Source: an uncultured Chloroflexia bacterium (GTDB lineage: Bacteria; Chloroflexota; Limnocylindria; QHBO01). Taken from it: a DNA stretch of 64,000 bases. Below are positions 1 to 64,000 of the stretch, in pieces. The stretch spans positions 199,572-263,571 of the forward strand of contig CAVXEH010000003.1 in the NCBI GenBank assembly GCA_963760875.1. The letters are read 5' to 3'. The notes below the pieces were generated by a model that was not told where the DNA came from, did no database searches, and saw only the letters and a list, made by a program, of their open reading frames with translations. How positions within the stretch are numbered: the first letter of the stretch is position 1; every line of letters begins with the position of its first letter. Made by a program: the position numbers and the translations under genes.

Positions 1-272
1 GCATGAGCGAGCTGGCGGACCGCCTCCTCCTGTCGCGCAGCGGTGCCACCCGCCTGGTTGATCGCCTGGAGATCGCCGGTCTGGTGCGGCGCGCCAGCTG
101 CGCGACGGATCGACGCGGCCTGTGGGCGCACCTGACCGATGCCGGCCGGAGCCGTCTTCGCGACGCCACGCCCACTCACCTGCAGGGCGTCTGCGAGCAC
201 TTCCTGGACCGCATCCCGTCCCGCGAGCTCGAGCGGCTGCGTCGCACGCTGGAGCGCGTCGTCGAGTCCTGA
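1..272 (+). CDS. MarR-family transcriptional regulator, C-terminal part (gene begins upstream of the window)
   Basis: The frame is open from the window edge. The winged-HTH recognition helix and wing (LSRSGATRLVDRLEIAGLVRR...TDRRGLWAHLTDAGR) is typical of MarR. Stop at 270-272. Confidence 0.55.
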   Translation, partial: MSELADRLLLSRSGATRLVDRLEIAGLVRRASCATDRRGLWAHLTDAGRSRLRDATPTHLQGVCEHFLDRIPSRELERLRRTLERVVES

Positions 273-356
273 CCGGGCACCCGTTTGTTCGCGGGCCGAG
301 GGCAAAGGCGAGAGGCAGGCTTTGTGCCTGCCTCTCGCCGATGAGCCCGTGACCCA

Positions 357-1400
357 TCAGCCGCCCGAGGCGGCCGGGGCTGGAGAGTTCGTCGGCACGC
401 GGATGCTCCAGGAATACTGGACCAGGCCGTCTCCGGTCAGCCAGAGCAGGTTGAATCCCTCGTCTCCACCGCTCGTGGAGTACAGGACGAATGGACCCTG
501 AACCTCAACGACGTCCGCGTAGCTTTCCGCAGGCTGATCAACGCCCAGGAGCCCTGCGATGCCGGACCGGCCATCGACCGGCGATTGGCCCACCATCGCA
601 TCGCCTTCCCACTGCCAGGCCCTGGCGTCCACGGCGAATGCGCCCGGCGTCGCAGCTCCGAGCCTGAGCACGATTGGACGCACGGGGGTGTAGATCGCCC
701 GTTGAAGGTTGGTAACCACGGTAGTTCCGCGTGCGGCGCCTGGAGCGGCCGTGGGGGTCGCACCAATCAGATACTCCGCTTCGACGAGCCCCTCCGATGA
801 CAGGTGCACAACCAGGGCTCCATTGAAGGTACCCTGGGATGAGGTCCAGGTGACGGCCGACGCCGCATACGGACCCTGGGTCAGGACCTGTGTGGTCCGA
901 GACAGGACCGTGCCCTGGCTGTGCCAGGCGGTCATGGCGGTGGCGACCTCCCCGCTCGTGGAATACGACACGATATCGCTGCCGTTGATCATGAAATGTA
1001 CGGCGGGCTGCGGAACGTAGAGACTCGCCGCCCGCTGTCCGGCGCCGTCGTTCCAGGCGGCGACCAGGGCATCCAGGACGACGGTGGCGCCCGACGCCGC
1101 CGGCGAGGCGGACGGCATCGGGGTCGGTGATGAGGATGGGTGGTTCGTGCCCACCAGGAGGCCTGCGCCACCGAGGAGGGCGATGGCGACGACGACGCCT
1201 GCCAGCCCGTAGCGAGTTGATCGCGGAATGTGCATTGCCATAGGGAGGAACCTCATCGGCCCCCAAAGGGGCTCGAGCTGCCTCGTGCGCGGAAGCTTCG
1301 CGCGGATGGTGTTCCGGACGGTTTCCGGCAAGACGGTGCTGCCCTCGGCGTTGTCGAGGTAGTCCTCCAGCTGGTCCGTGAAGTCGCCTCGGAGGTTCAT
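357..1400 (-). CDS. Membrane-anchored protein co-transcribed with an ECF sigma factor (putative anti-sigma factor with a large extracytoplasmic domain)
   Basis: Its start overlaps the stop of the upstream sigma gene by 4 nt (1397-1400). It has a roughly 60-aa cytoplasmic N-terminus, a single TM helix (GLAGVVVAIALLGGAGLLVG) and a Ser/Pro-rich linker. A roughly 250-aa exported domain rich in S/T/G/Y/W follows. No catalytic motif was recognised. Confidence 0.5.
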   Translation of the reverse strand: MNLRGDFTDQLEDYLDNAEGSTVLPETVRNTIRAKLPRTRQLEPLWGPMRFLPMAMHIPRSTRYGLAGVVVAIALLGGAGLLVGTNHPSSSPTPMPSASPAASGATVVLDALVAAWNDGAGQRAASLYVPQPAVHFMINGSDIVSYSTSGEVATAMTAWHSQGTVLSRTTQVLTQGPYAASAVTWTSSQGTFNGALVVHLSSEGLVEAEYLIGATPTAAPGAARGTTVVTNLQRAIYTPVRPIVLRLGAATPGAFAVDARAWQWEGDAMVGQSPVDGRSGIAGLLGVDQPAESYADVVEVQGPFVLYSTSGGDEGFNLLWLTGDGLVQYSWSIRVPTNSPAPAASGG

Positions 1401-1945
1401 GCCGTGCTTCGCTCCGTGTCGAGCCGCGCGTTCGCCTCAATTGCGGCGCGCAGTTGGGTGAGTGCGTAGTGCATGCGGGACCGCACCGTACCGACCGGCG
1501 TATCCATCATCTCCGCCACCTCCCTGGCGCTCAGCCCCAAGTAGTGGACGAGGACAACGACCGCCCGGTGCTCGACGCTTAACGCTCGGAACGCCTCGTC
1601 GAGCTGGTCGCGGATCGCAACAAGGGCCGCGGGGTCGGGCAGTGTCGGCTCGTCATGCGGGAGGAGCCTGAGGGTGCCGCGATGACGTCGTTCGCGGCGA
1701 GCCTCGGCATAGCAGGCGTGAACCAGGAGCCGATGAACCCATGATTCGAACCGATCCGGGTCCCGCAGTCGTGGCAGGGTCCGCCAGGCCTCGAGCAGAG
1801 CTCGCTGCGCCGCGTCCTCCGCGAGCTGCCGGTCGCGGAGGATCCGGCAGGCAACGGAGTACAGGCTGTCCCCGATGCGCCCGACCAGCTGGTCGAACGC
1901 GCCTTCGTCGCCGTGCATCGCTCGCTCGACGAGCCTCCGCTCCAA
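1397..1945 (-). CDS. RNA polymerase sigma-70 factor, ECF subfamily
   Basis: Sigma region 2 (FDQLVGRIGDSLYSVACRIL...DAAQRALLEAWR) and region 4 (LSVEHRAVVVLVHYLGLSAREVAEMMDTPVGTVRSR). It is translationally coupled to the downstream membrane protein. Confidence 0.85.
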   Translation of the reverse strand: MERRLVERAMHGDEGAFDQLVGRIGDSLYSVACRILRDRQLAEDAAQRALLEAWRTLPRLRDPDRFESWVHRLLVHACYAEARRERRHRGTLRLLPHDEPTLPDPAALVAIRDQLDEAFRALSVEHRAVVVLVHYLGLSAREVAEMMDTPVGTVRSRMHYALTQLRAAIEANARLDTERSTA

Positions 1946-2305
1946 GACGTACCCCTTGTATGTCCACGATCCCCAGTTAGCGGAGGACCGGTTCAGAAAG
2001 GAAGGGTCACGGAACTGGCAAATCGTTCAATTCGCGGGAGCCGCTGAGCGCCGTAGCCGGCCCCTAATCCCTTGGCGCCCTGCGTCACGTCGAAAATACC
2101 GCGGCCCAGAAGGCTCCGTTCCGGATGACCCGGATCATCACGAGTCGGACTTCCGCGGGGGTTCGGCTTCCGGTCCGCCAATATCCCCGGCACGGTTGAC
2201 CCTCCCGGGGCCCGGTGCTACCGTTCGGCGTCCTATGGACGCCGGCCTCGTTTCAGCGACCCCGTCGAACGGTCGTGTCCGGGCCAGGCTCCGGGCGGAG
2301 CGCCC

Positions 2306-2794
2306 ATGAGCCACCCTATCCTCGAGGAGCGTCCGCTGGAGCACGGCGACGCCCTCAACCTCGTTCGCCAGGCCATCGCCGAGGCGCCCGGGCTCGAGGC
2401 GGCCGCCCAGCGTGCCGTCGAGGAGCTCCACGAGCGGTTCCCGCACTACGACTGGATCGGGCTCTACTGGGTGGAGGGCAGCGACCTGGTCCTGGGCCCG
2501 TGGATAGGCCCCGAGGCGACGGAGCACACCCGCATCCCCATCGGGGTCGGGATCTGCGGGGCAGCCGCGGCATCGGGCCAGACGGAGATCGTCGATGACG
2601 TCGACGCCGATGAGCGCTACCTCGCCTGCTTCGCCACCACCCGCAGCGAGATCGTGGTGCCCATCCTGGCGGAGGGCACCGTCGTGGGCGAGATCGATAT
2701 CGACGGATCGGACCCCGCCGCCTTCGACGACACGGATCGCCGCTTCCTGGAGGAGATCGCCGCCCTCCTTGCCCCCTTGCGGCCGCGCGCCTGA
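2306..2794 (+). CDS. GAF domain protein (free methionine-(R)-sulfoxide reductase-like)
   Basis: Single GAF fold of 162 aa with a conserved Cys region (IGVGICGAAAASGQTEIVDDVDADERYLAC...EIVVPI). This resembles the fRMsr/MsrC family. Confidence 0.65.
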   Translation: MSHPILEERPLEHGDALNLVRQAIAEAPGLEAAAQRAVEELHERFPHYDWIGLYWVEGSDLVLGPWIGPEATEHTRIPIGVGICGAAAASGQTEIVDDVDADERYLACFATTRSEIVVPILAEGTVVGEIDIDGSDPAAFDDTDRRFLEEIAALLAPLRPRA

Positions 2795-2845
2795 GCGGCC
2801 GAGCGCGCACGCCGGGCGATCACCTGTAACCGCTCGCGTACGAGG

Positions 2846-3421
2846 GTGGGAATGGCCAGCAGACCGGACCGTCCCTCGGCGACGCCTGCCCCGGACGGCC
2901 CCGCTCGTGGCCGCTTCGAGGAGATCTATGACGCGCAGGTGGTGCCGATCTATCGCTTCATCTACTCGCGTGTCGGCAATCGGCCGGACGCGGAGGACCT
3001 CACCGCCCAGGTGTTCCTGCGCGCGGTGGAGGCCCTTGACACGACCCGTGACGACGCGCAGATCGCCAGCTGGCTGTACCGGGTGAGCCAGAACGCGATC
3101 GCCGACCACTGGCGGGCCTTCTATCGCCTTCCGGTGGTGGCCGCCGACGAGGTCGCGCCGGGCTGGGAACCGGTGGACACCACGGAGCCGATGACCTCCG
3201 CGCCGGAGCCTGCGTCCGATGCTCCCGCTCGGGGCCGCGTCGCCGCCCTGCTTGCACGCCTCCCCGAGAACTACCGGCGCGTCCTCGAGCTGCGGTTCAT
3301 CGAGCGCCTTTCCGTGGCGGAGACCGCCGAGCACATGGGCATCAGCCGAGGCAACGCCAAGGTGCTCCAGTACCGGGCCCTGCGCCGCGCCGCCGTCCTG
3401 GAGGAGGGGGCCGATGGCTGA
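2846..3421 (+). CDS. RNA polymerase sigma-70 factor, ECF subfamily
   Basis: Region 2 (FEEIYDAQVVPIYRFIYSRVGNRPDAEDLTAQVFLRA) and region 4 (LPENYRRVLELRFIERLSVAETAEHMGISRGNAKVLQYRALRR). Its stop overlaps the downstream start by 8 nt. Confidence 0.85.
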   Translation: MGMASRPDRPSATPAPDGPARGRFEEIYDAQVVPIYRFIYSRVGNRPDAEDLTAQVFLRAVEALDTTRDDAQIASWLYRVSQNAIADHWRAFYRLPVVAADEVAPGWEPVDTTEPMTSAPEPASDAPARGRVAALLARLPENYRRVLELRFIERLSVAETAEHMGISRGNAKVLQYRALRRAAVLEEGADG

Positions 3422-4241
3422 CCGACCGCGCGACCCGCAGCTCGAGCTGGAGTCCGCCGATCGCTTCGACCGCTACCTCGACGCGCTGGTCGCGAACCGT
3501 CGCCCCTCGCCCGAGGATGTCGCCGCTGCGGACGAGGCCGAGATGGCGCGCGCCGCCGCCGAGCTGGCGGGCGCCACCGGCAGCGGGCGGGACCCGGACC
3601 CAGCGTTCGTCGAACAGCTGCGCCTGCGGATGCGCCAGGCTGATGCCGGGATCGCCGCCGTGCGCGACACGCCGCCGCGCATCCCGGAGACGGCGGCCGG
3701 CCCCGCCGATCCCGTCATGGGGCGGATCCGGCTGACGCGCCGCGCCCTGCTGCAGGCCGGCGTCGGGGCTGCCGCCGGTCTCGCCGCCGGTGCGCTGGGT
3801 ATGGCGGCGCTGCGCGGACCGGCCGGCACCGCCGGAGGCGGGCTGCTGGGCGGAGCGTCGCCGCTCATCGGGGGCGAGGGATTCTGGCAGGCGGTGACCA
3901 CCACCGCGGACCTGCCCGTCGGAGGCGCCGTGCGCTTCCAGACTGCGGCGTTCGACGGCTACGTCGTCAACGACGGGGGCGACATCCGCGCCCTGTCATC
4001 GGTCTGCACCCACATGGGCTGCACCCTGCACTACCGCCCGGACTGGCACGACCTGCGCTGTCCGTGCCACGGTGCGAGCTTCGACCTCAACGGAGAGCTG
4101 GCGAACGGTCGCGGCCGATGGAGCAAGAGCGGCGGCTATGCGGGAGACGCCCAGGCCTATCCGATCGCCCTGCCGCCGCTGGCCCGGCCGAAGGTCAAGG
4201 TCGCCGACGGCACGGTCTACGTCTGGACCGCCCAAATCTAG
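3414..4241 (+). CDS. Anti-sigma-factor-like membrane protein with a C-terminal Rieske [2Fe-2S] domain
   Basis: The ATG at 3414 overlaps the sigma-factor stop (ATGGCTGA). It has a roughly 95-aa N-terminal cytoplasmic domain. A twin-arginine-like motif and TM helix follow (TRRALLQAGVGAAAGLAAGALG). The C-terminus carries Rieske box I CTHMGC and box II CPCHGA. The upstream part of track ORF 3219..4241 lies in a different frame over the sigma gene and is rejected. Confidence 0.65.
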   Translation: MADRPRDPQLELESADRFDRYLDALVANRRPSPEDVAAADEAEMARAAAELAGATGSGRDPDPAFVEQLRLRMRQADAGIAAVRDTPPRIPETAAGPADPVMGRIRLTRRALLQAGVGAAAGLAAGALGMAALRGPAGTAGGGLLGGASPLIGGEGFWQAVTTTADLPVGGAVRFQTAAFDGYVVNDGGDIRALSSVCTHMGCTLHYRPDWHDLRCPCHGASFDLNGELANGRGRWSKSGGYAGDAQAYPIALPPLARPKVKVADGTVYVWTAQI

Positions 4242-4261
4242 GGTCCGGCCCCTCCGGCCCC

Positions 4262-4471
4262 TCAGCCGCCGGTGATCCAGAGCAGCAGGTACTGGATCAC
4301 GTAGGGGATGGCGAAGAACGCGAGGATGGCGAGCAGCACCAGGCCGATGTAGATCGCCAGGCGCATGTCCGGCGCGCCCTGGCGCTCGGGCGGCGGATCG
4401 GTCCGGTAGGGCAGGTGGCTGGGCCGATGGGGCGGCTGGTGCTCGTACGGGTGCTGCTTGAGGTCCGGCAC
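4262..4471 (-). CDS. Small membrane protein (69 aa)
   Basis: It starts 4 nt after the stop of the transketolase-like gene. It has a Pro/His-rich N-terminus and one strong TM helix (LAIYIGLVLLAILAFFAIPYVIQYLLLWI). Confidence 0.4.
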   Translation of the reverse strand: MPDLKQHPYEHQPPHRPSHLPYRTDPPPERQGAPDMRLAIYIGLVLLAILAFFAIPYVIQYLLLWITGG

Positions 4472-4474
4472 CGC

Positions 4475-6844
4475 TCAGCCGCCGCGCTCGACGTCCGCGA
4501 CCACGCTCCTCAGGCGCGCCAGCCGGGCGTCGCGGTCCGCGGCATAGCGCTCGATTCCGGCCAGGATGTGCTCCGGGCCCAGGTGTGCCTCGTCCATCAC
4601 CTCGTCGACCGTCCCGCCGGTCCGCCAGCGGTCGTCCCAGTCGGACGACAGCGAGTAGTCCGCGGCGATGGGCCCCTCCACCCAGTCGCGCATCAGCTTG
4701 AAGGCCCCGTTGGTGATGGCCATCCCGCTGAGGCGATCCGCGTCGGAGCAGATCCGCTCGCGATACGCCGCGTCCTGCCGGTGGAAGAGCTGGGGGCTGA
4801 CCGCGGCAACGATCCGGACGTTGATGCCCCGCGCGTGGAGCTCGGGAAGGATCTTCACCACGTTGGCGGTGGTCACCGTGCCGCGCACGTACACCGTTCC
4901 GGCCACGGGCCGATCCGGGTCCGCGTCGCGGATCAGGTACGCACCGCGGGCCGCGTCGAAATGCGAGGCCATGCCCAGCGCGGCACGGTCCGGGATCTCC
5001 ACGGACGGCCGGGTGAGGTGCAGCGCCACGATGGGCACGTCCGTCGCCAGGGCGGCGGCCAGCATCACCGGCACCTCGTTGTACTCCCACGGGTGCAGGT
5101 CGATGACGTGGCCCTCGGGGAAGAGCTGGGTCACGCCGGTGGCGAAGATGCCGAAGTGGGTCCGTGAGTCCTCCGCCGTCTCCGGCCCGGAGTGCCCCGC
5201 GACCCAGATCACCTTGCCCAGCTTGAGCTGGGTGTCCTGGGCCAGCTGGCTGAAGAGGCGCAGCGGGCCGTACTTGAGGTAGCTGAACGAGCCGTACGTG
5301 GAGCAGGCGCCCCAGAACCCGTTAAAGGTCGCCATCGGGTCATCCGCCAGGTTGACCGTGGCCAGCCCGGCCATGAGGCCGGCGTTGGTGAACTCGGTGA
5401 TCTCCTGCGGCAGGAGCGTGCCGCGCGGGTTCGTCTCGCGGTCGTACCAGCCCCAGCCGGGCATGCCCTCGTAGTCCTTGGCGAAGCCCGCGATGTTCGT
5501 GGACTCCGCGAGGTCCGCGCTGCAGGCGATGACCAGCGGCCGTCCGTACTCCTCGCGGGCGAAGGCGTTGAGCCAGGCACCCCAGCTGGCCAGTGCGGCG
5601 CGGTTGGGGGCCTTCTCGCCGGGCTTCTTCCACAGGGACTCGGGATAGGCGTGCACGTCGGTGATCCGGGGATCGCGGAAGATCTCCGCTCCGTGACCGC
5701 CCAGGTGGAAGCCTTCCACGGTCTCCGGCACCGATGCCGCGATCTCCACGAGCCGGTCGCTGATGGCATCCACGACCTGGATGTTCGAGCGGAGGACGCC
5801 CATGGCGACCTCGAAGTTGTGGCGAGCCTGCGCGTCGCGCTCCGCCGGGTCCGAGGGCGCCGGCTGATCGACGCCGGCGTACTCGACGCCGTGGCGGGCC
5901 ATGAACTCCTTGCGAACCGCCCAGAACTCCGGGGCGTTCATGGGCCACGGCGAGCCGTGGCTCTTGTTGTCGTACTTGCCGTAGCCACGCCCCTTGCGGG
6001 TCCTGAACCACGCCATGGAGGGAACCCCGCGCGGGTTCTCGCCGCGGGCCGCCTCCAGCACCGCGCGCGTCACGGGCTCCCATTCGGAGCCGGACCCGGT
6101 GCCGGTCACGCGCCAGTCGTAGGCGCCGAACCAGGATTCCGGGGTGCCGGGCACAACCCGGCTGATGGGCGTGTCGTCGATCCCGAAGTCGTTCCAGTCG
6201 ATGAGGAAGACCAGGTTCGACAGGCCCAGGCCCCAGGCCGTGTTGCGCGTCTCGTGGCTGGCCCCGGGGGTCAGCCCGCCCTCGCCCTCCACGGCGAAGA
6301 CCTTGACCTCCTCGCAGCCGGCCAGCTTGAGGGCAATGGCCTCGCCCGCGGCCGGCGGCATGCCATGGCCGGAGGGGCCGGTGTTGAACTTGAGGAAGAG
6401 GGTCTTGCCCTCCATCTCGGCGTGGCCGGCCAGCCCGCCACGATGGCGCAGTCCCAGCAGGTCCTCCCAGGTCAGCGCCCAGCGGCCGTCATCGGGGAAG
6501 GCGAACGCCTCGCGCGGGTCACGCTCGTGGCGCGCGCGGAGCACCTCGTTGAGGACGGCCAGGGTGGTGTAGACCAGGGGCACGGTGTGGCCGGCGGACA
6601 GCACGAAGCGGTCCGCGAACGGCCGCCACGGGCGGCGGATGTCCCAGCGCATGGCTCCGGAGAGGAGCAGCGACAGGAACAGGTGGACCTTGGAGCGCGA
6701 GCCGCCGGGATGGCCCGACTGGCGGTAGTTGAGCGAGAGGTCGATGGCCTCGTCGATCACCTCGCGGACCAGGTCCCAGTGCTCGAACGACGGCGCGGCC
6801 TCTTCCAGGAGCCGCTCCACCGTGTCGGGGCGGGTCGCCGTCAT
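4475..6844 (-). CDS. Transketolase-family thiamine-diphosphate enzyme (789 aa, long form)
   Basis: Transketolase N-terminal signature SGHPGGS...DRFVLSAGH. A GD..EG..E-like TPP/metal region is present (AVEGEGGLTPGASHETRNTAWGLGLSNLVFLIDWNDFG). Its start overlaps the aminotransferase stop (ATGA at 6841-6844). Confidence 0.7.
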   Translation of the reverse strand: MTATRPDTVERLLEEAAPSFEHWDLVREVIDEAIDLSLNYRQSGHPGGSRSKVHLFLSLLLSGAMRWDIRRPWRPFADRFVLSAGHTVPLVYTTLAVLNEVLRARHERDPREAFAFPDDGRWALTWEDLLGLRHRGGLAGHAEMEGKTLFLKFNTGPSGHGMPPAAGEAIALKLAGCEEVKVFAVEGEGGLTPGASHETRNTAWGLGLSNLVFLIDWNDFGIDDTPISRVVPGTPESWFGAYDWRVTGTGSGSEWEPVTRAVLEAARGENPRGVPSMAWFRTRKGRGYGKYDNKSHGSPWPMNAPEFWAVRKEFMARHGVEYAGVDQPAPSDPAERDAQARHNFEVAMGVLRSNIQVVDAISDRLVEIAASVPETVEGFHLGGHGAEIFRDPRITDVHAYPESLWKKPGEKAPNRAALASWGAWLNAFAREEYGRPLVIACSADLAESTNIAGFAKDYEGMPGWGWYDRETNPRGTLLPQEITEFTNAGLMAGLATVNLADDPMATFNGFWGACSTYGSFSYLKYGPLRLFSQLAQDTQLKLGKVIWVAGHSGPETAEDSRTHFGIFATGVTQLFPEGHVIDLHPWEYNEVPVMLAAALATDVPIVALHLTRPSVEIPDRAALGMASHFDAARGAYLIRDADPDRPVAGTVYVRGTVTTANVVKILPELHARGINVRIVAAVSPQLFHRQDAAYRERICSDADRLSGMAITNGAFKLMRDWVEGPIAADYSLSSDWDDRWRTGGTVDEVMDEAHLGPEHILAGIERYAADRDARLARLRSVVADVERGG

Positions 6845-8124
6845 CGGGCAGCCCCTGCCGAGACGAGCTCACCGGTCCGCTCAAGCTTCGCCAGCGACGC
6901 GCCGACGCGCTCCAGCGCCTTGCCCAGGTTCTCGCGCGAGTTGGCGTAGCTGAAGCGCAGGTACCCCTCGCCGTACGAACCGAACGCGGTCCCGGACAGG
7001 CCGCAGACGCCGGCGTCGTAGAGCAGGTGATCCGCGATCTCGTTGCTGGTGCGGCCGAAGCTCTTGACGTTGGGGAAGGCGTAGAACGCGCCGTGCGGCA
7101 TCACGCAGCTGACGCCGGGGATGGCGTTGAGCCCGTCCACGATCAGCGAGCGACGGGCGATGAACTCCGCGCGCATGGCATCGGCCGCGTCCTGCGGTCC
7201 GGTCAGCGCCGCGACGGCCCCGACCTGCGCGAAGGCGTTCGTGCAGCTCACGCTGTTGATCACCAGGCGGCTGAACGAAGGGACCAGCCATCCGGGCAGG
7301 ACACCGTAGCCCATGCGCCAGCCGGTCATGGCAAACGTCTTGGAGAAGCCGTCGAGGGTGATGGTCCGCTCGGCCATCCCCGGGAGCGTGGCGATGGAGA
7401 GCAGGCTGCCCTCGTACTGGAGCCGGCCGTAGATCTCGTCGGCAAGCACCACCAGGTCGTGCTCGATCGCGATGCGGGCGATCTCGCGGATGTCGTCGGG
7501 GCTGAGCGTCGAGCCGGTCGGGTTGTGCGGCGAGTTGAAGACGATGAGGCGGGTTCGGTCGGTCACCAGCGACTCGACCTCCGCCACGTCCATGCGGAAC
7601 TCGTTCTCCTCCCGGAGGGGTGCGGGAACCGGTGTGCCGCCGACGTAGCGGGCCATGCTCTCGTAGATCGGGAAGCCCGGGTTGGGGTAGATGACCTCGT
7701 CGCCCGGGTTGATGAGGGCGAGCATGGCGTAGAACATGATCGGCTTGGCGCCGGGCGTGACCACCACCTGCTCGGGGCTCGCATCGATCCCCTTCCAGCG
7801 CTTCACGTCTGCCGCGATTGCCTCGCGCAGCGGAGCGATCCCGGTGGCACCGGTGTAGTGGGTCATGCCCTCCTCGAGCACGGCGTGGGCCGCGGCCTCG
7901 GAGATGTGGCGGGGCGTGTCGAAGTCGGGCTCGCCGATCTCGAGGTGGATCACCTCGCGACCGGTCGCCTCCAGGGCTCGGGCGCGGGCGGCCGCCTCGA
8001 ATGCCGTCTCGGTTCCGATCAGGTCCATGCGGCTGGCAAGCTTCACGAACGGGTGCCTCCCCTGCACGGGTATGTCGTTGGTCGTTGGTCGATGGTCGTT
8101 CCGATGAGTGTACCGATGGTGCAC
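6841..8124 (-). CDS. Aspartate/aromatic aminotransferase, class I PLP-dependent
   Basis: GEPDFDTP, NSPHNPTG and the PLP-lysine box SKTFAMTGWRMGY. The true start may be a little downstream of 8124. Confidence 0.85.
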   Translation of the reverse strand: MHHRYTHRNDHRPTTNDIPVQGRHPFVKLASRMDLIGTETAFEAAARARALEATGREVIHLEIGEPDFDTPRHISEAAAHAVLEEGMTHYTGATGIAPLREAIAADVKRWKGIDASPEQVVVTPGAKPIMFYAMLALINPGDEVIYPNPGFPIYESMARYVGGTPVPAPLREENEFRMDVAEVESLVTDRTRLIVFNSPHNPTGSTLSPDDIREIARIAIEHDLVVLADEIYGRLQYEGSLLSIATLPGMAERTITLDGFSKTFAMTGWRMGYGVLPGWLVPSFSRLVINSVSCTNAFAQVGAVAALTGPQDAADAMRAEFIARRSLIVDGLNAIPGVSCVMPHGAFYAFPNVKSFGRTSNEIADHLLYDAGVCGLSGTAFGSYGEGYLRFSYANSRENLGKALERVGASLAKLERTGELVSAGAAR

Positions 8125-8175
8125 ACCGCACGCCGACCGCCATGGGTCCCGTCAGCGGCATGCCAATTGGGCCCA

Positions 8176-8206
8176 TTGCGGAAACGCTGAGCGGCGCTGC
8201 TATACT
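8176..8206 (+). promoter_or_regulatory. Candidate sigma-70-like promoter upstream of the HesB/IscA gene
   Basis: TTGCGG is followed 19 nt later by TATACT, about 65 nt before the ATG at 8271. GGAGAAG is 9 nt before the ATG. Confidence 0.25.
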
Positions 8207-8270
8207 TTCTGCAGCAACCACACCGCCAACCGTCGCCCGTATGGGCGCCGAGAGGAGAAGTCCGCAGCCC

Positions 8271-8696
8271 ATGACGATGTCCGAGACCACGCCGCAGGCG
8301 ATCCCCCAGACCGCCCCGGCCCCGGCCACCGAGCCGCTCGTCACGCTCACCGATGCCGCTGCCGCGAAGGTCACCGAGCTTCGCTCCCGCGAAGGCAAGA
8401 CCGACGCGCGCCTTCGACTCTTCGTGAAGAGCGGCGGCTGCTCAGGCTTCAGCTACGGGCTCGCCTTTGACGACCGCGTCGCCGATGACGACCGCGTCGA
8501 GGACCACGACGGCGTTCCCATCGTGATCGACGCGTTCAGCGCGCAGTACGTGGACGGCGCGGAGATCGACTACGTCGACTCGCTCATGGGCTCCGGGTTC
8601 GCGATCAACAACCCGAACGCCGTCTCCAGCTGCAGCTGCGGGCACTCGTTCAACACCGACGGATCGCCGGCACGCGCCGGCGGCTGCGCCCACTGA
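8271..8696 (+). CDS. HesB/IscA-family iron-sulfur cluster insertion protein (ErpA/SufA-like)
   Basis: A-type carrier motifs (FVKSGGCSGFSYGLAFD and CSCGHSF). RBS GAGAGGAGAAG upstream. The upstream part of track ORF 7818..8696 is rejected. Confidence 0.85.
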   Translation: MTMSETTPQAIPQTAPAPATEPLVTLTDAAAAKVTELRSREGKTDARLRLFVKSGGCSGFSYGLAFDDRVADDDRVEDHDGVPIVIDAFSAQYVDGAEIDYVDSLMGSGFAINNPNAVSSCSCGHSFNTDGSPARAGGCAH

Positions 8697-8719
8697 ACAG
8701 GGTCGAGCTCCGCGTCCGC

Positions 8720-8745
8720 AAGGCCCCGGCTTCGTCCGGGGCCTT
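8720..8745 (+). terminator. Stem-loop terminator candidate after the HesB/IscA gene
   Basis: Perfect 10-bp GC-rich hairpin (AAGGCCCCGG cttcgt CCGGGGCCTT), 24 nt after the stop. No clear U-tract, which is common in GC-rich genomes. Confidence 0.4.
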
Positions 8746-8803
8746 CGCGTACCGTGCGCATCCGGCCCGGGGCGGGCCCGCCAGCGCCGCATAATCTGCT
8801 ACC

Positions 8804-9574
8804 GTGCGCGACCCAGTATCGGTGGAACAGCACGTGGCGGATGACAAGTCCCCGGCGCCGCCTCCCGTCAGCGCGGCGGAGCGGATCCGGCAGGAGTTCG
8901 CCCAGGCCTGGGGCGCCATCGGCGCTGCCTGGGGCGTGGCGCCATCCACCGCCGCCGTCCAGGGCTACTTCCTGGTCCACGGCGGCCCGCTTACCGAGCC
9001 CGAGATCCGGCGCGCCCTGGGGCTCTCGCATCGCGCGGCGGCCATGGCCCTGGCGGAGTGCACGGAGTGGGGCCTGATCGAGCGCTCGGTTGGGGGACGA
9101 CGGACCGGCCGTCGCGGCCCGGAGGCGGCCGCCTACGTCGTGGTGGGCGACAACTGGGAGTGGTTTCGCCGCGTGGCGCGGGCCCGCAAGGAACGCGAGA
9201 CGGACCCGGTGGTCCCGGTCATCGAGCGCTGCGCGGAGCTCGCCGACCAGGAAGCGTCGCACGGCGGCCGCGATGCGGCGGAGCTGGAGGAGCTCAGCCA
9301 GCGCCTGGATGGCCTCCTGCACTTCGTCCACCTCTTCGACCGCGGGGTGGGCATCCTGGTCGATGCCTCTCCCACCGCCACGCAGCGCCTGCTCGCCCTG
9401 CTCGACGAGCTGGACGATGCGAGCCTCCGACGGCTGATGACGCTGCTCGAGACGGTCGAGCCCCACGACCTGGCGCGCGCCACGGACGCCCTCGCCAGCC
9501 TGCCGCCCTCGGCCGCCCGCCGGCTGGTGGGCCTGGCGGGCACGCCGGGGATCGGCCGCATCCTCGGCCGCTGA
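8804..9574 (+). CDS. Winged-HTH transcriptional regulator (MarR/GbsR-like)
   Basis: wHTH region PEIRRALGLSHRAAAMALAECTEWGLIERS, followed by a helical C-terminal domain. The family assignment is tentative. Confidence 0.5.
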   Translation: MRDPVSVEQHVADDKSPAPPPVSAAERIRQEFAQAWGAIGAAWGVAPSTAAVQGYFLVHGGPLTEPEIRRALGLSHRAAAMALAECTEWGLIERSVGGRRTGRRGPEAAAYVVVGDNWEWFRRVARARKERETDPVVPVIERCAELADQEASHGGRDAAELEELSQRLDGLLHFVHLFDRGVGILVDASPTATQRLLALLDELDDASLRRLMTLLETVEPHDLARATDALASLPPSAARRLVGLAGTPGIGRILGR

Positions 9575-9592
9575 GACGCTGACCCCGCGGAC

Positions 9593-11047
9593 CTACTCGC
9601 CCGAGCCGTCGTCCTCGAACACCCCGGCGCCCGCCACTGCGGCTGCAACGGCTCCCCCGCCCAGGGCCGCCGGAAGCGGCCGGTGCATGGGCGGTGACGT
9701 CACGTAGCGATCCACGATGGCCCGCGTCCCGCGAATCTTCAGCTGGTCGAAGAGGAAGCCGAACTTGTCCCGCAGGTGGCCGGCGATCTCGCCGGCCGCG
9801 GCATCGGGCAGGGTCCAGAGCTCTTCCTTGAACGGCCCAATCGCCTTCTTGCGCGTCTTGTAGACGAACTGCTCCTCCGTCTGCCCGTCCTTGCGCTCGT
9901 CGGCGCAGTGCTCCACGCACCAGGCCATCATCCGCTCGTGCAGCTCCGCGGGCAGGCCGCCGGCGTCGTACAGGATGTTCTGGAACCCGGTCGCCAGGTG
10001 GATCTCCGCCGTGCCGTTCCCGGGGAAGTGGTGGAACGCCTCGTCGGGGAGGGTCGAGGCGCCGTGCTGCACGCAGCCCGCCAGCCCGTACTCGTCGCGC
10101 GCCACCGCGGAGAGGCGCTGCATGGTGTCGAAGTCGATGTTCACGGTTGCCACGCTGCCGTCGGGCAGGACCACGCCGCCGTGGCTGGTGCCGGTCTGGA
10201 TGCTGACCTTGCTGACGCCCGCAGTCCCCGATCCGTGGAGCAGCCCGTAGTACTCGTTGAGGTAGGCGCGCAGCTCCTCCTCGGTCGAGTTGGCCTTGCC
10301 GACCTCGCCGATCTCACCACCAACCGAGATGGTTACGCCATTTGGCTCCAGCTGGCGGATCAGCGCGGTCAGCTCTGCGGTGTTCGTGGCGTTCGTCCGC
10401 TGCTGCTCGCGGACCGTGGGCTGCGACAGATCGACCAGCGTGCTCGAGTCGATGTCGATGTTGAGGAAGCCGGCGTTGACCGCCTCGGTCGTCAGCTCGC
10501 GCAGGCCCGCCATCTCGCGCTCCGGGTCCGCGGCCCACTTCGAGGCGTTGAACTGGAAGTGATCGCCCTGCAGGAAGACCGGACCGGGCCAGCCGCTGCG
10601 GATCGCGGCGGCCAGGATCACCGCCGTGTACTCCGCGGGGCGTTGGTCGGTGTAGGCCATCTCGCTCTTGGCGATCTCGAAGATCACCGCGCCCGCATCC
10701 CGCTCCATGGCGGCGGCGAAGGCCTGCCGGGCGGTGAGGTAGGCCACGGCTCGCACGTTGATGGCCGGCACGGTGAAGTCCGTGGGCGGGAACTCGCCGC
10801 GGCCGCGCGCCATGTAGAGCTCGTGGATGGAGGCAGACGGGCAGCCGAGCGCCTGGCTCGCCTCCCAGATGATCCAGCGCGCCGCATCGCGCCACTCGGC
10901 GTCCGCGTTGAAGACGGCCTCGCGCACGAGGCGGTCGATGACCTCGGCCCGGAAGCGGGCCGCGTTCGTGATGATGAGGCGGTCGCCCTCGATCGAGGCG
11001 GCGTCCGAGAGCAGGTCGCGCAGCTCCTGTGCAGAGGAGACGGTCAT
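9593..11047 (-). CDS. Class II (metal-dependent) fructose/ketose-bisphosphate aldolase family protein, long form (484 aa)
   Basis: Class II aldolase motifs are present. These are TVPAINV, QGDHFQF (an LDHG-like motif), ISVGGEIGEVG (E-L-G..GG.ED-like) and GTSHGGV. Confidence 0.6.
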   Translation of the reverse strand: MTVSSAQELRDLLSDAASIEGDRLIITNAARFRAEVIDRLVREAVFNADAEWRDAARWIIWEASQALGCPSASIHELYMARGRGEFPPTDFTVPAINVRAVAYLTARQAFAAAMERDAGAVIFEIAKSEMAYTDQRPAEYTAVILAAAIRSGWPGPVFLQGDHFQFNASKWAADPEREMAGLRELTTEAVNAGFLNIDIDSSTLVDLSQPTVREQQRTNATNTAELTALIRQLEPNGVTISVGGEIGEVGKANSTEEELRAYLNEYYGLLHGSGTAGVSKVSIQTGTSHGGVVLPDGSVATVNIDFDTMQRLSAVARDEYGLAGCVQHGASTLPDEAFHHFPGNGTAEIHLATGFQNILYDAGGLPAELHERMMAWCVEHCADERKDGQTEEQFVYKTRKKAIGPFKEELWTLPDAAAGEIAGHLRDKFGFLFDQLKIRGTRAIVDRYVTSPPMHRPLPAALGGGAVAAAVAGAGVFEDDGSGE

Positions 11048-11082
11048 ATCGGGTCAGTGCTCCATGGTGGTACGGCTCCATC

Positions 11083-11361
11083 CTAGCGAAGGGCGGAGAC
11101 CAGGGTGAAGGCCAGGAGGACGGCAACCGGCAGGCCAATGGTCGCAGCCAGCAGGTACCAGTCGCGGGCGGCGCGGGCGTCCGCGACCCGGCGCCGCACG
11201 AGCCCGCCGACCCAGGCCAGCACCGCGCTCAGGCCCGCGACGTACACCCCGGCGGCACTGACCACCACGCCAATGGCGAACGGTCGCACGGACCTGCAGC
11301 TCCCGAAGGCGAGCGGCCCGCCGGGGGGACACGGGCTCGCCAGCTCGATCGCGACCAGCAC
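11083..11361 (-). CDS. Hypothetical small membrane protein (start uncertain)
   Basis: This is the hydrophobic C-terminal part of track ORF 11083..11691. The upstream part overlaps the 11457..12077 gene. The only in-frame start after the overlap is a GTG near 11361. Confidence 0.2.
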   Translation of the reverse strand: MLVAIELASPCPPGGPLAFGSCRSVRPFAIGVVVSAAGVYVAGLSAVLAWVGGLVRRRVADARAARDWYLLAATIGLPVAVLLAFTLVSALR

Positions 11362-11456
11362 GGCGGCGACGGCGATGACCGCCGACGACCACGCGAGGTG
11401 GGCGGCGAGCGCCCGGGAGGGGCGCCGGGGTCCGATGGGCGTCCGGCCGGAGCGGC

Positions 11457-12077
11457 TCAGCCGGCCAGGTAGGCGGCCGAGGCGGCCTCGGCCTCCCGCG
11501 CCTCGCGACGCATCACGCGGCGGTACTCGACGGCGAAGAAGAGGAGCGCCAGGGCGCCCAGGCCGGCGACCACCACTCCGAAGCCAATGGCGATCGGGAT
11601 GGCGATGCCTGCCACGCTGACCACCGGGCCGTACCACGGCGAACCCTCCGGCGGAACCAGGGTGCCGCCGGCCATGTTGAAGGCCATCCACGGGATGAGG
11701 ACCAGGTAGAGGAGGAGGAGCTGCGCGAAGTCCACGATGCGGATGAAGGACCAGGCGAAGCCGCGACGCCCGCGGGCGGCCTGGGTCCAGAGCGCCACCA
11801 CGATCAGGACGATGAAGTTCCCGCCGCCAACCGCCGCCGCAAAGATGAACGAGGTCTCGGGCGTGAACTTGAGGAAGGGGATGTACTGGCTGAAGCCGTA
11901 GTAGACGTAGTTCGGGACGTACGCGATCAGGAAGTAGACGTACAGGAAGAGCGGGACGCCCTTGAGCACGGCGACCAGCCAGCTCTCGTAGCCGAACAGC
12001 AGCCAGCTCATGAAGTCATCGATCTCGCCGATGAGGTTGGCGCCGATGGCGCGCGATCGCGGGCGTGTCAGGCTCAT
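11457..12077 (-). CDS. Integral membrane protein, last gene of the cytochrome bc-type operon (possible extra subunit)
   Basis: Its start is 8 nt after the diheme cytochrome c stop. It has 5-6 TM helices rich in Y/F/W (YVYFLIAYVPNYVYYGFSQYIPF). Confidence 0.5.
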   Translation of the reverse strand: MSLTRPRSRAIGANLIGEIDDFMSWLLFGYESWLVAVLKGVPLFLYVYFLIAYVPNYVYYGFSQYIPFLKFTPETSFIFAAAVGGGNFIVLIVVALWTQAARGRRGFAWSFIRIVDFAQLLLLYLVLIPWMAFNMAGGTLVPPEGSPWYGPVVSVAGIAIPIAIGFGVVVAGLGALALLFFAVEYRRVMRREAREAEAASAAYLAG

Positions 12078-12084
12078 GGGTTCG

Positions 12085-12891
12085 TCACTGCTTCTGCGTG
12101 AGGAGGAAGGTGATGAGGGCCTGCAGCTGGTCGTCGGTCAGCTGCGAGCTCGGGAAGGCCGGCATCCCGGTGGCGGTGCCGCCGTTGTAGTTGTTCGAGG
12201 AGTCCCGGATCCAGTTCGTGAAGAACGTGGCCGGATCCTTGGCGTAGTCCGCCTTCATCTTGTCGAGGCCGCTGGGCGGGTTGGGAAGGCCGGTGCCAAT
12301 CTCGTTGCCCACGTTCTGCAGGCTCGGGAAGGTTCCGGGAACGCCGCCCAGGTCGGCCTGGTGGCAGCTGACGCAGCCAACCGAGTTGTAGACCTGCTTG
12401 CCGGCGTCCGCGGTGTTGGGCACCGGCGTGGAGCTGGCGCCCGCGTTGGCCTCCGCCCAGCTCGTCACCAGGGCCACCACGGCGTTGATCTGCTGGACGG
12501 TCAGGGGTCCGCCGACCTCGCTGCTCCACGCCGGCATCACCGAGCTGGGATTGCCTGAGACCACGATTCCGCCGTAGCTGACGACGAGGTGGACGTAGTC
12601 CGGGTTGATCTTGAGCTTGGTCGCGATGCTGGGGCTGTGGAGGTTCGGGGCGTTGAGTCCCGGCTGGCCCGGAACCGGGCCGCCCATCCCGTCATCGCCG
12701 TGGCAGCGCGCGCAGCCCGCGGACGAAGGGTCGTCCTTGTTGTTGGCGAAGACCTCCTTGCCGAACGCCAGCTGCGCCTCCTCCGCGGATTGCTGGCGCT
12801 GCGCGAGGCGCGACGAATCCGTGAGCCAGTAGAACATCGTGAAGAGCGCCAGTGCGCTCACGACGATGACCCCCAGCGTCTTGATCCGCAT
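12085..12891 (-). CDS. Diheme cytochrome c
   Basis: Two CXXCH motifs (CARCH and CVSCH), an N-terminal TM anchor, and a Met-containing distal ligand region. Confidence 0.8.
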   Translation of the reverse strand: MRIKTLGVIVVSALALFTMFYWLTDSSRLAQRQQSAEEAQLAFGKEVFANNKDDPSSAGCARCHGDDGMGGPVPGQPGLNAPNLHSPSIATKLKINPDYVHLVVSYGGIVVSGNPSSVMPAWSSEVGGPLTVQQINAVVALVTSWAEANAGASSTPVPNTADAGKQVYNSVGCVSCHQADLGGVPGTFPSLQNVGNEIGTGLPNPPSGLDKMKADYAKDPATFFTNWIRDSSNNYNGGTATGMPAFPSSQLTDDQLQALITFLLTQKQ

Positions 12892-12895
12892 GTCC

Positions 12896-13558
12896 TCAGC
12901 CCGCGCAGTGCTTGCCGGTCAGGTCGGCCGCGGTCCGCGGGTCGAACGTCACGGTGCCGACCGGCGGCCCGCTGACGACCTTGCCGGTGTCCACCGAGTA
13001 GACGCCCGCGTCGCTGACCGAGATGGGGAAATGATCCATGCCGCGGGGGGCCGGACCGTCGCGCTTCTCGCTGAGGATCGTGTACTTGCTGCCGTGGCAG
13101 AGGCACTCGAACCAGTGGCTCTTCTCGCACAGCGGGGGGATCTGGCAGCCCAGGTGGGGGCACTTGCGCCAGAGCGCCATCACCGAACGATCCTTGAAGG
13201 CCAGAGCCTCGTCGACCTTCGCGCCGGGATCGGGAACGTTGGCGTCCTTGCCCAGGACCAGGTCCATGCCGGCGGGCACGTTCACGAAGAAGAGCCGGGC
13301 CTTCTGGTAGGTGTACGGCTGACCCTTGGCCCAGTCGGGCCACACGGTGAGGATGTCCTTGGCCGAGCCCAGCGCGACCACGCCGCCGAAGCCGCCGGAA
13401 AGGTTCGGCCACAGGAACGCGAGGGTGCCGCCAATGAACTCCAGGCTCAGGAGGCCCATGCCGGCGCCCAGCATGCGCCGCATGAACGTGCGTCGGCTGA
13501 TCTCGCCAGCCGGCTGCTCGGTGACGGGCCCATAGGAGAGATTCGTGTTGCTGCTCAT
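12896..13558 (-). CDS. Rieske iron-sulfur subunit of the cytochrome bc/b6f-type complex
   Basis: CPHLGC and CLCHGS Rieske boxes. Tat-like motif SRRTFMRRMLGAGMG. The ATG at 13558 overlaps the subunit IV stop (ATGA). The longer track start at 13600 is rejected. Confidence 0.85.
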   Translation of the reverse strand: MSSNTNLSYGPVTEQPAGEISRRTFMRRMLGAGMGLLSLEFIGGTLAFLWPNLSGGFGGVVALGSAKDILTVWPDWAKGQPYTYQKARLFFVNVPAGMDLVLGKDANVPDPGAKVDEALAFKDRSVMALWRKCPHLGCQIPPLCEKSHWFECLCHGSKYTILSEKRDGPAPRGMDHFPISVSDAGVYSVDTGKVVSGPPVGTVTFDPRTAADLTGKHCAG

Positions 13559-14169
13559 AGGTTGAAGAAGATCCCTTCCCATGGCCAGACCCAGTTCCAT
13601 CCCGGGCCCCTGAAGAACGATCCGATGAAGGTCACCAGCAGGCCGCCGACCATCAGGGACAGGAAGAAGACCCAGATCAGCTTGCGGTCGCGGGCCGCCT
13701 TGAACGGAGACCGGTCGACGAAGGGGATCAGCGCGAGGCCCACCAGGTAGAGGGTCGGCACCAGGACGCCGGCAACGGTCGGGTTGAAGTAGCTCAGGAT
13801 CTCCTGGAGACCCAGGAAGTACCAGGGCGCCTTGGCGACGTGCGGCGTGTTGCCGGCGTTGGCCATCTGCTCGAGCGGCGCCTGGATGAGGAGCGACGTC
13901 ACGACGAGCAGCCCCATGATCAGGGCGGCCATGAGGAACTCTGCACGGAGCAGGTGCGGCCAGGTCAGCACCGTCTCGTCGGGTCGCTTGTCGACGCGGA
14001 CCATCGACTCCTGCTTGACGTAGGCGAGCAGGCGGAACCGCTCGGTTCCCGGCACGCCGGGAGGTCCGGGGAGCTTGGGCCCGCCGCCGCGCTCGACGAC
14101 CGGCACCTGGGGCGCCTGGGTCGGAGCGTTCTTGTCGGCGGTCGCGTTCGGCCGCTTCTCGATGGTCAT
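13555..14169 (-). CDS. Cytochrome bc complex subunit IV (C-terminal half of cytochrome b, PetD-like)
   Basis: PEWYFL-type motif (APWYFLGLQEILSYF) and three TM helices. Confidence 0.8.
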   Translation of the reverse strand: MTIEKRPNATADKNAPTQAPQVPVVERGGGPKLPGPPGVPGTERFRLLAYVKQESMVRVDKRPDETVLTWPHLLRAEFLMAALIMGLLVVTSLLIQAPLEQMANAGNTPHVAKAPWYFLGLQEILSYFNPTVAGVLVPTLYLVGLALIPFVDRSPFKAARDRKLIWVFFLSLMVGGLLVTFIGSFFRGPGWNWVWPWEGIFFNL

Positions 14170-14196
14170 GGATTCGCCATCCCTATCCTACCGCGC

Positions 14197-14931
14197 TCAT
14201 ACCGGGCCGCTGATGCCGCCGTCCTTCCGGATCCTCCAGAAGTGGACGATCATCAGGATCGCGGCGATGAGCGGGAAGGCGATCACGTGCATCACGTAGA
14301 AGCGCAGGAGCGTGCCCTGCCCAACCTCGATCCCGCCCAGGAGGAAGAGCTGCGACTGGTGCGAGAGGAGCGGCGCGTAGGTGGCCATCTGCGATCCCAC
14401 GGTGACGGCCCAGAAGGCGATCTGGTCCCAGGGCAGCAGGTAGCCGGTGAAGCTCAGCCACAGGGTCGAGAACAGGAGCAGGACCCCGATCACCCAGTTG
14501 AACTCGCGCGGCGGCTTGTAGGCGCCGTGGTAGAAGACGCGGATCATGTGCAGGAAGACGGTCAGCACCATGAGGTGCGCGGCCCAGCGGTGCATGTTGC
14601 GCACGAGCTCGCCAAAGGCCACCGAGTTCTCGATGGAGACGATGTCCTGGTACGCGCGGCTCACCGAGGGCACGTAGAAGAACATCAGGTAGAGGCCGGT
14701 GACCGTGAGCGCCAGGAACAGGAAGAAGCTGATCCCGCCCAGGCAGAAGGTGTACGTGTAGCGGACCGCGTGCTTCTTGACCCGCACCGGGTGCAGGTGC
14801 AGGAACACGTTGTTCATCACAGCCAGCGCGCGCGTCCGGCTGGTAGATGGGTACGGCTGGCGGAAAAGGGAGCGCCAGATCTGCGTCTGCTTCAGGCCGC
14901 GGTACCAGTCGCCGGGTCCGGGGAAGCTCAT
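14197..14931 (-). CDS. Cytochrome b6 (N-terminal half of cytochrome b, PetB-like)
   Basis: Two heme-ligand His pairs with b6 spacing (HRWAAH...14...H in helix B; [17 protein letters not shown] in helix D). C-terminus [12 protein letters not shown]. Its start overlaps the upstream gene's stop (ATGA at 14928-14931). Confidence 0.85.
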
Positions 14932-16895
14932 CGCCGCACCGCCATGCCGGCCTGCTGGCCGATCTGCCCCAGCACGTTGTCCTTGTAGCTCTCCAACAGA
15001 ACCTTCCCGTCAGGCGTGAACCGCTCCAGCTCGAGGCGGTCCATGGTGATGCAGTTGGTGGGACACCGCTCGACGCAGAGGTTGCAGCGGATGCAGCGCT
15101 CCTCGTCGATGATCATGGCAATGCCGCGGGGCCACGACTGGAACAGGTCGATCTCGGGATCGTCGCCGCCCACCTGCGCCTTGTCGATCATGTAGATCAC
15201 GCCCTCGGGGCAGACATCGGCGCAGAGCCCGCACAGGATACAGCGCGGTCCATCGATGTTGATGTTGTGGTTGCACTGCAGGCAGCGCTGCCCTTCCTCG
15301 ATGGCGCTCCGGGTGTCGTAGCCCACCTCGACCAGGCTCGTGAAGTCGCGGCGCAGCTCCGGCGGCGCCATGGGGACGTGGTGGCGGGTGAAAGCCTCGT
15401 AGTCCTTGGGCATGTCGTGCTCGAGCGCCTGGGTGATCACCGCCCGGTTGATGACCGGCAGCTCCTCCAGCGCCTCGCCGCGCTCGCCGCGGAGCCAGCG
15501 GTCGATGGACCGAGCGGCGCGGCGGCCACGCCCGGCGGACTCGATGATGGTCGCCGGGCCGGTGACGAAGTCGCCGCAGGCGAAGACGCCCGGGGTGCTG
15601 GTCTCGAACGTGTCGGGGTTGATGGTCAGGTAGCCGCGCTTGAACGCGAAGGCGTCGCCATCGGCCCCGTTGCCGTTCGTCGCGCCGTTGGCGGCAGGTG
15701 GCGGGGTGCGCCAGGCGGAGACCGATCCACCCGGCAGGACCGAGCGGCTGTCGGTCACGCCAAGGTGGCGGTTGAGGTGGCTGCCGTACTCGCCCAGGAC
15801 GTTGTTGTCGGCAGCCTGGCTGGTGCAGGGCACCACCATGTCGCAGGGAACCACGAACTCGCTGCCCGGGATGGGCTCGGCGGATCGGCGGCCGGAGGCG
15901 TCCGGCGGACCCAGGCGGGTGCGCTGGAACTTCATGCCCACGACCTTGCCGTGCTCGTCACCGATGACCTCCACCGGGGAGGCGAAGAACTCGAAGCGGA
16001 CCCCCTCGAAGCGGGTCTCGTGCTGCTCCTCCTCGTCCACGACCATCTCGTCGGGACCGCGGCGGTAGAGGATGGTCGAGGTCTTGGCGCCCAGGCGCAG
16101 CGCGGTGCGCGACGAGTCCATGGCGGTGTAGCCGCCGCCGATGACCAGCACGTGGTCGCCGACCCACTGCTCCTCGCCAAGGTTGGCGCGCTTGAGGAAG
16201 TCCACGCCGTAGATGACGCCGTCCAGCTCCTCACCCGGGACGTTCATGGCCACCGGGAACATGCAGCCGGTCGCCACCACCACCGCGTCATGCCGCGTGC
16301 GCAGCTCGTCCATGGTGACGTCGCGGCCGACCTCGACGTTGTAGTGGAACTCCACGCCGTGCTTGGCGACCCAGGCGACGTCGAGCTCGATGACGTCGCG
16401 GGGCAGGCGGAAGGCCGGCACACCGATGAGCGTCGTTCCGCCGCCCGACGGAAGGGCGTCGTACACGTGGACCTCGTGGCCGTCCGCGGCGAGGTCCTTG
16501 GCCACCGAGAGGCCCGCGGGCCCCGCGCCGATGACGCCCACGCTGTGCCCGGTGGGTGCCGCGACCTGCACGTTGTCGGGCATGTTGTTGGCGTAGTGCC
16601 AGTCCACCAGGAAGCGCTTCATGGCGCGGATGGCGAGCGGCTTGTCGATGTCCGCGCGGCGGCAGGCCTTCTCGCAGGGTGCGCTGCAGACGTACCCGCA
16701 GATGGCGGCGACCGGGTTCGGGTCGCGGGCCAGGATGTAGCCCTCCTCGAAGCGACCCTCCGCGGCCAGCATGAGGTAGCCGCGGCAGTTGGTGTTGACC
16801 GGGCAGCCTTCCTGGCACTCGATGTTGCACTGCAGCCAGTCGACGCCTACCTCGGCAGTCTGAAACCGGAGCGGAATTGCGTTCTCGGAGATCAA
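14928..16895 (-). CDS. GltD-like (glutamate synthase small subunit / SudA-like) FAD-NAD(P) oxidoreductase fused to a 2x[4Fe-4S] ferredoxin domain. First gene of the cytochrome b operon.
   Basis: N-terminal Cys cluster C..C...C. Two Rossmann folds ([13 protein letters not shown] and [12 protein letters not shown]). C-terminal ferredoxin motifs [26 protein letters not shown] and [12 protein letters not shown]. Confidence 0.8.
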
Positions 16896-17015
16896 GGGCG
16901 TCTTCGCTCGGTACGGTCCGCGCAGCGGATGTGAAGGGGCGAGGTCGCGGCGGTCCGATGCTACCGTCCCCGCGCTCAGCGTGTCAAAGCAATTTCCGCG
17001 GGTCCGCGTCGCCGA

Positions 17016-19142
17016 TCAGTGGAAGAAGTGCGCCTCCATGATCTTGCGGACGATGGGTGCCGCGAAGTCGCCGCCGTTCCCGAGGGGCACGGTCACGACC
17101 ACCGTGGCCACCGCGATGGTTGGGTTGTTCATGGGCGCGAACGCCGGGAACCAGGCGTCCGGGTCGGGGCCCCCGGTCTCCGCGGTCCCGCTCTTTCCGG
17201 CGGCAGCGATGGGAAAGCCCAGGAAGGCGCGGTGCGCGGTGCCCAGTGACGAGGTCACCACGGCGCGCATGGTGGTCACCACGTAGTCCATCACGTCGCG
17301 ACGCAGCTGGATGACATGGTGGTAGGTGGGATGGCTGTCGTAGACGACCGTCCCGTCGGGGAGCGTGGCCTTGAGCACGATCCGGGGCTGCCACAGGATC
17401 CCGCGGTTGCCCCATGCCGCGTACGCGGTCGCCAGCTGCAGCGGCGTGCCCAGGTAGGAGCCCTGGCCGATGGCCAGCTGGATCTGGTCGAAGGGTCCGT
17501 ACGGCGAGTACTTCCCGTTCCAGCGCTTGTGCGACTCGAAGTAGGCCGCGTCCGGCAGGATCCCGGCGCTCTCGGCCAGGAAGGGGATGCCGGTGACCTC
17601 ACCGAATCCGAAGTTGTGCAGGAGGTCGGTGAGCGCGGTCTTGTCCTTGTCGTACACGCGGACGCTGAGCGGCATGTAGGTCGTGTTGCAGGACAGCGCC
17701 ATGGTGTCGACCCAGGTACGCAGGCCCGGCAGTGTCTCGTACATCCAGTTCTTGAAGGTGAAACCGCTGTAGGTCCACGTGCCGGGGCACAGCATGCGGT
17801 CGGTGGTCTTGACCGTCCCGGTCTGCAGGGCGGCGCCCAGGGTGAACGGCTTGAAGTCCGAGCCGGCGGGGTACGCGCCCAGCACGGCCTTGTCGATGAT
17901 CTGCTCAGACGAGGGCTTCGCCAGGCGGGCGCCGCCCAGAGTGGTTCCCAGGGTCATGGCGTTGGGATCGAACCTCGGCAGGGAGGCAAGGACCCAGACG
18001 TCGCCGCTCTTCGGGTCGATGGCCGCGCTGCCCACGTGCGGGTAGCGGGCCATGGCCGCCTCCGCCGCGCGCTGCAGGACGGGGTTGATGGTGATGGTCA
18101 GGTCCGCGCCGGGGGTCATCGGCTTCTGCAGCACGCTCACCGGGTCGCCGCCGGGACGGACCGCCGAGAGGGTGAAGCCCGGCGAGCCGCGCAGGAGATC
18201 CTCGGCGCCTCGCTCGAGGCCGCTGCGCCCGACCCAGTCACCCGCCTGGTAGCCCTTGGCAGCGAGGGTCTTGAGATCCTCGGCCGTGACCTTGCTGACA
18301 TAGCCGATGGCCTGGCCGGCCAGGTACTCCTGGGGGTAGACGCGCATGCCGTCGCTCCGCGTCTCGGCGAAGACGGTGCCGCCGGCAGCCACGATCTTGC
18401 CCCGCGTCGATGTCTGCCGGGACAGCGCCAGGGTGCCGTCCGTGCCCAGCTCCGCGAAAAGCGAAGCGGGGCTCCAGCGAACCTGCCAGTCGGTGGCCCC
18501 GCGCACCAGGACCAGGGTGCGGTCGAGCATCACGTCTCCGAAGAGGTCCGTGGTGAGGTCGATGCTGGCGTCGACGGCCATGGCCGGCACGGGACCCGGA
18601 AGGACCGGCCCGGGGGTTGCGGGCTCGAAGGTGGCCGATGGCGCAGGCGATCCGCTCGGGGCGGGCGTGGGCGTGGGCGTTGCGGTGGTGCCCGGAGTCG
18701 GCTCCACGGAGGCCGATGCACCCGTCGCCCCGGGCAGCCCACCGCTCGGCGATGGCGCGACGCTGGGCGGGGGCGTCGGGACCAGGTCCGGCGGCGCCGG
18801 CTCCGGCGGCAGGGCGGTCGGCACCGCGTCGCCCGCGGTGGCCGTGACCTTCGTCAGGCGCACGAGGCCCGCGAGCTGCTGGTAGAGGCCCACGAAGCGG
18901 TCGTGCCCGTACGCCTGCTGGTCCGCCGGCGCGATGAGCTCCCACATCCGCTCCGTATTGCCCGCCATCCAGGCGGCCAGGAACTTGCGTGCCACCAGCG
19001 CCGCCTCGCTCACCGGTGGGATGGGCGCCGGCGTGGGGTACGGCGTGGGCGACGGTCCCGTTGAGCAGGCCGTCACGATCAGCACCACCGCCGCCAGCGC
19101 GACCCCTGCCCGCCCGGGTGCCCGCCCCCTCGCCGGCATCAT
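17016..19142 (-). CDS. Penicillin-binding protein (class B-like transpeptidase) with an N-terminal lipoprotein-type signal and a proline-rich linker
   Basis: Transpeptidase motifs SDFKPFT (SxxK) and KSGTAETG. The start is ATGATG at 19142 with lipobox LIVTAC, overlapping the LmbE stop. The longer track ORF to 19478 is rejected. Confidence 0.75.
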   Translation of the reverse strand: MMPARGRAPGRAGVALAAVVLIVTACSTGPSPTPYPTPAPIPPVSEAALVARKFLAAWMAGNTERMWELIAPADQQAYGHDRFVGLYQQLAGLVRLTKVTATAGDAVPTALPPEPAPPDLVPTPPPSVAPSPSGGLPGATGASASVEPTPGTTATPTPTPAPSGSPAPSATFEPATPGPVLPGPVPAMAVDASIDLTTDLFGDVMLDRTLVLVRGATDWQVRWSPASLFAELGTDGTLALSRQTSTRGKIVAAGGTVFAETRSDGMRVYPQEYLAGQAIGYVSKVTAEDLKTLAAKGYQAGDWVGRSGLERGAEDLLRGSPGFTLSAVRPGGDPVSVLQKPMTPGADLTITINPVLQRAAEAAMARYPHVGSAAIDPKSGDVWVLASLPRFDPNAMTLGTTLGGARLAKPSSEQIIDKAVLGAYPAGSDFKPFTLGAALQTGTVKTTDRMLCPGTWTYSGFTFKNWMYETLPGLRTWVDTMALSCNTTYMPLSVRVYDKDKTALTDLLHNFGFGEVTGIPFLAESAGILPDAAYFESHKRWNGKYSPYGPFDQIQLAIGQGSYLGTPLQLATAYAAWGNRGILWQPRIVLKATLPDGTVVYDSHPTYHHVIQLRRDVMDYVVTTMRAVVTSSLGTAHRAFLGFPIAAAGKSGTAETGGPDPDAWFPAFAPMNNPTIAVATVVVTVPLGNGGDFAAPIVRKIMEAHFFH

Positions 19143-19858
19143 CGCGCCAGCATCACGCGGCGGAAGCCCTCGGCGGCCCGGTAGCCGGCCCGCTCGCCGA
19201 GCTCCTCGGAGGTGCGGCGCAGCCACCGCTCGGTATCGGCGAACTCTCGGAACTGGCTCTCGTGGCAGCGCAGTGCGGCGATCTTGCGATCGAGGGTCTC
19301 GCCGATGTCCACCAGCTGGTTCGCCTCGTTCGTGCTCCACAGGTAGAGCTCCGCGACCTTCCACGGTCCCAGGCCGGCCTCGATGTGCTGGTGGAGGTTC
19401 AACGGGTCGCGAGCCGTGGGGAAGACGGCGTCCACGGTGACCATGCCGACTGCCCGGTGATCGGGATGGTTGACCCATTCGTTGTTCACGAACAGGACCG
19501 TGGGATCGTGCGTCATGACGATCTCCGGCTGGAAGCGCCTGATGGCGTACGTGATCCGCTCGCGGAGGCGGAGGCTGGCTTCGACCTGTCCATCCGGCTC
19601 ATCGAGGAAGTCGACTCCCTCGACACCCAGCTCCGCCGCGGCGCTGCGCTGCTCCGCCTCCCTGAGCACGCCGAGCTCCCGCGGGTCGACGCCCGGATCG
19701 TCGCTTCCCTTGTCGCCGCGCGTGACGAGCAGGTAGCGCACCCGCGTTCCCTCGTCGATCCAGCGCGCGACGGTGCCCGCAGCACCGAACTCGATGTCAT
19801 CGGGATGGGCCGCGACCACGAGGACGCGTTCTGGGGTCGGGAGTCGGTCGGTCGGCAT
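19139..19858 (-). CDS. PIG-L/LmbE-family N-acetylglucosaminyl deacetylase
   Basis: VAAHPDDIEFG, the HxDH region (VNHPDHRAVG) and a Zn-binding pattern. The start is taken at MPTDRLPTPERVLVVAAHPDD. Confidence 0.75.
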   Translation of the reverse strand: MPTDRLPTPERVLVVAAHPDDIEFGAAGTVARWIDEGTRVRYLLVTRGDKGSDDPGVDPRELGVLREAEQRSAAAELGVEGVDFLDEPDGQVEASLRLRERITYAIRRFQPEIVMTHDPTVLFVNNEWVNHPDHRAVGMVTVDAVFPTARDPLNLHQHIEAGLGPWKVAELYLWSTNEANQLVDIGETLDRKIAALRCHESQFREFADTERWLRRTSEELGERAGYRAAEGFRRVMLAR

Positions 19859-19989
19859 GGAGTGCGTGTGGTCAGGCCTTGGCTCGCTACGGGCACGTCG
19901 CGCCTTGGTGCGCGGTCGACGGCCGGGCAATCCTAGCAGCCGCCGGGGTGAGGCCCGGGATCAGCCGGTCTTGCCGTCCATGCGCCGTG

Positions 19990-22827
19990 TCACCCGGGCA
20001 GCCGCGCTGGCTGGAGCTCCGGCTCGCGCCCGGCCCCGCCGGCGATCATCGCGACTGTCGCGAGGGCGACGCGCGGAGGTGCGGTGCGCGATGGCAGGCG
20101 GACCAGCGAATCGCGTGGCGCCGAAAGCGCCGACTCTGCCCAGTCCGCCACCGCGTCGTCATGGCTGAAGAGGATCACCTGGCGCTCGTGGCTGAGCTCA
20201 TGGAGAACCCGCAGCAGGCCCGCTCGTCGCTCGCCGTCCGCCTGCGCGGTGACCTCGTCGAGGAGCAGCGGCGCCGATTCATTGGTGGTGACCAGGTGCT
20301 GGGCCATGGCCACCCGCAGCAGGAGGTAGATCTGCTCCCTGGTGCCGGCCGAGAGCAGCCGAGCCGTCCGCCACGCGCCGCTGGCAGCCTCGCGTACCTG
20401 GATCGACAGGTCCGCCGGATCGACGCTCACCTCCCCGTAGGCGCCACCGCTGACGATGGGCAGCCAGCGCTGCACGGCGGCGGCGAGCACGGGCGCCAGG
20501 TCCCGGTGCACGCGCTCCTGCGCCTGCCGAAGGAGGTGCAACGTCTCGTCGACCGTCGCCGCCAATGCCTGCACCCGTTCCAGCTCGGAGGACGCGGCCA
20601 CGACCGCTTCCTCCGCCTCGGCCACGTCCGGAAGGCCATCCCGCAGGACCTCGAGCCTCCCGCGCAGCTCGTGCGCCGCGCGATCCGCAGCAGAAGCGGC
20701 ATCCCGCCGCTCCTCGAGCGCGTGCTCGAGGTCGCCTCGACGCGCCAGCTCCTCGACGGCCGCCGGGTCGAGGCCCGTCGCGAGCGCGGCCGCCTCCCGG
20801 GACAGCCGCTCCGCTTCGTCGTTGAGCGCCGCCAGCGGACGTCCGTCCAGGAGTCGAGACAGCTCGTGCCACTCCTCGATGGCTGCCTGGTTGGCGCCGA
20901 TGCTCTCCGAACGACGCTGCTGCCATGCTCGCAGCGCCGAGACAAGGTGCTCGGGATCACCGTCGCCGATGCCGATGCCCACCCGGTGGGAGGCATCGGC
21001 CAGGGCGCCTGCGGCCGCGGCGATGGCACTGTCCACCGACGCGGCCGTCTCCTCCGCCGCCCGGCGAGCCGCGAGCTCGCGGCGGATGGAGTCGCCCCGC
21101 GCCGCCGCCTCCGCCTGGACCCGGCGCCGCTCACAGGCGGCCTCGTACGCGACCCACGCCCGTCGCGGGTCCACCTCGCCGGTGATCCCTCGCTCGGAAA
21201 GGGCGTCCACCAGGCGTTGCGCCGCTGCCCGGGCCCGCCCGATCGCGCGCTCGCGCCGGACCCGCCACTCCCCGGCCCGCTCCGCGTCACCGATCCGGTC
21301 GACCGTGCGGTCGGCCAGCGCCTCCAGGGACGCCGGGTCCTCCGGCCAGCCGCGGTCGCGTGCCTCGGCTGCCGCCGACGTCCGCTGCGCATTCGCCCGT
21401 GCCTGCGCCTCACGGTACGGCGCGAGGGCCGCCTCCGCGTTGGCCACGCGCTGCGCGGCGGCACGTCGCGTGGCGCCGCTGCGGAATCCCCGGGCGGCGA
21501 TGGCGACACCCGCGGCCGCCAGCACGACCCCCGCGCCGAGCATGAGCGTCAGCGCGATGAGGACGCCGACCGCCAGGAAGCCGGCGCCCACGGCAAAGGG
21601 CAGGACCGAGGGTGGTGGGCCCGCCGCCGCGGAGGCACGGGCCGCGGCCAGCTCGTCCTCCATCGCGGCGGCGCCCGCCGGCATTGGCGCGGCAAGGCGC
21701 CTGGCGATGGATCGCATGGCGTCCACCGTGGCGGCGTCCGCGGAGGGACCCGCTTCCGGCTCATCGCCGAGCATGGTCATCGCCTCCTCCGCGCGTTCCA
21801 GCTCACGAAGCAGGTCGCGCAGCGCGGGATCCGGCCGCTGGTCTCCGGCCGGGACGGGCGGCAGCCCGTCCAGCTCGGCGCGCAGGGCCGCGCTCGAGGC
21901 GCCGTCCAGGACGACCGGCGCCGGCCGGCGGTCCCAGCCCACGATGGCCGCGGCGACCGCGTCGGCGTCGGCGTCGCGTTCGCTGAGAGCAGGGGGCGCC
22001 TCCGCATGGCGGGCAGCGAGCTCGGCGGCCCGCGCGGCCCGTGCGTTGAGGCGGTGGGCGGCAACGAGGGCGTCGGCTGCAACGGCCACCCCCAGCTCGC
22101 GGCGTGCTTTCGCCAGGCGCTGCTCCGCGTCCTCGGCCCGCCGCGCATGCTCGAGGTGCTCCGCGTGGCGCGCTCGCGCGACCTGCAGCGCCTCGGTCGC
22201 CGCCGCAAGACGGACGCGGGCCGCCCGCAGGGGCCCCCTTGCGACCGCGGTATCCGCGCCGACCGCTTCCTTGCGGAACTCGACGAGGCGCTCGATCGCC
22301 TGGGCCGCCGTGGCATCCGTACCGCGGGTGGCGGCCGCGCGCTGCATCTGCTCCTGCAGCTGGTCCGCGGCATCGGCCACGGCCAGGATGTCGGCCTGGC
22401 TGACCGACACCGTCGCCGCGAACGAGTCGCGATCCAGTCCCAGCCAGCGGGAGGCGTCCGGCGTGCCATCGAGGATCTCGTCGCTGACGTCGCGACCCAG
22501 ACCGACGTCGATCGCCCGGCAGGCCACCTTTCCGGCGAGGTCCTGGTGGATGTCGATGGTCCGCCCGTCGTCGAGGTCGAGGCGGGCTTCCACCTCCCAG
22601 CGATCCGCGACGTCCCACGGCCGGTGCCGGTCCGCCGTCTCCGCCTCGGCGTTCGTGGCGCGGCCACGCCCGCGCCGGAGGCCGGTGAGGGCGAGCCGTG
22701 TCGCGGCGTGCCAGCTGGACTTCCCCGCCTCGTTGGGCCCGGCAACGACGGTCATGCCCGGCGCCAGCTCGAGCGTCTCGTTCTGGAACGGCCCGAAGGC
22801 GCGCGCCACGACCCGCTGGATGCGCAC
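19990..22827 (-). CDS. SbcC/Rad50-like ABC ATPase (945 aa) with a central transmembrane hairpin
   Basis: N-terminus VRIQRVVARAFGPF...GMTVVAGPNEAGKSS (Walker A). C-terminus has Q-loop/signature/D-loop LLLDEV and an H-loop. The GTG start at 22827 overlaps the SbcD stop. The mid-protein segment VLPFAVGAGFLAVGVLIALTLMLGAGVVLAAAGVAIAARGF replaces a CxxC hook. The track start at 23622 is rejected. Confidence 0.75.
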   Translation of the reverse strand: MRIQRVVARAFGPFQNETLELAPGMTVVAGPNEAGKSSWHAATRLALTGLRRGRGRATNAEAETADRHRPWDVADRWEVEARLDLDDGRTIDIHQDLAGKVACRAIDVGLGRDVSDEILDGTPDASRWLGLDRDSFAATVSVSQADILAVADAADQLQEQMQRAAATRGTDATAAQAIERLVEFRKEAVGADTAVARGPLRAARVRLAAATEALQVARARHAEHLEHARRAEDAEQRLAKARRELGVAVAADALVAAHRLNARAARAAELAARHAEAPPALSERDADADAVAAAIVGWDRRPAPVVLDGASSAALRAELDGLPPVPAGDQRPDPALRDLLRELERAEEAMTMLGDEPEAGPSADAATVDAMRSIARRLAAPMPAGAAAMEDELAAARASAAAGPPPSVLPFAVGAGFLAVGVLIALTLMLGAGVVLAAAGVAIAARGFRSGATRRAAAQRVANAEAALAPYREAQARANAQRTSAAAEARDRGWPEDPASLEALADRTVDRIGDAERAGEWRVRRERAIGRARAAAQRLVDALSERGITGEVDPRRAWVAYEAACERRRVQAEAAARGDSIRRELAARRAAEETAASVDSAIAAAAGALADASHRVGIGIGDGDPEHLVSALRAWQQRRSESIGANQAAIEEWHELSRLLDGRPLAALNDEAERLSREAAALATGLDPAAVEELARRGDLEHALEERRDAASAADRAAHELRGRLEVLRDGLPDVAEAEEAVVAASSELERVQALAATVDETLHLLRQAQERVHRDLAPVLAAAVQRWLPIVSGGAYGEVSVDPADLSIQVREAASGAWRTARLLSAGTREQIYLLLRVAMAQHLVTTNESAPLLLDEVTAQADGERRAGLLRVLHELSHERQVILFSHDDAVADWAESALSAPRDSLVRLPSRTAPPRVALATVAMIAGGAGREPELQPARLPG

Positions 22828-22829
22828 AG

Positions 22830-23921
22830 TCAGGCCACCTCCAGGTCCCGACGACCCTCGAGCGCCCGCAGCCCGGTGAGGACCACGCGGCGTCGCTCCT
22901 CCGGATCCGCGATGGCCTCGGCCGCGCGGACGAAATGGCCGCGCACCGTGGACTCGGTCTCGATGGCTCCCAGGTCGTAGCCCGTCTCCAGCCGGCCAAC
23001 GCGCAGCACGAGGTCCGGCCGGCCGGCGGCGATCCGTGCCAGCTCGCGCCGGTCGAGCTCGAGGCTGGGCGCGACCTCGCCGCTCAGGGTGATGCGGATG
23101 CAGCCGCCGAGATCCCCGAGCGCGGCGGCGATGGCGCGCTCGACCTCGTCCATGTGCGCAGCCCCGTCGAGCGCGACGACCAGGTCGTGCACCTCGCTGA
23201 CCGCGACCACGCGCCGCTCGCGTCCCACGCTGCCGTCCGCCCCCACCTCGGCGAGCACCGCACCCCGCTCGCCCAGCTCGCCGAACTCGAGCGGATCGGG
23301 GTTGCCCGGGTACGTGTAGCGCGGCGCGTCCCGCGGGACGTGGTAGTGGCCCAGGAAGGCGTGATGGATCCCCGCCGCTTCCAGCTCCGCGGCGTCGAAC
23401 GGGGCATGCGGCTGCTTGCCGCTCTCCTGCCAGCCCAGGGCACCGCGCTCCGAGGCATGCGCGAGGGCGAGGTGCACGCCGCCGCGGTCCGGCCGGAACC
23501 CGGCGAAGAACGGATCCGTGTTTGCCGGAGCGCGGTGCGCCGCGCCCCACAGCGTGAGCCCGTCGGCGAGGGTCACCGGCTGGAGCGACGCCTCCCTGAA
23601 GACGCGCACGTTGGACGACCACTCGGTGAGCGCATACGGGCTGCCTGGCGAAAGCCAGTCGTGATTGCCGGGCGCCAGGAACACCGGGATCCCGACCTCG
23701 GCAAAGCTCGAGCGCAGAAACTCGACGCTGTCGGGGCTGACCCGATCCTGCTCGAACAGGTCTCCGGCGCTCAGGACCGCGTCCACCCGCTCGTCCGCGG
23801 CGATGCGCAGGATCCGGGTCAGCGTCTCACGCCGGTTCCGGCGCCGCACGCGGGCCGTCTCCGACGTCGCCCACGCGAACGGGGCGTCAAGGTGCAGGTC
23901 GGCGAAATGGAGGAGCTTCAT
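22830..23921 (-). CDS. SbcD/Mre11-like calcineurin-type metallophosphoesterase (DNA repair exonuclease)
   Basis: MKLLHFADLHLD, GDLFE, GNHDW and an HYH-type motif (GHYH). Confidence 0.8.
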   Translation of the reverse strand: MKLLHFADLHLDAPFAWATSETARVRRRNRRETLTRILRIAADERVDAVLSAGDLFEQDRVSPDSVEFLRSSFAEVGIPVFLAPGNHDWLSPGSPYALTEWSSNVRVFREASLQPVTLADGLTLWGAAHRAPANTDPFFAGFRPDRGGVHLALAHASERGALGWQESGKQPHAPFDAAELEAAGIHHAFLGHYHVPRDAPRYTYPGNPDPLEFGELGERGAVLAEVGADGSVGRERRVVAVSEVHDLVVALDGAAHMDEVERAIAAALGDLGGCIRITLSGEVAPSLELDRRELARIAAGRPDLVLRVGRLETGYDLGAIETESTVRGHFVRAAEAIADPEERRRVVLTGLRALEGRRDLEVA

Positions 23922-24027
23922 GCGCGATCGGGTCGAAGCCTACCCGATCCACATGACAGCTCGGCTGTCGCGAAGACACACGAGCGGGCCGCGAGAGCGG
24001 CCCGCCCGGTATCGGTCTGTCAGGTCG

Positions 24028-24174
24028 TCAGACGGCTCGTCTACCGGCCAGCAGCTGGAACAGCAGCACGACCAGGGCAAGCACGAGCAGCAGGTGAATG
24101 AAGCCCGCGCCGATGCCCCCGATCAGGCCCAGCAGCCAGAGGACGAGCAGGACGACGATGAGCGCCCAGAGCAT
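24028..24174 (-). CDS. lmo0937-family small membrane protein (about 48 aa)
   Basis: MLWALIVVLLVLWLLGLIGG... This is a paralogue of the next gene. Confidence 0.45.
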   Translation of the reverse strand: MLWALIVVLLVLWLLGLIGGIGAGFIHLLLVLALVVLLFQLLAGRRAV

Positions 24175-24265
24175 CGGGTTCCTCCTTTGCGTCGGCACAC
24201 GACTTGGGGCGTGCGTCCTGGGGCTGATGGCTTGCACGTGGCGTGCCAGCGCGGTCCCGGACAGA

Positions 24266-24415
24266 TCAGCCCGCGCGGCCCTCCCGCTCGTTGATGACCT
24301 GCACGACCAGCAGGACGGCGGCGACCACCAGGAGAAGGTTCACGATGGCGCCGATCTGCAGCAGGAGGCCAACCAGCCAGAGAACCAGCGCGACGGCCAC
24401 CGCGATCCAGATCAT
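24266..24415 (-). CDS. lmo0937-family small membrane protein (about 49 aa)
   Basis: MIWIAVAVALVLWLVGLLLQIG... Its start overlaps the bcp stop. Confidence 0.45.
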   Translation of the reverse strand: MIWIAVAVALVLWLVGLLLQIGAIVNLLLVVAAVLLVVQVINEREGRAG

Positions 24416-24879
24416 GGCTGCGCCAGGACCTCCAGCAGCTGATCGAGGTGCTCTTCGGGTTTCACGCGCGGGAGCACGTGCTCCACGCGGCCGTCCGGTC
24501 CGACCACGAAGGTGGTGCGCTCGTTGCCCATGTACGTCCGCCCATAGCGCGACTTCTCGATCCAGACACCAAAGGCCTCCGCCGCCCGGTGCCCCTCGTC
24601 GGCCAGGAGGGGGTAAGGCAGGTCGTACTTGGCCCTGAACTTCACGTGGCTGGCGACCGGGTCCGGGGAGACGCCGTAGAGGGTCACGCCCGTGGCGGTC
24701 ATTCGCTCCCAGCCGTCGCGCAGGCTGCATGCCTGGGTCGTGCAGCCGGGCGTGTCGTCCTTGGGATAGAAGTACAGGACGTAGCGGCGTCCCTCGAGCG
24801 ACCGGTTCGAGACGGCATCGCCTGTGTCCGAGGTCATGGTGAACGGCGGGGCGGGGTCGCCGGGTTCGGGTCTGCTCAT
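24412..24879 (-). CDS. bcp: Peroxiredoxin Bcp (thiol peroxidase)
   Basis: FYPKDDTPGCTTQAC peroxidatic-Cys motif. 155 aa. Confidence 0.9.
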   Translation of the reverse strand: MSRPEPGDPAPPFTMTSDTGDAVSNRSLEGRRYVLYFYPKDDTPGCTTQACSLRDGWERMTATGVTLYGVSPDPVASHVKFRAKYDLPYPLLADEGHRAAEAFGVWIEKSRYGRTYMGNERTTFVVGPDGRVEHVLPRVKPEEHLDQLLEVLAQP

Positions 24880-25885
24880 GGCTCAATCGTAGCGCGTCCG
24901 GGGTCCATTTCCTGGAGGGCAACCAGGACCGGTGGCAGCTCCCTGGGCTCAAGGCGGACTGCGAGCTCGCGTGCGACGGCACCCATGAGCGCATCGGAAC
25001 CCTCGGCCAGGTCATGGCCCGCCTCCGCGACGACCTGCAACGCGGGCGCGTTGCCCGCGTCCCGCACCGTCGCCTGCAGGAGGCGGGATTCGTCTGGATC
25101 GGCCCATGCATCGCGGGCGCCGTGGACCAGGCTGACGGACCGATGGAGCATGGTCGCCAGGGCCATCGGCGGCGTCTGAAACGCCTGCTGCCAGCCCGCG
25201 AGTTCCAGGGTGACGGCGTCATTCGGAGCCTGGCAGTCGGAGCCGCATGGCCGGCTCGTGCCGGTCGGCCCGCTCGATGAGCTCCTCGCTCGCGCGGTCC
25301 AGCGCGGCGACGAACGGATGCTGGCGGTCCGTCCCGGTCCGGTCGCGTTCGGCCACGGCGCGGCGCAGGACGTCGCGGCCCGGAGCGGGCCGAGGAGCCG
25401 ATGAGGGTCAGGGCTCCCACCGCCGGGTCCGCGATGGCCACCGACAGCGCGATCGTCACGCCTTCCCCGTGGCCGGCGATCCCGGTCCGCGCCAGGTCGA
25501 GCTCCGGCCGCCCTCGCATGGCGCCCAGGGCATCGCGCGCGTCGTCGATACGGGTGAAGAGGTCGCTCGCCGCCCAGTCGCCCTCCGACGCGCCACTGCC
25601 ACGGGTGTCGTACCGGAACGAGGCGACCCCCACCTCGGCGAGGGCGGTGGCCAGCCGGCGCAGGAGACCCGGGCGGGGCGGCGCCATCGGTTTGGAGGCG
25701 AACCAGCCGGGGTGCCCGCGGCCATGGAGGACGCCGTCGCGATCCCGGGGGAGCCAGGAGGAGAGCAGGAGCACCCACGGATATCGGCCACGCCGATCGG
25801 CCGGAGGCGCGCCATCGGGAAGCAGGAGCTCGCCGGCCAGGGTGGCGCTCCCGGCCTGGAACGCGATCTCCTCGGGTCGCGGCAT
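24876..25885 (-). pseudogene. Alpha/beta-hydrolase (dienelactone-hydrolase-like). The reading frame is apparently disrupted between about 25200 and 25390.
   Basis: The N-terminal hydrolase half (MPRPEE...FRYDTRGSGASEG...GIAGHGEG) is in one frame from 25885. The C-terminal half (VSLVHGARDAWADPDESRLL...EAGHDL) is in another frame and ends in a TGA that overlaps the bcp ATG. Confidence 0.35.
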
Positions 25886-25910
25886 GCGTCGAGGGTACAC
25901 TCGCCCTCCC

Positions 25911-27194
25911 ATGGACGCGCGCTTCCGTCCGCCCCCCGAACCGGTTGCCTTCCGGCCCGATCCCCGCAGCGAGCCGCCGGCCTCTGCCGATGTGGTGGTG
26001 GTGGGGGCCGGCTTCACGGGCGCGTTCGCGGCGTACCACCTCGCGCGGGCAGGCGTCCGGCCGCTGGTGATCGAGGCCAACGCACCCGCCTCGGGCGCCA
26101 GCGGACGGCTGTGCGGGCTGGCCCTCGCGGGCATCGGCGGCCACTTCTCCCGCGTCACGCGCCTGGTCCGGGCGGCCGGAGGCCGCTCGATCCTCGACTA
26201 CACGCGGCGCTCGCTGGACCTGCTGGAGGGGCTCGAGGCGGAGATCCCCGGAGGCATCGAGTGGGAGCGCTGCGGCTCCATTGACCTGCTCACGACACCG
26301 GACGAGGAGCGGCACGGGCGCGTGATGGCCCGGGCCCAGGCGGCCGAGGGGCTGCCGGTCGAGATTCTCGACCCCGCGCAGGCGGCACAGCTGGTCGCGA
26401 CGCTGGATGTCACGGTGCTGCGGGCGGCGAAGTGGACGCCCGACGACGGTCAGCTGAACCCGTTCAAGCTGGTGTACGGGCTCCTGGAGGAGGCCATGGC
26501 CCGCGGGGCACGGGTGGTCACCGGGGTCCGGGTGGAGCGCATCACGGCCCGGGGTGGCCGGGTGTCGGGGGTGGAGACCTCGCACGGACCGGTGAGCGCG
26601 GGAGCGGTGCTGGTGGCGACGAATGCCTGGACGCCCGCCCTGGTGCCGGCCATCGCCGCGAACCTCATACCCATCCGCGAGCACGTGATGGTCACCGAGC
26701 GGCTGCCGCGGGTCCTGCGCCCGGGGTTCGAGACGAACCTGTGCAACGAGTACTGGCGGCAGGAGCCGACCGGCGAGGTAGTCATCGGCGGCTATGCCAA
26801 CGCCGATGACGGGATGGGGATCGGCTCCTATTCCATGGACGTGCGGCGCCGTATTCCGCCGCTCCTGGCGGGCCTGCTGGGACGCTTCCACCCGGCGCTC
26901 CGGGACGCCCGCGTGGTCCGCGCCTGGGCCGGGCTGCTGGACTTCGCCTCGCTCGAGATCCCCATGGCGGGCGCCCTCCCGGCCAGCGACGGCACGCCGG
27001 TCCCCGGTGGGTACCTCGTGGCCGGGCTGACTGGTCACGGCCTCCCCTACGCTCCCGTCCTGGGGCTCCTGTTGGCCGAGCTCATCACCGATGGCGCGGC
27101 TCGCACGCTCCCGCTCGATCCCTTCGACCCGCGGCGCTACGTGGGGGCCGGGCATGTGCCGACCTGGCTGGAGGCGTTCGAGACGGGTCTCTGA
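25911..27194 (+). CDS. FAD-dependent oxidoreductase (DAO family)
   Basis: Dinucleotide-binding motif VVVVGAGFTGAFAAYHLARAG. C-terminal G-x-H-G motif GLTGHGL. Start MDARFRP at 25911. The upstream extension of track ORF 25401..27194 is rejected. Confidence 0.7.
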   Translation: MDARFRPPPEPVAFRPDPRSEPPASADVVVVGAGFTGAFAAYHLARAGVRPLVIEANAPASGASGRLCGLALAGIGGHFSRVTRLVRAAGGRSILDYTRRSLDLLEGLEAEIPGGIEWERCGSIDLLTTPDEERHGRVMARAQAAEGLPVEILDPAQAAQLVATLDVTVLRAAKWTPDDGQLNPFKLVYGLLEEAMARGARVVTGVRVERITARGGRVSGVETSHGPVSAGAVLVATNAWTPALVPAIAANLIPIREHVMVTERLPRVLRPGFETNLCNEYWRQEPTGEVVIGGYANADDGMGIGSYSMDVRRRIPPLLAGLLGRFHPALRDARVVRAWAGLLDFASLEIPMAGALPASDGTPVPGGYLVAGLTGHGLPYAPVLGLLLAELITDGAARTLPLDPFDPRRYVGAGHVPTWLEAFETGL

Positions 27195-27216
27195 TTCGGC
27201 GCTCCCGGCGCAGCGG

Positions 27217-28014
27217 TCAGCCGAAGAGCGGCCGGTAGGTTCCCAAGAGGAGGCTCAGCGCAGTCGCCGCAGACCCCAGCAGGAGCGCAGCGGCCAGCAC
27301 CATCGCGTCCCGGCGTGTCATGCGCTGCGGCCGCGCGGCGGTCCGGCAGGTCAGGGACCCAAGTCCACGTGCCTCCATGGCCAGGGCCAGGCGCGTCGAC
27401 CGCCGGATGGCGCCGACGAGCAGGGCCATGAGCCGTCCGGCCTGGAAGCGGAGCCAGCCGATGGGCGATCCGGCACTGACGCCGCGCGCCCGGCGGGCCA
27501 GAGCGACCAGCTGCCATTCCTGGGCGAGGAGAGGCATTAGCCGAAGGGCCCCCAGCGCTCCCAGGGCAAAGCGGGGAGGTGCGTGCAGCTCCTGGACCAG
27601 CGCGTCCGCCAGGTCCGTGGGATCGATGGTCGCCAGCGCGACCACGCCGGCCAGAGCGATCGCCAGGATCCGCAGGCCCAGCGCGGCCCCGGCCAGCAGG
27701 CTGCCGCCGTGGACCGGTAACGGGCCGATCGCCAGGATCTGCGGCCCGGACGGGGCGCCGAGCAGGCCGTTGACCAGCGCGATGAGCATGGCAGCCACCA
27801 GGATTGGCCACGCGCGCCGCACCAGGGCTGCGAGCCGAATGCCGGTCATGGGCGTGGCCAGAAGGACCCCGGCCAGGATGACCGCGGCAGTAACGCCGTC
27901 CAGGGCAACAAACCCGAAGCCCATCAGGATCACGGCAGCCGCGACCCGGGCGAGGGGGTTCATCGAAGCCAATGGCGCATCGGCGCGGATCGAGAGGGGC
28001 GCCGCCACTTGCAT
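27217..28014 (-). CDS. ECF transporter transmembrane (T) component, CbiQ/EcfT family
   Basis: Five or six TM helices with the conserved Ala-Arg-x-x-Arg-G coupling region (LVALARRARGVS). Confidence 0.75.
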   Translation of the reverse strand: MQVAAPLSIRADAPLASMNPLARVAAAVILMGFGFVALDGVTAAVILAGVLLATPMTGIRLAALVRRAWPILVAAMLIALVNGLLGAPSGPQILAIGPLPVHGGSLLAGAALGLRILAIALAGVVALATIDPTDLADALVQELHAPPRFALGALGALRLMPLLAQEWQLVALARRARGVSAGSPIGWLRFQAGRLMALLVGAIRRSTRLALAMEARGLGSLTCRTAARPQRMTRRDAMVLAAALLLGSAATALSLLLGTYRPLFG

Positions 28015-28017
28015 GGC

Positions 28018-29484
28018 TCAGGCCATACCCGCGGTCGGGGCCGCGAGGCGCAGCGTGCGATCGGCCAGGGCGGTGGCGAACTCCCGGTCATGGGTGACCA
28101 CGCAAATCGCCCTTCCGGCGGAGCGCAGCGCACCCAGCAGCGACAGCATCTCCCCCCACGTCCGGCGGTCCTGCCCGAAGGTCGGTTCATCAAGGACGAG
28201 GACCGATGGCGCAGTCGCGAGGGCGGTGGCAACCGAGAGCCGGCGCTTCTCGCCGCCGGAGAGGGTGAACGGGTTGGCGTCCCCGAGGTGGTCCAGATGC
28301 AGCCTGGCGAGCAGCTCGTCCACACGCCGCGTGATCTCCGCCGCCGGCAGGCGCAGCCGCCGCGGCCCGATGGCGAGCTCCGCGCGCACGCTCATTGCCA
28401 GGAACTGATGCTCCGGCTCCTGGAAGACGCTTCCCACGGCGCCGGCAAGCTGCTCAGCGCGCCACCCCGCAATCGGCTCGCGCGCGTGGCCGGCCGCCAG
28501 CGCTTCGCCGGCGACTACTTCGCCCCCGGTCGGCCGCAGGAGACCGCCCAGGAGCAGGGCGAGGGTCGTCTTGCCTGATCCATTTGGCCCGGTCACCGCC
28601 ACCGCCTCCGCAGAACGAAGCTGCAGCGAGGTACGCGCGAGCGCAGCCCGGCCGTCGCCTGGATAGCTGAACGTCGCCTCCTCGGCGAGGACGAGCGTTT
28701 CACGGGGCACGCCCTCGGGATGGGGAGGTGGCACGGCTCGCGCTCCGGGGACCCAGACGCCGGCCTCAGCAAGCGCGGTGCTGTGCCGACGGAAGACCTC
28801 GAGCGGTGTGCCGTCGGCAACGACGCCTTCACCGGGCGCCAGGACGACCACGCGGTCGACCAACGGCAGGGTCGCCTCGACGCGATGCTCGACGAGAACC
28901 ATGGTGGCATCGCGACCGGCTCCGACCCGCCGAAGCACCTGCCAGAGCCTGTCGCAGCCGTCCGGGTCGAGGTTCGCCGTGGGCTCGTCGAGAAGAAGGA
29001 GCCCCGGCGCCATGGCGAGGACGCCGGCCAGCGCCAGGCGCTGCTTTTCACCACCCGAGAGCGAGCCTGTGGCTCGCGTGCGTGCGTGCTCGAAACCGAC
29101 GGCTGCGAGCGCAGCATCCACACGGGGCCAGATGGCGTCGGCAGGGACACAGCGGTTCTCGAGCCCGAAGGCCACTTCGTCGCCGGCCCGACCCATGACG
29201 ATCTGCGTCTCCGGGTCCTGGAAGACGATGCCGGTCCGATGGCGGGCCGCGACCGGGGGGCGCCCGTCAAGGAGGAGCTCACCCGCCGCGGAGCCACCGC
29301 CGGCCGTCTCTAGGAGGCCGGCCAGCGCCAGGAGTAGGGTCGACTTACCCGCACCGGAGGGACCAAGCAGGAGCACCCGCTCACCCGGCTCGATCCGCAG
29401 GTTGACCTCGCGCAGAGCCCAGGCACGGCGGCCGGCGTGGCGCCACCCCCAGCCCCGCGCCTCGATCCTCACCGGCCCGCTCAT
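28018..29484 (-). CDS. ECF transporter ATPase with duplicated ABC domains (EcfA-EcfA' fusion, YkoD-like)
   Basis: Two Walker A motifs (GPSGAGKST and GPNGSGKTT) and two LSGG signatures. Confidence 0.85.
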   Translation of the reverse strand: MSGPVRIEARGWGWRHAGRRAWALREVNLRIEPGERVLLLGPSGAGKSTLLLALAGLLETAGGGSAAGELLLDGRPPVAARHRTGIVFQDPETQIVMGRAGDEVAFGLENRCVPADAIWPRVDAALAAVGFEHARTRATGSLSGGEKQRLALAGVLAMAPGLLLLDEPTANLDPDGCDRLWQVLRRVGAGRDATMVLVEHRVEATLPLVDRVVVLAPGEGVVADGTPLEVFRRHSTALAEAGVWVPGARAVPPPHPEGVPRETLVLAEEATFSYPGDGRAALARTSLQLRSAEAVAVTGPNGSGKTTLALLLGGLLRPTGGEVVAGEALAAGHAREPIAGWRAEQLAGAVGSVFQEPEHQFLAMSVRAELAIGPRRLRLPAAEITRRVDELLARLHLDHLGDANPFTLSGGEKRRLSVATALATAPSVLVLDEPTFGQDRRTWGEMLSLLGALRSAGRAICVVTHDREFATALADRTLRLAAPTAGMA

Positions 29485-29512
29485 GTCCGGAGCGTATCCG
29501 GCGCCGGCGTCC

Positions 29513-30100
29513 TCAGACGGGCCTCTGCGACCGGCCGGACGGGAACGGTGCAAGGACTCCGGTCTGGGCAAGCGCCCGGATGAGCAGCCAGGAGCCAAGA
29601 CCTGCGACGAGGATCCCGCTGACGAGCATGAATGCCCCGTACCCGAGCTGGAGACTGAAGCTCACATCCGGGTAGTAGACCGGCATGTCGTGCAGCCACT
29701 CGCCGGCCGCCGCGCCGGCCCCGGCGAGGAGGGCGACTGGCAGCCCGTAGGCCCGGTACAGGAAGACGGCGAAGACGAGCTCGGCACCGGCTCCCTGCAC
29801 GGCGCCGGATAGCACGACGTCGAGGCCCCAGTACGAGCCGAGCAGCGCAGAGATGATGGCCGCGACGAGCTCGGCGAACAGCGCAGCGCCGGGCTTGCGG
29901 ACAATGAGCATGGCCAGCACGCCCGCCACGAGCCAGACGCCCGACAGGAGATAGGCGAAGGGGTTCACCTGCCCGCTGAAGAGCGGGAGCGTCCAGACTC
30001 CCCAGCCCCAGAACACGACGCCTGCCACTACGCCGATCACCGACGCAGTCACGATGTCCACGAGACGCCAACCACCGGGCGACTGCTGAGTTCCTGTCAT
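29513..30100 (-). CDS. ECF transporter substrate-specific (S) component, YkoE-like
   Basis: A 195-aa polytopic membrane protein. Its start overlaps the thiN stop (ATGA). The operon order is S-AA'-T. Confidence 0.6.
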   Translation of the reverse strand: MTGTQQSPGGWRLVDIVTASVIGVVAGVVFWGWGVWTLPLFSGQVNPFAYLLSGVWLVAGVLAMLIVRKPGAALFAELVAAIISALLGSYWGLDVVLSGAVQGAGAELVFAVFLYRAYGLPVALLAGAGAAAGEWLHDMPVYYPDVSFSLQLGYGAFMLVSGILVAGLGSWLLIRALAQTGVLAPFPSGRSQRPV

Positions 30101-30753
30101 CTGTCTCCTCCATCGGCGAATGCGGTTTCGACCACCAGCAGGGAGCCTCGTGCCGCCTCGACGCGTGCCCCCGACTCCGCGACAACATTGGAGAGGCCCC
30201 GCGAGCGGCCCATCCGCAGCAGCTCACCGTGAAGGGGATAGCGCAGCCCCGTGGTGCTCACGCCGGTGACGTCGCCGCCGACCGGCAGCAGCGTCACCGA
30301 GGAGCCAGACGCCCCCGCGAGGACGAGCGTCCCCGGTCCGCGGAGAACCCGGACCGTCGTGGGTCCCTGCACGATCCGCACCGCCGGTGACGGGAGGCCC
30401 GGATCCGCGAGCAGCAGCAGGTTGGCGAGCTCGTGGTCGAGCCGGGCTCCTCCAAGCGCGCCCAGCACCACGACCTCGTCCGCCCCGCGGTGGAGGGCCT
30501 CCTCGATGGCCAGCTCGGTGTCCGAGGCATCCTTGTCGACCGGGTGCCGAATCACCTCGGTGCCGGTCGCCGCCAGGCGGTCGACCAGCGCGGCGTCCAC
30601 GGAGTCGAGGTCGCCCACGAGGAGGTCGGGGCGGCGCCCGATCTCATCGAGCCAGCCGGCCCCGCCGTCGGCGGCGATCAGCAGGTCCGCCTCTGCCGCG
30701 ATGCCGGCGTCGGATGTCGCCGGCTCGCCATCGGCCACCACCACGGCTCGCAT
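30097..30753 (-). CDS. thiN: Thiamine pyrophosphokinase
   Basis: GDLDS signature (LLVGDLDSVD). Start at MRAVVVADGEP (30753), preceded by AAAGGAG. The track start at 30858 would lie inside the riboswitch aptamer and is rejected. Confidence 0.75.
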   Translation of the reverse strand: MRAVVVADGEPATSDAGIAAEADLLIAADGGAGWLDEIGRRPDLLVGDLDSVDAALVDRLAATGTEVIRHPVDKDASDTELAIEEALHRGADEVVVLGALGGARLDHELANLLLLADPGLPSPAVRIVQGPTTVRVLRGPGTLVLAGASGSSVTLLPVGGDVTGVSTTGLRYPLHGELLRMGRSRGLSNVVAESGARVEAARGSLLVVETAFADGGDR

Positions 30754-30854
30754 ACCGCGCGTCGCTCCTTTCCATGCCGCTGCGCATCCGCGCAGCGGCC
30801 CATTGGCCTCCAAGAACGACGAACGGCGCACCACGAGGTGCGCCGCGAAGGTGA

Positions 30855-30945
30855 ACACCGACTCCCTGCGCTGGCATGATCCAGATCAGGTTCGAGGGTC
30901 TGCGGTCTCCCGCACTCTCAGCGCTTCGCGCGCTCCCCTGTCGCT
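30855..30945 (-). ncRNA. TPP (THI-box) riboswitch
   Basis: The minus strand reads GGGGAGCGCG..GCGCUGAGA...ACCCUCGAACCUGAUCUGGAUCAUGCCAGCGCAGGGAGU, which matches the THI consensus CUGAGA...ACCUGAUCUGGAUAAUGCCAGCGUAGGGA. It lies about 100 nt upstream of thiN. Confidence 0.8.
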
Positions 30946-30990
30946 CTTGAGCTGTGACCACGAGCGTAGCACGCGTGCGATGATCCGGCC

Positions 30991-31488
30991 ATGACCGATA
31001 TCGACCATCCGAATGTCGAGCGGGTGACCCGGACCGCCGCGGAACGAGGGTTGTCCATTGCCGTGCAGCGCTTCCCGGCAGGGACGCGAACCGCGCAGGA
31101 CGCGGCGCGAGCCGTGGGCTGTGACGTCGCCCAGATCGTGAAGTCATTGGTGTTCGTGGCTGACGGCGCCGTGGTCATCGCCCTGGTCTCCGGAGCAGAC
31201 CGGTTGGACGTCGCCCGGCTCGCTGCCGTCCTGGGCGCAGAGACGGTCCGGCGGGCAGGCGCCGACGAGGCGCGCGAGGCGACCGGGTTCGCGATCGGCG
31301 GCATCCCGCCCCTGGGCCACCGCACCAGCGTGCCGGTCGTCATCGACGAGCGGCTCCTCGAGCACGAGACGGTGTGGGCCGCCGCCGGACTGCCGGATGC
31401 GGTCTTCGCGGTCGCGCCGGCGGCGCTCGCGGAGGCGGCGCAGGCACGCGTTGCGGCCGTCGCCGCGCTCGCCACGGACGCTCCCTAG
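30991..31488 (+). CDS. YbaK/ProX-family aminoacyl-tRNA deacylase
   Basis: 165 aa with typical YbaK core motifs (VKSLVFV...AIGGIPPLGH). Confidence 0.65.
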   Translation: MTDIDHPNVERVTRTAAERGLSIAVQRFPAGTRTAQDAARAVGCDVAQIVKSLVFVADGAVVIALVSGADRLDVARLAAVLGAETVRRAGADEAREATGFAIGGIPPLGHRTSVPVVIDERLLEHETVWAAAGLPDAVFAVAPAALAEAAQARVAAVAALATDAP

Positions 31489-31967
31489 GGCCGATCCAGC
31501 TGCACGGTGACCCGGGTGCCTCCGCCGACGTGCTCGACCAGCAGCTGCCAGATCATCCCCGGCGCGACTTCGAACCGCAGGAGCGCGGCCACGTCGGCGG
31601 GGTAGCGACCAACGATCGGATATCCGGCCGCCGGCAACGCCTCCAGGTAGTAGTCGTAGGCGCCCGAGCCCACCGTGGCAAGCGTCCAGCGCACCACGAC
31701 CGCTGGATCATCGTTTGGAGGATCTTGGGCGACCGCGCCGGCCGGAACAGGGAACCCGGCAGGCAGCGTCGGCCGTGTTCCGGGTTCCATCGTCGGAGCG
31801 GCATCTGTGGCAGACGCACTTCCAGCGGGCAGGGTCGCCAGCGACGTCGCCTCGGCGGTGCCGAAGCCCTCCGCCTCGCAGGCCGCGAGCAGCACCGCCG
31901 CGGCAACCAGCCCGGTGACGGCGAGCAGCCGGCCGCGGCGGGCAGGCTGCTCACGCGTGTTCGACAT
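31485..31967 (-). CDS. Hypothetical lipoprotein
   Basis: Start MSNTREQ at 31967 with GGGAAG RBS. Signal peptide and lipobox (LLAAC). The upstream part of track ORF to 32522 is rejected. Confidence 0.45.
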   Translation of the reverse strand: MSNTREQPARRGRLLAVTGLVAAAVLLAACEAEGFGTAEATSLATLPAGSASATDAAPTMEPGTRPTLPAGFPVPAGAVAQDPPNDDPAVVVRWTLATVGSGAYDYYLEALPAAGYPIVGRYPADVAALLRFEVAPGMIWQLLVEHVGGGTRVTVQLDRP

Positions 31968-31978
31968 CAGATCTTCCC

Positions 31979-32962
31979 TCACTCCGTCTGGTTGGTCTTG
32001 ACCACGATGGGGATGTAGAACGAGCCGAGCCGGGACCAGTCGAACCAGCGCAGGCTGTTCGCAAAGAGGTTGAAGGCCTCCGAATAGCTGCCCGGCGGCT
32101 TTGTCGCCCGCAGGCCGAAGGTGAAGCGAGCCACACCATCGGGGGCCACGGCGCGCTGGTCCATCACCGTCGGAACCCAGCTGTACGGCCAGTCCACGGC
32201 GGCAAAGGCGCTGGCGTGCTCTGGCGGGTTCCACGTGCCCATCATCAGCCGCCCCTTGGCGACGTCCGATCGCCAGGTTCTCCCGCCGCGGTTCACGAAC
32301 TCGACCCAGTGGGTGATGGTCGTGTAGCGGCGGATCACCTCCGTGCCGCTGTTCGACTCGCGCCGGTAGGCGGCCAGGAACGGCACGCGACCGGGGCTCG
32401 TGGTGAACAGGTGCGCGTAGATGGGATCGACCGGGGTCCACGCGCTGCCCGAGCGCGCCTGCATCTCCCAGTGGAGGTGCGCCCCGTAGCACTGGCCGCT
32501 GCAGCCGGAATCCGCGATCCACTGTCCGGCCGTGACCGCCTGCCCGATGGCGACGCGCACCCCGTGGTACGCGAGGTGGTAGTACAGCGTCCGACGGCCG
32601 TCCGCGTGGGAGACGAGGACGAAGTTGCCGTAGGTCCCGAACTGGGTGGTCCCGTACCCCTCGAACAGGTCGACGACCGTACCGTCGCGAGCAGCTGCCA
32701 CAGGGCTGCTCAACGACATCGGATAGTCCATGCCGGTGTGGCCGTCGTAGACACGCCCGTAATGGAGCGAGCAGTCATTCCACAGGGTGTTCGCCCAGTC
32801 GCGCTGGTGGCATGCGCGGCTGTCGCGGTCCACGCCGTAGCTCAGCGCCACCGACGGGTCATAGAAGGGCAGGGTGTAGTCGTCGGCGGCCCGCGCGTGC
32901 GACGACGAGCCGATGGCGCAGGCCAGCGCCAGCACGGCGCCGATGAGCATGCGTCCGATCAT
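31979..32962 (-). CDS. Secreted M23-family metallopeptidase (LytM domain)
   Basis: Signal peptide, HxxxD (YDGHTGMDY) and HxH (YGAHLHWE) Zn ligands. Confidence 0.75.
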   Translation of the reverse strand: MIGRMLIGAVLALACAIGSSSHARAADDYTLPFYDPSVALSYGVDRDSRACHQRDWANTLWNDCSLHYGRVYDGHTGMDYPMSLSSPVAAARDGTVVDLFEGYGTTQFGTYGNFVLVSHADGRRTLYYHLAYHGVRVAIGQAVTAGQWIADSGCSGQCYGAHLHWEMQARSGSAWTPVDPIYAHLFTTSPGRVPFLAAYRRESNSGTEVIRRYTTITHWVEFVNRGGRTWRSDVAKGRLMMGTWNPPEHASAFAAVDWPYSWVPTVMDQRAVAPDGVARFTFGLRATKPPGSYSEAFNLFANSLRWFDWSRLGSFYIPIVVKTNQTE

Positions 32963-34041
32963 GATGCGCAGCCTCCGCAGCCGGAGCCCGGGCGAAGCCA
33001 GGCGGCGAGCGGCCCGGCCACCCGCTGGAGCTCTCGCCCGTGGGCGTCGACGACCGTTGTCTGGCCGTCGCGAAGGATCGCGACGGCGCTTCCGTCGGCC
33101 GACACGCGCGGCAGCGCGCCCGCCCCGAGGAACGTGGAATCGCCCCTGCCCGGCCGGACCAGGAAGACCTCGCCATCGGCCCGGGCAAAGGCCACGGCAG
33201 TCCCGTCCTCGCTTATCGACGCGTCCACCGCGTCGGTGCCCAGCGCAGCCATGCGAGTGGCGACACCGTCTGCCAGGCGCAGGACAGACACCCCCTCGCC
33301 CAGGCGATGGGCGATCACGGCCAGCGCACCGTCAGCCAGCTCGCTGGCGGCGAGCACCAGGCCCAGCGAGTCCCCGCCGTGAATGGCGCGGACATGACCG
33401 GAGTCCGGGTCCACCGTGACGAGCGTCGCGGTGTACGGCGCCTCCATGGATGGCAGGGCGACCATCAGCAGCGCTCCATCGTGGTCGAACCCGATGGCGC
33501 CCGCGAACGGGCCGTCGGCAAGCGAGGCCGCTGTCCCGGTGCTCCTGTCCACACGCCACAGGCGTCCCATGCCGTCGACCACCGCGAGCCAGCCGCCGGT
33601 CGGTGCGAACGCCGCGCCTGCAACGCCGGGAAGCGCCACCAGCTGCTCTTCGCCCGAGGCAGCGACGAGCGTCAGCCCGCCGTTCGGGTCCGCGACGGCG
33701 TCTGCGATCGCGACGTCGCCGTCGGCATCCGCGTCGAGGAGCCGCATCGCCTCACGACGCTGCTGCTCGGCCTCACCCGGGTCGTCACCTCCGGGGGCGG
33801 CCGCATCGCGGCCGGGCGGCGCCGACACCGCCGCGAGTCGCTGGCCACCGACATCGGTGACGGCAGCGGAGATGGCCCGGCCCGCCCGGCGAGCCGCATC
33901 GGCGCTCAGGGTCATGACGTGAGGTGGCGGCTGGGCAGCCACCGAGGAGACGAGACCAAGTGAGCCGGCGAGGGTGGCGACGAGCAGGACGCTCGCAGGT
34001 CCCCGAGCGCGGCGCGGGCGAAGACGATGCCTGGTGGACAT
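32959..34041 (-). CDS. Secreted beta-propeller-like protein (TolB/WD40-like repeats)
   Basis: Signal peptide, then repeated Gly/Asp-rich strand motifs. Its stop overlaps the M23 peptidase start. Confidence 0.4.
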   Translation of the reverse strand: MSTRHRLRPRRARGPASVLLVATLAGSLGLVSSVAAQPPPHVMTLSADAARRAGRAISAAVTDVGGQRLAAVSAPPGRDAAAPGGDDPGEAEQQRREAMRLLDADADGDVAIADAVADPNGGLTLVAASGEEQLVALPGVAGAAFAPTGGWLAVVDGMGRLWRVDRSTGTAASLADGPFAGAIGFDHDGALLMVALPSMEAPYTATLVTVDPDSGHVRAIHGGDSLGLVLAASELADGALAVIAHRLGEGVSVLRLADGVATRMAALGTDAVDASISEDGTAVAFARADGEVFLVRPGRGDSTFLGAGALPRVSADGSAVAILRDGQTTVVDAHGRELQRVAGPLAAWLRPGSGCGGCAS

Positions 34042-34199
34042 CGGGATCCTCCGTTCCGAGGCGAATGGGATGGCAACGGTCCACGGGCACTGCTGGCTTC
34101 GACCACCTCCGGGCTCTTCATGACGCGGTTGCCTGAGCGTGGGACCGAACCTAGCCAGCCGCGCTTATCGGGGCCTTATCGATCCCTATACTCGGCCCG

Positions 34200-34955
34200 A
34201 TGCCCCCGTTGACCGCCATCCTCATTGGCCTTGCCCTGCTGGGCGCCGCGGTGCTCGTGGCGGGAGCCGCGTGGATGCGCGCCACGGGTGCCGATCCCTC
34301 CCGTGGCCGCCGCCTCGCCGGCGCGCGCGGACTGTCCGTTGCCGAGGTCCTGGACCTGACCGAGGCGCCGACCCGTCCCGTCCGGGTCTCCGGCCGGATC
34401 CGCTGCCCGGACCCCCTGGTGGCGCCGGACGGCGAACGCCTGGTCGCCTACCACCGCGACGTCTCCGTGCTGCTCGCCGGCGGTCGCTGGCGAACCATCG
34501 AGCGCATCCGGGAGAGCCGATCCTTCGAGCTGTGGGACCACGCCGGCGCGCTGGTCCTCGATCCCGCCCAGGCGGCGGAGCCACTCGTCACCATCCCGCT
34601 GATCTGGGAGGGCTCACCCGACGAGCTGGTCGACCCCCACGCCGCCGCCGTCGCGCGCCTCACCGCCGAGCACGGCACCGCGCCGGAGGCCGCGCGGGCG
34701 GTGACGCGCACGATCGCGGTCGTCGATCCGCTGCTGGTCCTGGCGCGCGTGGAGCTCGGGCCGGACGGTCCACGGCTCGTCCCGCCGGAGGGTGGCTACC
34801 TCGTCTCGGCTCTCGAGCTCGATGCGGCCATGCGCCTCCTGGGCGGTTCCCACCGGCGGCAGCTGGTGCTGGCCATCGCCGCCGTCGTGGTCGGAGCCGT
34901 CCTGGTCGCGGGATCGCTGCTGGCGCTGGTCATCGCGCTGGCACTGGGCGCTTGA
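34200..34955 (+). CDS. Hypothetical membrane protein (TM helices at both N- and C-termini)
   Basis: MPPLTAILIGLALLGAAVLVAGAAW... at the N-terminus. C-terminus LAIAAVVVGAVLVAGSLLALVIALALGA. Confidence 0.4.
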   Translation: MPPLTAILIGLALLGAAVLVAGAAWMRATGADPSRGRRLAGARGLSVAEVLDLTEAPTRPVRVSGRIRCPDPLVAPDGERLVAYHRDVSVLLAGGRWRTIERIRESRSFELWDHAGALVLDPAQAAEPLVTIPLIWEGSPDELVDPHAAAVARLTAEHGTAPEAARAVTRTIAVVDPLLVLARVELGPDGPRLVPPEGGYLVSALELDAAMRLLGGSHRRQLVLAIAAVVVGAVLVAGSLLALVIALALGA

Positions 34956-35031
34956 ACGACCTGTCGCGCGTACCGGGTGACATCGGTACCAACGAGCCAT
35001 CGCTCCCAGCGGTTGCCACTTCTAGCATCCG

Positions 35032-38000
35032 GTGCACGGTTCCTCACAGAAGCTCCACCCAGGGGCACCGGACCGGCGACCAGCAGGAGCGACGGCGTTG
35101 CCAGCACAGACCCGCGACCGGGGAGGCGACTCCAACCCGCTGATCAGCGTGGCCCAGGCGGCCGCGCAGCTCGGGGTGCACCCCAACACCATCCGCGCCT
35201 GGACCGATGCCGGACGCCTCCCGGCCTTCCGCATCAACGCACGGGGTGACCGGCGGTTCCGGCGCTCCGACGTCGAGATGCTTCTCGCCGAGGGCGGCGA
35301 GCGGGTCCCACCGGCCGCGGGGACCGCGCTCCAGGCCTCGCACCACGACGCGGAGGTTGCCGTGCTGGCCCGGATCGCCCAGGGCGCCGGCGGACCCAGC
35401 CCCGTCGCAGTCTGCCGCGTGGTGATCGACGCGCTGCGGACGCAGCTCGGCTACGAGCGGGTGGCGATCTACCTCCAGTCGCGGGGCGCCATGCGCCTGG
35501 AGACGCACGCGGGCTTCCGCCAGCCGCCCTCCGCGACCATTGATCCGGACGCGCTCCGCGTCGTCGCGCAGGGTCCCTTCGAGGTCGACACCCTGGCCCC
35601 CATAGCCGCGCCCGCCGTGCGCCTGCCGATCCGCGCCGCCTCGGAGTTCCTTGGCGTGCTCGTCGTGGCCGGCCGGACCGACGGCACGCCCGCGGAAGAC
35701 GACTGCTCATTCCTCGAGACGGTTGCGAGTGCCCTGGGCACCGCGGTGCAGAACGCGCGGCTGCTGGCACGCGCCCGTCGCGAGCTGACCAGGGCGCGCG
35801 CGTTGCGCGGCACCATCCAGGAGCTGAGTGGCGAGCTCGACCTCCCGACGGTCCTCGACGGCATCGTCGACCGCAGCCGCGCGCTGTTCGGTGCCGAGAA
35901 GGTCGGCCTCTGGCTCCTGCTCGAGGCTGAGCCGCCCTTCCAGCTGGCCGCCGCGCGCGGGATCGGGGACGCCTTCCAGGCGCGCGTCCGGTCACTGACC
36001 GTGACGAGCCCCTCGGTGGGGGTGCGCGCCGCCATGGAGCGACGCACGCATGTGGTGCAGCACGCTTCGACCGATGCCCACGTGGGCGCCATGCAGGATA
36101 TCTACATCGAGGAGGGCATCGAGACGGCCTGCCTGGTGCCGCTCGTGACGAACGAGCAGACCATGGGCGTCCTGGGCCTGTACCACACCCGCCCGCACGA
36201 GTGGCCGGCCGAGGAGCTCAACCTGGCGCAGGCCCTTGCCAACCAGGCGGCGGTGGCCATCACCAACGCGCGGCTCTATCGCTCGGTGGCCGACCAGGCG
36301 GCACGCATGCGCTCCATCCAGGACCTGTCCGCCCGCCTCAACCGCCTGACCGATGTCCGCGCCATCGCGGATGCCATCGTCGCCGAGGCGTCGACCCTGG
36401 CCGAGTACCACGACATCCGGGTCTACGAGGTGGACTGGGAGCGGCGCACCTGCGAGCCCATCGCCTTCACGCGACGCCTGCTCGGCGAGGGCGGCGACTT
36501 CGTCGAGCGGCTGCGGGTCGGTATCGGTCCGGGATCCTTCACGGGCACCGCGGCGGAGACCGGCGAGGCGCTGCTGATCAACGACGCCCTCGAGGACCAG
36601 CGCGGGCACACCATCGACGGGACCGACGACATCGAGGAGTCGATGCTGGTGGTGCCCATGATGTTCGAGGGACGCGCGGTGGGCGTCCTCGCGCTCAGCA
36701 AGCTGGGCACAAACCAGTTCAGCACCGATGACCTCCAGACGATGTCGATCTTCGCGGGCTACGCGGCCCAGGCGATCGCCAACGCGCGGGCCTACGCCCA
36801 GCTCGAGCAGCAGTCGGGTGAGCTGGCCCGCCAGCTGCAGTCGCAGCGCCGGCTGCTGGAGATCAACGAGCAGCTGCTTTCCACCTTCGACCAGCAGCAC
36901 GTGCTCGAGCTCATCGCGGACGGGCTGCAGAGCGTGGTCCGCTACGACAACCTGTCGATCTATCGGGCCGATCACACCGAGCGGGTCATGCGGCCGGTGC
37001 TCACCCGCGAGCGCCATGCCGACGTCATCTCGCGCTACATCATCCCGTTCGGCCGCGGCCTGATGGGCTGGGCCGTGGACCATGGCGAACCGGTGCTCGC
37101 CAACGACGCGCTTAACGACCCGCGGGCGGTGCAGATCCCGGGCACGCCAGCCGATCCCGAGTCGCTCTGCGCGGTCCCGCTGCTGAGCAACGGGTTCGTC
37201 ATCGGCTCGCTGAACATCTCGCGCATCGGCGGTGCCGAGGCGCACTTCTCGGACTCCGACTTCGAGCTGATCAAGCTGTTCGCCGGCCAGGCCTCGATCG
37301 CGCTGCGCAACGCCGCGGCCCACCACGAGGTGCGGCAGCGAGCCGAGACCGACGCCCTGACCGGCCTTGGCAACCACGGCGCGTTCCAGCGCTACCTGGC
37401 GCAGGTCTTCGACACGGTGGACGACGAGGCGGGCGAGCCCCCGTTCGGGCTGCTGATGATGGACCTCGACCGGTTCAAGGAGTACAACGACGGCCTGGGC
37501 CACCCCGCCGGTGACGCGCTGCTGAACGCTGTTGGACAGGCGATCGTGCGCGCGGCGCGCGCGAATGACCGGGTCTTCCGCTACGGCGGTGACGAGTTCG
37601 TGGTCGTCCTGCAGGGGACGACGCCCGCGGAGGCCGTGCTTGCCGCCGACCGCATCCGGCGCGCGGTGGCGCGCATCACCGCGGGCGAGACATACCCGGT
37701 GACCATCACGGTGGGCGTGGGCGCCTACCCGGCCGACGCGCGCGACAAGAACGCCCTCATCAACGCGGCGGACACCGCCCTCTACTACGGCAAGCAGGCC
37801 GGCGAGAACCGCGTGGTCCGCATTGCTGACGTGCCCCGCGAGATGCGTGCCCTGCGCGGGACCCTCGACCAGCTGGCGCGCACCGCGCTCCTCCATCCCG
37901 AGGAGGCGGGAGCCATGGAACAGCTCGTCGAGCAGGCCGCGCGGCTGGGCTCTGGTATCGACGACGAGGCATCGGTCTCCCTCCGCGACGCGGTGCTGGG

Positions 38001-38508
38001 CATGGCCCGCAGCCTGGGCACCCAGGACGCCGACGGCCGGTCCCACGCGGACCGCGTCGCTCGCCTGGCCCGCGAGGTCGCGGAGCAACTGGGCTGCCCG
38101 GTCCACGAGGCCGATACGGTCGAGCTCGCGGCGCGCCTGCATGGCATCGAGGAAGTCCACGCCGAGACGCTGGACGCCGTTCGATCCCTGCACGGCGTCG
38201 CGGAGATCCTGGGCACCGAGCGTCGGCTGAGCAGCGGCGCCCGGCGACGCGGGCGCGGGCCTATCTCGCTCGGCGCAGAGATCGTCGCGGCAGCGAACCA
38301 GTTCGACGCGCTCGTCGACGGCCAGGCCGGCCGGCGCGCCATCGTCACGGCGCTCGAGGCGCTGCCGGACCGGGCGCCGGGCGTCCGTCGCGAGGTGATC
38401 GACGCAGTGCGAAGGGTCGTGCGCGGGTCGCCGAAGCGGCCCATCACCCGCGGCCGGCGACGGGTCGACGGCGCGGCGCCGGCGGTCGAGGAGCGCGGCG
38501 CCGCCTGA
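35032..38508 (+). CDS. Multidomain signalling protein (1158 aa) with an N-terminal excisionase/MerR-type HTH, three or four GAF domains, a GGDEF diguanylate cyclase domain and a degenerate HD-GYP-like domain
   Basis: HTH ISVAQAAAQLGVHPNTIRAWTDAGRLPAFRI. GAF repeats. An A-site RYGGDEF with the upstream D..DRFK metal site. The C-terminus has SHADRVARLA and AARLHGIEEV (HD to HG). The exact start is uncertain. Confidence 0.8.
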   Translation: MHGSSQKLHPGAPDRRPAGATALPAQTRDRGGDSNPLISVAQAAAQLGVHPNTIRAWTDAGRLPAFRINARGDRRFRRSDVEMLLAEGGERVPPAAGTALQASHHDAEVAVLARIAQGAGGPSPVAVCRVVIDALRTQLGYERVAIYLQSRGAMRLETHAGFRQPPSATIDPDALRVVAQGPFEVDTLAPIAAPAVRLPIRAASEFLGVLVVAGRTDGTPAEDDCSFLETVASALGTAVQNARLLARARRELTRARALRGTIQELSGELDLPTVLDGIVDRSRALFGAEKVGLWLLLEAEPPFQLAAARGIGDAFQARVRSLTVTSPSVGVRAAMERRTHVVQHASTDAHVGAMQDIYIEEGIETACLVPLVTNEQTMGVLGLYHTRPHEWPAEELNLAQALANQAAVAITNARLYRSVADQAARMRSIQDLSARLNRLTDVRAIADAIVAEASTLAEYHDIRVYEVDWERRTCEPIAFTRRLLGEGGDFVERLRVGIGPGSFTGTAAETGEALLINDALEDQRGHTIDGTDDIEESMLVVPMMFEGRAVGVLALSKLGTNQFSTDDLQTMSIFAGYAAQAIANARAYAQLEQQSGELARQLQSQRRLLEINEQLLSTFDQQHVLELIADGLQSVVRYDNLSIYRADHTERVMRPVLTRERHADVISRYIIPFGRGLMGWAVDHGEPVLANDALNDPRAVQIPGTPADPESLCAVPLLSNGFVIGSLNISRIGGAEAHFSDSDFELIKLFAGQASIALRNAAAHHEVRQRAETDALTGLGNHGAFQRYLAQVFDTVDDEAGEPPFGLLMMDLDRFKEYNDGLGHPAGDALLNAVGQAIVRAARANDRVFRYGGDEFVVVLQGTTPAEAVLAADRIRRAVARITAGETYPVTITVGVGAYPADARDKNALINAADTALYYGKQAGENRVVRIADVPREMRALRGTLDQLARTALLHPEEAGAMEQLVEQAARLGSGIDDEASVSLRDAVLGMARSLGTQDADGRSHADRVARLAREVAEQLGCPVHEADTVELAARLHGIEEVHAETLDAVRSLHGVAEILGTERRLSSGARRRGRGPISLGAEIVAAANQFDALVDGQAGRRAIVTALEALPDRAPGVRREVIDAVRRVVRGSPKRPITRGRRRVDGAAPAVEERGAA

Positions 38509-38561
38509 CTCGCGGCCGCTCCGGGGGGACTGGTCGCGAGGCTGGTATTATCGCGGCTCCC

Positions 38562-39323
38562 ATGCAGATCCGCCTCCTCGCTGCCCTGCGCCCCGGTCGA
38601 CATCGGCTCCGGTTGGCAGGCATCCTCTTGGTCCCCGTCCTGGTCGCGGCCTGCTCCTCCACCTCCACGCCGTCCGGCAGTCCCGGCGTTCCTTCTCCCA
38701 GCGGCATGACCTCCGCCCCAACGCCGTCGCCATCGCCCACGCCGCAACCGACGCCGGATTTCACGTCCGTGCCCGATCCGACCCTGTCCGCCCTCATCCC
38801 CGACACCCTCGAGGGCGCCGCGGTGACCAAGCCCGATCCGACCAGCTACGGCGTTTCGCCGGGCGACATGGGCTCGGTCTTCGGCGACATCGGGCTCCGG
38901 TTCCAGTCGCTGGTGGTTGCCTACATGATCAGGCCCAGGCTGTCCCTGTATGCGGCCCGCGTGGGCGGCGCACCCGTGGACACCGCGGACCTGCAGCCGT
39001 ACCTGGTCATGGCAGGCGTGTACGTCGGTGCCAGCGATCGCAACCCCGCACTGTGGAAGCCCGCGGTCGTGAGCGGCAACCGGGTCTGGACCCGTGGCGA
39101 GGACGAGGCAACGCTGCCGGGCACGACCTTCTACTGCTGGAGCTCCGGCCCGTACGTCTTCCTCCTGACCGGATCGAGCGATGCGGCCAACCGGGCCATG
39201 GTGAGCGCGCTGCCCGGCCAGCCGGCGCCCACCCCGGTCCCGACGGCGTCGCCGGCCGCCAGCGGCTCGGCCGCCGCCAGCGGCTCGGCCGCAGCCAGCG
39301 CCGCTTCCAGCGCCAGCCCGTAG
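38562..39323 (+). CDS. Hypothetical lipoprotein with Pro/Thr/Ser-rich linkers
   Basis: Lipobox VLVAACSS and PT/PS-rich low-complexity segments at both ends. Confidence 0.45.
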   Translation: MQIRLLAALRPGRHRLRLAGILLVPVLVAACSSTSTPSGSPGVPSPSGMTSAPTPSPSPTPQPTPDFTSVPDPTLSALIPDTLEGAAVTKPDPTSYGVSPGDMGSVFGDIGLRFQSLVVAYMIRPRLSLYAARVGGAPVDTADLQPYLVMAGVYVGASDRNPALWKPAVVSGNRVWTRGEDEATLPGTTFYCWSSGPYVFLLTGSSDAANRAMVSALPGQPAPTPVPTASPAASGSAAASGSAAASAASSASP

Positions 39324-39394
39324 GGCCCTGAACCCGGGCGGTCGGCCCGGACCGCGGACGGCGCCCGAACCGACGAGCGCGTACCATCGGCCGC

Positions 39395-40450
39395 ATGGCG
39401 AGCACCGAGCTGCCCGACGCGGACTGGGGAGACGAGAGCGCCCTCGACGATCACGCCGGCCGCAAGCGCGACCGGCTGGCGCGCCTGCTGCGCGTGGCCT
39501 CGATCCTGTACAGCGCGGGCAGCGGCGAGCAGGGCGTCCCCGTCTCGGAGATCGCCCGCCTGACCGGGATGACGACCCGCACCGTCTACCGGGACATCAA
39601 CGCCCTGGACAGCGAGCTGGGGATCCCCATCTTTTCTGCGGGACGCGGCCGGTACGGCATCGAGCGCAAGTACTTCCTGCCCCCGCTGCACCTGTCCGTC
39701 CCGGAGGCCATCGTCCTCTTCCTGGCCGCGCGCCTCATCGCGCGCTGGAGCGACGAGTACGACCAGGCCGTGGTGAGCGCCTTCACCAAGCTCGCCGACC
39801 TGCTGCCGCAGCCGATCGCCCGCCACGTCGCCGCCACCATGCTGGCGGTGGGCGCCCACTCCCCGAACGAGCCGTTCACCCGCACCTTCTCGACGGTGGC
39901 TCGCGCCTGGGCGGAGGGTCGCGTGGTGGAGATCGACTACGAGCCGGGCGAGGGAACCCGCCGCGTCACCCGCGTGCGTCCGTACTTCCTGGAGCCCGAT
40001 GCCGCGCTGCGCAGCGTCTACCTCATCGGCTTCGACGAGGGGGCCGATGCCATGCGCACCTTCAAGGTCGAGCGCATCCGCGCCGCGACCCTGCTGGCCG
40101 AGCGGTACGAGATTCCCCCGGGCTTCGACCCCGACCGGTGGCTCGCACACTCCTGGGGGATCTGGTCGTCCGATACCACGCCCACCGTCGAGGTCCGGCT
40201 CCGGTTCGACCCCGGCGTGGCACACCGCGTGCGGGAGGCGGTCTGGCATCGGTCCCAGCGGCTCACGGAGCTGCCCGGCGGCGGCGTGGAGCTGAGCGTG
40301 ACGGTGGCCGGTATCGTGGAGATTCGACCGTGGATCCTGTCCTGGGGCGACGGCGTGGAGGTCCTGGCGCCGCCCGACCTGCGCGCCTCCGTGTCCGCGG
40401 CGGTCACCGCGGCGGCGGCCCGCTATGGTGAGCACCCTGACGGTGGCTGA
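39395..40450 (+). CDS. WYL-domain transcriptional regulator (HTH + WYL + WCX, PafBC/YafY-like)
   Basis: HTH VSEIARLTGMTTRTVYRDINALD. WYL core VEIDYEPGEGTRRVTRVRPYFLE...YLIGFDEGADAMRTFKVERI. Confidence 0.7.
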   Translation: MASTELPDADWGDESALDDHAGRKRDRLARLLRVASILYSAGSGEQGVPVSEIARLTGMTTRTVYRDINALDSELGIPIFSAGRGRYGIERKYFLPPLHLSVPEAIVLFLAARLIARWSDEYDQAVVSAFTKLADLLPQPIARHVAATMLAVGAHSPNEPFTRTFSTVARAWAEGRVVEIDYEPGEGTRRVTRVRPYFLEPDAALRSVYLIGFDEGADAMRTFKVERIRAATLLAERYEIPPGFDPDRWLAHSWGIWSSDTTPTVEVRLRFDPGVAHRVREAVWHRSQRLTELPGGGVELSVTVAGIVEIRPWILSWGDGVEVLAPPDLRASVSAAVTAAAARYGEHPDGG

Positions 40451-41117
40451 GGGCGACGAGGTCGAGCTGAAGCTCCTGGCCATCGACGGGCGGCCGCTCG
40501 AGGCCCTGGCGGCGCGGCAGACGCTGGGACCGGCGCGCCTTGGGGCGGTGCGCGTGAGCGACGAGATGGACCGATATCTCGACACCGCGGACGGGCGGCT
40601 CAGCGCCGCTCGCTGGGCATGCCGCCTGCGGACTCGTGGAGGCCGCACCATCGTGTCGCTCAAAGGCCCCAGCCGATCGACCGGCGACGACGCTGCCCTC
40701 CACCAGCGCCCGGAACGCGAGGGGCCGGCGGAGGACCGCCTGGATCCTGCGTCGTGGCCGCCCTCCGAGGCCCGGGACCTGCTGCTGGAGCTCTCCGCGG
40801 ACCGGCCCCTGGTGGAACGCCTGGCGCTGCGCCAGGAGCGCTCGGAGCGCGCGGTTCAGGCGGGGGGCACGCGCGTCGGCACGCTGAGCCTCGATCGGGT
40901 GGACGTCCTCCGCCGGGGAGAGGGCGTGGGACGCCTGTTCGTGGTCGAGCTGGAGCTCGCCGGAGATGCGGCGCGAGACGCCTCGCTCATCGGCGAGCTT
41001 TCGTCGGCGCTCGCCACGGTGCCCGGGCTAAGCGCCGATCCGTCGAGCAAGCTCGAGCACGCACTGGCCCTTGTCGCCGGCGCACCGGCGGCATCCGCCT
41101 CGTCGCCGCTGACGTGA
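40425..41117 (+). CDS. CYTH-domain protein (triphosphate tunnel metalloenzyme / class IV adenylate cyclase-like)
   Basis: N-terminal ExExK (EVELKLL) and a C-terminal acidic ELELA motif. It overlaps the WYL gene by 26 nt. Confidence 0.55.
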   Translation: MVSTLTVAEGDEVELKLLAIDGRPLEALAARQTLGPARLGAVRVSDEMDRYLDTADGRLSAARWACRLRTRGGRTIVSLKGPSRSTGDDAALHQRPEREGPAEDRLDPASWPPSEARDLLLELSADRPLVERLALRQERSERAVQAGGTRVGTLSLDRVDVLRRGEGVGRLFVVELELAGDAARDASLIGELSSALATVPGLSADPSSKLEHALALVAGAPAASASSPLT

Positions 41118-43330
41118 TCCGAATCGGGCCGGCCCGGCTGGCGGCCGGGGAGGTCGTGGCCCTCGGGGCGGGCTTGGCGACCTTTGGCTACCTGGCCTGG
41201 GACCAGGCGCTGTGGGATGCGCGCTTCCAGGCAGCGCTGCACGTCATCGCCGCGGGCGCGATCGTGGGGATGGCTCTGCTGGCCCTGCGGCAGGTGCCCG
41301 TGCCGCGCACGAGGCTGGAGACGCCGCTGCTGCTCGTCCTCGTCGTGCTGGGCGCGGCGACCGTCGGCAGCCAGAACCTCGGCCTCTCGGCGGCATCGCT
41401 TGCGGCCTCGATCTGCTGGGTGCTGCTGCTGCCGGTGGCGATGGTGGTCGTGCGGCGGCGGCCCACCCTGGCCGTGCTGGCGGTCTCCATCCCGATCGCG
41501 GGACTGGCGGTTGGCACGCTGTTCTTCATGCTCGGCCGGCGGATCGGCTGGATCCTCGCCGACGGCCCCGGGCTGCCGCCGGTCAGGATGCCCGGCGAGT
41601 CGACGCCCTTCGGCTCGGTGGCCGTCGTCCCGTTCGTGCTGCTCGCGTGCCTTGGTCTCACGCCCCTTGTGCGCCCCATTGGCGTGCGACGCGCGCTGCA
41701 GGCGCTCCTGGTGCTCCTTGGCGTGCCTCTTGGATTCCTGTCGGGCTCGCGTTCCGCGTGGCTAGCCCTCGGGACGGCCGGGCTGGTCTTCGTCGTCACG
41801 CAGGTGCGGCGCAGTGGCTGGCGGATCTCGCTCCCGCGCCGCCCGGCGATGGTCGGAGCTGTTGTTGCCGGCCTCGCGGTCCTGGCGGCCGGAGCCATCT
41901 TCGTCGCTCAGCGGGTCACGGCTCTCACGTCGATCCTGTATCGCGAGAACCTCTGGCGGGACACGCTGAGAGCCTGGTCGGATCACCCCCTGCTGGGCGT
42001 GGGCCCCGGCGTCATGCCGCTCGCGCGGCAGGCGGCCGCCGCACCGGGCACCTTCCCCGCGGTGCAGCCGCACTCCCACGATCTCGCCCTGGGCCTGCTG
42101 GGGGACGCCGGGGTCATGGGGCTCGCGGCGGGGCTGATCCTCGTCGGGGCGTTCCTGTGGAGTGCCGGGCCGCATCGCTCCCGGACCGTCCGGGGTCGGG
42201 CCGCAGCGTCGATCCTCGTCGGGTTCCTGGTCGCGGGCCTCTCCGAGGACCTCACGTTCATCCCCGGATTCGACCTGCTGATCCTCCTCCTGGTCGCCGT
42301 GGCGCTCGAGGATGCCGGTGTGGTGCGTTGGCAACCGGTGGCACGCCTGCGACCAGGCAGCGCCACGCGGCCGGTCTTCGTGGGAGCGGCCCTGGTCTTC
42401 GCCGCCGCGCTCATCCTGCCCGCCGGCCTCACCGACACGTCCGCGGTGGTGTACCGGGTTGCCGCAGACCAGGCCTGGGCCCGCCAGTGGCCGGCGGCCA
42501 CGGCGCAGTACAGGACTGCCGTGGCGCTGGATCCGTGGCAGCCCGCCGGGCCCAAGGCCCTGGCGGTGGCCGCGGACAATGCGGGTGACGCCGCAAGCGC
42601 GCTGGCCGCCGCGAGACGGGCCACCGAGCTCAGCGCGGGCGACGACGAGTCGTGGACGAACCTCGCCATCCTGTGCGCGGCGGACGGCGACCGAGCCTGC
42701 GCGGCGAACGCCGCGCAGAAGGCGGTTGACTACACCCCGACCGGAGGCTCCGAGCTGGCAAATGCTGCCCTGGTCCTGGAGCACCTGGGAAATCACGAGG
42801 CCGCCGATGACGCCTACCGGCAGTCGGCGCTGGTCAACCCCCAGACCACGATCGTCCTCGCCTGGCCCCGGCAGATCGATCCCGGCTCGACGGTCCCGCC
42901 GGAGCTGGACCCAACCAGCGGCGAGCTCAACCTGCTCGTGGCCACGCGCACGACGGGGGGCACCGTGGATCCCGCGCAGTACGCGGCGCCGGCTGTCCGG
43001 GCCTTCGCCCTCGCGATGGTCGGGGACCGAAGCGGGGCGCTCATGGCGATGGACACCGCCCAGCGCAGCGCCCCGCACGACGTCCTGACCTGGGACGTCT
43101 CCGTGCTCCTGCTCCGACACTGGAACCTCGACGCCACGCGGGCGGTCCGGATCGACGAGGCGCTTCGGGGCGGTCCGCTGGCCCGGGGCGGAGCGGAGCC
43201 CGCGCGGCTGACCTGGGACGTGGCCACCTTCCGCGCCTTTCCCGCGGACGGGCTCGTGAGCGGCGCCACCCGACTCCTCTCACCCGATTCCTGGCTGGAC
43301 GAGATGGGACGGCTGCTGCCGCCGTCCTGA
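41114..43330 (+). CDS. O-antigen ligase/Wzy_C-family polytopic membrane protein with C-terminal TPR repeats
   Basis: About 10 TM helices. Wzy_C signature YRENLWRDTLRAWSDHPLLGVGPG. C-terminal TPR-like repeats. The GTG start at 41114 overlaps the CYTH stop. The track ORF start at 40619 is rejected. Confidence 0.6.
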   Translation: MIRIGPARLAAGEVVALGAGLATFGYLAWDQALWDARFQAALHVIAAGAIVGMALLALRQVPVPRTRLETPLLLVLVVLGAATVGSQNLGLSAASLAASICWVLLLPVAMVVVRRRPTLAVLAVSIPIAGLAVGTLFFMLGRRIGWILADGPGLPPVRMPGESTPFGSVAVVPFVLLACLGLTPLVRPIGVRRALQALLVLLGVPLGFLSGSRSAWLALGTAGLVFVVTQVRRSGWRISLPRRPAMVGAVVAGLAVLAAGAIFVAQRVTALTSILYRENLWRDTLRAWSDHPLLGVGPGVMPLARQAAAAPGTFPAVQPHSHDLALGLLGDAGVMGLAAGLILVGAFLWSAGPHRSRTVRGRAAASILVGFLVAGLSEDLTFIPGFDLLILLLVAVALEDAGVVRWQPVARLRPGSATRPVFVGAALVFAAALILPAGLTDTSAVVYRVAADQAWARQWPAATAQYRTAVALDPWQPAGPKALAVAADNAGDAASALAAARRATELSAGDDESWTNLAILCAADGDRACAANAAQKAVDYTPTGGSELANAALVLEHLGNHEAADDAYRQSALVNPQTTIVLAWPRQIDPGSTVPPELDPTSGELNLLVATRTTGGTVDPAQYAAPAVRAFALAMVGDRSGALMAMDTAQRSAPHDVLTWDVSVLLLRHWNLDATRAVRIDEALRGGPLARGGAEPARLTWDVATFRAFPADGLVSGATRLLSPDSWLDEMGRLLPPS

Positions 43331-43377
43331 CCGCACGGTGCCGGATGCGCCTCGCGGGAGGCACCCCGGGCAGATGG

Positions 43378-44076
43378 TCAGCCGCGCTCGAGCGGCAGCC
43401 GCAGCAGCAGGGCGAGCGTGGGCCGCGGACGGGGCTCGGCCGGGACGACGGGGGCCCGCAGCCACGCATCACCTGCCGCGCCACCCCGGTACCGTGCGGT
43501 CAGACAGCGCGCTGAGAGCCCCTCGATGCCCAGCAGCGCCAGGGCTTCGGCCACGAGGGTTCCCTCTCTGGGATACCCGTGGCCCACGATGGCGCGATCG
43601 CCGGGGGCCAGCACCTCGTGGAGCTGCTGCCGGCGTGCGGCAAAGGGACGGCGCATGAGTGAGGCGCCGCCGCTCCACAACAGGTCGGAGGCGACGTACG
43701 CCGGCCGGCCGGCCCGGCGAAGCGCCGATCCCCGTCCCAGGCGCTGGCGGAGGAGACCGCCATCGGGGCGGCCGGCGTCGTCGAGGACGAGCAGCGTCCC
43801 GTCAAGGACAACGGCGTTCCCGGTCACCTGGCCGGGCAGGTCGTCGAGCTCCGGGAAGGCCGCCAGCGCGTCGGAGAGCCCTGCGACCTGCAGGCGCAGC
43901 CGGCCGTCCTCGATGAACGCGAGCGAACGGACGCCCGGCCACCACGGCTCGAACCAGAACTCGGGATCGTCGAACGGCGCGTCGACCGTGGTGGCCTGCA
44001 TGGGCCGCACCAGTGCGGGCAGCCGCCGGGACACCGATTCCGATTCGAGGGGCAGGCTGAGCTGGTCGCCGGTCAC
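43378..44076 (-). CDS. LigD-ligase-domain-like protein with degenerate nucleotidyltransferase motifs (catalytically inactive 'pseudo-ligase')
   Basis: It aligns along its length to the adenylation domain of ATP-dependent ligases (PMQATTVDAPFDDPEFWFE..., LDGTLLVLDD, DLLWSGGASLMRRPFAARRQQL, IEGLSAR). Motif I KxDGxR is replaced by PWWPGVR. The motif V Lys residues are replaced too. Confidence 0.6.
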   Translation of the reverse strand: MTGDQLSLPLESESVSRRLPALVRPMQATTVDAPFDDPEFWFEPWWPGVRSLAFIEDGRLRLQVAGLSDALAAFPELDDLPGQVTGNAVVLDGTLLVLDDAGRPDGGLLRQRLGRGSALRRAGRPAYVASDLLWSGGASLMRRPFAARRQQLHEVLAPGDRAIVGHGYPREGTLVAEALALLGIEGLSARCLTARYRGGAAGDAWLRAPVVPAEPRPRPTLALLLRLPLERG

Positions 44077-44086
44077 GCGCGCACGC

Positions 44087-45061
44087 TCAGGCGGTCTTGC
44101 GCCGGCGGGCCGGCCGCTCCTCCTCTGCCGGGGCGGCCTTGCCGGCCTTCGCGGCCGGGGACCTGCCGCTCGACGAGCGCGTCGCGGCCTTGCCGCGCGG
44201 AACGCTCTTCGTTGGCGCCTTCGCCGTGGCAGCCCGCTTCGCGGCCGGCTTCTCCTCGGCCTCCGGCGCCGCGCGCCGGCCCTCGCGCGCGGCCGCCACC
44301 GACGCCTCCAGGGCGGCCATCAGGTCGGCGATGCGGGTCGGCTCCGCGTGCGCCGCCGGCTGCGGCGCCTCGCCGGCGACCTTGGCCTCGATGACGCCCA
44401 TGAGCGCCTCGCGGTACTCGTCGCGGTACTCGGTGGCATCGAAGTCGCCGGTCATGCTCGCGACGAGCTGCTCCGCCATCTTGCGCTCGCTGGCCTTGAT
44501 CTCGATGCCGTCCTCGGGGAGGGTCAGCTCGTCCAGGGATCGGACCTCATCGGGCCAGTGCAGGGTGGTGAGCAGCATGGTGCTCGCGTACGGGCTGAGC
44601 GCGGCGAGCTGCTCGCGGTCCTTGAGGACGATCTTGCAGATCGCGGTCTTGCCGCCATCGGCCAGGACGTCCTTGAGCAGGTAGAACGCCTTGCGGCCGA
44701 TCTCGTCCGGCTCCAGGTAGTACTCCTGCTTGACGAAACGGGCTGCTGAGTCCTCCGCCTCGCCGGCCTCGACGAACTTCTCGATCTCGATGGCGCGCAC
44801 GGTCTTGAGCGGGACCGACTCGAGGTCCTCCTCGCTGATGACGACGTACTTGCCCTTGCTCCACTCGTAGCCGCGGACCGTGTCCGAGCGTGGGATCACC
44901 TCGTCGTGGTACGGGCAGTAGATCTTCATCTGGATCCGGTTGAGGCAGGAGGCATGCAGCATGTTGAAGCCGATGCTCGTGCTCTCGGTGGCCAGGTACA
45001 GCTTCACCGGGATGGTGACCAGCCCGAACTGGATCGCCCCCCGCCACATCGATCGCGCCAT
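44087..45061 (-). CDS. ku: Ku protein (non-homologous end joining)
   Basis: MARSMWRGAIQFGLVTIPVKLY Ku core and a basic Ala/Lys/Arg-rich C-terminal tail. The upstream track extension to 45283 is rejected. Confidence 0.85.
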   Translation of the reverse strand: MARSMWRGAIQFGLVTIPVKLYLATESTSIGFNMLHASCLNRIQMKIYCPYHDEVIPRSDTVRGYEWSKGKYVVISEEDLESVPLKTVRAIEIEKFVEAGEAEDSAARFVKQEYYLEPDEIGRKAFYLLKDVLADGGKTAICKIVLKDREQLAALSPYASTMLLTTLHWPDEVRSLDELTLPEDGIEIKASERKMAEQLVASMTGDFDATEYRDEYREALMGVIEAKVAGEAPQPAAHAEPTRIADLMAALEASVAAAREGRRAAPEAEEKPAAKRAATAKAPTKSVPRGKAATRSSSGRSPAAKAGKAAPAEEERPARRRKTA

Positions 45062-45269
45062 GGAACGCCTCGCTTCGCGGCCGCGCCCTCGCAATGCCCC
45101 GTGGGGACGGCGCGGGCCGTAACGATACACCGGAGCATCAAGCGTGCCGGCACGCCGCGGTGAGCCTGCCTGCCACGCCCGGCGCGCGCCATCGGTACGC
45201 CGGAGGTACCAGCCGGATGGGCCCATTCCGCCATTGCTGTGCGCGGTGCGCAGGCGCCACACTCGGCTC

Positions 45270-45704
45270 ATGACCGCGTTCACGTTCTCCGCCCCGCAGC
45301 CAGCAGCCCGGCCCGCCGTCGAGGAGGAGCCGCTGCGGGCCTACGTCCTGGAGGACGACCCCGACATCGCCGCCCTCGAGGCCGACCTGCTCCGCGAGCT
45401 CGGCTACACCGTGGTCACATGCTCGCGCATCGTCGAGCTGGGCGACCTGATGGCCGTCGCCCTGCCGCACGTCCTGGTGGTGGACGTCATGCTCCCCGAC
45501 GGGGATGGAGGCGACATCGCCGAGCTCCTGCGGGACACCTGGCCCGGCATCCCCGCCATCTTCGTCAGCGCCGCGTCGCGCAGCCGCCTCAGCGAGCTCG
45601 AGGTCCTGGGCCCCGTCCTCGCCAAGCCGTTCGACATCGACCAGTTCCGCGACGCCGTGCTGGACGCCATCGAGGCGCCATCGGATCGCTGGGCCTCGCG
45701 CTGA
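45270..45704 (+). CDS. Stand-alone response-regulator receiver domain protein
   Basis: Receiver motifs YVLEDDPDIAALEADLLRELGY, VLVVDVMLPDGDG and LAKPF. Start at MTAFTFS. Confidence 0.6.
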   Translation: MTAFTFSAPQPAARPAVEEEPLRAYVLEDDPDIAALEADLLRELGYTVVTCSRIVELGDLMAVALPHVLVVDVMLPDGDGGDIAELLRDTWPGIPAIFVSAASRSRLSELEVLGPVLAKPFDIDQFRDAVLDAIEAPSDRWASR

Positions 45705-45754
45705 CCGCGCCCGGATGCCGCCGATGCGCGTGATCCGGCTCGCCGGACAGGAGG

Positions 45755-46439
45755 GTGAACCGCCGCGGTCCCGCCGTGCTCACCGCCCTGATGCTCACCG
45801 TGGGCGGGGTCTCCTCCGCTCTCGCCGTGGCCGCGCCGTCGGCGCGTCCGGAGGTCACCGCCCTGCTCGCCATCGTCGCCGCCCTGGCACTGGGCGTGGG
45901 CGCCGGGATGCTGGGCCAGCAGCTCCGCGTCCGCAGCAGGCGCCGCGCCGGAGGACGTCGTCCGGCTGCTCTCCGGAGCCCTCGACGACGCCTACCTCCT
46001 GCTGGTGAGCCCACGCCTGCCCGGCGTGGCCGCGGAGGTCGAGGCCCTGCTGGTCGGTCCTCCCGGGGTGCGCGCGGTGATCGCGCGCCGCTGGCATGGC
46101 CGCTACCGGGTCCGCGGTCACGGCTGGGAGTTCGACCGCGGCAGCCGCCGCGGTTGGATCCCGTGCACCACCAACCCCACCTTCGAGGGCGCGGCGGCGC
46201 GCGGCGCGGTCGTGACCTGGGCGCAGTGGGGCCGGCTTCGAGAACCTGCCCATCGAGCCGGCCGTGGCTTTCCCCGACCGGCAAGCCACCTCGTGCTCGA
46301 GGAACCCGACGCAGAGGTGATCACCACCGACAACGTGCCGTGGTGGGCCAACGGCATGGGTCGGGTCCAGCGGCTCAACGCCGAGCGGGTCATCGCCTTC
46401 GCCGAGTCGGTGATCGAGACCTCGCGCCGGTCGCGGTGA
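45755..46439 (+). pseudogene. NERD-domain membrane protein with an apparent 1-nt frameshift near 45950
   Basis: Two N-terminal TM helices end at ...QQLRVRSRRRAGG. The protein then continues in the +1 frame as (E)DVVRLLSGALDDAYLLLVSPRLPGVAAEVEALLVGPPGVRAVIARRWHG...NPTFEG, which is a NERD fold with Lys replaced by Arg. Confidence 0.4.
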
Positions 46440-47203
46440 TACGGGCCGATGGCTGCCAACCATCCCGGGCTCACCTCGCCGCGCCGGCTGATCCCGGCGT
46501 CCAGGGCGCTACTGACCCGAGGACCCGGTCCCTCGCCTCCGTCAGACCGCGCCTCGCGAGCCGCGAGCCAGTCCTTGGCGGTCCGCTCATCGAGGATCTC
46601 CGCGAGCAGCTCGTCGGGACGCTCGTCGTCCGCCACCAGCAGCGACGTGCGCCACGCGACGCTGTACCGCCACGGCCTCCACGGCAGCGCTCGACCTCCG
46701 GGTACGAGCGCCGAGGCGATGGCGGCCTCCGTCATGGTCACGAAGCGATCTGCGGCGTTCAGCAGGCCGTCCGCCGGGCCGGCCCCCAGCGGCACGTGGA
46801 TGGTGCCCGTCACGCGGAACGGCGGAATGCCGATCTGTGCCTTCACCGGCCGCTTGGGGATGCGCATCTCCGGCCGGGCCGTCCCCTGCGATGGCCGCCA
46901 CGCAGAGCAGGATCTCGTCCAGCGCGACGTGGACCTGGCGCGCGCCCAGGCGTGGCGGTAGGATCCGGCGAACTCGGAGATCGTGGCCTGCTCCACCAGC
47001 AAGTGGGTGGTCGTGACCTGGTTGAGGAGGTCGCTCACCCGGGGGAATCGGGTCGACATGTAGCCTGAGATGCGATAGGCGGCGGTGTAGAGATCAAGAT
47101 TGACCTGGGAGACCCCGGCACTGAACGGGTCGGCAGCGAACACGTCCATGGTCGTTCCGATGCTAGCAGGCCCGATGGCGAGACCGGCGGCGATTCGGGC
47201 CAT
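46118..47203 (-). CDS. Hypothetical protein co-transcribed with the ATP-dependent DNA ligase (3' extent uncertain)
   Basis: ATG at 47203, 4 nt after the ligase stop. The first 260 or so aa have a diverse, protein-like composition (MDVFAADPFSAGVSQVNLDLYTAAYRISGYMSTRFP...). The remainder is low-complexity and overlaps the NERD gene on the opposite strand. Confidence 0.25.
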   Translation of the reverse strand: MARIAAGLAIGPASIGTTMDVFAADPFSAGVSQVNLDLYTAAYRISGYMSTRFPRVSDLLNQVTTTHLLVEQATISEFAGSYRHAWARARSTSRWTRSCSAWRPSQGTARPEMRIPKRPVKAQIGIPPFRVTGTIHVPLGAGPADGLLNAADRFVTMTEAAIASALVPGGRALPWRPWRYSVAWRTSLLVADDERPDELLAEILDERTAKDWLAAREARSDGGEGPGPRVSSALDAGISRRGEVSPGWLAAIGPYHRDRREVSITDSAKAMTRSALSRWTRPMPLAHHGTLSVVITSASGSSSTRWLAGRGKPRPARWAGSRSRPHCAQVTTAPRAAAPSKVGLVVHGIQPRRLPRSNSQP

Positions 47204-47207
47204 CCGG

Positions 47208-48935
47208 TCAGGACTCGCCCGCGCCCTCCCGCCCGGTCGCGATCCGCTCCGTCTCACCGCCCGCGCCGGTTGCCAGCAGGATGCGCCCGGATGCCTGGTC
47301 GGCGAAGAGCCGCTCCACCGCTGCGAGGTCGTCCACCTGGTCCGGCGCCTTGTCGGTGCGGATCCGGACGATGCGCGGAAACCGCAGCGCAAACCCGGAC
47401 CGATGGCGCCCCGAGCGCATGATCCGGTCGAAGGCGATCTCCACCACGACCTGCGGGACGACGCTGCGGTAGCGGCCATGGTCCCGGACCGTGGTCGCCA
47501 GGAAGTGCTCCGTCATCCGCGCGATCTCGGCGTCGGTGAGCCCCGTGTAGGCCTTCCCGATGGTGAGCAGCGACTCCCCGTCCGGTCCCCGCACTGCGAA
47601 GGTGTAGTCCGACAGGACGCCGTGCCGCTTGCCGTGGCCCCATTCGACGCCCACCACGACGCAGTCGAGCGTGGCGAGCGCTCGCTTGAGCTTGAGCCAG
47701 CCCAGGCCGCGGCGTCCCGGCTGGTACGTCGATGCGGGGTCCTTGATCATGAGCCCCTCGTTGTGGCGCTCGCGTGCCTCGTCGAACGCGGCGTCCACCG
47801 CGGCCGCACCGCGCACCGTGGCGAGGTGGGAGTACAGGACGCCGCCGTTGCTGCGCTCCGGCAGCCCCAGCCCCTCCAGCGCGGCGCGACGCTCGCGGAG
47901 CGCCTGGTCGAGCCGGTCATCTCCATCGAGGTGCAGCAGGTCGAATGCCACCAGCACCACCGGGATCTGCGCGACCAGCGCAGGATCGGGATCCACGCGA
48001 CCCAGCCGCGCCTGGAGGGACGCGAAGTCCAGCACCGCGCCCTCCCGGAACGGGACCAGCTCCCCGTCGATCACCACGCGGTGCCCCAGCCCGCGGGCCG
48101 CGCCCACGACCTCGGGAAACGAGACGGTGATGTCGTTGAGGTCCCGGCTGAACAGCCGCGGGCCGTCCGCCTCCCGGCCAAGGTGCAGCTGGCAACGGAT
48201 CCCGTCGTACTTGTCCTCGATCCATGCCTCGACCCCAACGCGGCGCACGACCTCGGCGGCGTCGGCGACCGGGGTGGCGAGCATGAAGCGGATGGGGCGC
48301 CCCACGTGGAGCGCTGCCGTCGCGAGCCGGTCGGCGCGTGCCAGCGCGGCCGCCTCGCCGGGCTCCGCCACGAGCATGAGCGCCCGGCGCACGGCCTCGT
48401 GAGGCCGGTCGAACGCGGCGGCGATGGCCTCCTCCAGCAGGCCCTCGCGCAGCCCGATGCGCAGCTCGCGGGCCGCGATGCGGGCCAGGTAGCGCGCCTC
48501 GCCCGACGTCGAGCGGGCGAAGAGGCCTGTCATCAGCGCCATGCGCGCCTCGGCGCTCGCCGCGGCGGCCATCGCGCGGAATGCCGCGTCGACGTCCCCA
48601 AGGCTGAGCGGCTCCGCGGGCGGCGATCGCCGCTCGAGCAGGTCGGCCGCGGCGTCGCCCGGATCCGAGTGGCGCAGGTAGGCGGCGCGCAGGTCGTCGT
48701 CGCCGGCGGCGCTGGCCGCCCGGAGCGCCCCGGAGAGCTGCACCCAGCCCAGCCCCAGCTTGTCCGCCATCCCCGCAAGCGGACGGCCCGCGAAGAACGT
48801 GGCCGCCCGGGGTACGTCGTCGGCCGGCAGGTCGCGCAGGTAGGCGGCCAGCAGGTCTCGCTTGCGCAGCTTCGAGGTCGTCGCACCCACCGCATCGGCG
48901 ACCACGGCGAAGTCGGCGAACGCTGAGCCCGGCAT
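47208..48935 (-). CDS. ATP-dependent DNA ligase (LigB-type, adenylation + OB domains)
   Basis: Motif I EDKYDGIR, motif III FDLLHLDG, motif IV/V EGLMIKD and motif VI LRFPRIVRIRTDK. Confidence 0.85.
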   Translation of the reverse strand: MPGSAFADFAVVADAVGATTSKLRKRDLLAAYLRDLPADDVPRAATFFAGRPLAGMADKLGLGWVQLSGALRAASAAGDDDLRAAYLRHSDPGDAAADLLERRSPPAEPLSLGDVDAAFRAMAAAASAEARMALMTGLFARSTSGEARYLARIAARELRIGLREGLLEEAIAAAFDRPHEAVRRALMLVAEPGEAAALARADRLATAALHVGRPIRFMLATPVADAAEVVRRVGVEAWIEDKYDGIRCQLHLGREADGPRLFSRDLNDITVSFPEVVGAARGLGHRVVIDGELVPFREGAVLDFASLQARLGRVDPDPALVAQIPVVLVAFDLLHLDGDDRLDQALRERRAALEGLGLPERSNGGVLYSHLATVRGAAAVDAAFDEARERHNEGLMIKDPASTYQPGRRGLGWLKLKRALATLDCVVVGVEWGHGKRHGVLSDYTFAVRGPDGESLLTIGKAYTGLTDAEIARMTEHFLATTVRDHGRYRSVVPQVVVEIAFDRIMRSGRHRSGFALRFPRIVRIRTDKAPDQVDDLAAVERLFADQASGRILLATGAGGETERIATGREGAGES

Positions 48936-48969
48936 GGGCCGAGTGTAGCGGCGTGTACGATCTCGCCCG

Positions 48970-51300
48970 ATGGAGACCGCCGGCGTGATGCATGCCGACC
49001 CGCCCCGGCTGTCGATCGGCCAGGCCGTGGAGGCGCTTCGCGCCGTCTACGGCATCTCCGGGCGCCCCTCGCCCCTGGTCAGCGAGCGGGACCAGAACTT
49101 CGCGGTCGAAGCCGATGACGGCACGCGCCACGTCCTGAAGGTCTCGAACCCGGCCGAGGACGCGGGCGTCGTGGAGATGGAGGTGCTGGCCGTCGAGCAC
49201 GTCACCGTCATGGCCCCCGGGCTCCCGGTGCCGCGCGCACACCCCACCCTCGCCGGCGAGCTGGTGGGAACGGCGGAGGTCGACGGCGTCAGCCATCTGC
49301 TACGCCTGCTGCCGATGCTCCCCGGTCGCAACCACCACCCCGGGGAGCTGGACCTGCGGGCGATGCGCCGCATCGGGGTCTTCACCGGGGAGCTGAGCCG
49401 TGCCCTGCGCGGGTTCTTCCACCCCTCGGCCGGCCGCATCATCGAGTGGGACCAGAAGCAGCTGCCGACCCTGCTCCCCCATGCCGACCTCGTGGTCGAC
49501 CCGCAGCGCCGGGCGCTCCTCGACCGCGTCCTGGAGCGGGTTCGGACGCGGGTGCTGCCGGCGCTGCCCGGGCTCCGCGCCCAGGTGATCCACAACGACC
49601 TGACCCTGGACAACCTGCTCCTCGACGATGCGGGCGTCATCACCGGCGCCATCGACTTCGGTGACATGGTGCACACCGCGCTGGTGCTGGACGTGCCCGC
49701 CACCCTGCAGTCGCTGGTGCGCGACCGCTCCGACGTCTTCGACGTGGGCGCGGCATTCCTGGCGGGGTACACCTCGGTCGTCCCGCTCGAGCGCGACGAG
49801 GGCGAGCTGCTGGGAGATCTCCTCCTGGGGCGCATGGCCCAGACCATCCTGATCTCGGTGTGGCGGACACGCCGCTACCCGGACAACGCCTACATCACCG
49901 GGTGGGAGGAGCCCGCCTGGGCGCTGCTGCGCCAGCTCGACGCCGGGGGCTTCGAGGCGGCCGGCCGCCGTCTGGCATCCATGGCCGCCGCACCTGACGT
50001 CGGTCGGCGGACCGGTGCCCTGCCCGAAGAGACGTCCCTCCGTGACCGCCGGCGCCGGGTGCTGGGCAGCGCGCTTGCCCCCCTCACCTATCGCACGCCG
50101 CTGTACCTGGTCGGCGGCCGCGGGGCGTGGATGCATGACGCGCAGGGACGGGCGTGCCTGGACGCCTACAACAACGTGCCCGTGGTGGGACACGCGCATC
50201 CCCGCGTGGCAGCCGCCATCGGCCGCCAGGCGGCAACCCTCAACACCAACACGCGCTACCTGCATCCCGCAGTGGTGGAGCTGGCGGAGCGGATCAGCGC
50301 GAGCCTGCCCTCCGGGCTGGACACGGTCATGTTCGTCAACTCCGGGAGCGAAGCCAACGACCTGGCCTGGCGCCTGGCGAGGACCGCGACCGGCGGGGAC
50401 GGGGCCCTGGTCACCCGCTGGGCGTACCACGGCGTCACCGCGGCCATCGACGACATGTCGCCGTCCGAGTGGCGCCACGGGCGACAGCCTGCCAACGTCG
50501 AGACGATCCCGGCGCCCGACACCTTCCGCCCCTCCTACGCCAACCCGCTGGACCCCTCGGCCGCCGGCGAGGCGGTTCGGGACGCAGTCGAACGGCTCGA
50601 AGGCCGGGGCGTTCGTCCCGCGGCCATCTACATCGACTCGATGTTCACCTCGGAGGGCATCTTCGCCCCCCGCTCCGAAGCGGTGGCGGCCGTCCTCGAC
50701 GCGGCGCGCGCGGCCGGCGCCCTGTACGTCGCCGACGAGGTGCAGGCCGGCCACGGCCGCTCGGGCGACGGACTGTGGACCTTCCCGACATGGGGCCTGA
50801 CCCCGGACGTCGTGACCTTTGGCAAGCCCATGGGCAACGGCCATCCCATCGCCGCGGTCGCCACCCGCGCCGAGCTCGCCGACCGCCTCGCGGCCGAGAC
50901 CGAGTTCTTCAGCACGTTTGGCGGCAACCCGGTCGCCTGCGTGGCCGCCCTGGCGGTCCTCGACGTGATCGAGGACGAGGGCCTGGTCGCCAACGCGGCG
51001 GCCACCGGCGGCTGGCTGCGCGACCGCCTGCGCGAGATGGCGGCGCGGCGGCCGGCCATCGGCGACGTCCGCGGGCGCGGCCTGATGACCGGTGTCGAGC
51101 TCATCGATGCCGACGGCGGCCCGGCATCGGGCCTGGCGGAACGGGTACGCGACGAGATGCGCGAGCACGGGGTGCTGGTCGGCACCACCCGGCGCGAGGG
51201 CAACGTGCTGAAGATCCGGCCGCCCCTGTGCCTGACGCGCGACGAGGCGGGGATCATCGTCGAGACCCTCGACGCGGTGCTGGGCGACATCGGCGGCTGA
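48970..51300 (+). CDS. Bifunctional fusion of an APH/HSK-family kinase (N-terminus) and a class-III PLP-dependent aminotransferase-fold enzyme (C-terminus, phospho-lyase-like)
   Basis: Kinase catalytic loop HNDLTLDN and the metal motif IDFGD. Class-III PLP motifs GSEANDLAWRLA and DEVQAGHGRSG, and the Lys box TFGKPMGNGHPIAAV. Confidence 0.75.
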   Translation: METAGVMHADPPRLSIGQAVEALRAVYGISGRPSPLVSERDQNFAVEADDGTRHVLKVSNPAEDAGVVEMEVLAVEHVTVMAPGLPVPRAHPTLAGELVGTAEVDGVSHLLRLLPMLPGRNHHPGELDLRAMRRIGVFTGELSRALRGFFHPSAGRIIEWDQKQLPTLLPHADLVVDPQRRALLDRVLERVRTRVLPALPGLRAQVIHNDLTLDNLLLDDAGVITGAIDFGDMVHTALVLDVPATLQSLVRDRSDVFDVGAAFLAGYTSVVPLERDEGELLGDLLLGRMAQTILISVWRTRRYPDNAYITGWEEPAWALLRQLDAGGFEAAGRRLASMAAAPDVGRRTGALPEETSLRDRRRRVLGSALAPLTYRTPLYLVGGRGAWMHDAQGRACLDAYNNVPVVGHAHPRVAAAIGRQAATLNTNTRYLHPAVVELAERISASLPSGLDTVMFVNSGSEANDLAWRLARTATGGDGALVTRWAYHGVTAAIDDMSPSEWRHGRQPANVETIPAPDTFRPSYANPLDPSAAGEAVRDAVERLEGRGVRPAAIYIDSMFTSEGIFAPRSEAVAAVLDAARAAGALYVADEVQAGHGRSGDGLWTFPTWGLTPDVVTFGKPMGNGHPIAAVATRAELADRLAAETEFFSTFGGNPVACVAALAVLDVIEDEGLVANAAATGGWLRDRLREMAARRPAIGDVRGRGLMTGVELIDADGGPASGLAERVRDEMREHGVLVGTTRREGNVLKIRPPLCLTRDEAGIIVETLDAVLGDIGG

Positions 51301-51350
51301 ATCGCCGGGACGTATTGACGGGCGCCATCGGTCCATGCACCCTTCGCGCC

Positions 51351-51953
51351 ATGCTTCCGTGGCAGAAGAAGACCACCGACCCCGAGATTCTCAGGCGGAT
51401 TCCGCCCGGCCAGGTGCTGACCGAGAAGTTCCCGGTCCTGCATTTCGGCCGCACGCCGGAGTACCCCGACCTGGGCGGCTGGGACTTCCGCGTCTTTGGC
51501 GAGGTCGAGACCCCCTTCCACCTGACCTGGGCCGAGTTCCGCGCCCAGCCGGTCGCGACGGTGACGCTGGACATCCACTGCGTGACCCGCTGGTCCAAGC
51601 TGGACACGACCTGGGAGGGGGTGCCGTTCACCCACGTTGCGGAGGTCGCCCAGCCGCGGGCGAACGCCCGCTTCGTCATCTTCCACGCGGAGTCCGGCTA
51701 CACCGCCAACGTGCCGCTGGAGGTGGCCATGCAGCCGGAATGCCTCCTGGCCTGGAGCTTCGCCGGCGAACCCCTGGAGCCGGACCACGGGTATCCACTG
51801 CGGGCCATCGTGCCCGGCAAGTACTTCTGGAAGAGCGCCAAGTGGCTGCGCGGGATCGAGTTCACCGCTGAGGACCACCTTGGCTTCTGGGAGCGCAACG
51901 GCTACAACAACAGCGCCGATCCCTGGAAGGAAGAGCGGTACGCCGACTTCTGA
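51351..51953 (+). CDS. Sulfite-oxidase-family molybdopterin-binding oxidoreductase (small, about 200 aa)
   Basis: The conserved Oxidored_molyb Cys region is present (TLDIHCVTRWSKLDTTWEGVP). The upstream part of track ORF 50154..51953 is rejected. Confidence 0.65.
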   Translation: MLPWQKKTTDPEILRRIPPGQVLTEKFPVLHFGRTPEYPDLGGWDFRVFGEVETPFHLTWAEFRAQPVATVTLDIHCVTRWSKLDTTWEGVPFTHVAEVAQPRANARFVIFHAESGYTANVPLEVAMQPECLLAWSFAGEPLEPDHGYPLRAIVPGKYFWKSAKWLRGIEFTAEDHLGFWERNGYNNSADPWKEERYADF

Positions 51954-52039
51954 CCGGTCCGGACCGATGGCGTCGGTCCCGCGTCGCCCGGCCGTCATCC
52001 CGGGCGTCGGGCCGCCCTGCGGCTAGAATCCCCGGGCAT

Positions 52040-52351
52040 ATGCATCCGTACGTCCGCTTCCTGGTGATCGGGGCGGTGGCCATGGTGGTCACCGGGACCC
52101 TCATCGTGCTGGGCCTGCTCGGGCGCAACACCCAAGTCTCGGTCTGGTCGCTGCTCGCCGCCGGCGCCATCGCGGTCGTGGTCGGCGGGCTGCTGTTCGT
52201 CGAATCCTGGATCTGGTCGCAGCGCTCCTGGCGGGCGGGCTACGGAGGCCGTTCGGCGGCCATCGCGGTGGTCGGCGGCCTCGCGATCCTTGCCGCCGCG
52301 GGGGCCCTGGCCGCCACGATCATCCTGCTGCTCACCTTCGGGCTGGGCTGA
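52040..52351 (+). CDS. Small membrane protein (103 aa, 3 TM)
   Basis: Strongly hydrophobic helices, with an ATG start in an otherwise intergenic stretch. Confidence 0.4.
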   Translation: MHPYVRFLVIGAVAMVVTGTLIVLGLLGRNTQVSVWSLLAAGAIAVVVGGLLFVESWIWSQRSWRAGYGGRSAAIAVVGGLAILAAAGALAATIILLLTFGLG

Positions 52352-52407
52352 GCGGGTACGATCTAGGGGCGAGCCTGATCACCGCCCAAGTCCGGCTCGC
52401 GCTCGGC

Positions 52408-52484
52408 GCCCCCATCGTCTAGAGGCCTAGGACGCCACCCTTTCAAGGTGGAGATCACCGGTTCGAATCCGGTTGGGGGTACCA
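52408..52484 (+). tRNA. tRNA-Glu (anticodon UUC)
   Basis: Cloverleaf with a 7-bp acceptor stem. Anticodon stem CCACC/GGTGG with loop CUUUCAA. T-loop GGTTCGAATCC. Encoded CCA. Confidence 0.9.
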
Positions 52485-52520
52485 GGCCCCTCCCCGCGAC
52501 ATCCGGCGAGTGCCGGGGAG

Positions 52521-53228
52521 CTAGATGTGGTTGATCTCGACGCGGTCGCCGCAGTTGGGACAGGTCAGGATCAGGAGCTTGGGGTCCTCCGGCAGCGGCC
52601 GCCACGAGGTCACGTAGCTCTCGTTGAGCCGCTCCCCGCAGTGCGGGCACTCGGACCCGATCTCCAGCCACTGGTCGCGCGGCACGTTCTGGCGGCCCAT
52701 CAGCGTGGACGCCTCGTCGCCGCTGTCCTGCACGGCGCTGGCGCCGGCGGTGGCAGTGCCGACGGCGCCCTCCACCGGTGCCCCGGCGGGGGCCGCGCCC
52801 GTGACACGGGGCGGCACGGGCTCCCAGCCGGCCTTGCGGCCCGCCGCGGCCGCGCCGTCCGCTTCCGCGATGGCGGCGCGGGTCTCCTCGTGGCGGGCGT
52901 CGCGGGCGAGGAGCGGGTAGGCGCGGGCGGCGTAGCCGGGCCAGAGGCCCACGCTGCCCTCGCGGATCATGACCATGGTCTTGGCGTACGTGCCAGTGAC
53001 GTCCCGGGTCGAGCGATCCAGGACCTCGTACGTGCGCCCGGTCACCTCGTGCAGGGCGTCCGGCAGGGTCTCGACCAGGTAGGCCGGGTCGGGGTCGCGA
53101 CCCAGGGCGACCTCGAGCGCGGCGAGCACCTGCTCGTCCTGCAGGCCGCGCGGCAGCGGGCGGCTGATGTGCGCCATGCGCGGGTCGCGGCTGGGGCCCT
53201 TCAGGGTCCGCACGAGGGACTTGAACAT
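52521..53228 (-). CDS. Hypothetical protein with a C-terminal zinc-ribbon (CPHCG...CPNCG)
   Basis: Start MFKSLVRTLKG at 53228. Two CxxC pairs at the C-terminus. The upstream track extension to 53474 is rejected. Confidence 0.45.
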   Translation of the reverse strand: MFKSLVRTLKGPSRDPRMAHISRPLPRGLQDEQVLAALEVALGRDPDPAYLVETLPDALHEVTGRTYEVLDRSTRDVTGTYAKTMVMIREGSVGLWPGYAARAYPLLARDARHEETRAAIAEADGAAAAGRKAGWEPVPPRVTGAAPAGAPVEGAVGTATAGASAVQDSGDEASTLMGRQNVPRDQWLEIGSECPHCGERLNESYVTSWRPLPEDPKLLILTCPNCGDRVEINHI

Positions 53229-53491
53229 CGGGAGCCGATTGTAGCGTCGCCCGGGGGCGGGTGGAGCCTCGCCATCGGTGCCGCCCGGGCGCGTGGCCGG
53301 AGGCGCCGCCATGGGGTCCGCCGGGAGCCGATGTGAGGGCGCCAGGGACGGGAACGGACCGCCACGACGAGCCGGGCTATACTGGACTGCCCGTGATGAC
53401 CTCCCAGGGGGACCCTGCGCATCGGCGCCACCTCGCCCACGCCCCGGGGACCCGTCCCGCGAGCTGAGCAGCAAGGAGAAAGCCCTTCATC

Positions 53492-54364
53492 GTGCGCGTT
53501 CGAAAAGCCGTCCTGCCCGCGGCAGGCTTCGGCACCCGCTTCCTCCCGGCCTCCAAGGCGACCCCCAAGGAGATGATGCCGCTGGTGGATCGTCCGATCA
53601 TCCAGTACGCCGTCGAGGAGGCGGTCAGCTCGGGCATCGAGCAGATCATCATCGTGATCGCCACCGGGCACAGCGCCATCGAGGACCACTTCGACTCCAA
53701 CCCCATCCTCGAGCGCTGGCTCGAGGAGCGCGGCGACATCGAGAACCTGCGCGCCGTCCGCCACATCAGCGAGATGGGGACCATCGCCTTCGTCCACCAG
53801 AAGGAGCAGCTGGGCCTGGGCCACGCCGTCCTGATGGCCAAGGAGCTGGTCGGCGACGAGCCGTTCGCCGTCCTCCTCTCCGACGACGTGATGCTCAACC
53901 CCGGTGGCACGCCGGTCACGGCACAGCTGATCGACACCTACTACGCCCATCGTGGCTCGGTCCTGGCCATCCATCGCGTCGCACCGTCCGACGTGAGCCG
54001 CTACGGCATCGCCGCCCCACGGCACGAGGAGGGCCCGCTCATCGAGATCGAGGATCTCGTGGAGAAGCCCGCCGTGGGGGAGGCGCCATCGGACATGGCC
54101 GTGCTGGGGCGCTACGTCCTGTCGCCCAAGATCTTCGACATCCTGGAGACCACGCCGCGCGGTGCGGGTGGCGAGATCCAGCTGACCGACGCGATCCGCG
54201 CCCTCAGCCACGAGCAGCCCGTCTTCGGCTTCCAGTTCACCGGCGAGCGCCACGATGCCGGGACCCGGCTCGGGTGGCTGAAGGCGACCATAGCGCTTGC
54301 CCTGGAGTCGGAGGATGCCGACGAGGTGCGCTCGTTCGTCCGGGGGCTCGACCTGCGAGACTAG
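53492..54364 (+). CDS. galU: UTP--glucose-1-phosphate uridylyltransferase
   Basis: KAVLPAAGFGTRFLPASKATPKEMMP signature. AAGGAGAAAG RBS. GTG start. Confidence 0.9.
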   Translation: MRVRKAVLPAAGFGTRFLPASKATPKEMMPLVDRPIIQYAVEEAVSSGIEQIIIVIATGHSAIEDHFDSNPILERWLEERGDIENLRAVRHISEMGTIAFVHQKEQLGLGHAVLMAKELVGDEPFAVLLSDDVMLNPGGTPVTAQLIDTYYAHRGSVLAIHRVAPSDVSRYGIAAPRHEEGPLIEIEDLVEKPAVGEAPSDMAVLGRYVLSPKIFDILETTPRGAGGEIQLTDAIRALSHEQPVFGFQFTGERHDAGTRLGWLKATIALALESEDADEVRSFVRGLDLRD

Positions 54365-54403
54365 AAACCGATACGATCGCCCGGCCGTCCTCGGCGAGGG
54401 CGG

Positions 54404-56053
54404 TTGCATGGGAGGACTGATCGCGTGGAGATGATCGGCCGGCAGATCGGCGGGCGCTACCGCCTCGATGCCCCGCTGGGCGAGGGCGGGATGGCCACGC
54501 TGTGGCGCGCTCTCGACCAGCAGCTGGACCGCGAGGTCGCGGTTAAGATCCTCCGCCCCCAGTACTCCGCCGATCCGGGCTTCGCCGGACGATTCCGCCA
54601 GGAGGCGCGGTCCGCCGCCTCCCTCTCCCATCCGAACATCGTCAGCGTCTACGACTACGGCACGGATCCTGACGGCGAGACCCAGTACATCGTCATGGAG
54701 CTGGTGAACGGCAGGGACCTGGCGTCGATCCTCCGCGAACGGGGACGGGTCTCGACCAATGACGCCGTGCAGGTCGCCATCGGCGTCGCCTCCGCGCTGG
54801 AGGCCGCCCACCGCCGCGGGATCGTCCACCGTGACGTCAAGCCCGGGAACATCCTCATCACCAACGAAGGCGACGTGAAGGTCACCGACTTCGGGATCGC
54901 CCGCGCGGTCTCCGAGGCGTCCATGACGGTCACCGGCACCACCCTGGGAAGCGTCCACTACTTCAGCCCGGAGCAGGCTCGCGGCGACGAGGTCACCGGA
55001 CGCTCCGACGTCTACGCCCTGGGCATCGTCCTGTACGAGATGCTCACCGGGCGCCGCCCGTTCGAGGGCGAGTCCGCCGCCGGCGTGGCGTTGAAGCGCC
55101 TGACGGAGGATCCCCCGAGGCCGATGATCGCCGGCCAGCCGCTCCCTCCGGGCCTGGAGGCGATCCTGCGCCGCGCCCTGGAGCGCGACCCCGCGCGTCG
55201 GTTCCCGGATGCCGGCTCGTTCGCCGAGGCCCTGCGCGCCTGGCACCAGGACCCCGGATCGGCGCCCGCAGGCCTGGTCGGGACGGCACCGCCGCCGCCG
55301 GCACCGCTTCCGCCCGCCGGGGAGCCCACCGTCTACGTGCCGCCGCCGGTGGCCCGCCCCTCAGACCGATCGCCGTATGCCGGGCCGCCAATGCGACAGG
55401 CTCGACCGCGGCAGCAGAGGCAGCCGTGGTGGATCTGGCTGCTTGCCGTGCTGGCGGTTCTGCTGCTGGGGGTGATGGGCTTCCTGGGCGCCCAGATCTT
55501 CGCCGCCCTGGGGCCCGGCAGCAGCAGTCCGTCGCCGTCGGTCGCGACCTTCGCGCTGCCGACCTGGGAGGGCGAGATGATCGCCACCGTGAAGGCCGAT
55601 GCCAGCGCCCGCGGCCTGATCGTCGACCAGCAGAACCAGCCGTCCGACACCGTCGCCAAGGACGTGGTGATCAGCACCGATCCGTCCGCCGGGTCGCCGG
55701 TCAGCAGGGGCGACCACATCACCGTGGTCGTCTCCAGCGGCCAGGACACCGCCATCGTCCCCACCCTCGTCGGCCAGACCCGTGACGAGGCGTCCACCAC
55801 GCTGACCAACGCCGGGCTGCAGCTGGGCGCCGTGAACCAGGAGTACTCCGCCGACCAGCCGGAGGGCGCGGTGACGCGCTCCGTCCCGGGAGCCGGCGAA
55901 ACGGCCGCCAAGAACTCGCAGGTCGACATCTGGATCAGCAAGGGACCCGAGCCGACGCCAACCCCGTCGCCGACTCCCTCCCCCACGCCGACCCCGGTCC
56001 CCACCCCGGTCCCGACGCCAACGCCGAGCCCCACTCCCACGCCCGGCCCCTAG
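54404..56053 (+). CDS. Hanks-type Ser/Thr protein kinase with C-terminal PASTA repeats (PknB-like)
   Basis: GxGxxG/VAVK, HRDVKPGNIL, DFGIAR and a TM segment. PASTA repeats are joined by a PT-rich linker. Confidence 0.9.
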   Translation: MHGRTDRVEMIGRQIGGRYRLDAPLGEGGMATLWRALDQQLDREVAVKILRPQYSADPGFAGRFRQEARSAASLSHPNIVSVYDYGTDPDGETQYIVMELVNGRDLASILRERGRVSTNDAVQVAIGVASALEAAHRRGIVHRDVKPGNILITNEGDVKVTDFGIARAVSEASMTVTGTTLGSVHYFSPEQARGDEVTGRSDVYALGIVLYEMLTGRRPFEGESAAGVALKRLTEDPPRPMIAGQPLPPGLEAILRRALERDPARRFPDAGSFAEALRAWHQDPGSAPAGLVGTAPPPPAPLPPAGEPTVYVPPPVARPSDRSPYAGPPMRQARPRQQRQPWWIWLLAVLAVLLLGVMGFLGAQIFAALGPGSSSPSPSVATFALPTWEGEMIATVKADASARGLIVDQQNQPSDTVAKDVVISTDPSAGSPVSRGDHITVVVSSGQDTAIVPTLVGQTRDEASTTLTNAGLQLGAVNQEYSADQPEGAVTRSVPGAGETAAKNSQVDIWISKGPEPTPTPSPTPSPTPTPVPTPVPTPTPSPTPTPGP

Positions 56054-56254
56054 CCGGGATCGACCGGCACAGCGGCGCAGCTGCGGTTGCCGGGCACGCT
56101 CCCGCATCGTCGACAGCCGGGAACGACGGGTTCCACCCCCATACCGTGGCGCGGTGGGCGCGTCGCTGCAGGTCGGCGAGCCGTGAGCGGTGCTAGCATC
56201 AGCGGACGCCCAGCTCGCAACCTGGCAACGCGGTGGAGGCACACAACCAAGACA

Positions 56255-56578
56255 ATGACGGCCCCGATCACGGTCGATGAAACGACCTTCGAGGCGGAAG
56301 TCCTGAACGCCGAGAAGCCCGTCCTCGTGGACTTCTGGGCGCCCTGGTGCGGCCCATGCCGGCTCGTCTCTCCGGTGGTGGAAGCCATCGGTCAGGCGCA
56401 CCCGGAGAAGCTGCAGACCGCCAAGGTGAATACCGACGAGAACCAGCAGCTGGCGATGCGCTACAGCATCTTCAGCATCCCCACCCTGATCGTCTTCAAG
56501 GACGGCCGCGAGGTGACGCGCCTCGTGGGCTACATGCCCCAGGAGGTGATGGAGGACCGCCTGTCCGGGTACCTGTAG
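56255..56578 (+). CDS. trxA: Thioredoxin
   Basis: WCGPC active site. 107 aa. The upstream track extension is rejected. Confidence 0.9.
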   Translation: MTAPITVDETTFEAEVLNAEKPVLVDFWAPWCGPCRLVSPVVEAIGQAHPEKLQTAKVNTDENQQLAMRYSIFSIPTLIVFKDGREVTRLVGYMPQEVMEDRLSGYL

Positions 56579-56615
56579 CGTGCTCCAGGCCGCCCGGCAC
56601 GAGCGACTGACCCAT

Positions 56616-56641
56616 GAGCCGGCCCCGTCGCGGGCCGGCTC
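56616..56641 (+). terminator. Stem-loop terminator candidate after trxA
   Basis: AGCCGGCCC cgtcgc GGGCCGGCT hairpin, followed by a CGCGTCATTT tract. Confidence 0.4.
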
Positions 56642-56731
56642 GCGTCATTTCGCGGCGCGACGGGGCACCGCCGTCGCAACGGCCGTGTCGCGCAAGCCGT
56701 TACACTCCGGGCACGGAGGAGAGCGCTGCCC

Positions 56732-57289
56732 GTGATCATCAAGACCGAACGACGGACCGGGGCCGATCGTCGCCAGGCCGGCGGGGCCGTCCCGCAGGAC
56801 CGCCGTGGTGGCGATCGTCGCACCATGTGCTGGGAGGTCGAGAACTGCGACCTGTCCATTCGCTACCGGTGCCCCGCCTTCATCCTGCGCCGTCCGTGCT
56901 GGGAGCTGTGGGCGGTGGAGGGTATCGGCCCGGCGCGGGCCTGCTGCCACAACGGGACGGACTGCGAGCCGGGACGCTGCGCCATCGCAGAGAAGCGCTT
57001 CGCCGGGTCGGCGGAGCCCCTCACCGTCCACGTCGGCCGGCGTGGCGTGCCCCTCGGCTACAACCGCCCGCGGCGCCATTCCTGCCCGCACTTCTACCTG
57101 ACCCACGGCAGCAAGGGCCGGGTGCCGGTCCAGGCGCCACAGCTCCTGCGCACCCTCATGCGCCAGGAGGGCGTCGTGAGCCGATGCGAGCTCCGCGCGG
57201 GCGTCCACCTCGACGGCGGCTACGTCACCGACCTGTGCCTCACCGGCCAGTTCCCCGACTGCGTCTTCTTCGAGGATGAGAACGGGTGA
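56732..57289 (+). CDS. Cysteine-rich hypothetical protein (13 Cys in 185 aa)
   Basis: Mixed-composition ORF. DRR repeats at the N-terminus. Cys pattern CWEVENC...RC...PC...CC...C...C. The opposite-strand ORF 56645..57304 is compositionally poor and is rejected. Confidence 0.45.
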   Translation: MIIKTERRTGADRRQAGGAVPQDRRGGDRRTMCWEVENCDLSIRYRCPAFILRRPCWELWAVEGIGPARACCHNGTDCEPGRCAIAEKRFAGSAEPLTVHVGRRGVPLGYNRPRRHSCPHFYLTHGSKGRVPVQAPQLLRTLMRQEGVVSRCELRAGVHLDGGYVTDLCLTGQFPDCVFFEDENG

Positions 57290-58652
57290 GCGCGCGCTGA
57301 CCACCTCGTCGCCCGCGGCGCTCGACTACGCCGCGGCGGTCTCCGAGCTCCAGGCCCGGGGTCGCTTCGGCGTGAACCTGGGACTCGAGCGGATCCAGGG
57401 CCTGCTGGCGGAGCTGGACCATCCCGAGCACCGGCTGCGGGGTGCCCTGGTCGCCGGCACCAACGGCAAGGGCAGCGTGGTGGCCATGGTGCGCGCGATC
57501 CTGCAGGCCGCCGGGATGCGGGTGGGGACCATGCCCAAGCCGCACCTGGTGAGCTACCGCGAGCGGATCGCGGTGAACGGCGTGCCGGTCTCACCCGAGC
57601 GGTTCGCGGCCGCCGTCAGCGCGGTGCTGCCGGCCGCGGACCGGGTGGCGGCGCGGCTCGGGCCGCCCACGGAGTTCGAGACGCTGACGGCGGCCGCCTT
57701 CCTCGAGCTGTCGGGGAGCGCCATCGACCTGGCGGTCGTGGAGGTGGGCCTGGGCGGCCGGCTGGACGCCACGAACGCCGCCGACCTGGGCGTGGCGGCG
57801 GTCACCACCGTCTCGCACGACCACGAGCGCTTGCTGGGACCGACCCTCGCCCGGATCGGGGCGGAGAAGGCAGCCATCATCAAGCGGGGCGACCTGGCGG
57901 TGACCGGCGTGACCGGGCGCGGCCTCGCCCCGATCCTGGAGCGGGCCGCGAGCGTCGAGGTGCCGCTGCGCCGCGCCGGACGCGGCCAGCCGTACGCCGC
58001 CACCCTGCGCAGCTCCGGCTGGGACGGCATCGTCGTGGACCTCGTCACGCCCGCGGGAACCCTGTTCGGCGTGCGGGTCGCCCTGCTGGGCGCGCACCAG
58101 GCGTCGAACGCCGCCGTCGCCGCCGCCGTGGCGGACGCCCTGGCCGACGACGCGGCCCGGCGTGGTTCCACACTGGATCTCGACGAGGGGACCCTGCGCC
58201 GGGGTCTGGGTGCCACCCGCTGGCCCGGGCGCCTGGAGCCCGTGGACGGCCGGCGGATGGGGCTGGGCCGCGTCCTCCTGGACGGGGCCCACAACCCGGC
58301 CGGGGCGCGCGCGCTGGCCCGGGCGATCGCCGACCTGGGAGCGGGTGGGGCACCGCTCCTCCTGGGTGCCATGCGCGACAAGCGGATCCGCACCATCCTC
58401 CGCCCGCTGGCGGCGGCGGGCCTGCGGCCGGTCTTCACGGCGGTGGACGACCCACACGCCCGGAGGCCGGCGGACCTCTTCCACGCCTGGCGGTCCATTG
58501 GCGCGGAGGGGGGCGAGGCGGTTCCCGGCGTGGAGCCGGCGCTCCTGCGCGCGGCCGCCATGGCGCACGGCGACCAGCCGGTGGTCGTGGCCGGCTCGCT
58601 GTACCTGGTCGGGGCGGTCCGCGGCCTCCTCACCGGCGAGCAGGAGGGCTGA
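57276..58652 (+). CDS. folC: Bifunctional folylpolyglutamate synthase / dihydrofolate synthase
   Basis: P-loop GTNGKGS and Mur-ligase-family motifs (LLDGAHNPAGARAL). Confidence 0.85.
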   Translation: MRTGERALTTSSPAALDYAAAVSELQARGRFGVNLGLERIQGLLAELDHPEHRLRGALVAGTNGKGSVVAMVRAILQAAGMRVGTMPKPHLVSYRERIAVNGVPVSPERFAAAVSAVLPAADRVAARLGPPTEFETLTAAAFLELSGSAIDLAVVEVGLGGRLDATNAADLGVAAVTTVSHDHERLLGPTLARIGAEKAAIIKRGDLAVTGVTGRGLAPILERAASVEVPLRRAGRGQPYAATLRSSGWDGIVVDLVTPAGTLFGVRVALLGAHQASNAAVAAAVADALADDAARRGSTLDLDEGTLRRGLGATRWPGRLEPVDGRRMGLGRVLLDGAHNPAGARALARAIADLGAGGAPLLLGAMRDKRIRTILRPLAAAGLRPVFTAVDDPHARRPADLFHAWRSIGAEGGEAVPGVEPALLRAAAMAHGDQPVVVAGSLYLVGAVRGLLTGEQEG

Positions 58653-58656
58653 GACC

Positions 58657-59508
58657 GTGGAGCTGCGCTTCGGGGAGAAGACCTGGCTGATGGGGATCCT
58701 CAACGTCACCCCCGACTCCTTCTCCGGGGATGGTCTCGCGCCGCCAGGACGGGCGCCGCAGGACATCGTGGCGGCGGCCGTCTCCCGGGCAGCGGCCTTC
58801 GTGGCGGCCGGCGCCCAGATCCTCGACGTGGGGGCTGAGTCGACGCGGCCGCGATCCGCGTACGGCGACCGGCCGGAGATGGACCCCGAGAGGGAGCGCG
58901 CCCTGGCGATTCCCGTGGTGGCGGCCCTGGCGGACGCCTTCGGGGATCAGGCCCTGATCAGCATCGACACCAGCCGCGGGAGCGTGGCCCGCGCCGCGCT
59001 CAACGCGGGCGCGGCCATCGTGAACGACGTCTGGGGGGCACGGCGCGATCCGGACACGGCACGGGCGGCCGCCGGGGCGGGCGCTCATCTCATCGTGATG
59101 CACAACCAGGAGGCCGCCGCCTACCCCGAGGGGATCGTGGCCGGGGTGATCGCCTGGCTCCGCGACGCGGTCGACGCGGCCGTGGCCCTGGGGGTGCCGC
59201 GCCATCGGCTCATCGTCGACCCCGGCTTCGGCTTCGCCAAGACCACCGAGCAGAACGTGGAGCTCCTCCAGCGGCTCGGCGAGATCAAGGCCGCCCTGGA
59301 CCTGCCTCTGCTGGTCGGGACCAGCCGCAAGCGGTTCATCGGCACCCTGCTGGGCGGCGCCCCGGCAGACGAGCGTGCCGAGGGCACGGCCGCAACCGTG
59401 GTGCTGGCCGTCGCCGCCGGGGCGGACATCGTCCGCGTCCATGACGTGGCCCACGTCGCGCGGGCCATCCGCGTGGCGGACGCCGTGGTCCGCGTCCGAC
59501 CGGAGTAG
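58657..59508 (+). CDS. folP: Dihydropteroate synthase
   Basis: GILNVTPDSFSGDG signature. The GTG start is 5 nt after the folC stop. Confidence 0.9.
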   Translation: MELRFGEKTWLMGILNVTPDSFSGDGLAPPGRAPQDIVAAAVSRAAAFVAAGAQILDVGAESTRPRSAYGDRPEMDPERERALAIPVVAALADAFGDQALISIDTSRGSVARAALNAGAAIVNDVWGARRDPDTARAAAGAGAHLIVMHNQEAAAYPEGIVAGVIAWLRDAVDAAVALGVPRHRLIVDPGFGFAKTTEQNVELLQRLGEIKAALDLPLLVGTSRKRFIGTLLGGAPADERAEGTAATVVLAVAAGADIVRVHDVAHVARAIRVADAVVRVRPE

Positions 59509-59519
59509 GGTGTGGGCCA

Positions 59520-59891
59520 ATGACCGATGTCGACCGGATCGCGCTGCGCGGCATGCTCTTCCTGGCGCGCCACGGCGTCACCCTCGAGGAGCGCATGGAG
59601 CCGCAGCCGATCGAGGTCGACGTGGAGCTGGCGACGGACCTCGAGCGCGCCGCGGCCAGCGACGAGCTGCGCGACACGATCGACTACTCCGCGGTCTTCA
59701 CCCTCGTGGCCCGGATCGTGGAAGATCGCAGCTTCCGGCTCATCGAGGCGCTGGCCGGGACCATCGCCGACGCCGTCCTGGGCTCCACGTCCGCATCGGC
59801 GGTCGTGGTCCGGGTGCGCAAGCCGCGCGCACCGCTCCCCGGCCCCTTCGAGACCGTGGAGGTCACCGTCAGCCGGTCACGCGAGGCCTGA
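59520..59891 (+). CDS. folB: Dihydroneopterin aldolase
   Basis: 123 aa FolB fold (GVTLEERMEPQPIEVDVEL...TIDYSAV). Confidence 0.85.
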   Translation: MTDVDRIALRGMLFLARHGVTLEERMEPQPIEVDVELATDLERAAASDELRDTIDYSAVFTLVARIVEDRSFRLIEALAGTIADAVLGSTSASAVVVRVRKPRAPLPGPFETVEVTVSRSREA

Positions 59892-59911
59892 GGCTCGCGA
59901 TCCCCGCGGCG

Positions 59912-61177
59912 TCAGCCGTTCTGGTTGGGGAGGGTTCCCAGCGTGACCTTGATGGTGCGCTGCGATCCGTCTCGCAGGATGGTGAGCGTGATGGTGTCAC
60001 CCGGCGCGTGCGGGATGATCAGGCTGGACAGGTCGTGCGTCTCGTCGACGCGCGTCCCGTCGATCTCGAGCACCACGTCACCGTCCTGCACACCCGCGGC
60101 CGCGGCCGGGCTGCCGGCGAAGACGCCGGGCGTGCTCGGGTCGGACGAGCCGACGAGCGCCCCGTAGTCGACGGACAGGTGCTGGTCCTGCGCAAGGCCC
60201 TTGGTGACGTCGGTGTAGTACACGCCGATCCAGGGGCGGGCGATGGGCTTGCCGGCCAGGGCCTGCGCCAGGATGGGCTTGGCGAAGTCGATGGGAATCG
60301 CGAAGCCAATGCCCTGCGCGTCCTGGTTGACGGCGGTGTTGATACCAATGACCTGGCCGCCGGAGTCCACGAGGGGCCCGCCGGAGTTGCCCGGGTTGAT
60401 GGCGGCATCGGTCTGGATGAGGTGGTTCAGCTCCTCGGATGACTGGTTGGCCGTATCGCCGGCGGTGATCTGCCGCCCCAGGCCGGAGACCACGCCGGTG
60501 GTCACGGTGTTCTCGAAGTCGCCCAGCGGGTTGCCGATGGCGATCGCCACCTGGCCGGGCTCCAGGTCGCCGGAGGTGCCCAGCTTGGCAACCGGCAGCC
60601 CCGTTGCCTGGACACGCACGATGGCAAGGTCGGTGAGGGTATCGATGCCGTACAGGGTGGCCGGGAAGGTCCGGGTGTCGTTGAGCCGCACCGAGAGCGT
60701 CTCGGCACCCGCCACCACGTGGCGATTGGTGAGGATCCAGCCGCCGGCGTCGAAGATGAAGCCGGAGCCGATGCCGTTGCCGGCGACGTTCGAGCCGCTC
60801 TGCGAGGTGATCGTCACCACGGCGGGCGCGACGGCCTGCACCGCGTTGATGATGGCGGAGGTCTCCTGCAGGCGGTTGGTGACCACGTTGGTCCCACCGT
60901 TCGACGTCTGCGCGGCCGGGGACGGCTGCAGCAGGTTCGAAACCGCGACCGAGCTCAGCGAGCCGGAGACGAGGCCGACCACCAGCGCCACGATGACGAC
61001 CGGAACGAGGCCGGGACGGCGCCCCTCGGGGGCAACGGGGGTCACGGCCGGGGGACGGGTCGACCACGCAGGCGCAGACCGCTCCCATCCGCCATCCGTA
61101 CCGTTGGGCGGGGGGCCGTAGTGCTGATACTCCACGGGGTCGGTCTCGCGCTGCTCCTGGGTCATGCTGGGCTCCAC
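59912..61177 (-). CDS. htrA: HtrA/DegP-family trypsin-like serine protease with PDZ domain
   Basis: TM anchor. Catalytic triad regions TNRHVV, D, and GNSGGPL. C-terminal PDZ. Confidence 0.85.
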   Translation of the reverse strand: MEPSMTQEQRETDPVEYQHYGPPPNGTDGGWERSAPAWSTRPPAVTPVAPEGRRPGLVPVVIVALVVGLVSGSLSSVAVSNLLQPSPAAQTSNGGTNVVTNRLQETSAIINAVQAVAPAVVTITSQSGSNVAGNGIGSGFIFDAGGWILTNRHVVAGAETLSVRLNDTRTFPATLYGIDTLTDLAIVRVQATGLPVAKLGTSGDLEPGQVAIAIGNPLGDFENTVTTGVVSGLGRQITAGDTANQSSEELNHLIQTDAAINPGNSGGPLVDSGGQVIGINTAVNQDAQGIGFAIPIDFAKPILAQALAGKPIARPWIGVYYTDVTKGLAQDQHLSVDYGALVGSSDPSTPGVFAGSPAAAAGVQDGDVVLEIDGTRVDETHDLSSLIIPHAPGDTITLTILRDGSQRTIKVTLGTLPNQNG

Positions 61178-61228
61178 ATCGTCACCCGCCCCAGTTGCGG
61201 GGGCGTCGCGGGGATGGTGAAGATTCGT

Positions 61229-62809
61229 TCATGTTGCCCGATCGGCTTCCGGCTCGCTGTCCGCGCCTCGGCGGGGCAGGCGGAGTCCGCGCCGGGAGGC
61301 CGGCTCCGGATCCGACGGTGATTCCGCCACGGGCTCCGGTATGCGCGGCAGGGTGACGGTGAAGACGGTCCCCTTGCCAACCGCGCTCGCAACGCCGATA
61401 TCGCCGCCGTGCATCTCGACGATAGAGCGCGCGATGGCCAGTCCCAGCCCGGACCCGGAGGCCCGCGCCTCGCCCACGTTCGTGCCCCGGTAGAAGCGTT
61501 CGAAGATGCGCGGCAGCTCCGACTCGGGGATGCCGGGCCCGCTGTCGCGGACGGTGATCTCCGCCGCCTCCGGCGCATCGGCCACGCCAATGGCCACCTC
61601 GCCGCCCGGCTCCGTGAACTTCAGGGCGTTGCCGACCAGGTTGTTCACCAGCTGGACCACGCGCTCCCGGTCGAAGCGAAGGATGACGGGCTCCGAGGGC
61701 ACGGCGGAGGTGAGGGTCACCTTGCGCTGGTCGGCGACCTCGGCATGCGCCTCGACGACCGCGCGGATGGGCTCGCGCAGGTCCCCCTCGCGGACATCGA
61801 GCGGGAAGATGCCGGCCTCGATCCGCGACAGGTCGAGGAGGTTGGTCGAGAGCCACTCCAGCCGGCTCAGCTGCTCGCTGGAGCGGGCGAGGAACTCCTG
61901 GCGTGTCGCCTCGTCGATGGAGCCCTCCCGCTGGAGCTCCGTGAAGGTGCGCAGCGCGGCGATGGGCGTGCGCAGCTCATGGCTGACATCGGCCACGAAC
62001 TCGCGCAGGCGGTCCCGGTCCGCCTCCAGGAGGCGCAGCGACTCGGAGAGTCGGTCGGCCATCACGTTGAACTGCGAACCCAGCTGGTCGATCTCGACCA
62101 CCCCGGACGGCAGCACTCGCTCCTCGAGATGGCCGTGCGCCAGGCGGCCCGAGACGCGGCGCAGGCGGTTGAGGGGCCCGGTCAGCTGCCGCGCCGCGAG
62201 CAGGCCCAGCAGGATGGAGCCGGCCAGGGCGATGACGCCGGCGGCGAGCAGCGTCCCGCGGACCTGTCCCAGGGTCGTCGCGCGCGACGTGTACGGATCG
62301 GAGACGGTCACCTCCAGGGCAAGCTGGTTGGTCGCCTGGCCAGGCGAGGTCGGGTCGAGCTCCAGGGTGAAGCTGACGACCTGGGGCCGGACATCGGGGT
62401 CCTGGGCCAGCCCCTGCTTGACCAGCTGCGTGGGATCCACCGGCGAGGCCTGGGCCGCCACCGTGTCATCGGCCTGGTGGCGGATGGTGACCGTCGCCTT
62501 GGCGATCTGGGCGCCGAACACGGCGGCGGGGCGCATCACGTTCCGGTCGCGCAGCTCCGGGGTGCCAATCGACAGGGAGCCATCCTCGATCGCCTGGGTC
62601 AGGGTGTTGTCGATGTACAGGCGAGTCGTCTGGGCCGCCGAGAGCAGCTGCTGCTCCGCCTGCTGCACGAAGTATCCGGGCAGGATCTGGCTGAGCGCGA
62701 CGCCGGAGAGCAGGAGGGCCACCAGCGCCACGCTCGCGAGGCTGAGGACCAGGCGGACATCGAGACGGCGGAGGAAGCCGGCCGTGACGTCAGTCCTCTG
62801 AGAAGGCAT
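61229..62809 (-). CDS. Sensor histidine kinase (two TM helices, HAMP, HisKA and HATPase_c)
   Basis: H-box VSHELRTPIAAL. N, G1 and G2 boxes (GGEVAIGV...DSGPGIPE...GSGLGLAIAR). Confidence 0.85.
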   Translation of the reverse strand: MPSQRTDVTAGFLRRLDVRLVLSLASVALVALLLSGVALSQILPGYFVQQAEQQLLSAAQTTRLYIDNTLTQAIEDGSLSIGTPELRDRNVMRPAAVFGAQIAKATVTIRHQADDTVAAQASPVDPTQLVKQGLAQDPDVRPQVVSFTLELDPTSPGQATNQLALEVTVSDPYTSRATTLGQVRGTLLAAGVIALAGSILLGLLAARQLTGPLNRLRRVSGRLAHGHLEERVLPSGVVEIDQLGSQFNVMADRLSESLRLLEADRDRLREFVADVSHELRTPIAALRTFTELQREGSIDEATRQEFLARSSEQLSRLEWLSTNLLDLSRIEAGIFPLDVREGDLREPIRAVVEAHAEVADQRKVTLTSAVPSEPVILRFDRERVVQLVNNLVGNALKFTEPGGEVAIGVADAPEAAEITVRDSGPGIPESELPRIFERFYRGTNVGEARASGSGLGLAIARSIVEMHGGDIGVASAVGKGTVFTVTLPRIPEPVAESPSDPEPASRRGLRLPRRGADSEPEADRAT

Positions 62810-63485
62810 AGCCGACCCCCCGCACCGTCACGATATAGCGTGGCTGGGCGGGATCCGGCTCGATCTTCTCTCGGATGTGGCTGATGTGGACGTTGATGGT
62901 GCGCTCGTCCTGGTCGAGCGCCTCGTAGTCACGCACGAGCTCCAGGAGCTGGCCGCGGGTGTACACGCGGCCCGGCCTGGAGGCGAGGTGGCGGAGCAGG
63001 TCGAACTCCGTGGTGGTGAGCCCAATGCGCGTCCCGTCGCGCGTCACGCGGCGGCGCTCGAGGTCGATGACCAGGTCGCCCCTGCGCAGGACGCGGCCGG
63101 CCTGGGTGTCGGCCAGCTCGCCATACGCACGCCGCAGGAGCGCCTTGATGCGGCTGGCAAGCTCGCGAATGCTGAAGGGCTTGACGAGATAGTCATCGGC
63201 GCCGATCTCCAGGCCGACCACCTTGTCGACCTCGTCGGAGCGGGCCGTCAGGAACAGGATCGGCACGCGCGAGTCGCGGCGCAGGCGACGGCAGACCTCG
63301 AAGCCGTCGATGCCCGGCAGGCGAACGTCGAGCACCACGAGCTCCGGCGCCAGGTCCGGAAAGCGCGCGACGGCGTCCTCTCCGGTGGGGGCGATGGAGA
63401 CGGTGTGGCCCTCCCGCTCGAGGGCGACCTGGAGGCCTCGAGCGACGGCGGGCTCGTCCTCGACGACCATGATGGTGGCGGCCAT
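62790..63485 (-). CDS. OmpR-family response regulator
   Basis: Receiver domain (VVEDEP, LVVLDVRLPGIDG, KPF) plus a winged-helix trans_reg_C domain (RVYTRGQLLELV...GVGY). It overlaps the kinase start. Confidence 0.9.
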   Translation of the reverse strand: MAATIMVVEDEPAVARGLQVALEREGHTVSIAPTGEDAVARFPDLAPELVVLDVRLPGIDGFEVCRRLRRDSRVPILFLTARSDEVDKVVGLEIGADDYLVKPFSIRELASRIKALLRRAYGELADTQAGRVLRRGDLVIDLERRRVTRDGTRIGLTTTEFDLLRHLASRPGRVYTRGQLLELVRDYEALDQDERTINVHISHIREKIEPDPAQPRYIVTVRGVGYAFSED

Positions 63486-63662
63486 GGCCCCCGGATTATA
63501 GGGACGTGCGGCCGGACACACGCGCCGCCGCCTTGCCGGGCCGCCTTGCGGGCCGCCTTGCCGGGGCGGCGGACCGCTGGTACCATCCGGGCTCGCACCC
63601 CGTGTGATCCCACGTTGCCCGGCCGTGCCCCGGGCCGCTCTCGAGGATGATCTGAAGCACCC

Positions 63663-64000
63663 ATGGCCAACGAGATCGCCGTCGACGCGCGCGTCGCGCT
63701 CGGCAAGCAGAACCGCCGCCTTCGCCTGACCGGGCGCGTCCCGGCCGTCGTGTACGGCAAGGGCAAGGGTTCCACCGCCGTCGAGATGGACGCGAAGGCC
63801 TTCGACCTCCTGTACCGCGCCGCCGGACGGTCGAGCCTGGTCCAGCTCAAGATCGGTGACGGGCGCGCGGAAAGCGCCATCATCAAGAGCGTCCAGCGCA
63901 ACCCGCTGACCGGACGGGCGATCCACGTCGACTTCTTTCTCGTGGACCTCAAGGCGACCATGGAGGTCGAGATCCCGCTCACTTTCACGGGCGTCGCGCC
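63663..64000 (+). CDS. rplY: 50S ribosomal protein L25 / general stress protein Ctc, N-terminal part (continues past the window)
   Basis: RLRLTGRVPAVVYGKG L25 signature. The window ends inside the gene. Confidence 0.8.
   Translation, partial: MANEIAVDARVALGKQNRRLRLTGRVPAVVYGKGKGSTAVEMDAKAFDLLYRAAGRSSLVQLKIGDGRAESAIIKSVQRNPLTGRAIHVDFFLVDLKATMEVEIPLTFTGVA

Follow-up and report, generated by a model that had tools for sequence, protein, structure and literature searches.

Bacteria rely heavily on ECF sigma/anti-sigma pairs to monitor the extracytoplasmic environment, and for most ECF groups the signal is unidentified. The locus analyzed here raises the question of whether an exported Rieske [2Fe-2S] domain could be the sensory part of such a pair. 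It is located in a stretch of 64,000 nt (64 kb) from an uncultured Chloroflexia bacterium, called the window below, in which an ECF sigma factor gene is followed by a gene for a membrane-anchored Rieske protein of 275 aa (Table 1). The original prediction, made from the sequence alone, was that the Rieske protein is the dedicated membrane partner of the sigma factor.

A BldN-like ECF sigma gene overlaps the gene for a Rieske protein

The predicted ECF sigma gene (ORF 2846/2852-3421) was borne out by matches to Pfam Sigma70_r2 and r4. ECF (group IV) sigma-70 factors contain only the sigma2 and sigma4 domains in about 170–200 aa; the protein encoded here has the Sigma70_r2 and r4/r4_2 domains and scored 81 bits with TIGR02937 (cutoff 42.9). 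The ATG at 2852 is likely to be the start codon, rather than the GTG at 2846, because homologues begin at the equivalent ATG and a database lookup retrieved a public 189 aa gene call of identical sequence. The top NCBIfam family was TIGR02952 (BldN) with 104 bits, below the equivalog cutoff of 206, and the nearest solved structure in a comparison with PDB sequences was 6dxo_A, sigma-BldN (E 6e-21). Therefore, the sigma factor resembles BldN without being its orthologue.

The stop codon of the sigma gene (TGA, 3419-3421) and the start codon of the downstream gene (ATG, 3414) share the 8 nt ATGGCTGA, precisely the overlap that had been claimed for this gene pair. The ATGnnTGA configuration is kept in 77 of 85 related Limnocylindria loci, the other eight being apparent start-codon calling errors and not real differences. 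In a set of 43 diverse metagenome loci, 38 have a 4 nt or a 1 nt overlap, 4 nt being the usual length. The +1 position, the coupling to the sigma gene (here by an overlap of 8 nt or 4 nt) and the conserved pairing are generic features of genes for membrane-bound ECF anti-sigma factors. Judging from the gene order, the sigma factor and its membrane partner are probably made from one mRNA by translational coupling. Co-transcription would also fit a Rieske protein that is itself a member of the regulon, for example as the redox partner of a cupredoxin.

Throughout Limnocylindria, but in no other clade, the gene directly 5′ of the sigma gene encodes a single-GAF protein with the PDB homologues 3mmh, 1vhm and 1f5m (E 1e-20 to 1e-27). 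This protein was considered as a sensor partner and rejected, both for its homology to free methionine-R-sulfoxide reductases and for this restricted synteny. In most Limnocylindria loci, a small convergent ORF without a protein-family match adjoins the Rieske gene (tblastn). Further upstream, at 357-1945, a conventional ECF/anti-sigma pair had been proposed. A sigma gene with an overlapping gene for a single-TM partner is indeed present there, but Pfam recognized no anti-sigma domain in the partner. This second pair is missing from the closest relatives and is a genome-specific insertion that is unrelated to the sigma/Rieske module.

Table 1. Positions of the sigma/Rieske locus and of other relevant features in the window
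Feature	Position	Strand	Basis or remark
Partner of second sigma, single TM	357-1400	-	4-nt overlap
Second ECF sigma	1397-1945	-	
Free methionine-R-sulfoxide reductase-like single-GAF protein	2306..2794	+	Pfam GAF
Conserved cis-element tGTAACCGCTCGCGTA (GTAAC-N6-CGTA)	2825..2840	+	12 nt 5′ of sigma ATG
ECF sigma factor gene, BldN-like, 189 aa	2852..3421	+	Pfam Sigma70_r2, r4_2, r4; alternative in-frame GTG 2846
Putative anti-sigma factor, 275 aa: three-helix N-domain, Tat motif plus TM anchor, Rieske [2Fe-2S] domain (predicted to be exported)	3414..4241	+	
N-domain, aa 1-100, predicted cytoplasmic, proposed sigma-binding module	3414..3713	+	AlphaFold2; cross-phylum conservation
Twin-arginine motif LTRRALLQ (RR = aa 109-110), then Gly/Ala-rich TM helix, aa 109-132	3732..3809	+	
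Rieske [2Fe-2S] domain, aa 157-272	3882..4229	+	Pfam PF00355; pLDDT above 90
Rieske box I CTHMGC	4005-4022	+	
Rieske box II CPCHGA	4059-4076	+	
Small convergent ORF, 68-69 aa, Pro-rich N-terminus, C-terminal TM helix	4262..4471	-	tblastn synteny
Dihaem cytochrome c	12085-12891		canonical cytochrome b/Rieske operon
Canonical Rieske subunit	12896-13600		same operon as cytochrome b
Subunit IV	13555-14169		canonical cytochrome b/Rieske/cytochrome c operon
Cytochrome b	14197-14931		canonical operon 12085-14931

The Rieske protein has the predicted topology of a membrane anti-sigma factor

Pfam placed the Rieske family (PF00355) at aa 158-232 of the 275 aa protein (E 1e-12). AlphaFold2 modeled helices at aa 8-26, 38-54 and 63-84/85, the TM helix, and the Rieske fold, the latter with a pLDDT above 90. 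These predicted elements agree with the anti-sigma topology that had been proposed, that is, an N-domain on the cytoplasmic side, a single TM helix and a C-domain outside; positive charges and the RR pair lie on the N-side of the sole TM helix. In the alignments of both homologue clades, C198, H200, C203, C216, C218 and H219 are invariant; they represent the four cluster ligands and the disulfide pair. The two Rieske boxes that had been read from the sequence are complete, and C-x-H-x-G-C, C-x-C-H, the disulfide pair and the fold are those of Rieske proteins of the bc1/b6f/AioB type. Box II continues as CPCHGASF and thus has Ala and Phe where bc1 Rieske proteins have the hydrogen-bonding Ser and Tyr. 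Judging by studies of bc1 mutants, Ala and Phe in box II suggest a potential lower than that of bc1-type centers.

The twin-arginine-like motif also held up, since R109 and R110 are invariant among the homologues. Tat substrates have an S/T-R-R-x-F/L-L motif ahead of a hydrophobic stretch and a cofactor-bearing passenger; an invariant (L/I)(S/T)RRxLL motif before the hydrophobic segment and a cofactor-containing passenger make the Rieske protein a predicted Tat substrate. Its RR region can be aligned with the Tat signal region of AioB. Unusually for a motif of this kind, about 100 residues lie ahead of it.

Every named public copy that we encountered is annotated as a respiratory or oxygenase Rieske subunit, the names being 'cytochrome b6-f complex iron-sulfur subunit', 'ubiquinol-cytochrome c reductase iron-sulfur subunit' and 'ring-hydroxylating ferredoxin subunit'. 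Taken at face value, these names and the weak NCBIfam matches to PetC, QcrA and AioB would make the protein the Rieske subunit of a bc/b6f-type complex or an oxygenase whose other genes lie elsewhere, and its position next to a sigma gene a coincidence. However, the NCBIfam scores of 30–35 bits are far below the respective cutoffs of 95–275 (97–275 for PetC and QcrA). The window contains a cytochrome b/subunit IV/Rieske/cytochrome c operon with a Rieske subunit of its own, which argues that the 275 aa protein is not the subunit of a bc complex; a canonical Rieske subunit of a dioxygenase or bc complex was one of the outcomes that the original prediction had named as fatal to it. The two Rieske proteins of the window are only 31% identical, over just 45 residues, and none of the loci compared has a cytochrome b gene next to the gene for the N-domain-Rieske protein. 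Furthermore, the adjacency to the sigma gene is kept over three phyla (see below) and, therefore, is not incidental. The assignment as a respiratory or oxygenase subunit is contradicted by these observations and was rejected as highly improbable.

The gene pair is conserved across three phyla

More than 80 species genomes of Limnocylindria have the sigma gene and the N-domain-Rieske gene as a syntenic pair. Pairs of this architecture were also found in Dormibacterota, in Dehalococcoidia and in cultured Actinomycetota (among them Amycolatopsis mediterranei and Kutzneria), and it is the only gene pair that is invariant over Limnocylindria, Dormibacterota, unassigned soil contigs, Amycolatopsis and Kutzneria. 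The family is large, with 897 full-length homologues of the Rieske protein in one clade and 594 in a second, and it comprises hundreds of clusters at 90% identity. In a metagenome sample, a sigma gene was present directly upstream of 43 of the 44 genes that encode the N-domain, but next to none of the 12 Rieske relatives that lack it. The search for the pair in relatives that had been recommended as a check thus recovered it across three phyla, and comparative evidence, including this contrast between the two types of gene, strongly supports the core idea of a dedicated membrane partner; the original interpretation as a whole is supported in part.

The same contrast bears on another possibility, namely, that the protein is an electron-transfer Rieske protein, either a partner of cupredoxin or a PetC3-like accessory, which merely belongs to the regulon or operon of the sigma factor. 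In that case, the N-domain would be an extension for assembly, for binding of a Tat chaperone or for anchoring, and the sigma factor would be controlled elsewhere. The complete bc/b6f/AioB-type fold with its disulfide is what such a protein should have, a cupredoxin gene adjoins the pair or is close to it in many loci, the N-domain is devoid of anti-sigma homology, and the public annotation is QcrA or Rieske. Yet the N-domain is tied to the upstream sigma gene, and cupredoxin is not an invariant neighbor, being missing from the window, from Amycolatopsis and from two loci of Dormibacterota. Neither cytochrome b nor another catalytic partner is conserved nearby, and nothing else that might regulate the sigma factor is conserved between the clades, whereas the stop/start coupling, which is typical of stoichiometric sigma/anti-sigma pairs, extends across phyla. 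A role restricted to electron transfer is, in our view, rather unlikely.

The N-terminal domain is specific to the sigma/Rieske pairing

Cross-phylum alignments of the N-domain revealed the conserved motifs RF..YL.AL, RRP/RPSP, A..AAEL and PDPAFV.QLR.R. A profile of the domain found only 49 representatives among 1.84 billion proteins. All complete matches examined were fused to the RR-TM-Rieske part, the only exceptions to this fusion being three very long proteins with nothing but short repeated matching stretches. Because the domain was seen solely in this fusion, it is specific to the sigma/Rieske pairing.

Comparisons with known domains gave little. The first approximately 100 aa of the Rieske protein have no Pfam match, and N-domain profiles retrieved nothing or noise from the PDB sequences (E up to 10), with no chain matched, RsbN in 6DXO included. 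When 19 diverse N-domains were compared with Pfam (E up to 10), no family recurred, and zf-HC2 appeared for one of the 19 with an E of 0.12. Class I anti-sigma domains (zf-HC2, PF13490, and relatives) differ from the N-domain, which has no further match to their profiles, no HxxxCxxC motif and three helices only. A Foldseek search of the PDB with the isolated N-domain model yielded nothing below an E of 4, but the model has a pTM of only 0.34, so that this empty result is uninformative. With the same reservation about the model, the N-domain and RsbN agree in the number and lengths of the helices and in the relatedness of their sigma factors; HMMER found no match between them. Since neither sequence nor fold matches link the N-domain to anti-sigma domains, we infer sigma binding, and thus the anti-sigma activity of the Rieske protein, from the genomic context.

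A conserved element precedes the sigma gene and outlines a putative regulon

The cis-element upstream of the sigma gene is the sole exact copy in the window, which also lacks a cupredoxin gene. About 80 Limnocylindria loci have it ahead of their sigma gene, with CGTA at 1.7–1.9 bits, and as GTAAC-N6/7-CGTA it occupies this place in all clades, Dormibacterota and Actinomycetota included. Altogether, 183 copies were counted in 1.3 Mb of related loci, compared with about 10 expected from composition. The distance from the element to the start codon is 9–45 nt. The element is likely to be a sigma-dependent autoregulatory promoter element.

The element was also found 5′ of cupredoxin genes, which lie directly 3′ of the sigma/Rieske pair or nearby in many loci, and of other genes for exported proteins. 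In other lineages, it precedes genes for a PF03640 lipoprotein, DoxX, a LysM protein and a VCPO/PAP2-like protein. Its presence ahead of the genes for sigma, cupredoxin and exported proteins therefore outlines a regulon. Redox state, O2 or NO, the signals suggested originally, are neither supported nor contradicted by the data. The composition of the putative regulon (cupredoxin, DoxX and other exported proteins), together with the methionine sulfoxide reductase neighbor, points to a stress outside the cytoplasm that concerns redox state, metals or oxidants.

The boxes of the element are identical to those of the characterized BldN, ShbA and SigD promoters, which have spacers of N16, N16 and N17-18, respectively. 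The spacer of the element is 6–7 nt, about 10 bp shorter than in all characterized ECF promoters sharing these boxes and different from the usual 16–18 nt of ECF promoters. The element may therefore be the operator of another factor, i.e., a direct repeat (CGTAAC/CGTAtC, with a period of 12–13 bp) recognized by a hypothetical regulator with a share in the control of both the sigma operon and the cupredoxin genes. The likeness of the two boxes is consistent with an operator, as is the lack of a further conserved −35 or −10 box around the element in the related loci. On the other hand, the sigma factor is the sole DNA-binding protein that is conserved beside the element across phyla, the element is always found with the sigma gene, as ECF autoregulation predicts, and both boxes exactly match the promoters of the closest characterized relatives of the sigma factor. 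The distance to the start codons, too, is as expected if CGTA is a −10 box. Taking both sides into account, an operator appears possible but doubtful. It would be compatible with the sigma/anti-sigma interpretation of the two proteins.

A promoter with normal spacing, GTAAC-N16-CGnTGA, was also considered and rejected. CGGTGA at N16 is common in the leaders of Limnocylindria sigma genes, yet it reaches only 0.3–0.8 bits, it is lacking in the other clades and in the window, and the start site would fall inside the ORF.

A model for signaling by the sigma/Rieske pair

Taken together, the best explanation of the whole is a two-gene signaling module that consists of a BldN-like ECF sigma factor and a single-pass Rieske protein as its anti-sigma partner; we put the probability of this explanation at roughly 60%. 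The recurrence of the pairing in three phyla makes it probable that the 275 aa protein is an anti-sigma sensor of a type not described so far, which is based on an iron-sulfur cluster and controls copper-protein genes. In the proposed mechanism, the three-helix N-domain would stay in the cytoplasm and sequester the sigma factor. The Rieske domain would gain its [2Fe-2S] cluster in the cytoplasm, and the folded domain would then cross the membrane via Tat, with the uncleaved RR/TM segment as the anchor. Cytoplasmic loading and Tat export are proposed because the RR pair is invariant, the disulfide cysteines are present, and bc1/b6f Rieske proteins and AioB provide a precedent. A change in the exported cluster, which might be its oxidation state, its loss (to oxidants or metals, or when iron is short) or a failure of assembly and export, would free the sigma factor. 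Free sigma factor would transcribe the operon that encodes it and a few genes for exported or membrane proteins, above all cupredoxin, all of which bear the GTAAC-N6/7-CGTA element as the presumed promoter of this sigma factor.

In a more specific version of the model, which we consider unlikely, assembly and export themselves would be the switch. Only a cluster-loaded, folded Rieske domain would pass the proofreading of the Tat system and yield a stable anti-sigma factor, and failure of Fe-S assembly or destruction of the cluster (by iron shortage, oxidants or copper) would free the sigma factor for the expression of cupredoxin and envelope-repair genes. In this version, the promoter would be of an unprecedented compact type, with the CGTAAC −35-type box one helical turn nearer to the CGTA −10-type box.

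If the two-gene module is real, the exported Rieske domain would link the electron-transfer or metal state at the outer face of the membrane directly to transcription; we know of no earlier anti-sigma factor that receives an iron-sulfur input from outside the cytoplasm or depends on Tat. The element, if it is a promoter, challenges the fixed −35/−10 geometry that is assumed for ECF sigma factors. The family spans abundant soil lineages (Limnocylindria and Dormibacterota), and its current annotation as respiratory or oxygenase subunits misleads metabolic reconstructions of uncultured groups. It is also present in cultured, genetically tractable actinomycetes (A. mediterranei and Kutzneria), and therefore it is accessible to experiments.

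Comparison with known systems

A sigma/Rieske pairing is not described in the literature searched, which for the ECF reclassification of 2021 was the main text; an entry may exist among the group-level neighborhoods of its supplement or in ECF Hub. One of the closest parallels is RsbN, the anti-sigma factor of BldN in Streptomyces venezuelae. According to excerpts of its description, RsbN has a three-helix domain of 91 aa with a long third helix, followed by a TM helix (118-139) and an extracytoplasmic domain; its fold was defined only in the complex and represents a class III anti-sigma domain (PDB 6DXO), and it has no sequence similarity to other anti-sigma factors and is reported to be restricted to Streptomyces (PMC6101532). 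These excerpts make no mention of a Tat motif in RsbN. The pair analyzed here resembles RsbN/sigma-BldN in that sigma-BldN is the nearest solved relative of the sigma factor and the topology and size of the partner are alike. The element shares the boxes CGTAAC and CGT with the BldN promoter, the spacer of which, however, has 16 nt and not 6–7 nt. The partners differ in that the N-domain has no detectable sequence similarity to RsbN and the outer domain of RsbN is not a Rieske domain.

Class I anti-sigma domains (ASDI) have a mean length of 101 ± 33 aa (PMC7406223). With proteins that carry such domains (zf-HC2 / RseA, ChrR, RsiW, RskA and RslA), the Rieske protein shares the +1 gene position, the translational coupling, the N-in topology with a single TM pass and a helical domain of roughly 100 aa in the cytoplasm, whereas its N-domain has three helices and not a three-helix bundle plus a fourth helix, and no HxxxCxxC motif.

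For the C-domain, the nearest matches in structure and sequence are small Rieske proteins of the stand-alone or accessory type, namely, a Chlorobaculum Rieske soluble domain (8hn2; Foldseek TMt 0.80), the arsenite oxidase protein AioB, Synechocystis PetC3 (5cxm; TMt 0.85) and Kuenenia kuste4569. Like the Rieske protein of the window locus, they have a Tat-type RR signal-anchor, a disulfide and a compact fold, but none has a cytoplasmic N-domain of about 100 aa or a sigma gene upstream.

An iron-sulfur cluster in an anti-sigma factor is not without precedent. S. coelicolor RsmA is an anti-sigma factor with a [2Fe-2S] cluster. An Fe-S cluster has also been reported for M. tuberculosis RshA (PMC3427169). 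RsmA and RshA have in common with our proposal for the Rieske protein that the cofactor with which an anti-sigma factor senses its signal would be an Fe-S cluster. In contrast, the clusters of RsmA and RshA are cytoplasmic, cysteine-ligated and bound to soluble proteins, while the cluster proposed here is a His2Cys2 Rieske cluster in a membrane protein and is predicted to be exported via Tat.

Conservation of the sigma/Rieske gene pair

The pairing of an ECF sigma factor gene with a gene for a membrane-anchored Rieske protein is real, non-random and conserved. The ORF lister started the sigma gene at the GTG at 2846; we placed the start at the ATG at 2852, because more than 70 related loci have a homologue beginning with the equivalent ATG and because the recorded 189-aa gene product is the exact sequence read from there (see the table). 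The protein contains Sigma70_r2 (aa 34-91) and r4/r4_2 (aa 131-181) domains in Pfam and passes the generic ECF model TIGR02937. Among PDB chains, sigma-BldN of Streptomyces venezuelae (6dxo_A, E 6e-21) matches it best by far, followed by SigW (1e-13); among NCBIfam models, that of the BldN family scores highest, at a value below its cutoff. The 8 nt overlap with the Rieske gene that had been read from the sequence was borne out: the sigma stop codon TGA (3419-3421) overlaps the ATG at 3414 in the stretch ATGGCTGA, and a GGAGGAGGGGG stretch is located 5-15 nt upstream of this ATG. The two genes are thus coupled in translation.

Features of the window and copies of the upstream element in related loci (L numbers; the number after the colon is the position within the locus)
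Feature	Position	Strand	Basis or remark
MarR-type gene	3-272		
Single-TM partner of second ECF sigma	357-1400	-	weak SgcJ/EcaC-like match, E 0.013
Second ECF sigma	1397-1945	-	4-nt overlap with partner
fRMsr homologue ('GAF' gene)	2306-2794	+	PDB 3mmh, 1vhm YebR, 1f5m
GTAAC-N6-CGTA element	2825-2840	+	only exact copy in the 64-kb window
ECF sigma factor	2852-3421	+	189 aa; Pfam, homologue starts
Rieske protein	3414-4241	+	275 aa; PF00355, AlphaFold2 model
Small convergent ORF	4262-4471	-	68-69 aa; Pro-rich N-terminus, C-terminal TM helix
Dihaem cytochrome c	12085-12891	-	canonical operon
Rieske protein of operon	12896-13600	-	same operon; CPHLGC...CLCHGS
Cytochrome b C-terminal part / subunit IV	13555-14169	-	same operon
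Cytochrome b N-terminal part	14197-14931	-	same operon
Pyr_redox_2/4Fe-4S protein	14928-16895		after the operon
Element copies elsewhere	L086:924; L087:5364/5367; L088:5435/6664; L171:3359/3363; L172:3410/4657		
Sigma-like paralogue with element	L116:3240; L122:535; L127:105; L135:3689; L138:3629; L143:3576; L157:278		

The original prediction suggested looking for the pair in relatives, and it was found across phyla. The names of its closest homologues place the source organism in Candidatus Limnocylindria (Chloroflexota). In 80 species-level genomes of this class, wherever the contig allows, the gene for a free-standing GAF protein is followed by the sigma and Rieske genes and, usually, by a small convergent TM ORF; of 85 loci, 77 have the ATGnnTGA overlap. 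Searched against 1.84 billion representative proteins, a profile restricted to the N-domain (residues ~1-100) retrieved only 49; the distant matches P0156, P0158, P0162 and P0168 share the architecture of N-domain, RR motif, TM helix and Rieske domain. Two further searches, seeded with P0168 and P0287, yielded hundreds of members in Dormibacterota, Dehalococcoidia and Actinomycetota, including cultured Amycolatopsis (among them A. mediterranei S699), Kutzneria, Kribbella and Actinokineospora. In all of the loci L085-L090, L171 and L172, an ECF sigma gene lies directly upstream with a 1-4 nt overlap, and the genes flanking the pair vary.

That the N-domain is the part of the protein related to sigma is supported most strongly by metagenome loci recovered, without bias, via the Rieske boxes. 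An adjacent sigma gene was found for 43 of the 44 N-domain-bearing Rieske genes with at least 650 nt of upstream sequence (overlaps of 4 nt in 34 cases and of 1 nt in 4), versus none of the 12 Rieske-only relatives, the negative control. The single N-domain-bearing gene without a directly adjacent sigma gene (L111) has a sigma-like match on the other strand, about 740 nt upstream, and this locus may be rearranged.

Architecture of the Rieske protein

Pfam detects a Rieske domain (PF00355, aa 158-232, E 1e-12), and the first ~100 residues have no match in Pfam or NCBIfam. The AlphaFold2 model, built with a 30-sequence alignment, has three helices in the N-domain (8-26, 38-54 and 63-84/85), from which a disordered Pro-rich linker leads to a single TM helix (109-132); after another linker comes a Rieske fold (157-272, pLDDT >90). 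Immediately N-terminal to the hydrophobic segment is the motif LTRRALLQ. In alignments of close and distant relatives, R109 and R110, the cluster ligands C198, H200, C216 and H219, and the disulfide pair C203/C218 are all invariant. The model and the invariant residues thus confirm the single TM helix, the twin-arginine motif and the complete Rieske boxes first noticed in the sequence.

Box II reads CPCHGASF, and its Phe is invariant across the family. In bc1 Rieske proteins, Ser and Tyr two and four residues past the ligand His raise the potential, and bc1 mutant studies are the basis for inferring potentials from these positions. Ala and Phe occupy them in the sigma-linked protein, so that the potential of its centre is probably lower than that of bc1-type centres.

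The possibility that the protein is the Rieske subunit of a bc complex was ruled out. The canonical subunit is encoded in its own operon (12085-14931), and identity between its Rieske protein and the sigma-linked one is no more than 31% over 45 residues. The sigma-linked protein gets 30-35 bits from the models for PetC, QcrA, AioB and proteobacterial Rieske proteins, which have cutoffs of 95-275 bits, and an adjacent cytochrome b gene was found in none of the related loci examined. The operon has a split cytochrome b and encodes a b6f-like or bc-type complex. The nearest solved relatives of the C-domain are small stand-alone or accessory Rieske domains, namely the Chlorobaculum soluble domain 8hn2 (TMt 0.80) and the Synechocystis plasma-membrane PetC3 5cxm (TMt 0.85), as well as arsenite oxidase AioB and Kuenenia kuste4569.

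The N-domain behaves like an anti-sigma domain in position, coupling, size and predicted topology. Of the anti-sigma character proposed originally, the topology is borne out by the model, with a helical N-domain and one TM helix, and no similarity to known anti-sigma families was detected. Among 19 diverse N-domains, the only Pfam anti-sigma match was zf-HC2 in one (E 0.12); there was no PDB sequence match at E values up to 10, and the HxxxCxxC motif is absent. Modeled in isolation, the N-domain forms three confident helices with non-confident packing (pTM 0.34), and a Foldseek search of this model against the PDB gave no match. RsbN, the anti-sigma factor of BldN, is described as restricted to Streptomyces and as lacking sequence similarity to other anti-sigma factors, with three helices, the third one long, a minimal binding region of residues 1-91, and one TM helix at 118-139 followed by an extracytoplasmic C-domain (PMC6101532). 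The layout of the Rieske protein is alike, with helices at 8-26, 38-54 and 63-85 and its TM helix at 109-132. The N-domain may work like a class III domain, which is a likeness and not a demonstrated homology.

A shared upstream element and neighboring genes

In the aligned upstream DNA of Limnocylindria, an almost invariant (C/T)GTAAC-N6-CGTA precedes the sigma genes, 12-16 nt ahead of the start codon, both where it overlaps the preceding gene's stop codon and where it does not. In Dormibacterota, Amycolatopsis, Kutzneria and metagenome loci, the element is likewise found ahead of the sigma gene, mostly with N7. Altogether, 183 copies are present in 1.3 Mb of related loci, compared with about 10 expected from base composition. 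Of the copies traced to a downstream gene, nearly all precede either sigma or a gene for an exported or membrane protein. A cupredoxin gene with the element is located upstream of an HxlR or fRMsr (free methionine-R-sulfoxide reductase) gene in at least 37 Limnocylindria loci, and directly downstream of the Rieske gene in L086, L088, L113, L159 and L172. Other genes preceded by the element encode a PF03640 lipoprotein (L139, L145, L147), DoxX (L097), a LysM protein (L116) and a divergent Tat-signal VCPO/PAP2-like protein (Amycolatopsis L087, L171). In one subclade, a sigma-like paralogue of 240-260 aa is encoded just upstream of sigma; it has a GTAAC-N7-CGTA of its own, often back-to-back with the same element ahead of a divergent membrane-protein gene. 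An autoregulated ECF sigma factor with a small, envelope-directed regulon would be expected to show such a distribution, ahead of sigma and of exported-protein genes.

The element carries the same -35 and -10 boxes as the promoters of BldN (CGTAAC-N16-CGTTGA; PMC2375139), ShbA (CGTAAC-N16-CGATGA; PMC12019637) and SigD (GTAAC-N17-18-CGAT; PMC12019637), but its spacer is 6-7 nt instead of 16-18 nt, about 10 bp, that is, one helical turn, shorter. It is either an ECF promoter of unusual geometry or an operator for another DNA-binding factor. The operator, for which the short spacer speaks, is the less likely reading, given that both boxes match those of the characterized relatives of sigma. No further conserved box was found on either side of the element. 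If it is a promoter, CGTA is more plausibly the -10 box, with GTAAC near -22, because a transcription start 35 nt past GTAAC would not fit ahead of the start codons.

The 'GAF' gene upstream of sigma, syntenic with it throughout Limnocylindria, is homologous to fRMsr and thus encodes an oxidative-damage repair enzyme, not a signaling GAF domain. The small convergent ORF matches no family, and most Limnocylindria loci have kept it beside their Rieske gene. Of the adjoining pair (357-1945), taken originally for a conventional ECF/anti-sigma pair, the sigma factor and its overlapping single-TM partner were recovered, without a recognizable anti-sigma domain in the partner. The closest relatives lack the pair and have the MarR gene directly beside the fRMsr gene; the pair is thus a genome-specific insertion. 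In many Limnocylindria (for example, loci L001-L003), the region about 1-3.5 kb upstream of sigma contains an HxlR-type regulator gene with one or two cupredoxin genes, and beside them a divergent ccmABCEF (cytochrome c maturation) cluster; the subclade of the window has the MarR-type gene instead.

A putative Rieske-based anti-sigma factor

Taken together, cross-phylum synteny, the negative control, the inferred regulon and the exclusion of the bc-complex alternative make an anti-sigma factor the best available interpretation of the Rieske protein; we put the probability that it binds and inhibits sigma at roughly 0.6. The N-domain would bind sigma and keep it at the membrane. The Rieske domain would receive its cluster in the cytoplasm and then be exported in folded form by Tat, with the RR/TM segment as an uncleaved anchor. 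These features are established for the bc1/b6f Rieske proteins and AioB, and actinobacterial QcrA has internal Tat motifs after long N-terminal regions. Sigma might be freed when the cluster changes its redox state, is destroyed by oxidants or metals, or fails to be assembled or exported. Extracytoplasmic redox, metal or oxidative conditions, rather than any specific gas, are suggested as the possible signal by the cupredoxin-centered regulon, by the cytochrome c maturation genes adjoining the locus in relatives and, in Limnocylindria, by the fRMsr gene immediately upstream.

Full-text literature searches yielded no account of a sigma gene paired with a Rieske gene, and the 2021 ECF reclassification does not name Rieske in its main text; its supplement, like the ECF Hub, might hold a bare listing of the gene neighborhood. 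The public copies listed with a name are called Rieske, QcrA, b6f, 2Fe-2S ferredoxin, ring-hydroxylating ferredoxin subunit, Tat signal sequence or hypothetical protein, and none of them anti-sigma factor. For specialists, a Rieske centre exported to serve as the sensor of an anti-sigma factor would come as a surprise, as would a compact promoter-like element; both ideas can be tested directly in the cultured Amycolatopsis and Kutzneria strains.

An ECF sigma factor with a membrane-bound, anti-sigma-like partner is an already known kind of system. New compared with anything found are the Rieske [2Fe-2S] domain as the putative sensor module, Tat as the implied export route and a cytoplasmic domain outside all described anti-sigma families. 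The Fe-S anti-sigma factors known so far, such as RsmA, are soluble, cytoplasmic, cysteine-ligated proteins. Reports of an Fe-S anti-sigma factor also concern RshA (PMC3427169). Unlike these soluble, cysteine-ligated proteins of the cytoplasm, the Rieske domain is predicted to reside in the exported part of a membrane protein.

What the first reader, a model, noticed from the sequence alone, without database searches (positions are those of the whole stretch)
11083..16895. A cytochrome b6f-like complex operon begins with a GltD-like NAD(P)/FAD oxidoreductase-ferredoxin fusion
Read directly from the sequence, these genes are translationally coupled on the minus strand by ATGA or near overlaps.
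- A 655-aa GltD/SudA-like protein with an N-terminal Cys cluster, two Rossmann folds and a C-terminal 2x[4Fe-4S] ferredoxin.
- Cytochrome b6.
- Subunit IV.
- A Tat-type Rieske protein.
- A diheme cytochrome c.
- One or two small membrane proteins.

A split cytochrome b (b6 plus subunit IV) is the b6f/Firmicute-type arrangement. In a high-GC background one usually expects a fused QcrB.

A NAD(P)-binding flavoprotein embedded in a Rieske/cytochrome b operon is rare. It has been discussed for anammox planctomycete complexes as a possible module coupling quinol oxidation to NAD(P)+ reduction (electron bifurcation/confurcation).

By inference, this locus may encode such a complex. It may link the quinone pool to both a c-type cytochrome and the NAD(P)H pool.
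Basis: partly seen in the sequence, partly recalled or inferred. Interest (0 to 1): 0.75.

Follow-up and report, generated by a model that had tools for sequence, protein, structure and literature searches.

The report
NADPH-linked Rieske/cytochrome b6 respiratory operon
A Chloroflexota (Limnocylindria) genome encodes a cytochrome b6-type quinol-oxidising complex with a built-in NADPH-binding iron-sulfur flavoprotein; this arrangement is already described in anammox bacteria and other phyla, but its function has never been tested.

Summary
Seven co-oriented minus-strand genes (16895..11083) encode:
- a 655-aa GltD/NfnB-like FAD/NADPH protein with an N-terminal Cys domain and a C-terminal 2x[4Fe-4S] domain
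- cytochrome b6 (four His ligands plus the CLGG heme-cn motif)
- subunit IV (Qo motif APWY)
- a Tat-type Rieske protein (CHGSKY)
- a membrane-anchored diheme cytochrome c
- two lineage-specific small membrane proteins

The organism is Chloroflexota, class Limnocylindria, not an actinobacterium, so a fused QcrB was never expected.

The arrangement is not rare. Of the 80 best genome loci holding a relative of the flavoprotein, 33 have cytochrome b plus subunit IV immediately downstream, in about ten phyla. All linked flavoproteins form one clade.

The literature already describes this kind: Kartal 2013, Dibrova 2013/2017 ("subfamily G"), Kao & Hunte 2014 ("APWY clade") and Hauser 2025.

The window's b6, subunit IV and Rieske are 53/41/44% identical to a Kuenenia-type operon. 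His45 of b6, which matches the predicted ligand of an extra interface heme, is invariant in all linked cytochromes b.

The Kuenenia flavoprotein has the same architecture (36% identity) but falls outside the window's clade.

Verdict: a new member of a known but biochemically uncharacterised kind. The direction of electron flow (NADPH production or NADPH oxidation) is unresolved.

The parts
16958..16987 (-). Sigma-70-like promoter match (TTGACA-18-TAGCAT) in the 120-nt gap between the upstream PBP gene and the flavoprotein gene
   Evidence: It is the only promoter-like match in 9000..20000 (0.4 expected from shuffles). It is a consensus match only, not evidence of function.
14928..16895 (-). 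655-aa GltD/NfnB-like FAD/NADP(H) oxidoreductase (OR). It has an N-terminal Cys-rich FeS domain, an invariant RCxxC motif and a C-terminal 2x[4Fe-4S] ferredoxin domain. No transmembrane helix is predicted.
   Evidence: Pfam and NCBIfam. PDB relatives: NfnA/NfnABC/Stn and NfnB at E 1e-101 to 1e-86, and FwdF for residues 540-623. Cys map and GxGxxG motifs. 'YRR' NADPH-type motif. Member of a clade strictly linked to cytochrome b genes.
14197..14931 (-). Cytochrome b6 (244 aa). It has heme ligands His114/128/215/230, the CLGG heme-cn motif (Cys63) and an N-terminal extension carrying the invariant His45.
   Evidence: ATGA overlap with the OR stop codon.
13555..14169 (-). Subunit IV (204 aa, 3 TM). 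Qo motif APWY. WPH...E motif before TM1.
   Evidence: Pfam Cytochrom_B_C 1e-10. TM segments. Motif conservation.
12896..13558 (-). Rieske [2Fe-2S] protein (220 aa from the ATGA-overlap start). Twin-arginine signal SRRTFMRR. Cluster motifs CPHLGC...CLCHGSKY with the Ser/Tyr pair.
12085..12891 (-). Diheme class-I cytochrome c (268 aa) with an N-terminal membrane anchor. Heme motifs CARCH and CVSCH.
   Evidence: Cytochrome c genes follow the core genes in nearly all linked loci.
11457..12077 (-). 206-aa membrane protein (4-5 hydrophobic segments), no known family. Found only in close Limnocylindria relatives.
11083..11456 (-). Small membrane protein (about 3 TM). Start codon uncertain: the raw ORF runs to 11691 and overlaps the previous gene. 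Conserved only in close Limnocylindria relatives.
   Evidence: GC3 of 0.93 in the non-overlapping part. 65% identity to L001 from residue 84. HMM search. In-frame start list.

Best explanation
The seven genes encode one membrane complex of the 'APWY / subfamily G' Rieske-cytochrome b type.

On the P side, menaquinol is oxidised at a Qo site formed by b6 and subunit IV. One electron goes to a probably high-potential Rieske cluster and on to the anchored diheme cytochrome c, toward a terminal oxidase.

The second electron crosses the membrane through hemes bL and bH. On the N side it meets heme cn (Cys63) and probably an extra b heme held between the two His45 residues of the b6 dimer. There the soluble 655-aa subunit docks. 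Its chain of about four FeS clusters connects these hemes to FAD and an NADP(H) site.

I favour the published anammox model for the direction. Qo-site bifurcation lets the exergonic quinol-to-cytochrome-c branch pay for reducing NADP+ to NADPH. The complex would then act as a respiration-driven NADPH generator that still releases protons on the P side.

Shown: gene content, motifs, homology and the strict flavoprotein-cytochrome b gene linkage. Inferred: physical association, cofactor occupancy, quinone type, redox potentials and direction.

My confidence that the flavoprotein is a genuine N-side subunit wired to the b hemes is about 0.8. My confidence in net NADPH production is about 0.45.
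For: - Translational coupling: ATGA overlap of the OR and b6 genes, and the only promoter-like site lies upstream of the OR gene.
- In 33 of the 80 best genome loci for OR relatives, cytochrome b plus subunit IV lie directly downstream, across about ten phyla.
- All 34 linked ORs, the window's included, form one clade. The clade contains none of the 47 evaluable unlinked homologs.
- The window's Rieske protein is closest in the PDB to the two chains (9rk4, 9rk3) that match the Kuenenia Rieske proteins. Hauser et al. 2025 measured these at +303 and +335 mV (PMC12954380).
- It carries the same Ser/Tyr pair, CHGSKY. Kao & Hunte class this pair as 'High' and report APWY-clade Rieske proteins as Mid+ to High (PMC4122944).
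- b6 His45 is invariant in all 33 linked cytochromes b and aligns with His43 of the Kuenenia-type b6. That residue is the AF3-predicted ligand of an extra interface heme leading to the flavoprotein.
- The OR has the NADPH-type 'YRR' motif, like NfnB/GltD relatives and the Kuenenia protein. Inference from Rossmann-fold rules: an NADPH-specific site suits anabolic reductant supply better than respiratory fuel.
- The invariant Cys set fits about four clusters between FAD and the surface.
Against: - No biochemical data exist for any member outside anammox bacteria. Even there only the Rieske fragments and complexome co-migration have been studied (PMC12954380, PMC5600118).
- The OR has no membrane anchor, so association is inferred.
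- The Kuenenia OR is not in the window's OR clade: it fell inside in 3 of 50 bootstraps.
- Arg511 of Kuste4570, predicted to contact the extra heme, is Leu557 here.
- The Qi-side features are intact: Cys63, Lys52 and Arg235, and the WPH...E motif in subunit IV. Electrons at bH/cn would therefore be expected to reduce menaquinone rather than climb to NADP+ unless gated.
- With a full membrane potential the energetics of NADP+ reduction are marginal (my estimate).
- GltD-type modules normally oxidise NADPH.
- The quinone type and the presence of other complex III enzymes in this genome are unknown.
Confidence: 0.45

Rival explanations
1. Same complex, opposite direction. NADPH is oxidised by the flavoprotein. 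Electrons run down the FeS chain and the interface heme to bH/cn and reduce menaquinone at the Qi site. The complex would then be a hard-wired NADPH:menaquinone (overall NADPH:cytochrome c) oxidoreductase that uses the Q cycle. It would be a fixed version of the proposed FNR/ferredoxin-to-heme-cn route of chloroplast b6f, and would match Dibrova and Mulkidjanian's 'membrane-anchored dehydrogenase' ancestor.
For: - The path is thermodynamically downhill and needs no gating (established potentials: NADP+ -320 mV, menaquinone about -70 mV).
- GltD, DPD and SudA modules act as NADPH-oxidising input modules (family knowledge; PDB relatives).
- Heme cn and Qi-side residues are retained.
- Most hosts in the survey belong to phyla that, as far as I know, are mainly heterotrophic. 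Those have no obvious need for reverse electron flow (the lifestyles were not checked here).
- Most other linked ORs carry an acidic 'LES/LET' motif in place of YRR. This suggests NADH use, which fits a dehydrogenase role.
- Dibrova et al. 2017 argue for a dehydrogenase-anchor origin.
Against: - It gives no reason for the high-potential Rieske signature in a probable menaquinone organism.
- Burning NADPH in respiration is unusual.
- Hauser et al. argue that this mode wastes energy when complex I is present.
Confidence: 0.3
2. The flavoprotein is co-transcribed but is not a subunit. It would be a soluble NADPH-dependent FeS enzyme that acts on another acceptor, or a redox sensor or maturation factor for the complex.
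For: - No transmembrane segment in the OR.
- Association has never been shown for this clade.
- The heme-contacting Arg511 of the Kuenenia protein is not conserved.
Against: - Strict clade-wide adjacency to cytochrome b across about ten phyla and two gene orders.
- ATGA coupling to b6.
- Invariant His45 in exactly these cytochromes b.
- In Kuenenia the homologous-architecture protein is reported within the complexes (PMC5600118).
Confidence: 0.12
3. It is an ordinary glutamate synthase small subunit (GltD) or an NfnB that happens to lie next to a bc-type operon.
For: Shared Fer4_20 plus Pyr_redox_2 architecture, and strong similarity to GltD and NfnB.
Against: - All GltD/GltA equivalog models score far below cut-off: 323 against 472, 260 against 483, 194 against 448.
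- No gltB or nfnA in the neighbourhood.
- There is an extra C-terminal dicluster domain.
- It belongs to the cytochrome-b-linked clade.
Confidence: 0.02
4. It is a Geobacter-type ExtP/ExtQ (Cbc6) module for selenite or tellurite reduction, or for extracellular electron transfer.
For: b6 passes the NCBIfam equivalog cytb_ExtP: 295.5 bits against a cut-off of 290.
Against: - Subunit IV scores 57 against a cut-off of 150 for ExtQ.
- No porin, rhodanese or multiheme Ext genes lie within the window around the operon.
- The c-type partner is a simple diheme class-I protein.
Confidence: 0.02

Closest known systems
Kuenenia stuttgartiensis Rieske/cytochrome b complexes kuste4569-4574 and kustd1480-1485 (Kartal 2013; de Almeida 2016; Hauser 2025, PMC12954380)
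   Same: - Split b6 plus subunit IV.
- CxGG heme-cn motif.
- APWY Qo motif.
- Rieske protein with the Ser/Tyr pair.
- Conserved N-terminal His (His43 there, His45 here).
- Operon-embedded flavoprotein with the same domain order: N-terminal Cys motifs, FAD, NADPH 'YRR', RCxxC, 2x[4Fe-4S].
- Identities to a Kuenenia-type contig (L082): b6 53%, subunit IV 41%, Rieske 44%, OR 36% over its full length.
   Different: - The c-type partners here are a single diheme class-I cytochrome, not a hexa- or octaheme cytochrome plus an HAO-like protein.
- Subunit IV has 3 TM rather than 5.
- Two extra lineage-specific membrane proteins are present.
- The gene order is OR-b6-IV-Rieske-c, against Rieske-OR-b6-IV-c.
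- The OR lies in a different clade from the Kuenenia OR.
- Arg511 is not conserved.
- No anammox or hydroxylamine-oxidoreductase-like genes lie in the operon or the window; the host's lifestyle is not known.
Cytochrome b 'subfamily G' (Dibrova et al. 2013/2017, PMC5600118), which I equate with the 'APWY clade' (Kao & Hunte 2014, PMC4122944)
   Same: - Short cytochrome b with CxGG.
- APWY motif.
- Predicted Mid+ to High Rieske potential.
- Scattered distribution across phyla, including Chloroflexi.
- Reported co-occurrence with large NAD(P)-binding FeS proteins.
   Different: - None in kind: this locus is a further member.
- My survey adds three points: the linked flavoproteins are one clade, His45 is invariant, and the NAD(P) site splits into YRR and LES types.
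- That the two published clades are the same group is my inference from the shared features, not a stated result.
Cyanobacterial/plastid cytochrome b6f, with bound FNR (Zhang et al. 2001, cited in PMC5600118)
   Same: - b6 is the best PDB match at E 8e-48.
- Split b6 and subunit IV.
- Heme-cn Cys.
- 14-residue spacing of the helix-D His pair.
- Conceptually, an NADP(H) flavoenzyme on the N side.
   Different: - No cytochrome f: a diheme class-I cytochrome c instead.
- APWY, not PEWY.
- A 59-residue N-terminal extension on b6 carrying His45.
- The flavoprotein is a GltD/NfnB-type FeS protein encoded in the operon, not plant-type FNR.
- No PetG/L/M/N genes are recognisable.
Firmicute QcrABC and actinobacterial QcrCAB menaquinol:cytochrome c reductases
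   Same: A respiratory Rieske/b complex with a membrane-bound c-type cytochrome, diheme as in Actinobacteria.
   Different: - Cytochrome b is not fused: NF050120 scores 104 bits against a cut-off of 500.
- Subunit IV is not fused to cytochrome c.
- The Qo motif is not PDWY.
- QcrC and QcrA models score far below cut-off.
- Those complexes have no flavoprotein subunit.
NfnB / Bfu-type NfnA-StnC / GltD NADPH-FAD-FeS modules
   Same: Core fold and cofactor motifs. PDB E-values run from 1e-101 to 1e-64.
   Different: No NfnA, GltB or Bfu partners nearby. It has a dedicated C-terminal dicluster domain and strict linkage to cytochrome b genes.

Membership tests
Flavoprotein-associated Rieske/cytochrome b complex (anammox R/b type; subfamily G / APWY clade) | Four-helix cytochrome b6 with two His pairs, plus a separate subunit IV | tested here: met
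   His114/128 and His215/230. Pfam Cytochrome_B 6e-43 and Cytochrom_B_C 1e-10.
Flavoprotein-associated Rieske/cytochrome b complex (anammox R/b type; subfamily G / APWY clade) | APWY Qo motif in subunit IV | tested here: met
   KAPWYFLGLQE. The motif is invariant in 33 linked loci. Clade definition in PMC4122944.
Flavoprotein-associated Rieske/cytochrome b complex (anammox R/b type; subfamily G / APWY clade) | NAD(P)-binding FeS flavoprotein gene inside the operon | tested here: met
   ATGA overlap with b6. The domains are listed. The linkage recurs in 33 of 80 loci.
Flavoprotein-associated Rieske/cytochrome b complex (anammox R/b type; subfamily G / APWY clade) | Flavoprotein orthologous to Kuste4570/Kustd1483 | tested here: not met
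   Same architecture and 36% full-length identity. In the NJ tree, however, the Kuenenia-type protein lies outside the linked clade (inside in 3 of 50 bootstraps). It is closer to Bfu/NfnA-like proteins, at up to 49%.
Flavoprotein-associated Rieske/cytochrome b complex (anammox R/b type; subfamily G / APWY clade) | N-terminal His of cytochrome b predicted to ligate an extra interface heme (Kuste4571 His43) | tested here: met
   His45 in 'NVFLHLHP'. It is invariant in all 33 linked cytochromes b and in the Kuenenia-type b6. Heme binding itself is not testable here.
Flavoprotein-associated Rieske/cytochrome b complex (anammox R/b type; subfamily G / APWY clade) | Rieske protein of the high-potential type, related to Kuste4569/Kustd1480 | tested here: met
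   Best PDB hits are 9rk4 and 9rk3, at E 2e-10 and 6e-9. The Ser/Tyr pair CHGSKY is present. The potential itself was not measured.
Flavoprotein-associated Rieske/cytochrome b complex (anammox R/b type; subfamily G / APWY clade) | Physical association of the flavoprotein with the membrane core, and electron exchange with NAD(P) | not testable with these tools
   This needs purification, complexome profiling or cryo-EM.
Flavoprotein-associated Rieske/cytochrome b complex (anammox R/b type; subfamily G / APWY clade) | Multiheme or HAO-like c-type partner and five-TM subunit IV (Kuenenia-specific traits) | tested here: not met
   The partner is a diheme class-I cytochrome c and subunit IV has 3 TM. 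L082 has multiheme and octaheme genes and a 240-aa subunit IV.
Canonical cytochrome b6f | Cytochrome f (PetA), PEWY motif, small Pet subunits | tested here: not met
   No PetA-like gene. The motif is APWY. The downstream membrane proteins match no family.
Actinobacterial QcrCAB | Fused QcrB, and QcrA/QcrC at equivalog level | tested here: not met
   NF050120 104 against 500, NF050121 29 against 275, NF050122 41 against 200.
Glutamate synthase small subunit (GltD) | Score above the TIGR01317/01318/01316 cut-offs, and a partner gltB | tested here: not met
   194 against 448, 260 against 483, 323 against 472. No gltB in the neighbourhood.
Geobacter ExtP/ExtQ | ExtP and ExtQ equivalog scores plus Ext conduit genes | tested here: not met
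   ExtP 295.5 against 290 (met). ExtQ 57 against 150 (not met). No Ext-type neighbours.

The most novel reading that the evidence does not exclude
In this Limnocylindria lineage, the b6-type complex uses Qo-site quinol bifurcation to make NADPH. Many other bacterial phyla carry the same flavoprotein clade and may do a related reaction with NADH. This would be a respiration-driven, membrane-bound route to low-potential reductant, so far proposed only for anammox bacteria. The conserved His45 would hold a fourth, interface heme that taps the low-potential chain.
Probability: 0.35. Interest if true: 0.75.

Novelty: new member of a known kind. Interest (0 to 1): 0.4.

Why it matters
Rieske/cytochrome b complexes with an attached NAD(P) flavoprotein have been known from genomes for over a decade. 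No one has shown what they do.

The Limnocylindria version is a stripped-down member. It keeps heme cn, has an NADPH-type site and uses a plain diheme cytochrome c instead of the anammox multiheme machinery.

The survey here shows three things. The flavoprotein clade is dedicated to these complexes across about ten phyla. The predicted extra-heme ligand is invariant. The nucleotide site comes in two flavours.

This gives concrete handles for testing whether Qo bifurcation can drive NAD(P)+ reduction, or whether these are NAD(P)H dehydrogenases built on a Q-cycle engine. The handles are a His45 mutant, YRR against LES specificity, and possibly cultured relatives of the surveyed MAGs. For this particular window the result is confirmation and placement, not discovery.

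Tried and rejected
1. A 48-sequence alignment was too divergent for the genome scan. A 10-sequence alignment worked.
2. Literature searches for Limnocylindria respiratory chains returned nothing useful. Whether this genome has another complex III, ACIII, PntAB or menaquinone genes could not be checked: only 64 kb is available and it holds no other respiratory genes.
3. I expected the Kuenenia flavoprotein to fall in the window's clade. It did not, so I dropped the orthology claim.
4. I looked for the Kuste4570 Arg511 equivalent. It is Leu557.
5. I searched for homologs of the two small membrane proteins outside close Limnocylindria with iterated HMMs and found none. Their role stays unknown.
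6. Neighbourhood clustering over 28 linked loci looked for recurrent oxidase, transhydrogenase or NADP-enzyme genes that could fix the direction. Only the core genes recur, plus a cupredoxin-like gene and a CxxCH protein in about 10 mostly acidobacterial loci.
7. I considered and rejected the GltD, NfnB, ExtPQ, QcrCAB and canonical b6f assignments.
8. I did not run structure prediction. Coordinates are not returned, so Cys-cluster geometry and docking could not have been measured. The sequence-level PDB hits already reproduce the NfnABC and FwdF similarities reported for Kuste4570.

Full report
**What is there**

The minus strand between 16895 and 11083 carries seven co-oriented genes.

- **Flavoprotein ("OR", 655 aa).** It has Fer4_20 (residues 21-104), Pyr_redox_2 and Pyr_redox (118-359) and a C-terminal dicluster ferredoxin domain (551-615).
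  - Motifs are GAGPAG at residue 123, GGGYTA at 253, and two CxxCxxCxxxC motifs at 552 and 601.
  - There is also an RCxxC pair at 538/541. It is invariant across a 48-member alignment of 32-56% identical homologs.
- **Cytochrome b6.** It has the two His pairs (114/128, 215/230) and the CLGG heme-cn motif.
- **Subunit IV.** Three TM segments and the Qo motif APWY.
- **Rieske protein.** A twin-arginine signal and the motifs CPHLGC...CLCHGSKY.
- **Cytochrome c.** An N-terminal anchor and two CxxCH motifs.
- **Two membrane proteins without family matches**.
  - Both show GC3 above 0.9 and are conserved in relatives.
  - They occur only in close Limnocylindria.

Junctions:
- ATGA overlap at OR/b6
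- ATGA overlap at subunit IV/Rieske
- a 27-nt gap between b6 and subunit IV
- gaps of 4 and 7 nt further down

The Rieske start is therefore 13558, not 13600. The only promoter-like consensus in the region sits in the 120-nt gap upstream of the OR gene.

**Whose genome**

More than 120 protein clusters at 82-100% identity to the OR come from MAGs labelled Chloroflexota or Candidatus Limnocylindria. The same block, from the PBP gene through the complex to an aldolase-like gene, is syntenic in those loci. NCBIfam models for actinobacterial QcrA, QcrB and QcrC all score far below cut-off.

**Is the flavoprotein really part of the system?**

I took HMMER representatives of the OR family and scanned one genome per GTDB species with a 10-sequence alignment.

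- Of the 80 best loci, 33 have cytochrome b and subunit IV directly downstream of the OR homolog, usually with a Rieske gene and c-type cytochrome genes.
- By record title, the hosts include:
  - Limnocylindria and Ardenticatenales (Chloroflexota)
  - several Acidobacteriota lineages, including Chloracidobacterium
  - Verrucomicrobiae and Victivallales
  - Waddliaceae
  - Planctomycetales
  - Nitrospirae
  - Zixibacteria, Eisenbacteria and Abyssobacteria
  - Acidimicrobiia
- Two gene orders occur: OR-b6-IV-Rieske-c (Chloroflexota, Acidimicrobiia) and OR-Rieske-b-IV.
- In a neighbour-joining tree, all 34 linked ORs form one clade.
  - The clade also holds one sequence at a contig end (L071), which could not be evaluated.
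  - None of the 47 clearly unlinked homologs falls inside.

A dedicated flavoprotein clade that stays next to cytochrome b through gene-order changes and across phyla is strong evidence for a functional partnership. It does not prove physical binding.

**Comparison with what is known**

The literature already describes this kind.

- Hauser et al. 2025 (PMC12954380) summarise the Kuenenia complexes kuste4569-74 and kustd1480-85.
  - These have b6, subunit IV, Rieske, multiheme cytochromes and a putative NAD(P) oxidoreductase.
  - The paper restates the Kartal proposal that Qo bifurcation drives NAD(P)+ reduction.
  - It reports Rieske potentials of +303 and +335 mV.
  - It presents AF3 models with four FeS clusters and an unexpected b heme bound by His43 of both cytochrome b monomers.
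- Dibrova et al. [quoted passage not shown]
- Kao & Hunte 2014 (PMC4122944) define an uncharacterised "APWY clade" that includes Chloroflexi. Its predicted Rieske potentials are Mid+ to High, and they class the Ser-Tyr pair as High.

My tests place the window in this group.

- The two best solved relatives of its Rieske protein are 9rk4 and 9rk3. Their depositor names and the 85% match of L082 point to the Kuenenia Rieske proteins.
- I recovered a Kuenenia-type contig, L082, through that sequence. The window proteins compare to it as follows:

| Window protein | Identity to L082 | Note |
|---|---|---|
| b6 | 53% | |
| Subunit IV | 41% | |
| Rieske | 44% | |
| OR | 36% | over residues 2-621 |

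- The b6 N-terminal extension reads NVFLHLHP. Its first His (His45) aligns with His43 of the Kuenenia-type protein and is invariant in all 33 linked cytochromes b.
- That N-terminal extension lay outside the local alignment with cyanobacterial b6, which begins at residue 60.

**Differences from the anammox complexes**

- The c-type partner is a plain diheme protein.
- Subunit IV has three helices, not five.
- Arg511 of Kuste4570 corresponds to Leu557.
- The Kuenenia-type OR falls outside the window's OR clade. It was inside in 3 of 50 bootstraps, and it is up to 49% identical to Bfu/NfnA-like proteins against 36% to the window. The module was therefore either recruited twice or has diverged strongly. 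I do not claim orthology for this subunit.

**Variation inside the linked clade**

- The heme-cn Cys is kept in Limnocylindria, in one Nitrospirae locus and in the Kuenenia-type b6. It is lost in most other members, many of which have a fused long cytochrome b.
- The motif after the second Rossmann beta-strand is YRR in Limnocylindria, in the Kuenenia-type OR and in Nfn/GltD-like proteins. In the seven other linked sequences I displayed it is LES/LET.
  - By the general Rossmann rule this suggests NADP(H) in the first group and NAD(H) in the second. This is an inference.
- Limnocylindria ORs carry extra Cys residues: Cys23 and Cys37 in all eight sequences compared, and Cys357 and Cys615 in six of them. 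Close relatives of the window also carry an insertion of about 43 residues.

**Mechanism**

The anatomy supports a quinol:cytochrome c oxidoreductase whose N-side hemes are wired through FeS clusters to FAD and NADP(H). I put the probability at about 0.8. The direction is not settled.

For NADPH production:
- the Rieske signature shared with the measured high-potential Kuenenia proteins
- the NADPH-type nucleotide site

For NADPH oxidation:
- it is downhill and needs no gating
- the Qi-side features are intact
- GltD-type modules usually act as input modules
- the phyla in the survey are, as far as I know, mostly heterotrophic (not checked here)
- most other clade members have an NADH-type site

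I commit to NADPH production at about 0.45 and give the reverse about 0.3. Neighbourhood analysis gave no discriminating genes.

**Rejected assignments**

- **GltD or NfnB proper:** scores are below cut-off and no partner gene is nearby.
- **Geobacter ExtPQ:** only ExtP barely passes its cut-off.
- **Canonical b6f, Firmicute Qcr and actinobacterial Qcr:** see the membership tests.

**Verdict**

This is a genuine and well-read observation. It is a new, Limnocylindria member of a known but biochemically uncharacterised class. It is not rare and not categorically new.

Noticed in passing
window 9593-11047 (-), with 6841-8124 (-) and 4475-6844 (-): A 484-aa class-II-aldolase-like gene starts 35 nt after the last operon gene and is syntenic with the operon in Limnocylindria loci. 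It is followed by an aminotransferase-like ORF (not scanned against Pfam in the window) and a transketolase-like gene. It may be co-transcribed with the operon. Any link to NADPH or pentose metabolism is speculation.
   Followed up: partly
window 14197-14931 (-): The b6 protein passes the NCBIfam equivalog cut-off for 'selenite/tellurite reduction operon b-type cytochrome ExtP' (295.5 against 290), although the locus has no Ext context. Automated pipelines would probably misname it.
   Followed up: yes
OR residues 248-282 in the alignment of the genome loci (for example L009, L014, L021, L026, L039, L042 against the window and L007): The nucleotide-site motif after beta-2 is YRR in Limnocylindria, the Kuenenia-type protein and Nfn/GltD-like proteins. 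In the seven other cytochrome-b-linked flavoproteins displayed it is LES/LET, often with a 30-50-residue insertion. This suggests an NADPH/NADH split within the clade.
   Followed up: partly
L082 304-2061 against the linked clade: The Kuenenia-type flavoprotein is closer to Bfu/NfnA-like multidomain proteins (up to 49% identity) than to the widespread cytochrome-b-linked clade (about 36-40%). This hints at two independent recruitments of the module to Rieske/b complexes.
   Followed up: partly
L009 7274-7942 and about 9 other loci, mostly Acidobacteriota: A gene that looks cupredoxin-like from its sequence motifs (not checked against Pfam) sits immediately upstream of the flavoprotein gene. 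In 11 loci a roughly 577-aa protein with an N-terminal CxxCH lies further upstream. These are possible alternative high-potential partners.
   Followed up: no
window OR residues about 375-417 (roughly 15645-15775): A low-complexity insertion of about 43 residues (…[27 protein letters not shown]…) is absent from homologs at or below 59% identity.
   Followed up: no
window 11083-11691 (-): The last small membrane-protein gene has no canonical start codon between the preceding stop (11457) and the start of conservation. It either overlaps the previous gene by up to 235 nt or uses a non-canonical start.
   Followed up: partly
L016 (record labelled Bifidobacteriaceae MAG): A 5.2-kb contig binned as Bifidobacteriaceae carries the OR-Rieske-b-IV operon. 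This is probably a mis-binned contig.
   Followed up: no
window 30846-30949 (-) and 52408-52481 (+): A TPP riboswitch (68.5 bits) and one tRNA gene.
   Followed up: no
window 44087-45283 (-) and 47208-48935 (-); 35032-38508 (+): Ku and ATP-dependent DNA ligase genes, a likely NHEJ pair. Also a 1158-aa protein with a MerR-type HTH, multiple GAF domains and a GGDEF domain.
   Followed up: no

Follow-up and report, generated by a model that had tools for sequence, protein, structure and literature searches.

A conserved ligase-like pseudo-enzyme encoded directly downstream of ku in Candidatus Limnocylindria, and its proposed role as an accessory subunit of bacterial end joining

The window analysed here is a 64,000-nucleotide stretch of a contig from an uncultured Chloroflexia bacterium, and it carries on the reverse strand a ku gene followed closely by a gene for a ligase-like protein, which we call pLig. 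The Ku coding sequence (44087..45061, (-); TIGR02772, E=7e-80) specifies a protein of 324 amino acids, made up of the core beta-barrel and a C-terminal extension rich in lysine; its extreme C-terminal end, finishing in RRRKTA, is conserved. A spacer of 10 nt (44077..44086, (-)) separates the ku stop codon from the GTG start of the pLig gene (43378..44076, (-)), which encodes 232 residues, corresponds to a nucleotidyltransferase (NTase) domain only, and has a GC content of 0.82/0.55/0.87 at the three codon positions. No promoter-like or terminator-like site was seen between the two genes, and no sigma-70-like promoter or intrinsic terminator around the pair; the arrangement would fit a single transcript with translational coupling. 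About 3 kb away, upstream and on the same strand, lies a LigB-type three-domain (DB-NT-OB) ATP-dependent DNA ligase (47208..48935, (-)), which has all three ligase domains and intact motifs, including the EDKYDGIR that the first-pass annotation of this DNA had pointed out. Downstream, and convergent with the ku-pLig pair, is an HTH-WYL-WCX protein (39395..40450, (+)), possibly a damage-responsive regulator. Neither Ku nor pLig nor any of the small ORFs nearby matched a defence system in PADLOC, and the small ORF at 46005-46439 (+) has no Pfam match.

Profile, sequence and structure searches (Pfam, NCBIfam, phmmer and Foldseek) all place pLig in the ATP-dependent DNA ligase superfamily of covalent nucleotidyltransferases, with the adenylation-domain fold present. 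The Pfam match to DNA_ligase_A_M (PF01068; E=8.5e-7) is slightly over the gathering score, and the NCBIfam LigD profile PRK09632 is matched with E=8e-26 over positions 471-657 of 781 only, so it is the NTase domain alone of LigD that pLig matches. A phmmer search of the PDB recovers the Mycobacterium tuberculosis LigD ligase domain (1VS0, 6NHX) at E ~1e-11. The AF2 model has an NTase fold at pLDDT 89, and Foldseek aligns it to archaeal ligases with a TM score of 0.72 at probability 1.00 and to LigD (6NHX/1VS0) at 26-29% identity. The colinearity with the LigD adenylation domain and the ligase-like fold that had been proposed from the letters alone are thus borne out. The absence of an OB domain is equally clear: profile matches stop at the NTase domain, the AF2 model contains none, and the protein ends only 25 residues past motif V. 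A frameshift hiding an OB domain was rejected, since a convergent gene ends at 43330, 47 nt from pLig, and leaves too little room for such a domain on the 3' side.

Alignment to 1VS0 shows what became of the catalytic motifs. At motif I, the EGKWDGYR of LigD is aligned with EPWWPGVR, within FEPWWPGVR (aa 42-50; 43927..43953, (-)), and the lysine is replaced by Trp and the Asp by Pro, with the Gly and Arg retained; the loss of this lysine had been noticed in the first pass. Residues F42-E-P-W-W-P-G48 and R50 are invariant among 95-121 pLig-family sequences. A sequencing error was considered as the source of the altered motif and excluded: TGG TGG CCG is at least three changes from a Lys-containing motif, and FEPWWPG occurs in 78/78 independent orthologous loci. 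At motif III, LDGE has become LDGT (aa 91-94; 43795..43806, (-)), with Thr in place of the ribose-contacting Glu (T94 in 116/121 sequences), and at motif IIIa FDLL has become SDLL, within SDLLW (aa 130-134; 43675..43689, (-)), with Ser in place of the adenine-stacking aromatic (S130 in 107/121). The motif IV lysine is an arginine (EGViaK versus EGLsaR, aa 185-190; 43507..43524, (-); R190 in 118/121). In motif V, where WvK is aligned with WLRaP (aa 205-209; 43450..43464, (-)), Lys-x-Lys is replaced by Arg-x-Pro (R207 in 120/121 and P209 in 111/121). The earlier statement that the lysines of motifs V and VI are both replaced therefore holds for motif V only; motif VI is missing altogether, along with the OB domain. 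Judged from its sequence as an enzyme, pLig has lost KxDGxR, the catalytic residues of motifs III, IIIa, IV and V, and the OB domain with motif VI, and it is predicted to be unable to form the lysyl-AMP intermediate.

The lack of lysine in pLig is complete (0 in 232 aa), as first reported, although it is not remarkable in itself: with a background Lys content of 1.66%, the chance of finding none in 232 residues is ~0.02. Active LigD ligase domains of high GC content hold only 4-5 Lys per ~320 aa, so that losing the catalytic lysines is enough to make such a domain lysine-free. Among the best 120 of 603 hits, 83 have no lysine. We also considered whether selection disfavours lysine, say as an escape from its modification, and dropped the idea, because composition and the loss of the catalytic lysines suffice.

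With 603 hits the family is large, and the best 120 are ~230 aa long. Relatives occur in 212 species genomes, mostly of Candidatus Limnocylindria (Chloroflexota), from which the 78 orthologous loci are drawn. Across 95 family sequences there are 46 invariant columns and length is steady at ~230 aa, and the replacements at the catalytic positions are themselves invariant across this large family. The dN/dS of pLig is 0.06-0.16, equal to or below that of Ku (0.11-0.30) and of LigB (0.14-0.19); pLig is under strong purifying selection. It thus has the attributes of a pseudo-enzyme, with its catalytic residues gone and its sequence selected and conserved across species. The same reading in the first-pass annotation gains support from the retained fold, the invariant replacements, the low dN/dS and the link to ku. 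No account of the family was found in the literature searched. It is widespread and has added peptide motifs of its own, so that pLig is not a lone degenerate copy. A profile search also found 31 other LigD-like proteins lacking the motif I lysine among the best 150 cluster representatives, and dead ligases may form a broader, overlooked class.

Two terminal peptides, an N-terminal QLxLP and a C-terminal RLPL tail, are gains of pLig that active LigDs do not have. Residues 1-10 have a mean pLDDT of 54 and are probably disordered, and within this low-confidence segment QLSLPL (aa 5-10; 44047..44064, (-)) fits the beta-clamp-binding hexapeptide pattern and is a candidate protein-binding short motif. 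The family consensus is QLxLP(V/L/I), with Q5, L6 and L8 invariant wherever the N-terminus is present. QLxL(P/S)(V/L/I) is found in 62/78 loci, 16/78 are without the hydrophobic sixth residue, and in pLigs of the ku-pLig-ligD type the Gln of the motif is Met or Pro. The background rate of the clamp motif is ~8e-5 per residue; the pLig of the window carries it at residues 5-10. The canonical clamp-binding pattern is Q-aliphatic-x-(L/M)-x-(F/L), and the E. coli Hda peptide PAQLSLPLYL binds the beta clamp with a KD of 0.38 uM (PMC11139829). Hda and the window's pLig have the same hexapeptide, in both cases at a disordered extreme N-terminus, whereas the remainder of the two proteins is unrelated. 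At the other end, the tail EPRPRPTLALLLRLPL (aa 214-229; 43390..43437, (-)) consists of a Pro-rich linker and a hydrophobic LxLPL peptide. It occupies the place of the OB domain, is near-invariant, and is modeled by AF2 at pLDDT 74-83 with a short helix at 221-224; the family form of the peptide is (I/L)LRLPL, and (I/L)(L/Q)RLPL is present in 75/78 loci. Both peptides were found in lysine-less relatives only: the N-terminal motif in 11/18 PWWPG-type representatives, 5/28 other lysine-less representatives and 0/47 lysine-containing relatives, and the C-terminal tail in 13/33, 2/30 and 0/77, respectively.

The linkage to ku is constant among the orthologs. The ku gene lies directly upstream of pLig in 74/74 loci with enough flank, and the spacer has a median of 8 nt and is mostly 4-13 nt (76 loci). 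A pLig gene is also directly 3' of ku in 7 distant loci. Members of <50% identity in unrelated neighbourhoods (L085, L086, L088, L091 and L092) have ku immediately upstream; adjacency, with a 4-13 nt spacer or an overlap, holds across Ku identities of 34-90%. More distant lysine-less relatives with the same tail (P0211 and P0148; loci L081 and L089) are away from ku. The LigB-type ligase is upstream on the same strand in all 53 loci whose flank extends to 7.5 kb or more, and it is absent within 8 kb in the distant members. The HTH-WYL-WCX regulator is downstream on the opposite strand in all 64 whose flank reaches 5 kb or more. This synteny suggests that both the ligase and the regulator belong to the ku-pLig system. 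The LigB synteny may also simply mirror shared ancestry inside one clade.

An intact LigD at the ku loci of relatives, the possibility raised in the first pass, was found in two related contigs (L090 and L084), where the gene order is ku / pLig / LigD (PE-LIG-OB, intact) / PolDom. Because pLig coexists there with an intact LigD, it is an extra paralog and not only a LigD relic. The closest active relatives of pLig that were found (P0135 and P0161) are LigDs in the same operon as a pLig. In L084, frameshifts hit ku, pLig and ligD alike, which we read as long-read assembly errors and not as decay. Pol and PE were found in these two contigs only, as separate genes beside a separate active LigD. 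A tblastn search found neither PolDom nor PE in the window or in 80 Limnocylindria loci. In the window's lineage, the surroundings of ku yielded neither a LigD Pol or PE domain nor an active LIG.

The nearest characterized relative of pLig is the LIG domain of LigD (M. tuberculosis Rv0938; 1VS0, 6NHX), which is homologous to it and gives its best sequence matches (E ~1e-11 to 1e-26). The two have in common the NTase fold, ku as a genomic partner and colinear motifs I to V; pLig differs in being without the catalytic residues, the OB domain, motif VI, and a fused Pol or PE. LigC and other minimal NT-OB ligases are, like pLig, small and stand-alone members of the same superfamily in bacteria with several ATP-dependent ligase genes, but LigC is catalytically competent and keeps both the OB domain and the full set of motifs (PMC7470946), neither of which pLig has. 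The C-terminus of Ku binds the LigD ligase domain via D522, K579 and L580 (preprint 10.64898/2025.12.12.693941). The pLig equivalents of the published Ku-contact residues are loosely conserved, with position 86/87 being E-D in the family and G-N in the window protein, and the equivalents of R567 and T572 differ.

LigD reportedly has a structural role, and LigC is said to be able to seal. In keeping with this, the ligase-dead LigD K484A mutant of M. smegmatis has a repair efficiency comparable to that of a polymerase-site mutant (PMC12848934). Its dead ligase module reportedly still supports efficient Ku-dependent repair while another ligase seals, and this mutant is the nearest functional precedent for pLig. 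K484A changes a single residue in the complete PE-LIG-POL protein, whereas pLig is natural and has no Pol, PE or OB, and coexists with wild-type LigD in some genomes. Most of the function that K484A retains is usually attributed to the Pol domain. In eukaryotes, XRCC4, XLF and PAXX are non-enzymatic and link the ligase to Ku at broken ends, in part by short peptides, a logic that pLig may share; their head domain and coiled-coil fold are not found in pLig, and with no kinship in sequence or fold the likeness would be one of functional analogy only.

Since pLig is constantly beside Ku, it probably assists bacterial end joining as a helper without enzymatic activity, one not described so far. 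The reading we prefer, and consider reasonably probable, is that pLig is a pseudo-enzyme paralog of the LigD NTase domain that serves Ku-dependent end joining as an accessory or adaptor subunit without catalysis of its own. Points that weigh against it are the loose conservation of the Ku-contact positions, the 16/78 loci in which the N-terminal motif is incomplete, the absence of LigB around distant members and the tailed relatives encoded away from ku. The operons of ku, pLig, LigD and PolDom, in which pLig coexists with a working LigD, lend weight to the roles proposed in the first pass (scaffold, Ku partner or regulator). We infer as follows how pLig binds to Ku or DNA, what its peptides do and which ligase seals. 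The dead NTase domain would dock on the Ku-DNA end complex, perhaps by way of the face with which the LigD ligase domain contacts the C-terminal arm of Ku and also of R190 and R207, the arginines that replace phosphate-contacting lysines. The two flexible LxLPL-type terminal peptides would recruit a further factor, which may be the beta sliding clamp or the ligase that seals. The sealing enzyme would be LigD in lineages with the four-gene operon, and in the window's lineage the syntenic LigB-type ligase is the likely one. A bolder version, which we put forward only tentatively and by analogy, is a three-part end joining in a sizeable group of Chloroflexota and related high-GC lineages, in which the dead paralog would be an obligatory Ku-bound scaffold and its LxLPL peptides would bring the clamp and/or the ligase.

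Retention beside Ku might also reflect inhibition. As a negative regulator, pLig would keep the real ligase off the C-terminal arm of Ku or off 5'-phosphate ends by competing for them, and the ends would be held protected and unligated until processing or a signal frees them. Its fold is that of the Ku-C-terminus-binding LigD ligase domain, its production is coupled to that of Ku, in L090 its gene stands between ku and ligD, and motifs IV and V, which contact phosphate, carry Arg instead of Lys; all of this would suit a competitor. We nevertheless regard this as unlikely: the two added terminal peptides suggest gained partners and not just competition, pLig is kept in lineages in which a search near ku turned up no LigD, and the observations would fit recruitment just as well as inhibition. 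Somewhat less likely still is a cryptic activity, either as a sensor whose pocket holds a nucleotide, or DNA with a 5'-adenylated end, non-covalently, or in some other chemistry with relocated residues. The invariant pocket scaffold (G48, R50, D92, G93, the (E/D)-G of motif IV and W205) and the positive charge kept at R190 and R207 would allow for ligand binding. Every residue that contacts AMP or serves steps 1 to 3 is changed, however (K to W, D to P, E to T, F to S, K to R, K to R and K to P), the OB domain with motif VI that step 1 needs is missing, most of the best 120 relatives have no lysine at all, and the two invariant tryptophans W45 and W46 may fill the adenine pocket.

That pLig has nothing to do with end joining, its adjacency to ku being inherited gene order, is improbable. 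The relatives with the same tail that are encoded away from ku (L081 and L089) would be in keeping with it, but the adjacency persists over the full range of Ku identities and in unrelated neighbourhoods, and pLig is embedded in ku-ligD-pol operons. A decaying LigD remnant, or a sequencing or annotation artefact, might be suspected in a gene that has lost all its catalytic motifs and stops before the OB domain; we consider this refuted by the purifying selection, the constant length and the invariant columns described above, by the same motif in 78/78 independent assemblies, and by the coexistence of pLig with an intact LigD.

To our knowledge, prokaryotic NHEJ is taught as a minimal two-protein machine of Ku and LigD, without dedicated scaffolds. 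If the accessory role is correct, pLig would be the first candidate accessory subunit of prokaryotic NHEJ, conserved, selected and co-translated with Ku, and a testable handle on how Ku recruits different ligases. IMG labels pLig proteins 'bifunctional non-homologous end joining protein LigD' or 'ATP-dependent DNA ligase', and domain-based surveys, of which the Ku/LigD census is an example (PMC7719229), would therefore score such genomes as NHEJ-positive from a protein predicted not to ligate. In the bolder, three-part version, pLig would be a bacterial counterpart of XRCC4/XLF in logic, and, bound to Ku, it would have let a LigB-type ligase replace LigD in Limnocylindria.

The ku gene occupies positions 44087-45061 on the minus strand and encodes 324 aa from a conserved MARSMWRGAIQFG start (TIGR02772, E=7e-80; Pfam Ku, E=3e-40). 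Co-directional with it, with a GTG start 10 nt past the Ku stop, is an ORF (43378-44076, minus strand) for a 232-aa protein without lysine, which we call pLig (pseudo-ligase); the arrangement described in the first-pass annotation, Ku followed by a ligase-like lysine-less protein, is thus confirmed. Its GC content per codon position (0.82/0.55/0.87) is typical for a real gene of this 72% GC genome. A convergent gene for a membrane protein with Wzy_C and TPR matches ends at 43330, which leaves no room for anything hidden 3' of the pLig ORF.

Pfam DNA_ligase_A_M matches residues 35-206 of pLig (E=8.5e-7), and NCBIfam LigD models match far better (PRK09632, E=8e-26; TIGR02779, E=8e-21), in each case restricted to the adenylation (NTase) part of the profile. 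The closest solved structures are of the Mycobacterium tuberculosis LigD ligase domain (1VS0, 6NHX, and 6NHZ; E ~1e-11), and together these matches bear out the proposed colinearity with the LigD adenylation domain. AlphaFold2, run on an alignment of 95 sequences, gave a confident model (pLDDT 89, pTM 0.85) with a single alpha/beta domain, a flexible N-terminal end, and a short helix at the C-terminus. In Foldseek this ligase-like fold fell among the adenylation domains of ATP-dependent DNA ligases (TM 0.72, probability 1.0), LigD itself included at 26-29% identity. Its homology makes pLig a member of the ligase NTase fold superfamily.

Judged from the alignment, however, pLig lacks each of the testable hallmarks of a ligase enzyme. 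Relative to M. tuberculosis LigD, motif I changes from EGKWDGYR to EPWWPGVR (Lys to Trp and Asp to Pro), motif III from LDGE to LDGT (Glu to Thr), motif IIIa from FDLL to SDLL (aromatic to Ser), motif IV from EGViaK to EGLsaR (Lys to Arg), and motif V from WvK to WLRaP (Lys-x-Lys to Arg-x-Pro), and the OB domain that carries motif VI is absent. The reported loss of the motif I lysine therefore holds, as do the replacement in motif V and the lack of an OB domain, but motif VI is missing with that domain and not substituted, as had been supposed. The complete absence of lysine is a by-product and not a feature in itself, since the background is low (1.66% Lys, or P ~0.02 for none in 232 aa) and even active LigD ligase domains from high-GC genomes have just 4-5 Lys per ~320 aa.

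A protein search yielded 603 relatives of pLig. The top 120 range from 200 to 246 aa in length and from 62 to 92% in identity; 83 of these 120 have no lysine at all, and sources that name an organism give Candidatus Limnocylindria, which is a Chloroflexota class. The family alignment shows no variation at F42-E-P-W-W-P-G48 and R50 and almost none at T94, S130, R190, R207, and P209; the replacements of catalytic residues are therefore a conserved signature rather than drift. When one genome per species was scanned, 212 genomes encoded a relative. For the closest pairs the dN/dS of pLig is 0.06-0.16, and in the same genome pairs it is 0.11-0.30 for Ku, 0.14-0.19 for a LigB-type ligase, and 0.04-0.14 for a WYL regulator, the best conserved neighbor of the ku-pLig pair. 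The possibility that pLig is a relic was ruled out by its constant length, the invariant replacements, the 212 genomes, and the low dN/dS, and we regard it as a functional protein. The lost motifs, conserved replacements, and low dN/dS also support its earlier interpretation as a pseudo-enzyme.

Gene neighborhoods were counted in 80 fetched loci, all of one related clade. Ku lies directly 5' of pLig on the same strand in 74/74 loci with enough flank, with a spacer of mostly 4-13 nt (median, 8 nt); the pLig start codon is nearly always GTG, and FEPWWPG is present in 78/78 loci. The LigB-type ligase is found 5' of pLig on the same strand in all 53 loci whose flank reaches 7.5 kb or more, and an HTH-WYL-WCX regulator lies 3' and convergent in all 64 loci whose flank reaches 5 kb or more. 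Because the loci represent one clade, an independent test was possible, among the neighbors, for the ku link alone. Searching 1.84 billion cluster representatives with a profile revealed more members with FEPWWPG at motif I (the PWWPG type) at <50% identity, and each that could be placed on a contig with enough context follows ku, in otherwise unrelated surroundings. In these loci (L085, L086/L087, L088, L091, and L092) pLig is again directly 3' of a ku gene whose product is 34-67% identical to the window Ku, and in L085, on a contig of 1.88 Mb, the two genes overlap by 4 nt. The ku-pLig link thus passes the independent test.

The extreme C-terminus of Ku, ...RRRK(T/S)A (window site 44087-44110, minus strand), is almost invariant in the ku genes of loci L001-L092, including distant L085, L086, L088, and L090; it follows a highly variable Lys/Ala-rich stretch and resembles a stand-alone peptide motif. 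In one distant genome (L085, 9261-10394) a beta-CASP/RMMBL nuclease gene lies 3' of the pair; eukaryotic Artemis/SNM1, which processes ends in NHEJ, belongs to this nuclease family.

In the window, the LigB-type ATP-dependent ligase (47208-48935, minus strand) is a complete enzyme with N-terminal DNA-binding, adenylation, and OB domains, and it keeps EDKYDGIR, as first described. Lig B of the literature resides in an Lhr-MPE-exonuclease cluster (PMC7470946), whereas the window ligase is not so placed. The HTH-WYL-WCX regulator gene and a CYTH-domain protein gene after it (39395-41117, plus strand) are both convergent with ku-pLig; the regulator has a PafBC/DriD-like architecture and could be a damage-responsive regulator of the pair. 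Between the LigB-type ligase and response regulator genes are a small conserved ORF (~46500-47149, minus strand; DUF6812 match below threshold, E=5e-5) and a 144-aa ORF (46005-46439, plus strand; no family match), both of which codon-position GC suggests to be coding; a single long ORF at 46118-47479 in a mechanical listing was rejected as a composite of these two small genes. Divergent from the LigB-type ligase is a gene for a 776-aa fusion of an APH-type phosphotransferase and a class-III aminotransferase (48970-51300, plus strand), kept in many related loci, and a 1160-aa MerR-HTH/multi-GAF/GGDEF protein is encoded at 35026-38508 (plus strand).

LigD polymerase (Pol) and phosphoesterase (PE) domains were not found by tblastn in the 64-kb window or the 80 loci; the window lineage retains Ku and pLig, with LigD and Pol at least not local. 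Whether orthologous ku loci carry an intact LigD had been raised at the outset, and two, L090 and L084, have one beside pLig. In L090, genes for Ku, a PWWPG protein, an intact LigD, and a LigD Prim-Pol are packed head to tail; the PWWPG protein has zero lysine, FEPWWPGIR, and the tail ...LRRLPL, and the intact LigD combines phosphoesterase, ligase, and OB domains and reads FEPKWDGYR. The gene order is repeated in L084, where frameshifts hit all genes alike and are taken to be long-read assembly errors. The LigDs of these loci are the active proteins that score highest against the pLig family profile (P0135, 178 bits). The dead domain therefore exists as an extra paralogue alongside the enzyme, which argues strongly that pLig has its own role in the Ku pathway. 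The arrangement also suggests that pLig arose when a LigD ligase domain was duplicated beside ku.

Two short peptides outside the NTase domain are conserved in pLig, one at each end. The N-terminal peptide never varies at Q5, L6, and L8 and often has P9, and the residues after it, 11-17, are free to vary; the peptide reads QLxL(P/S)(V/L/I) in 62/78 loci, with a non-hydrophobic sixth residue in the other 16. The window peptide, QLSLPL, is identical to the hexapeptide in the disordered N-terminus of Escherichia coli Hda that binds the beta sliding clamp (KD 0.38 uM) and fits the canonical clamp-binding pattern Q-aliphatic-x-(L/M)-x-(F/L) (PMC11139829). By chance, QLxLx(L/I/V/F) would be expected at ~8e-5 per residue of the six-frame ORFs of the window. 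The C-terminal tail is a proline-rich linker followed by (I/L)(L/Q)RLPL in 75/78 loci, and LxLPL occurs at both ends of the window pLig. Scored among the 150 best cluster representatives, the N-terminal motif was present in 11/18 PWWPG-type, 5/28 other lysine-less, and 0/47 lysine-containing proteins, and the C-terminal tail in 13/33, 2/30, and 0/77, respectively. Loss of catalysis and gain of the peptides thus go together, as would be expected of an enzyme turned adaptor.

Two shorter lysine-less relatives with FEPWWGG or FEPRWGG (L081, 2557-3348; L089, 317-1060) share an N-terminal QLxxxL peptide and an RLPL tail with pLig; they adjoin not ku but a peptidase S9 and ABC transporter, and an unrelated gene fragment, respectively. 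The same 150 representatives include 31 other LigD-like proteins without the motif I lysine, which is A, R, D, L, N, S, Q, or another residue (among them P0143, P0155-P0163, P0170, P0171, and P0175); many are 300-400 aa long. P0155 (L083, 447-1472), the one examined for an OB domain, keeps it, and this protein, the sole one of the 31 placed on a contig, does not adjoin ku. Dead LigD-like ligases may be more widespread than the pLig family.

In published work the ligase domain of LigD is contacted by the C-terminal arm of Ku, with LigD D522R abolishing binding and K579 and L580 also contributing (preprint 10.64898/2025.12.12.693941), and ligase-dead LigD K484A gives a repair efficiency comparable to that of a polymerase-site mutant (PMC12848934). 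The D522 equivalent is E-D in the pLig family and G-N in the window pLig, and K579/L580 map to an invariant helix, R148-R149-x-x-L152, conserved in ligases generally; this mapping is only suggestive. LigD reportedly has a structural role and LigC is said to be able to seal, in work attributed to Gong (2005) and Aniukwu (2008), which would explain the repair retained by K484A. By analogy, the dead NTase domain of pLig would dock onto the complex of Ku with a DNA end and bring in, through its terminal peptides, the sealing ligase and/or the clamp, and Arg at motifs IV and V would keep phosphate contacts. The main rival, a regulatory or inhibitory role in end joining, is equally compatible with this anatomy, and pLig may either promote or restrain joining. 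We rate pLig as a probable pseudo-enzyme derived from LigD and serving Ku-dependent repair.

pLig is not a LigD in the architectural sense, as it has no Pol or PE module. A review of bacterial ATP-dependent ligases lists classes Lig B, C, D, and E and does not mention a lysine-less class (PMC7470946), and a census of bacterial NHEJ sorts genomes by domain presence, with inactive ligase domains not considered (PMC7719229). A text search with partial literature coverage, which is not proof of novelty, found no published description of the family. Its members are named "hypothetical" at NCBI and "bifunctional non-homologous end joining protein LigD" or "ATP-dependent DNA ligase" in IMG, an over-annotation that would inflate counts of NHEJ-competent genomes. 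Beyond a local oddity, pLig is a widespread, selected, Ku-coupled family of dead ligases with its own peptide motifs.
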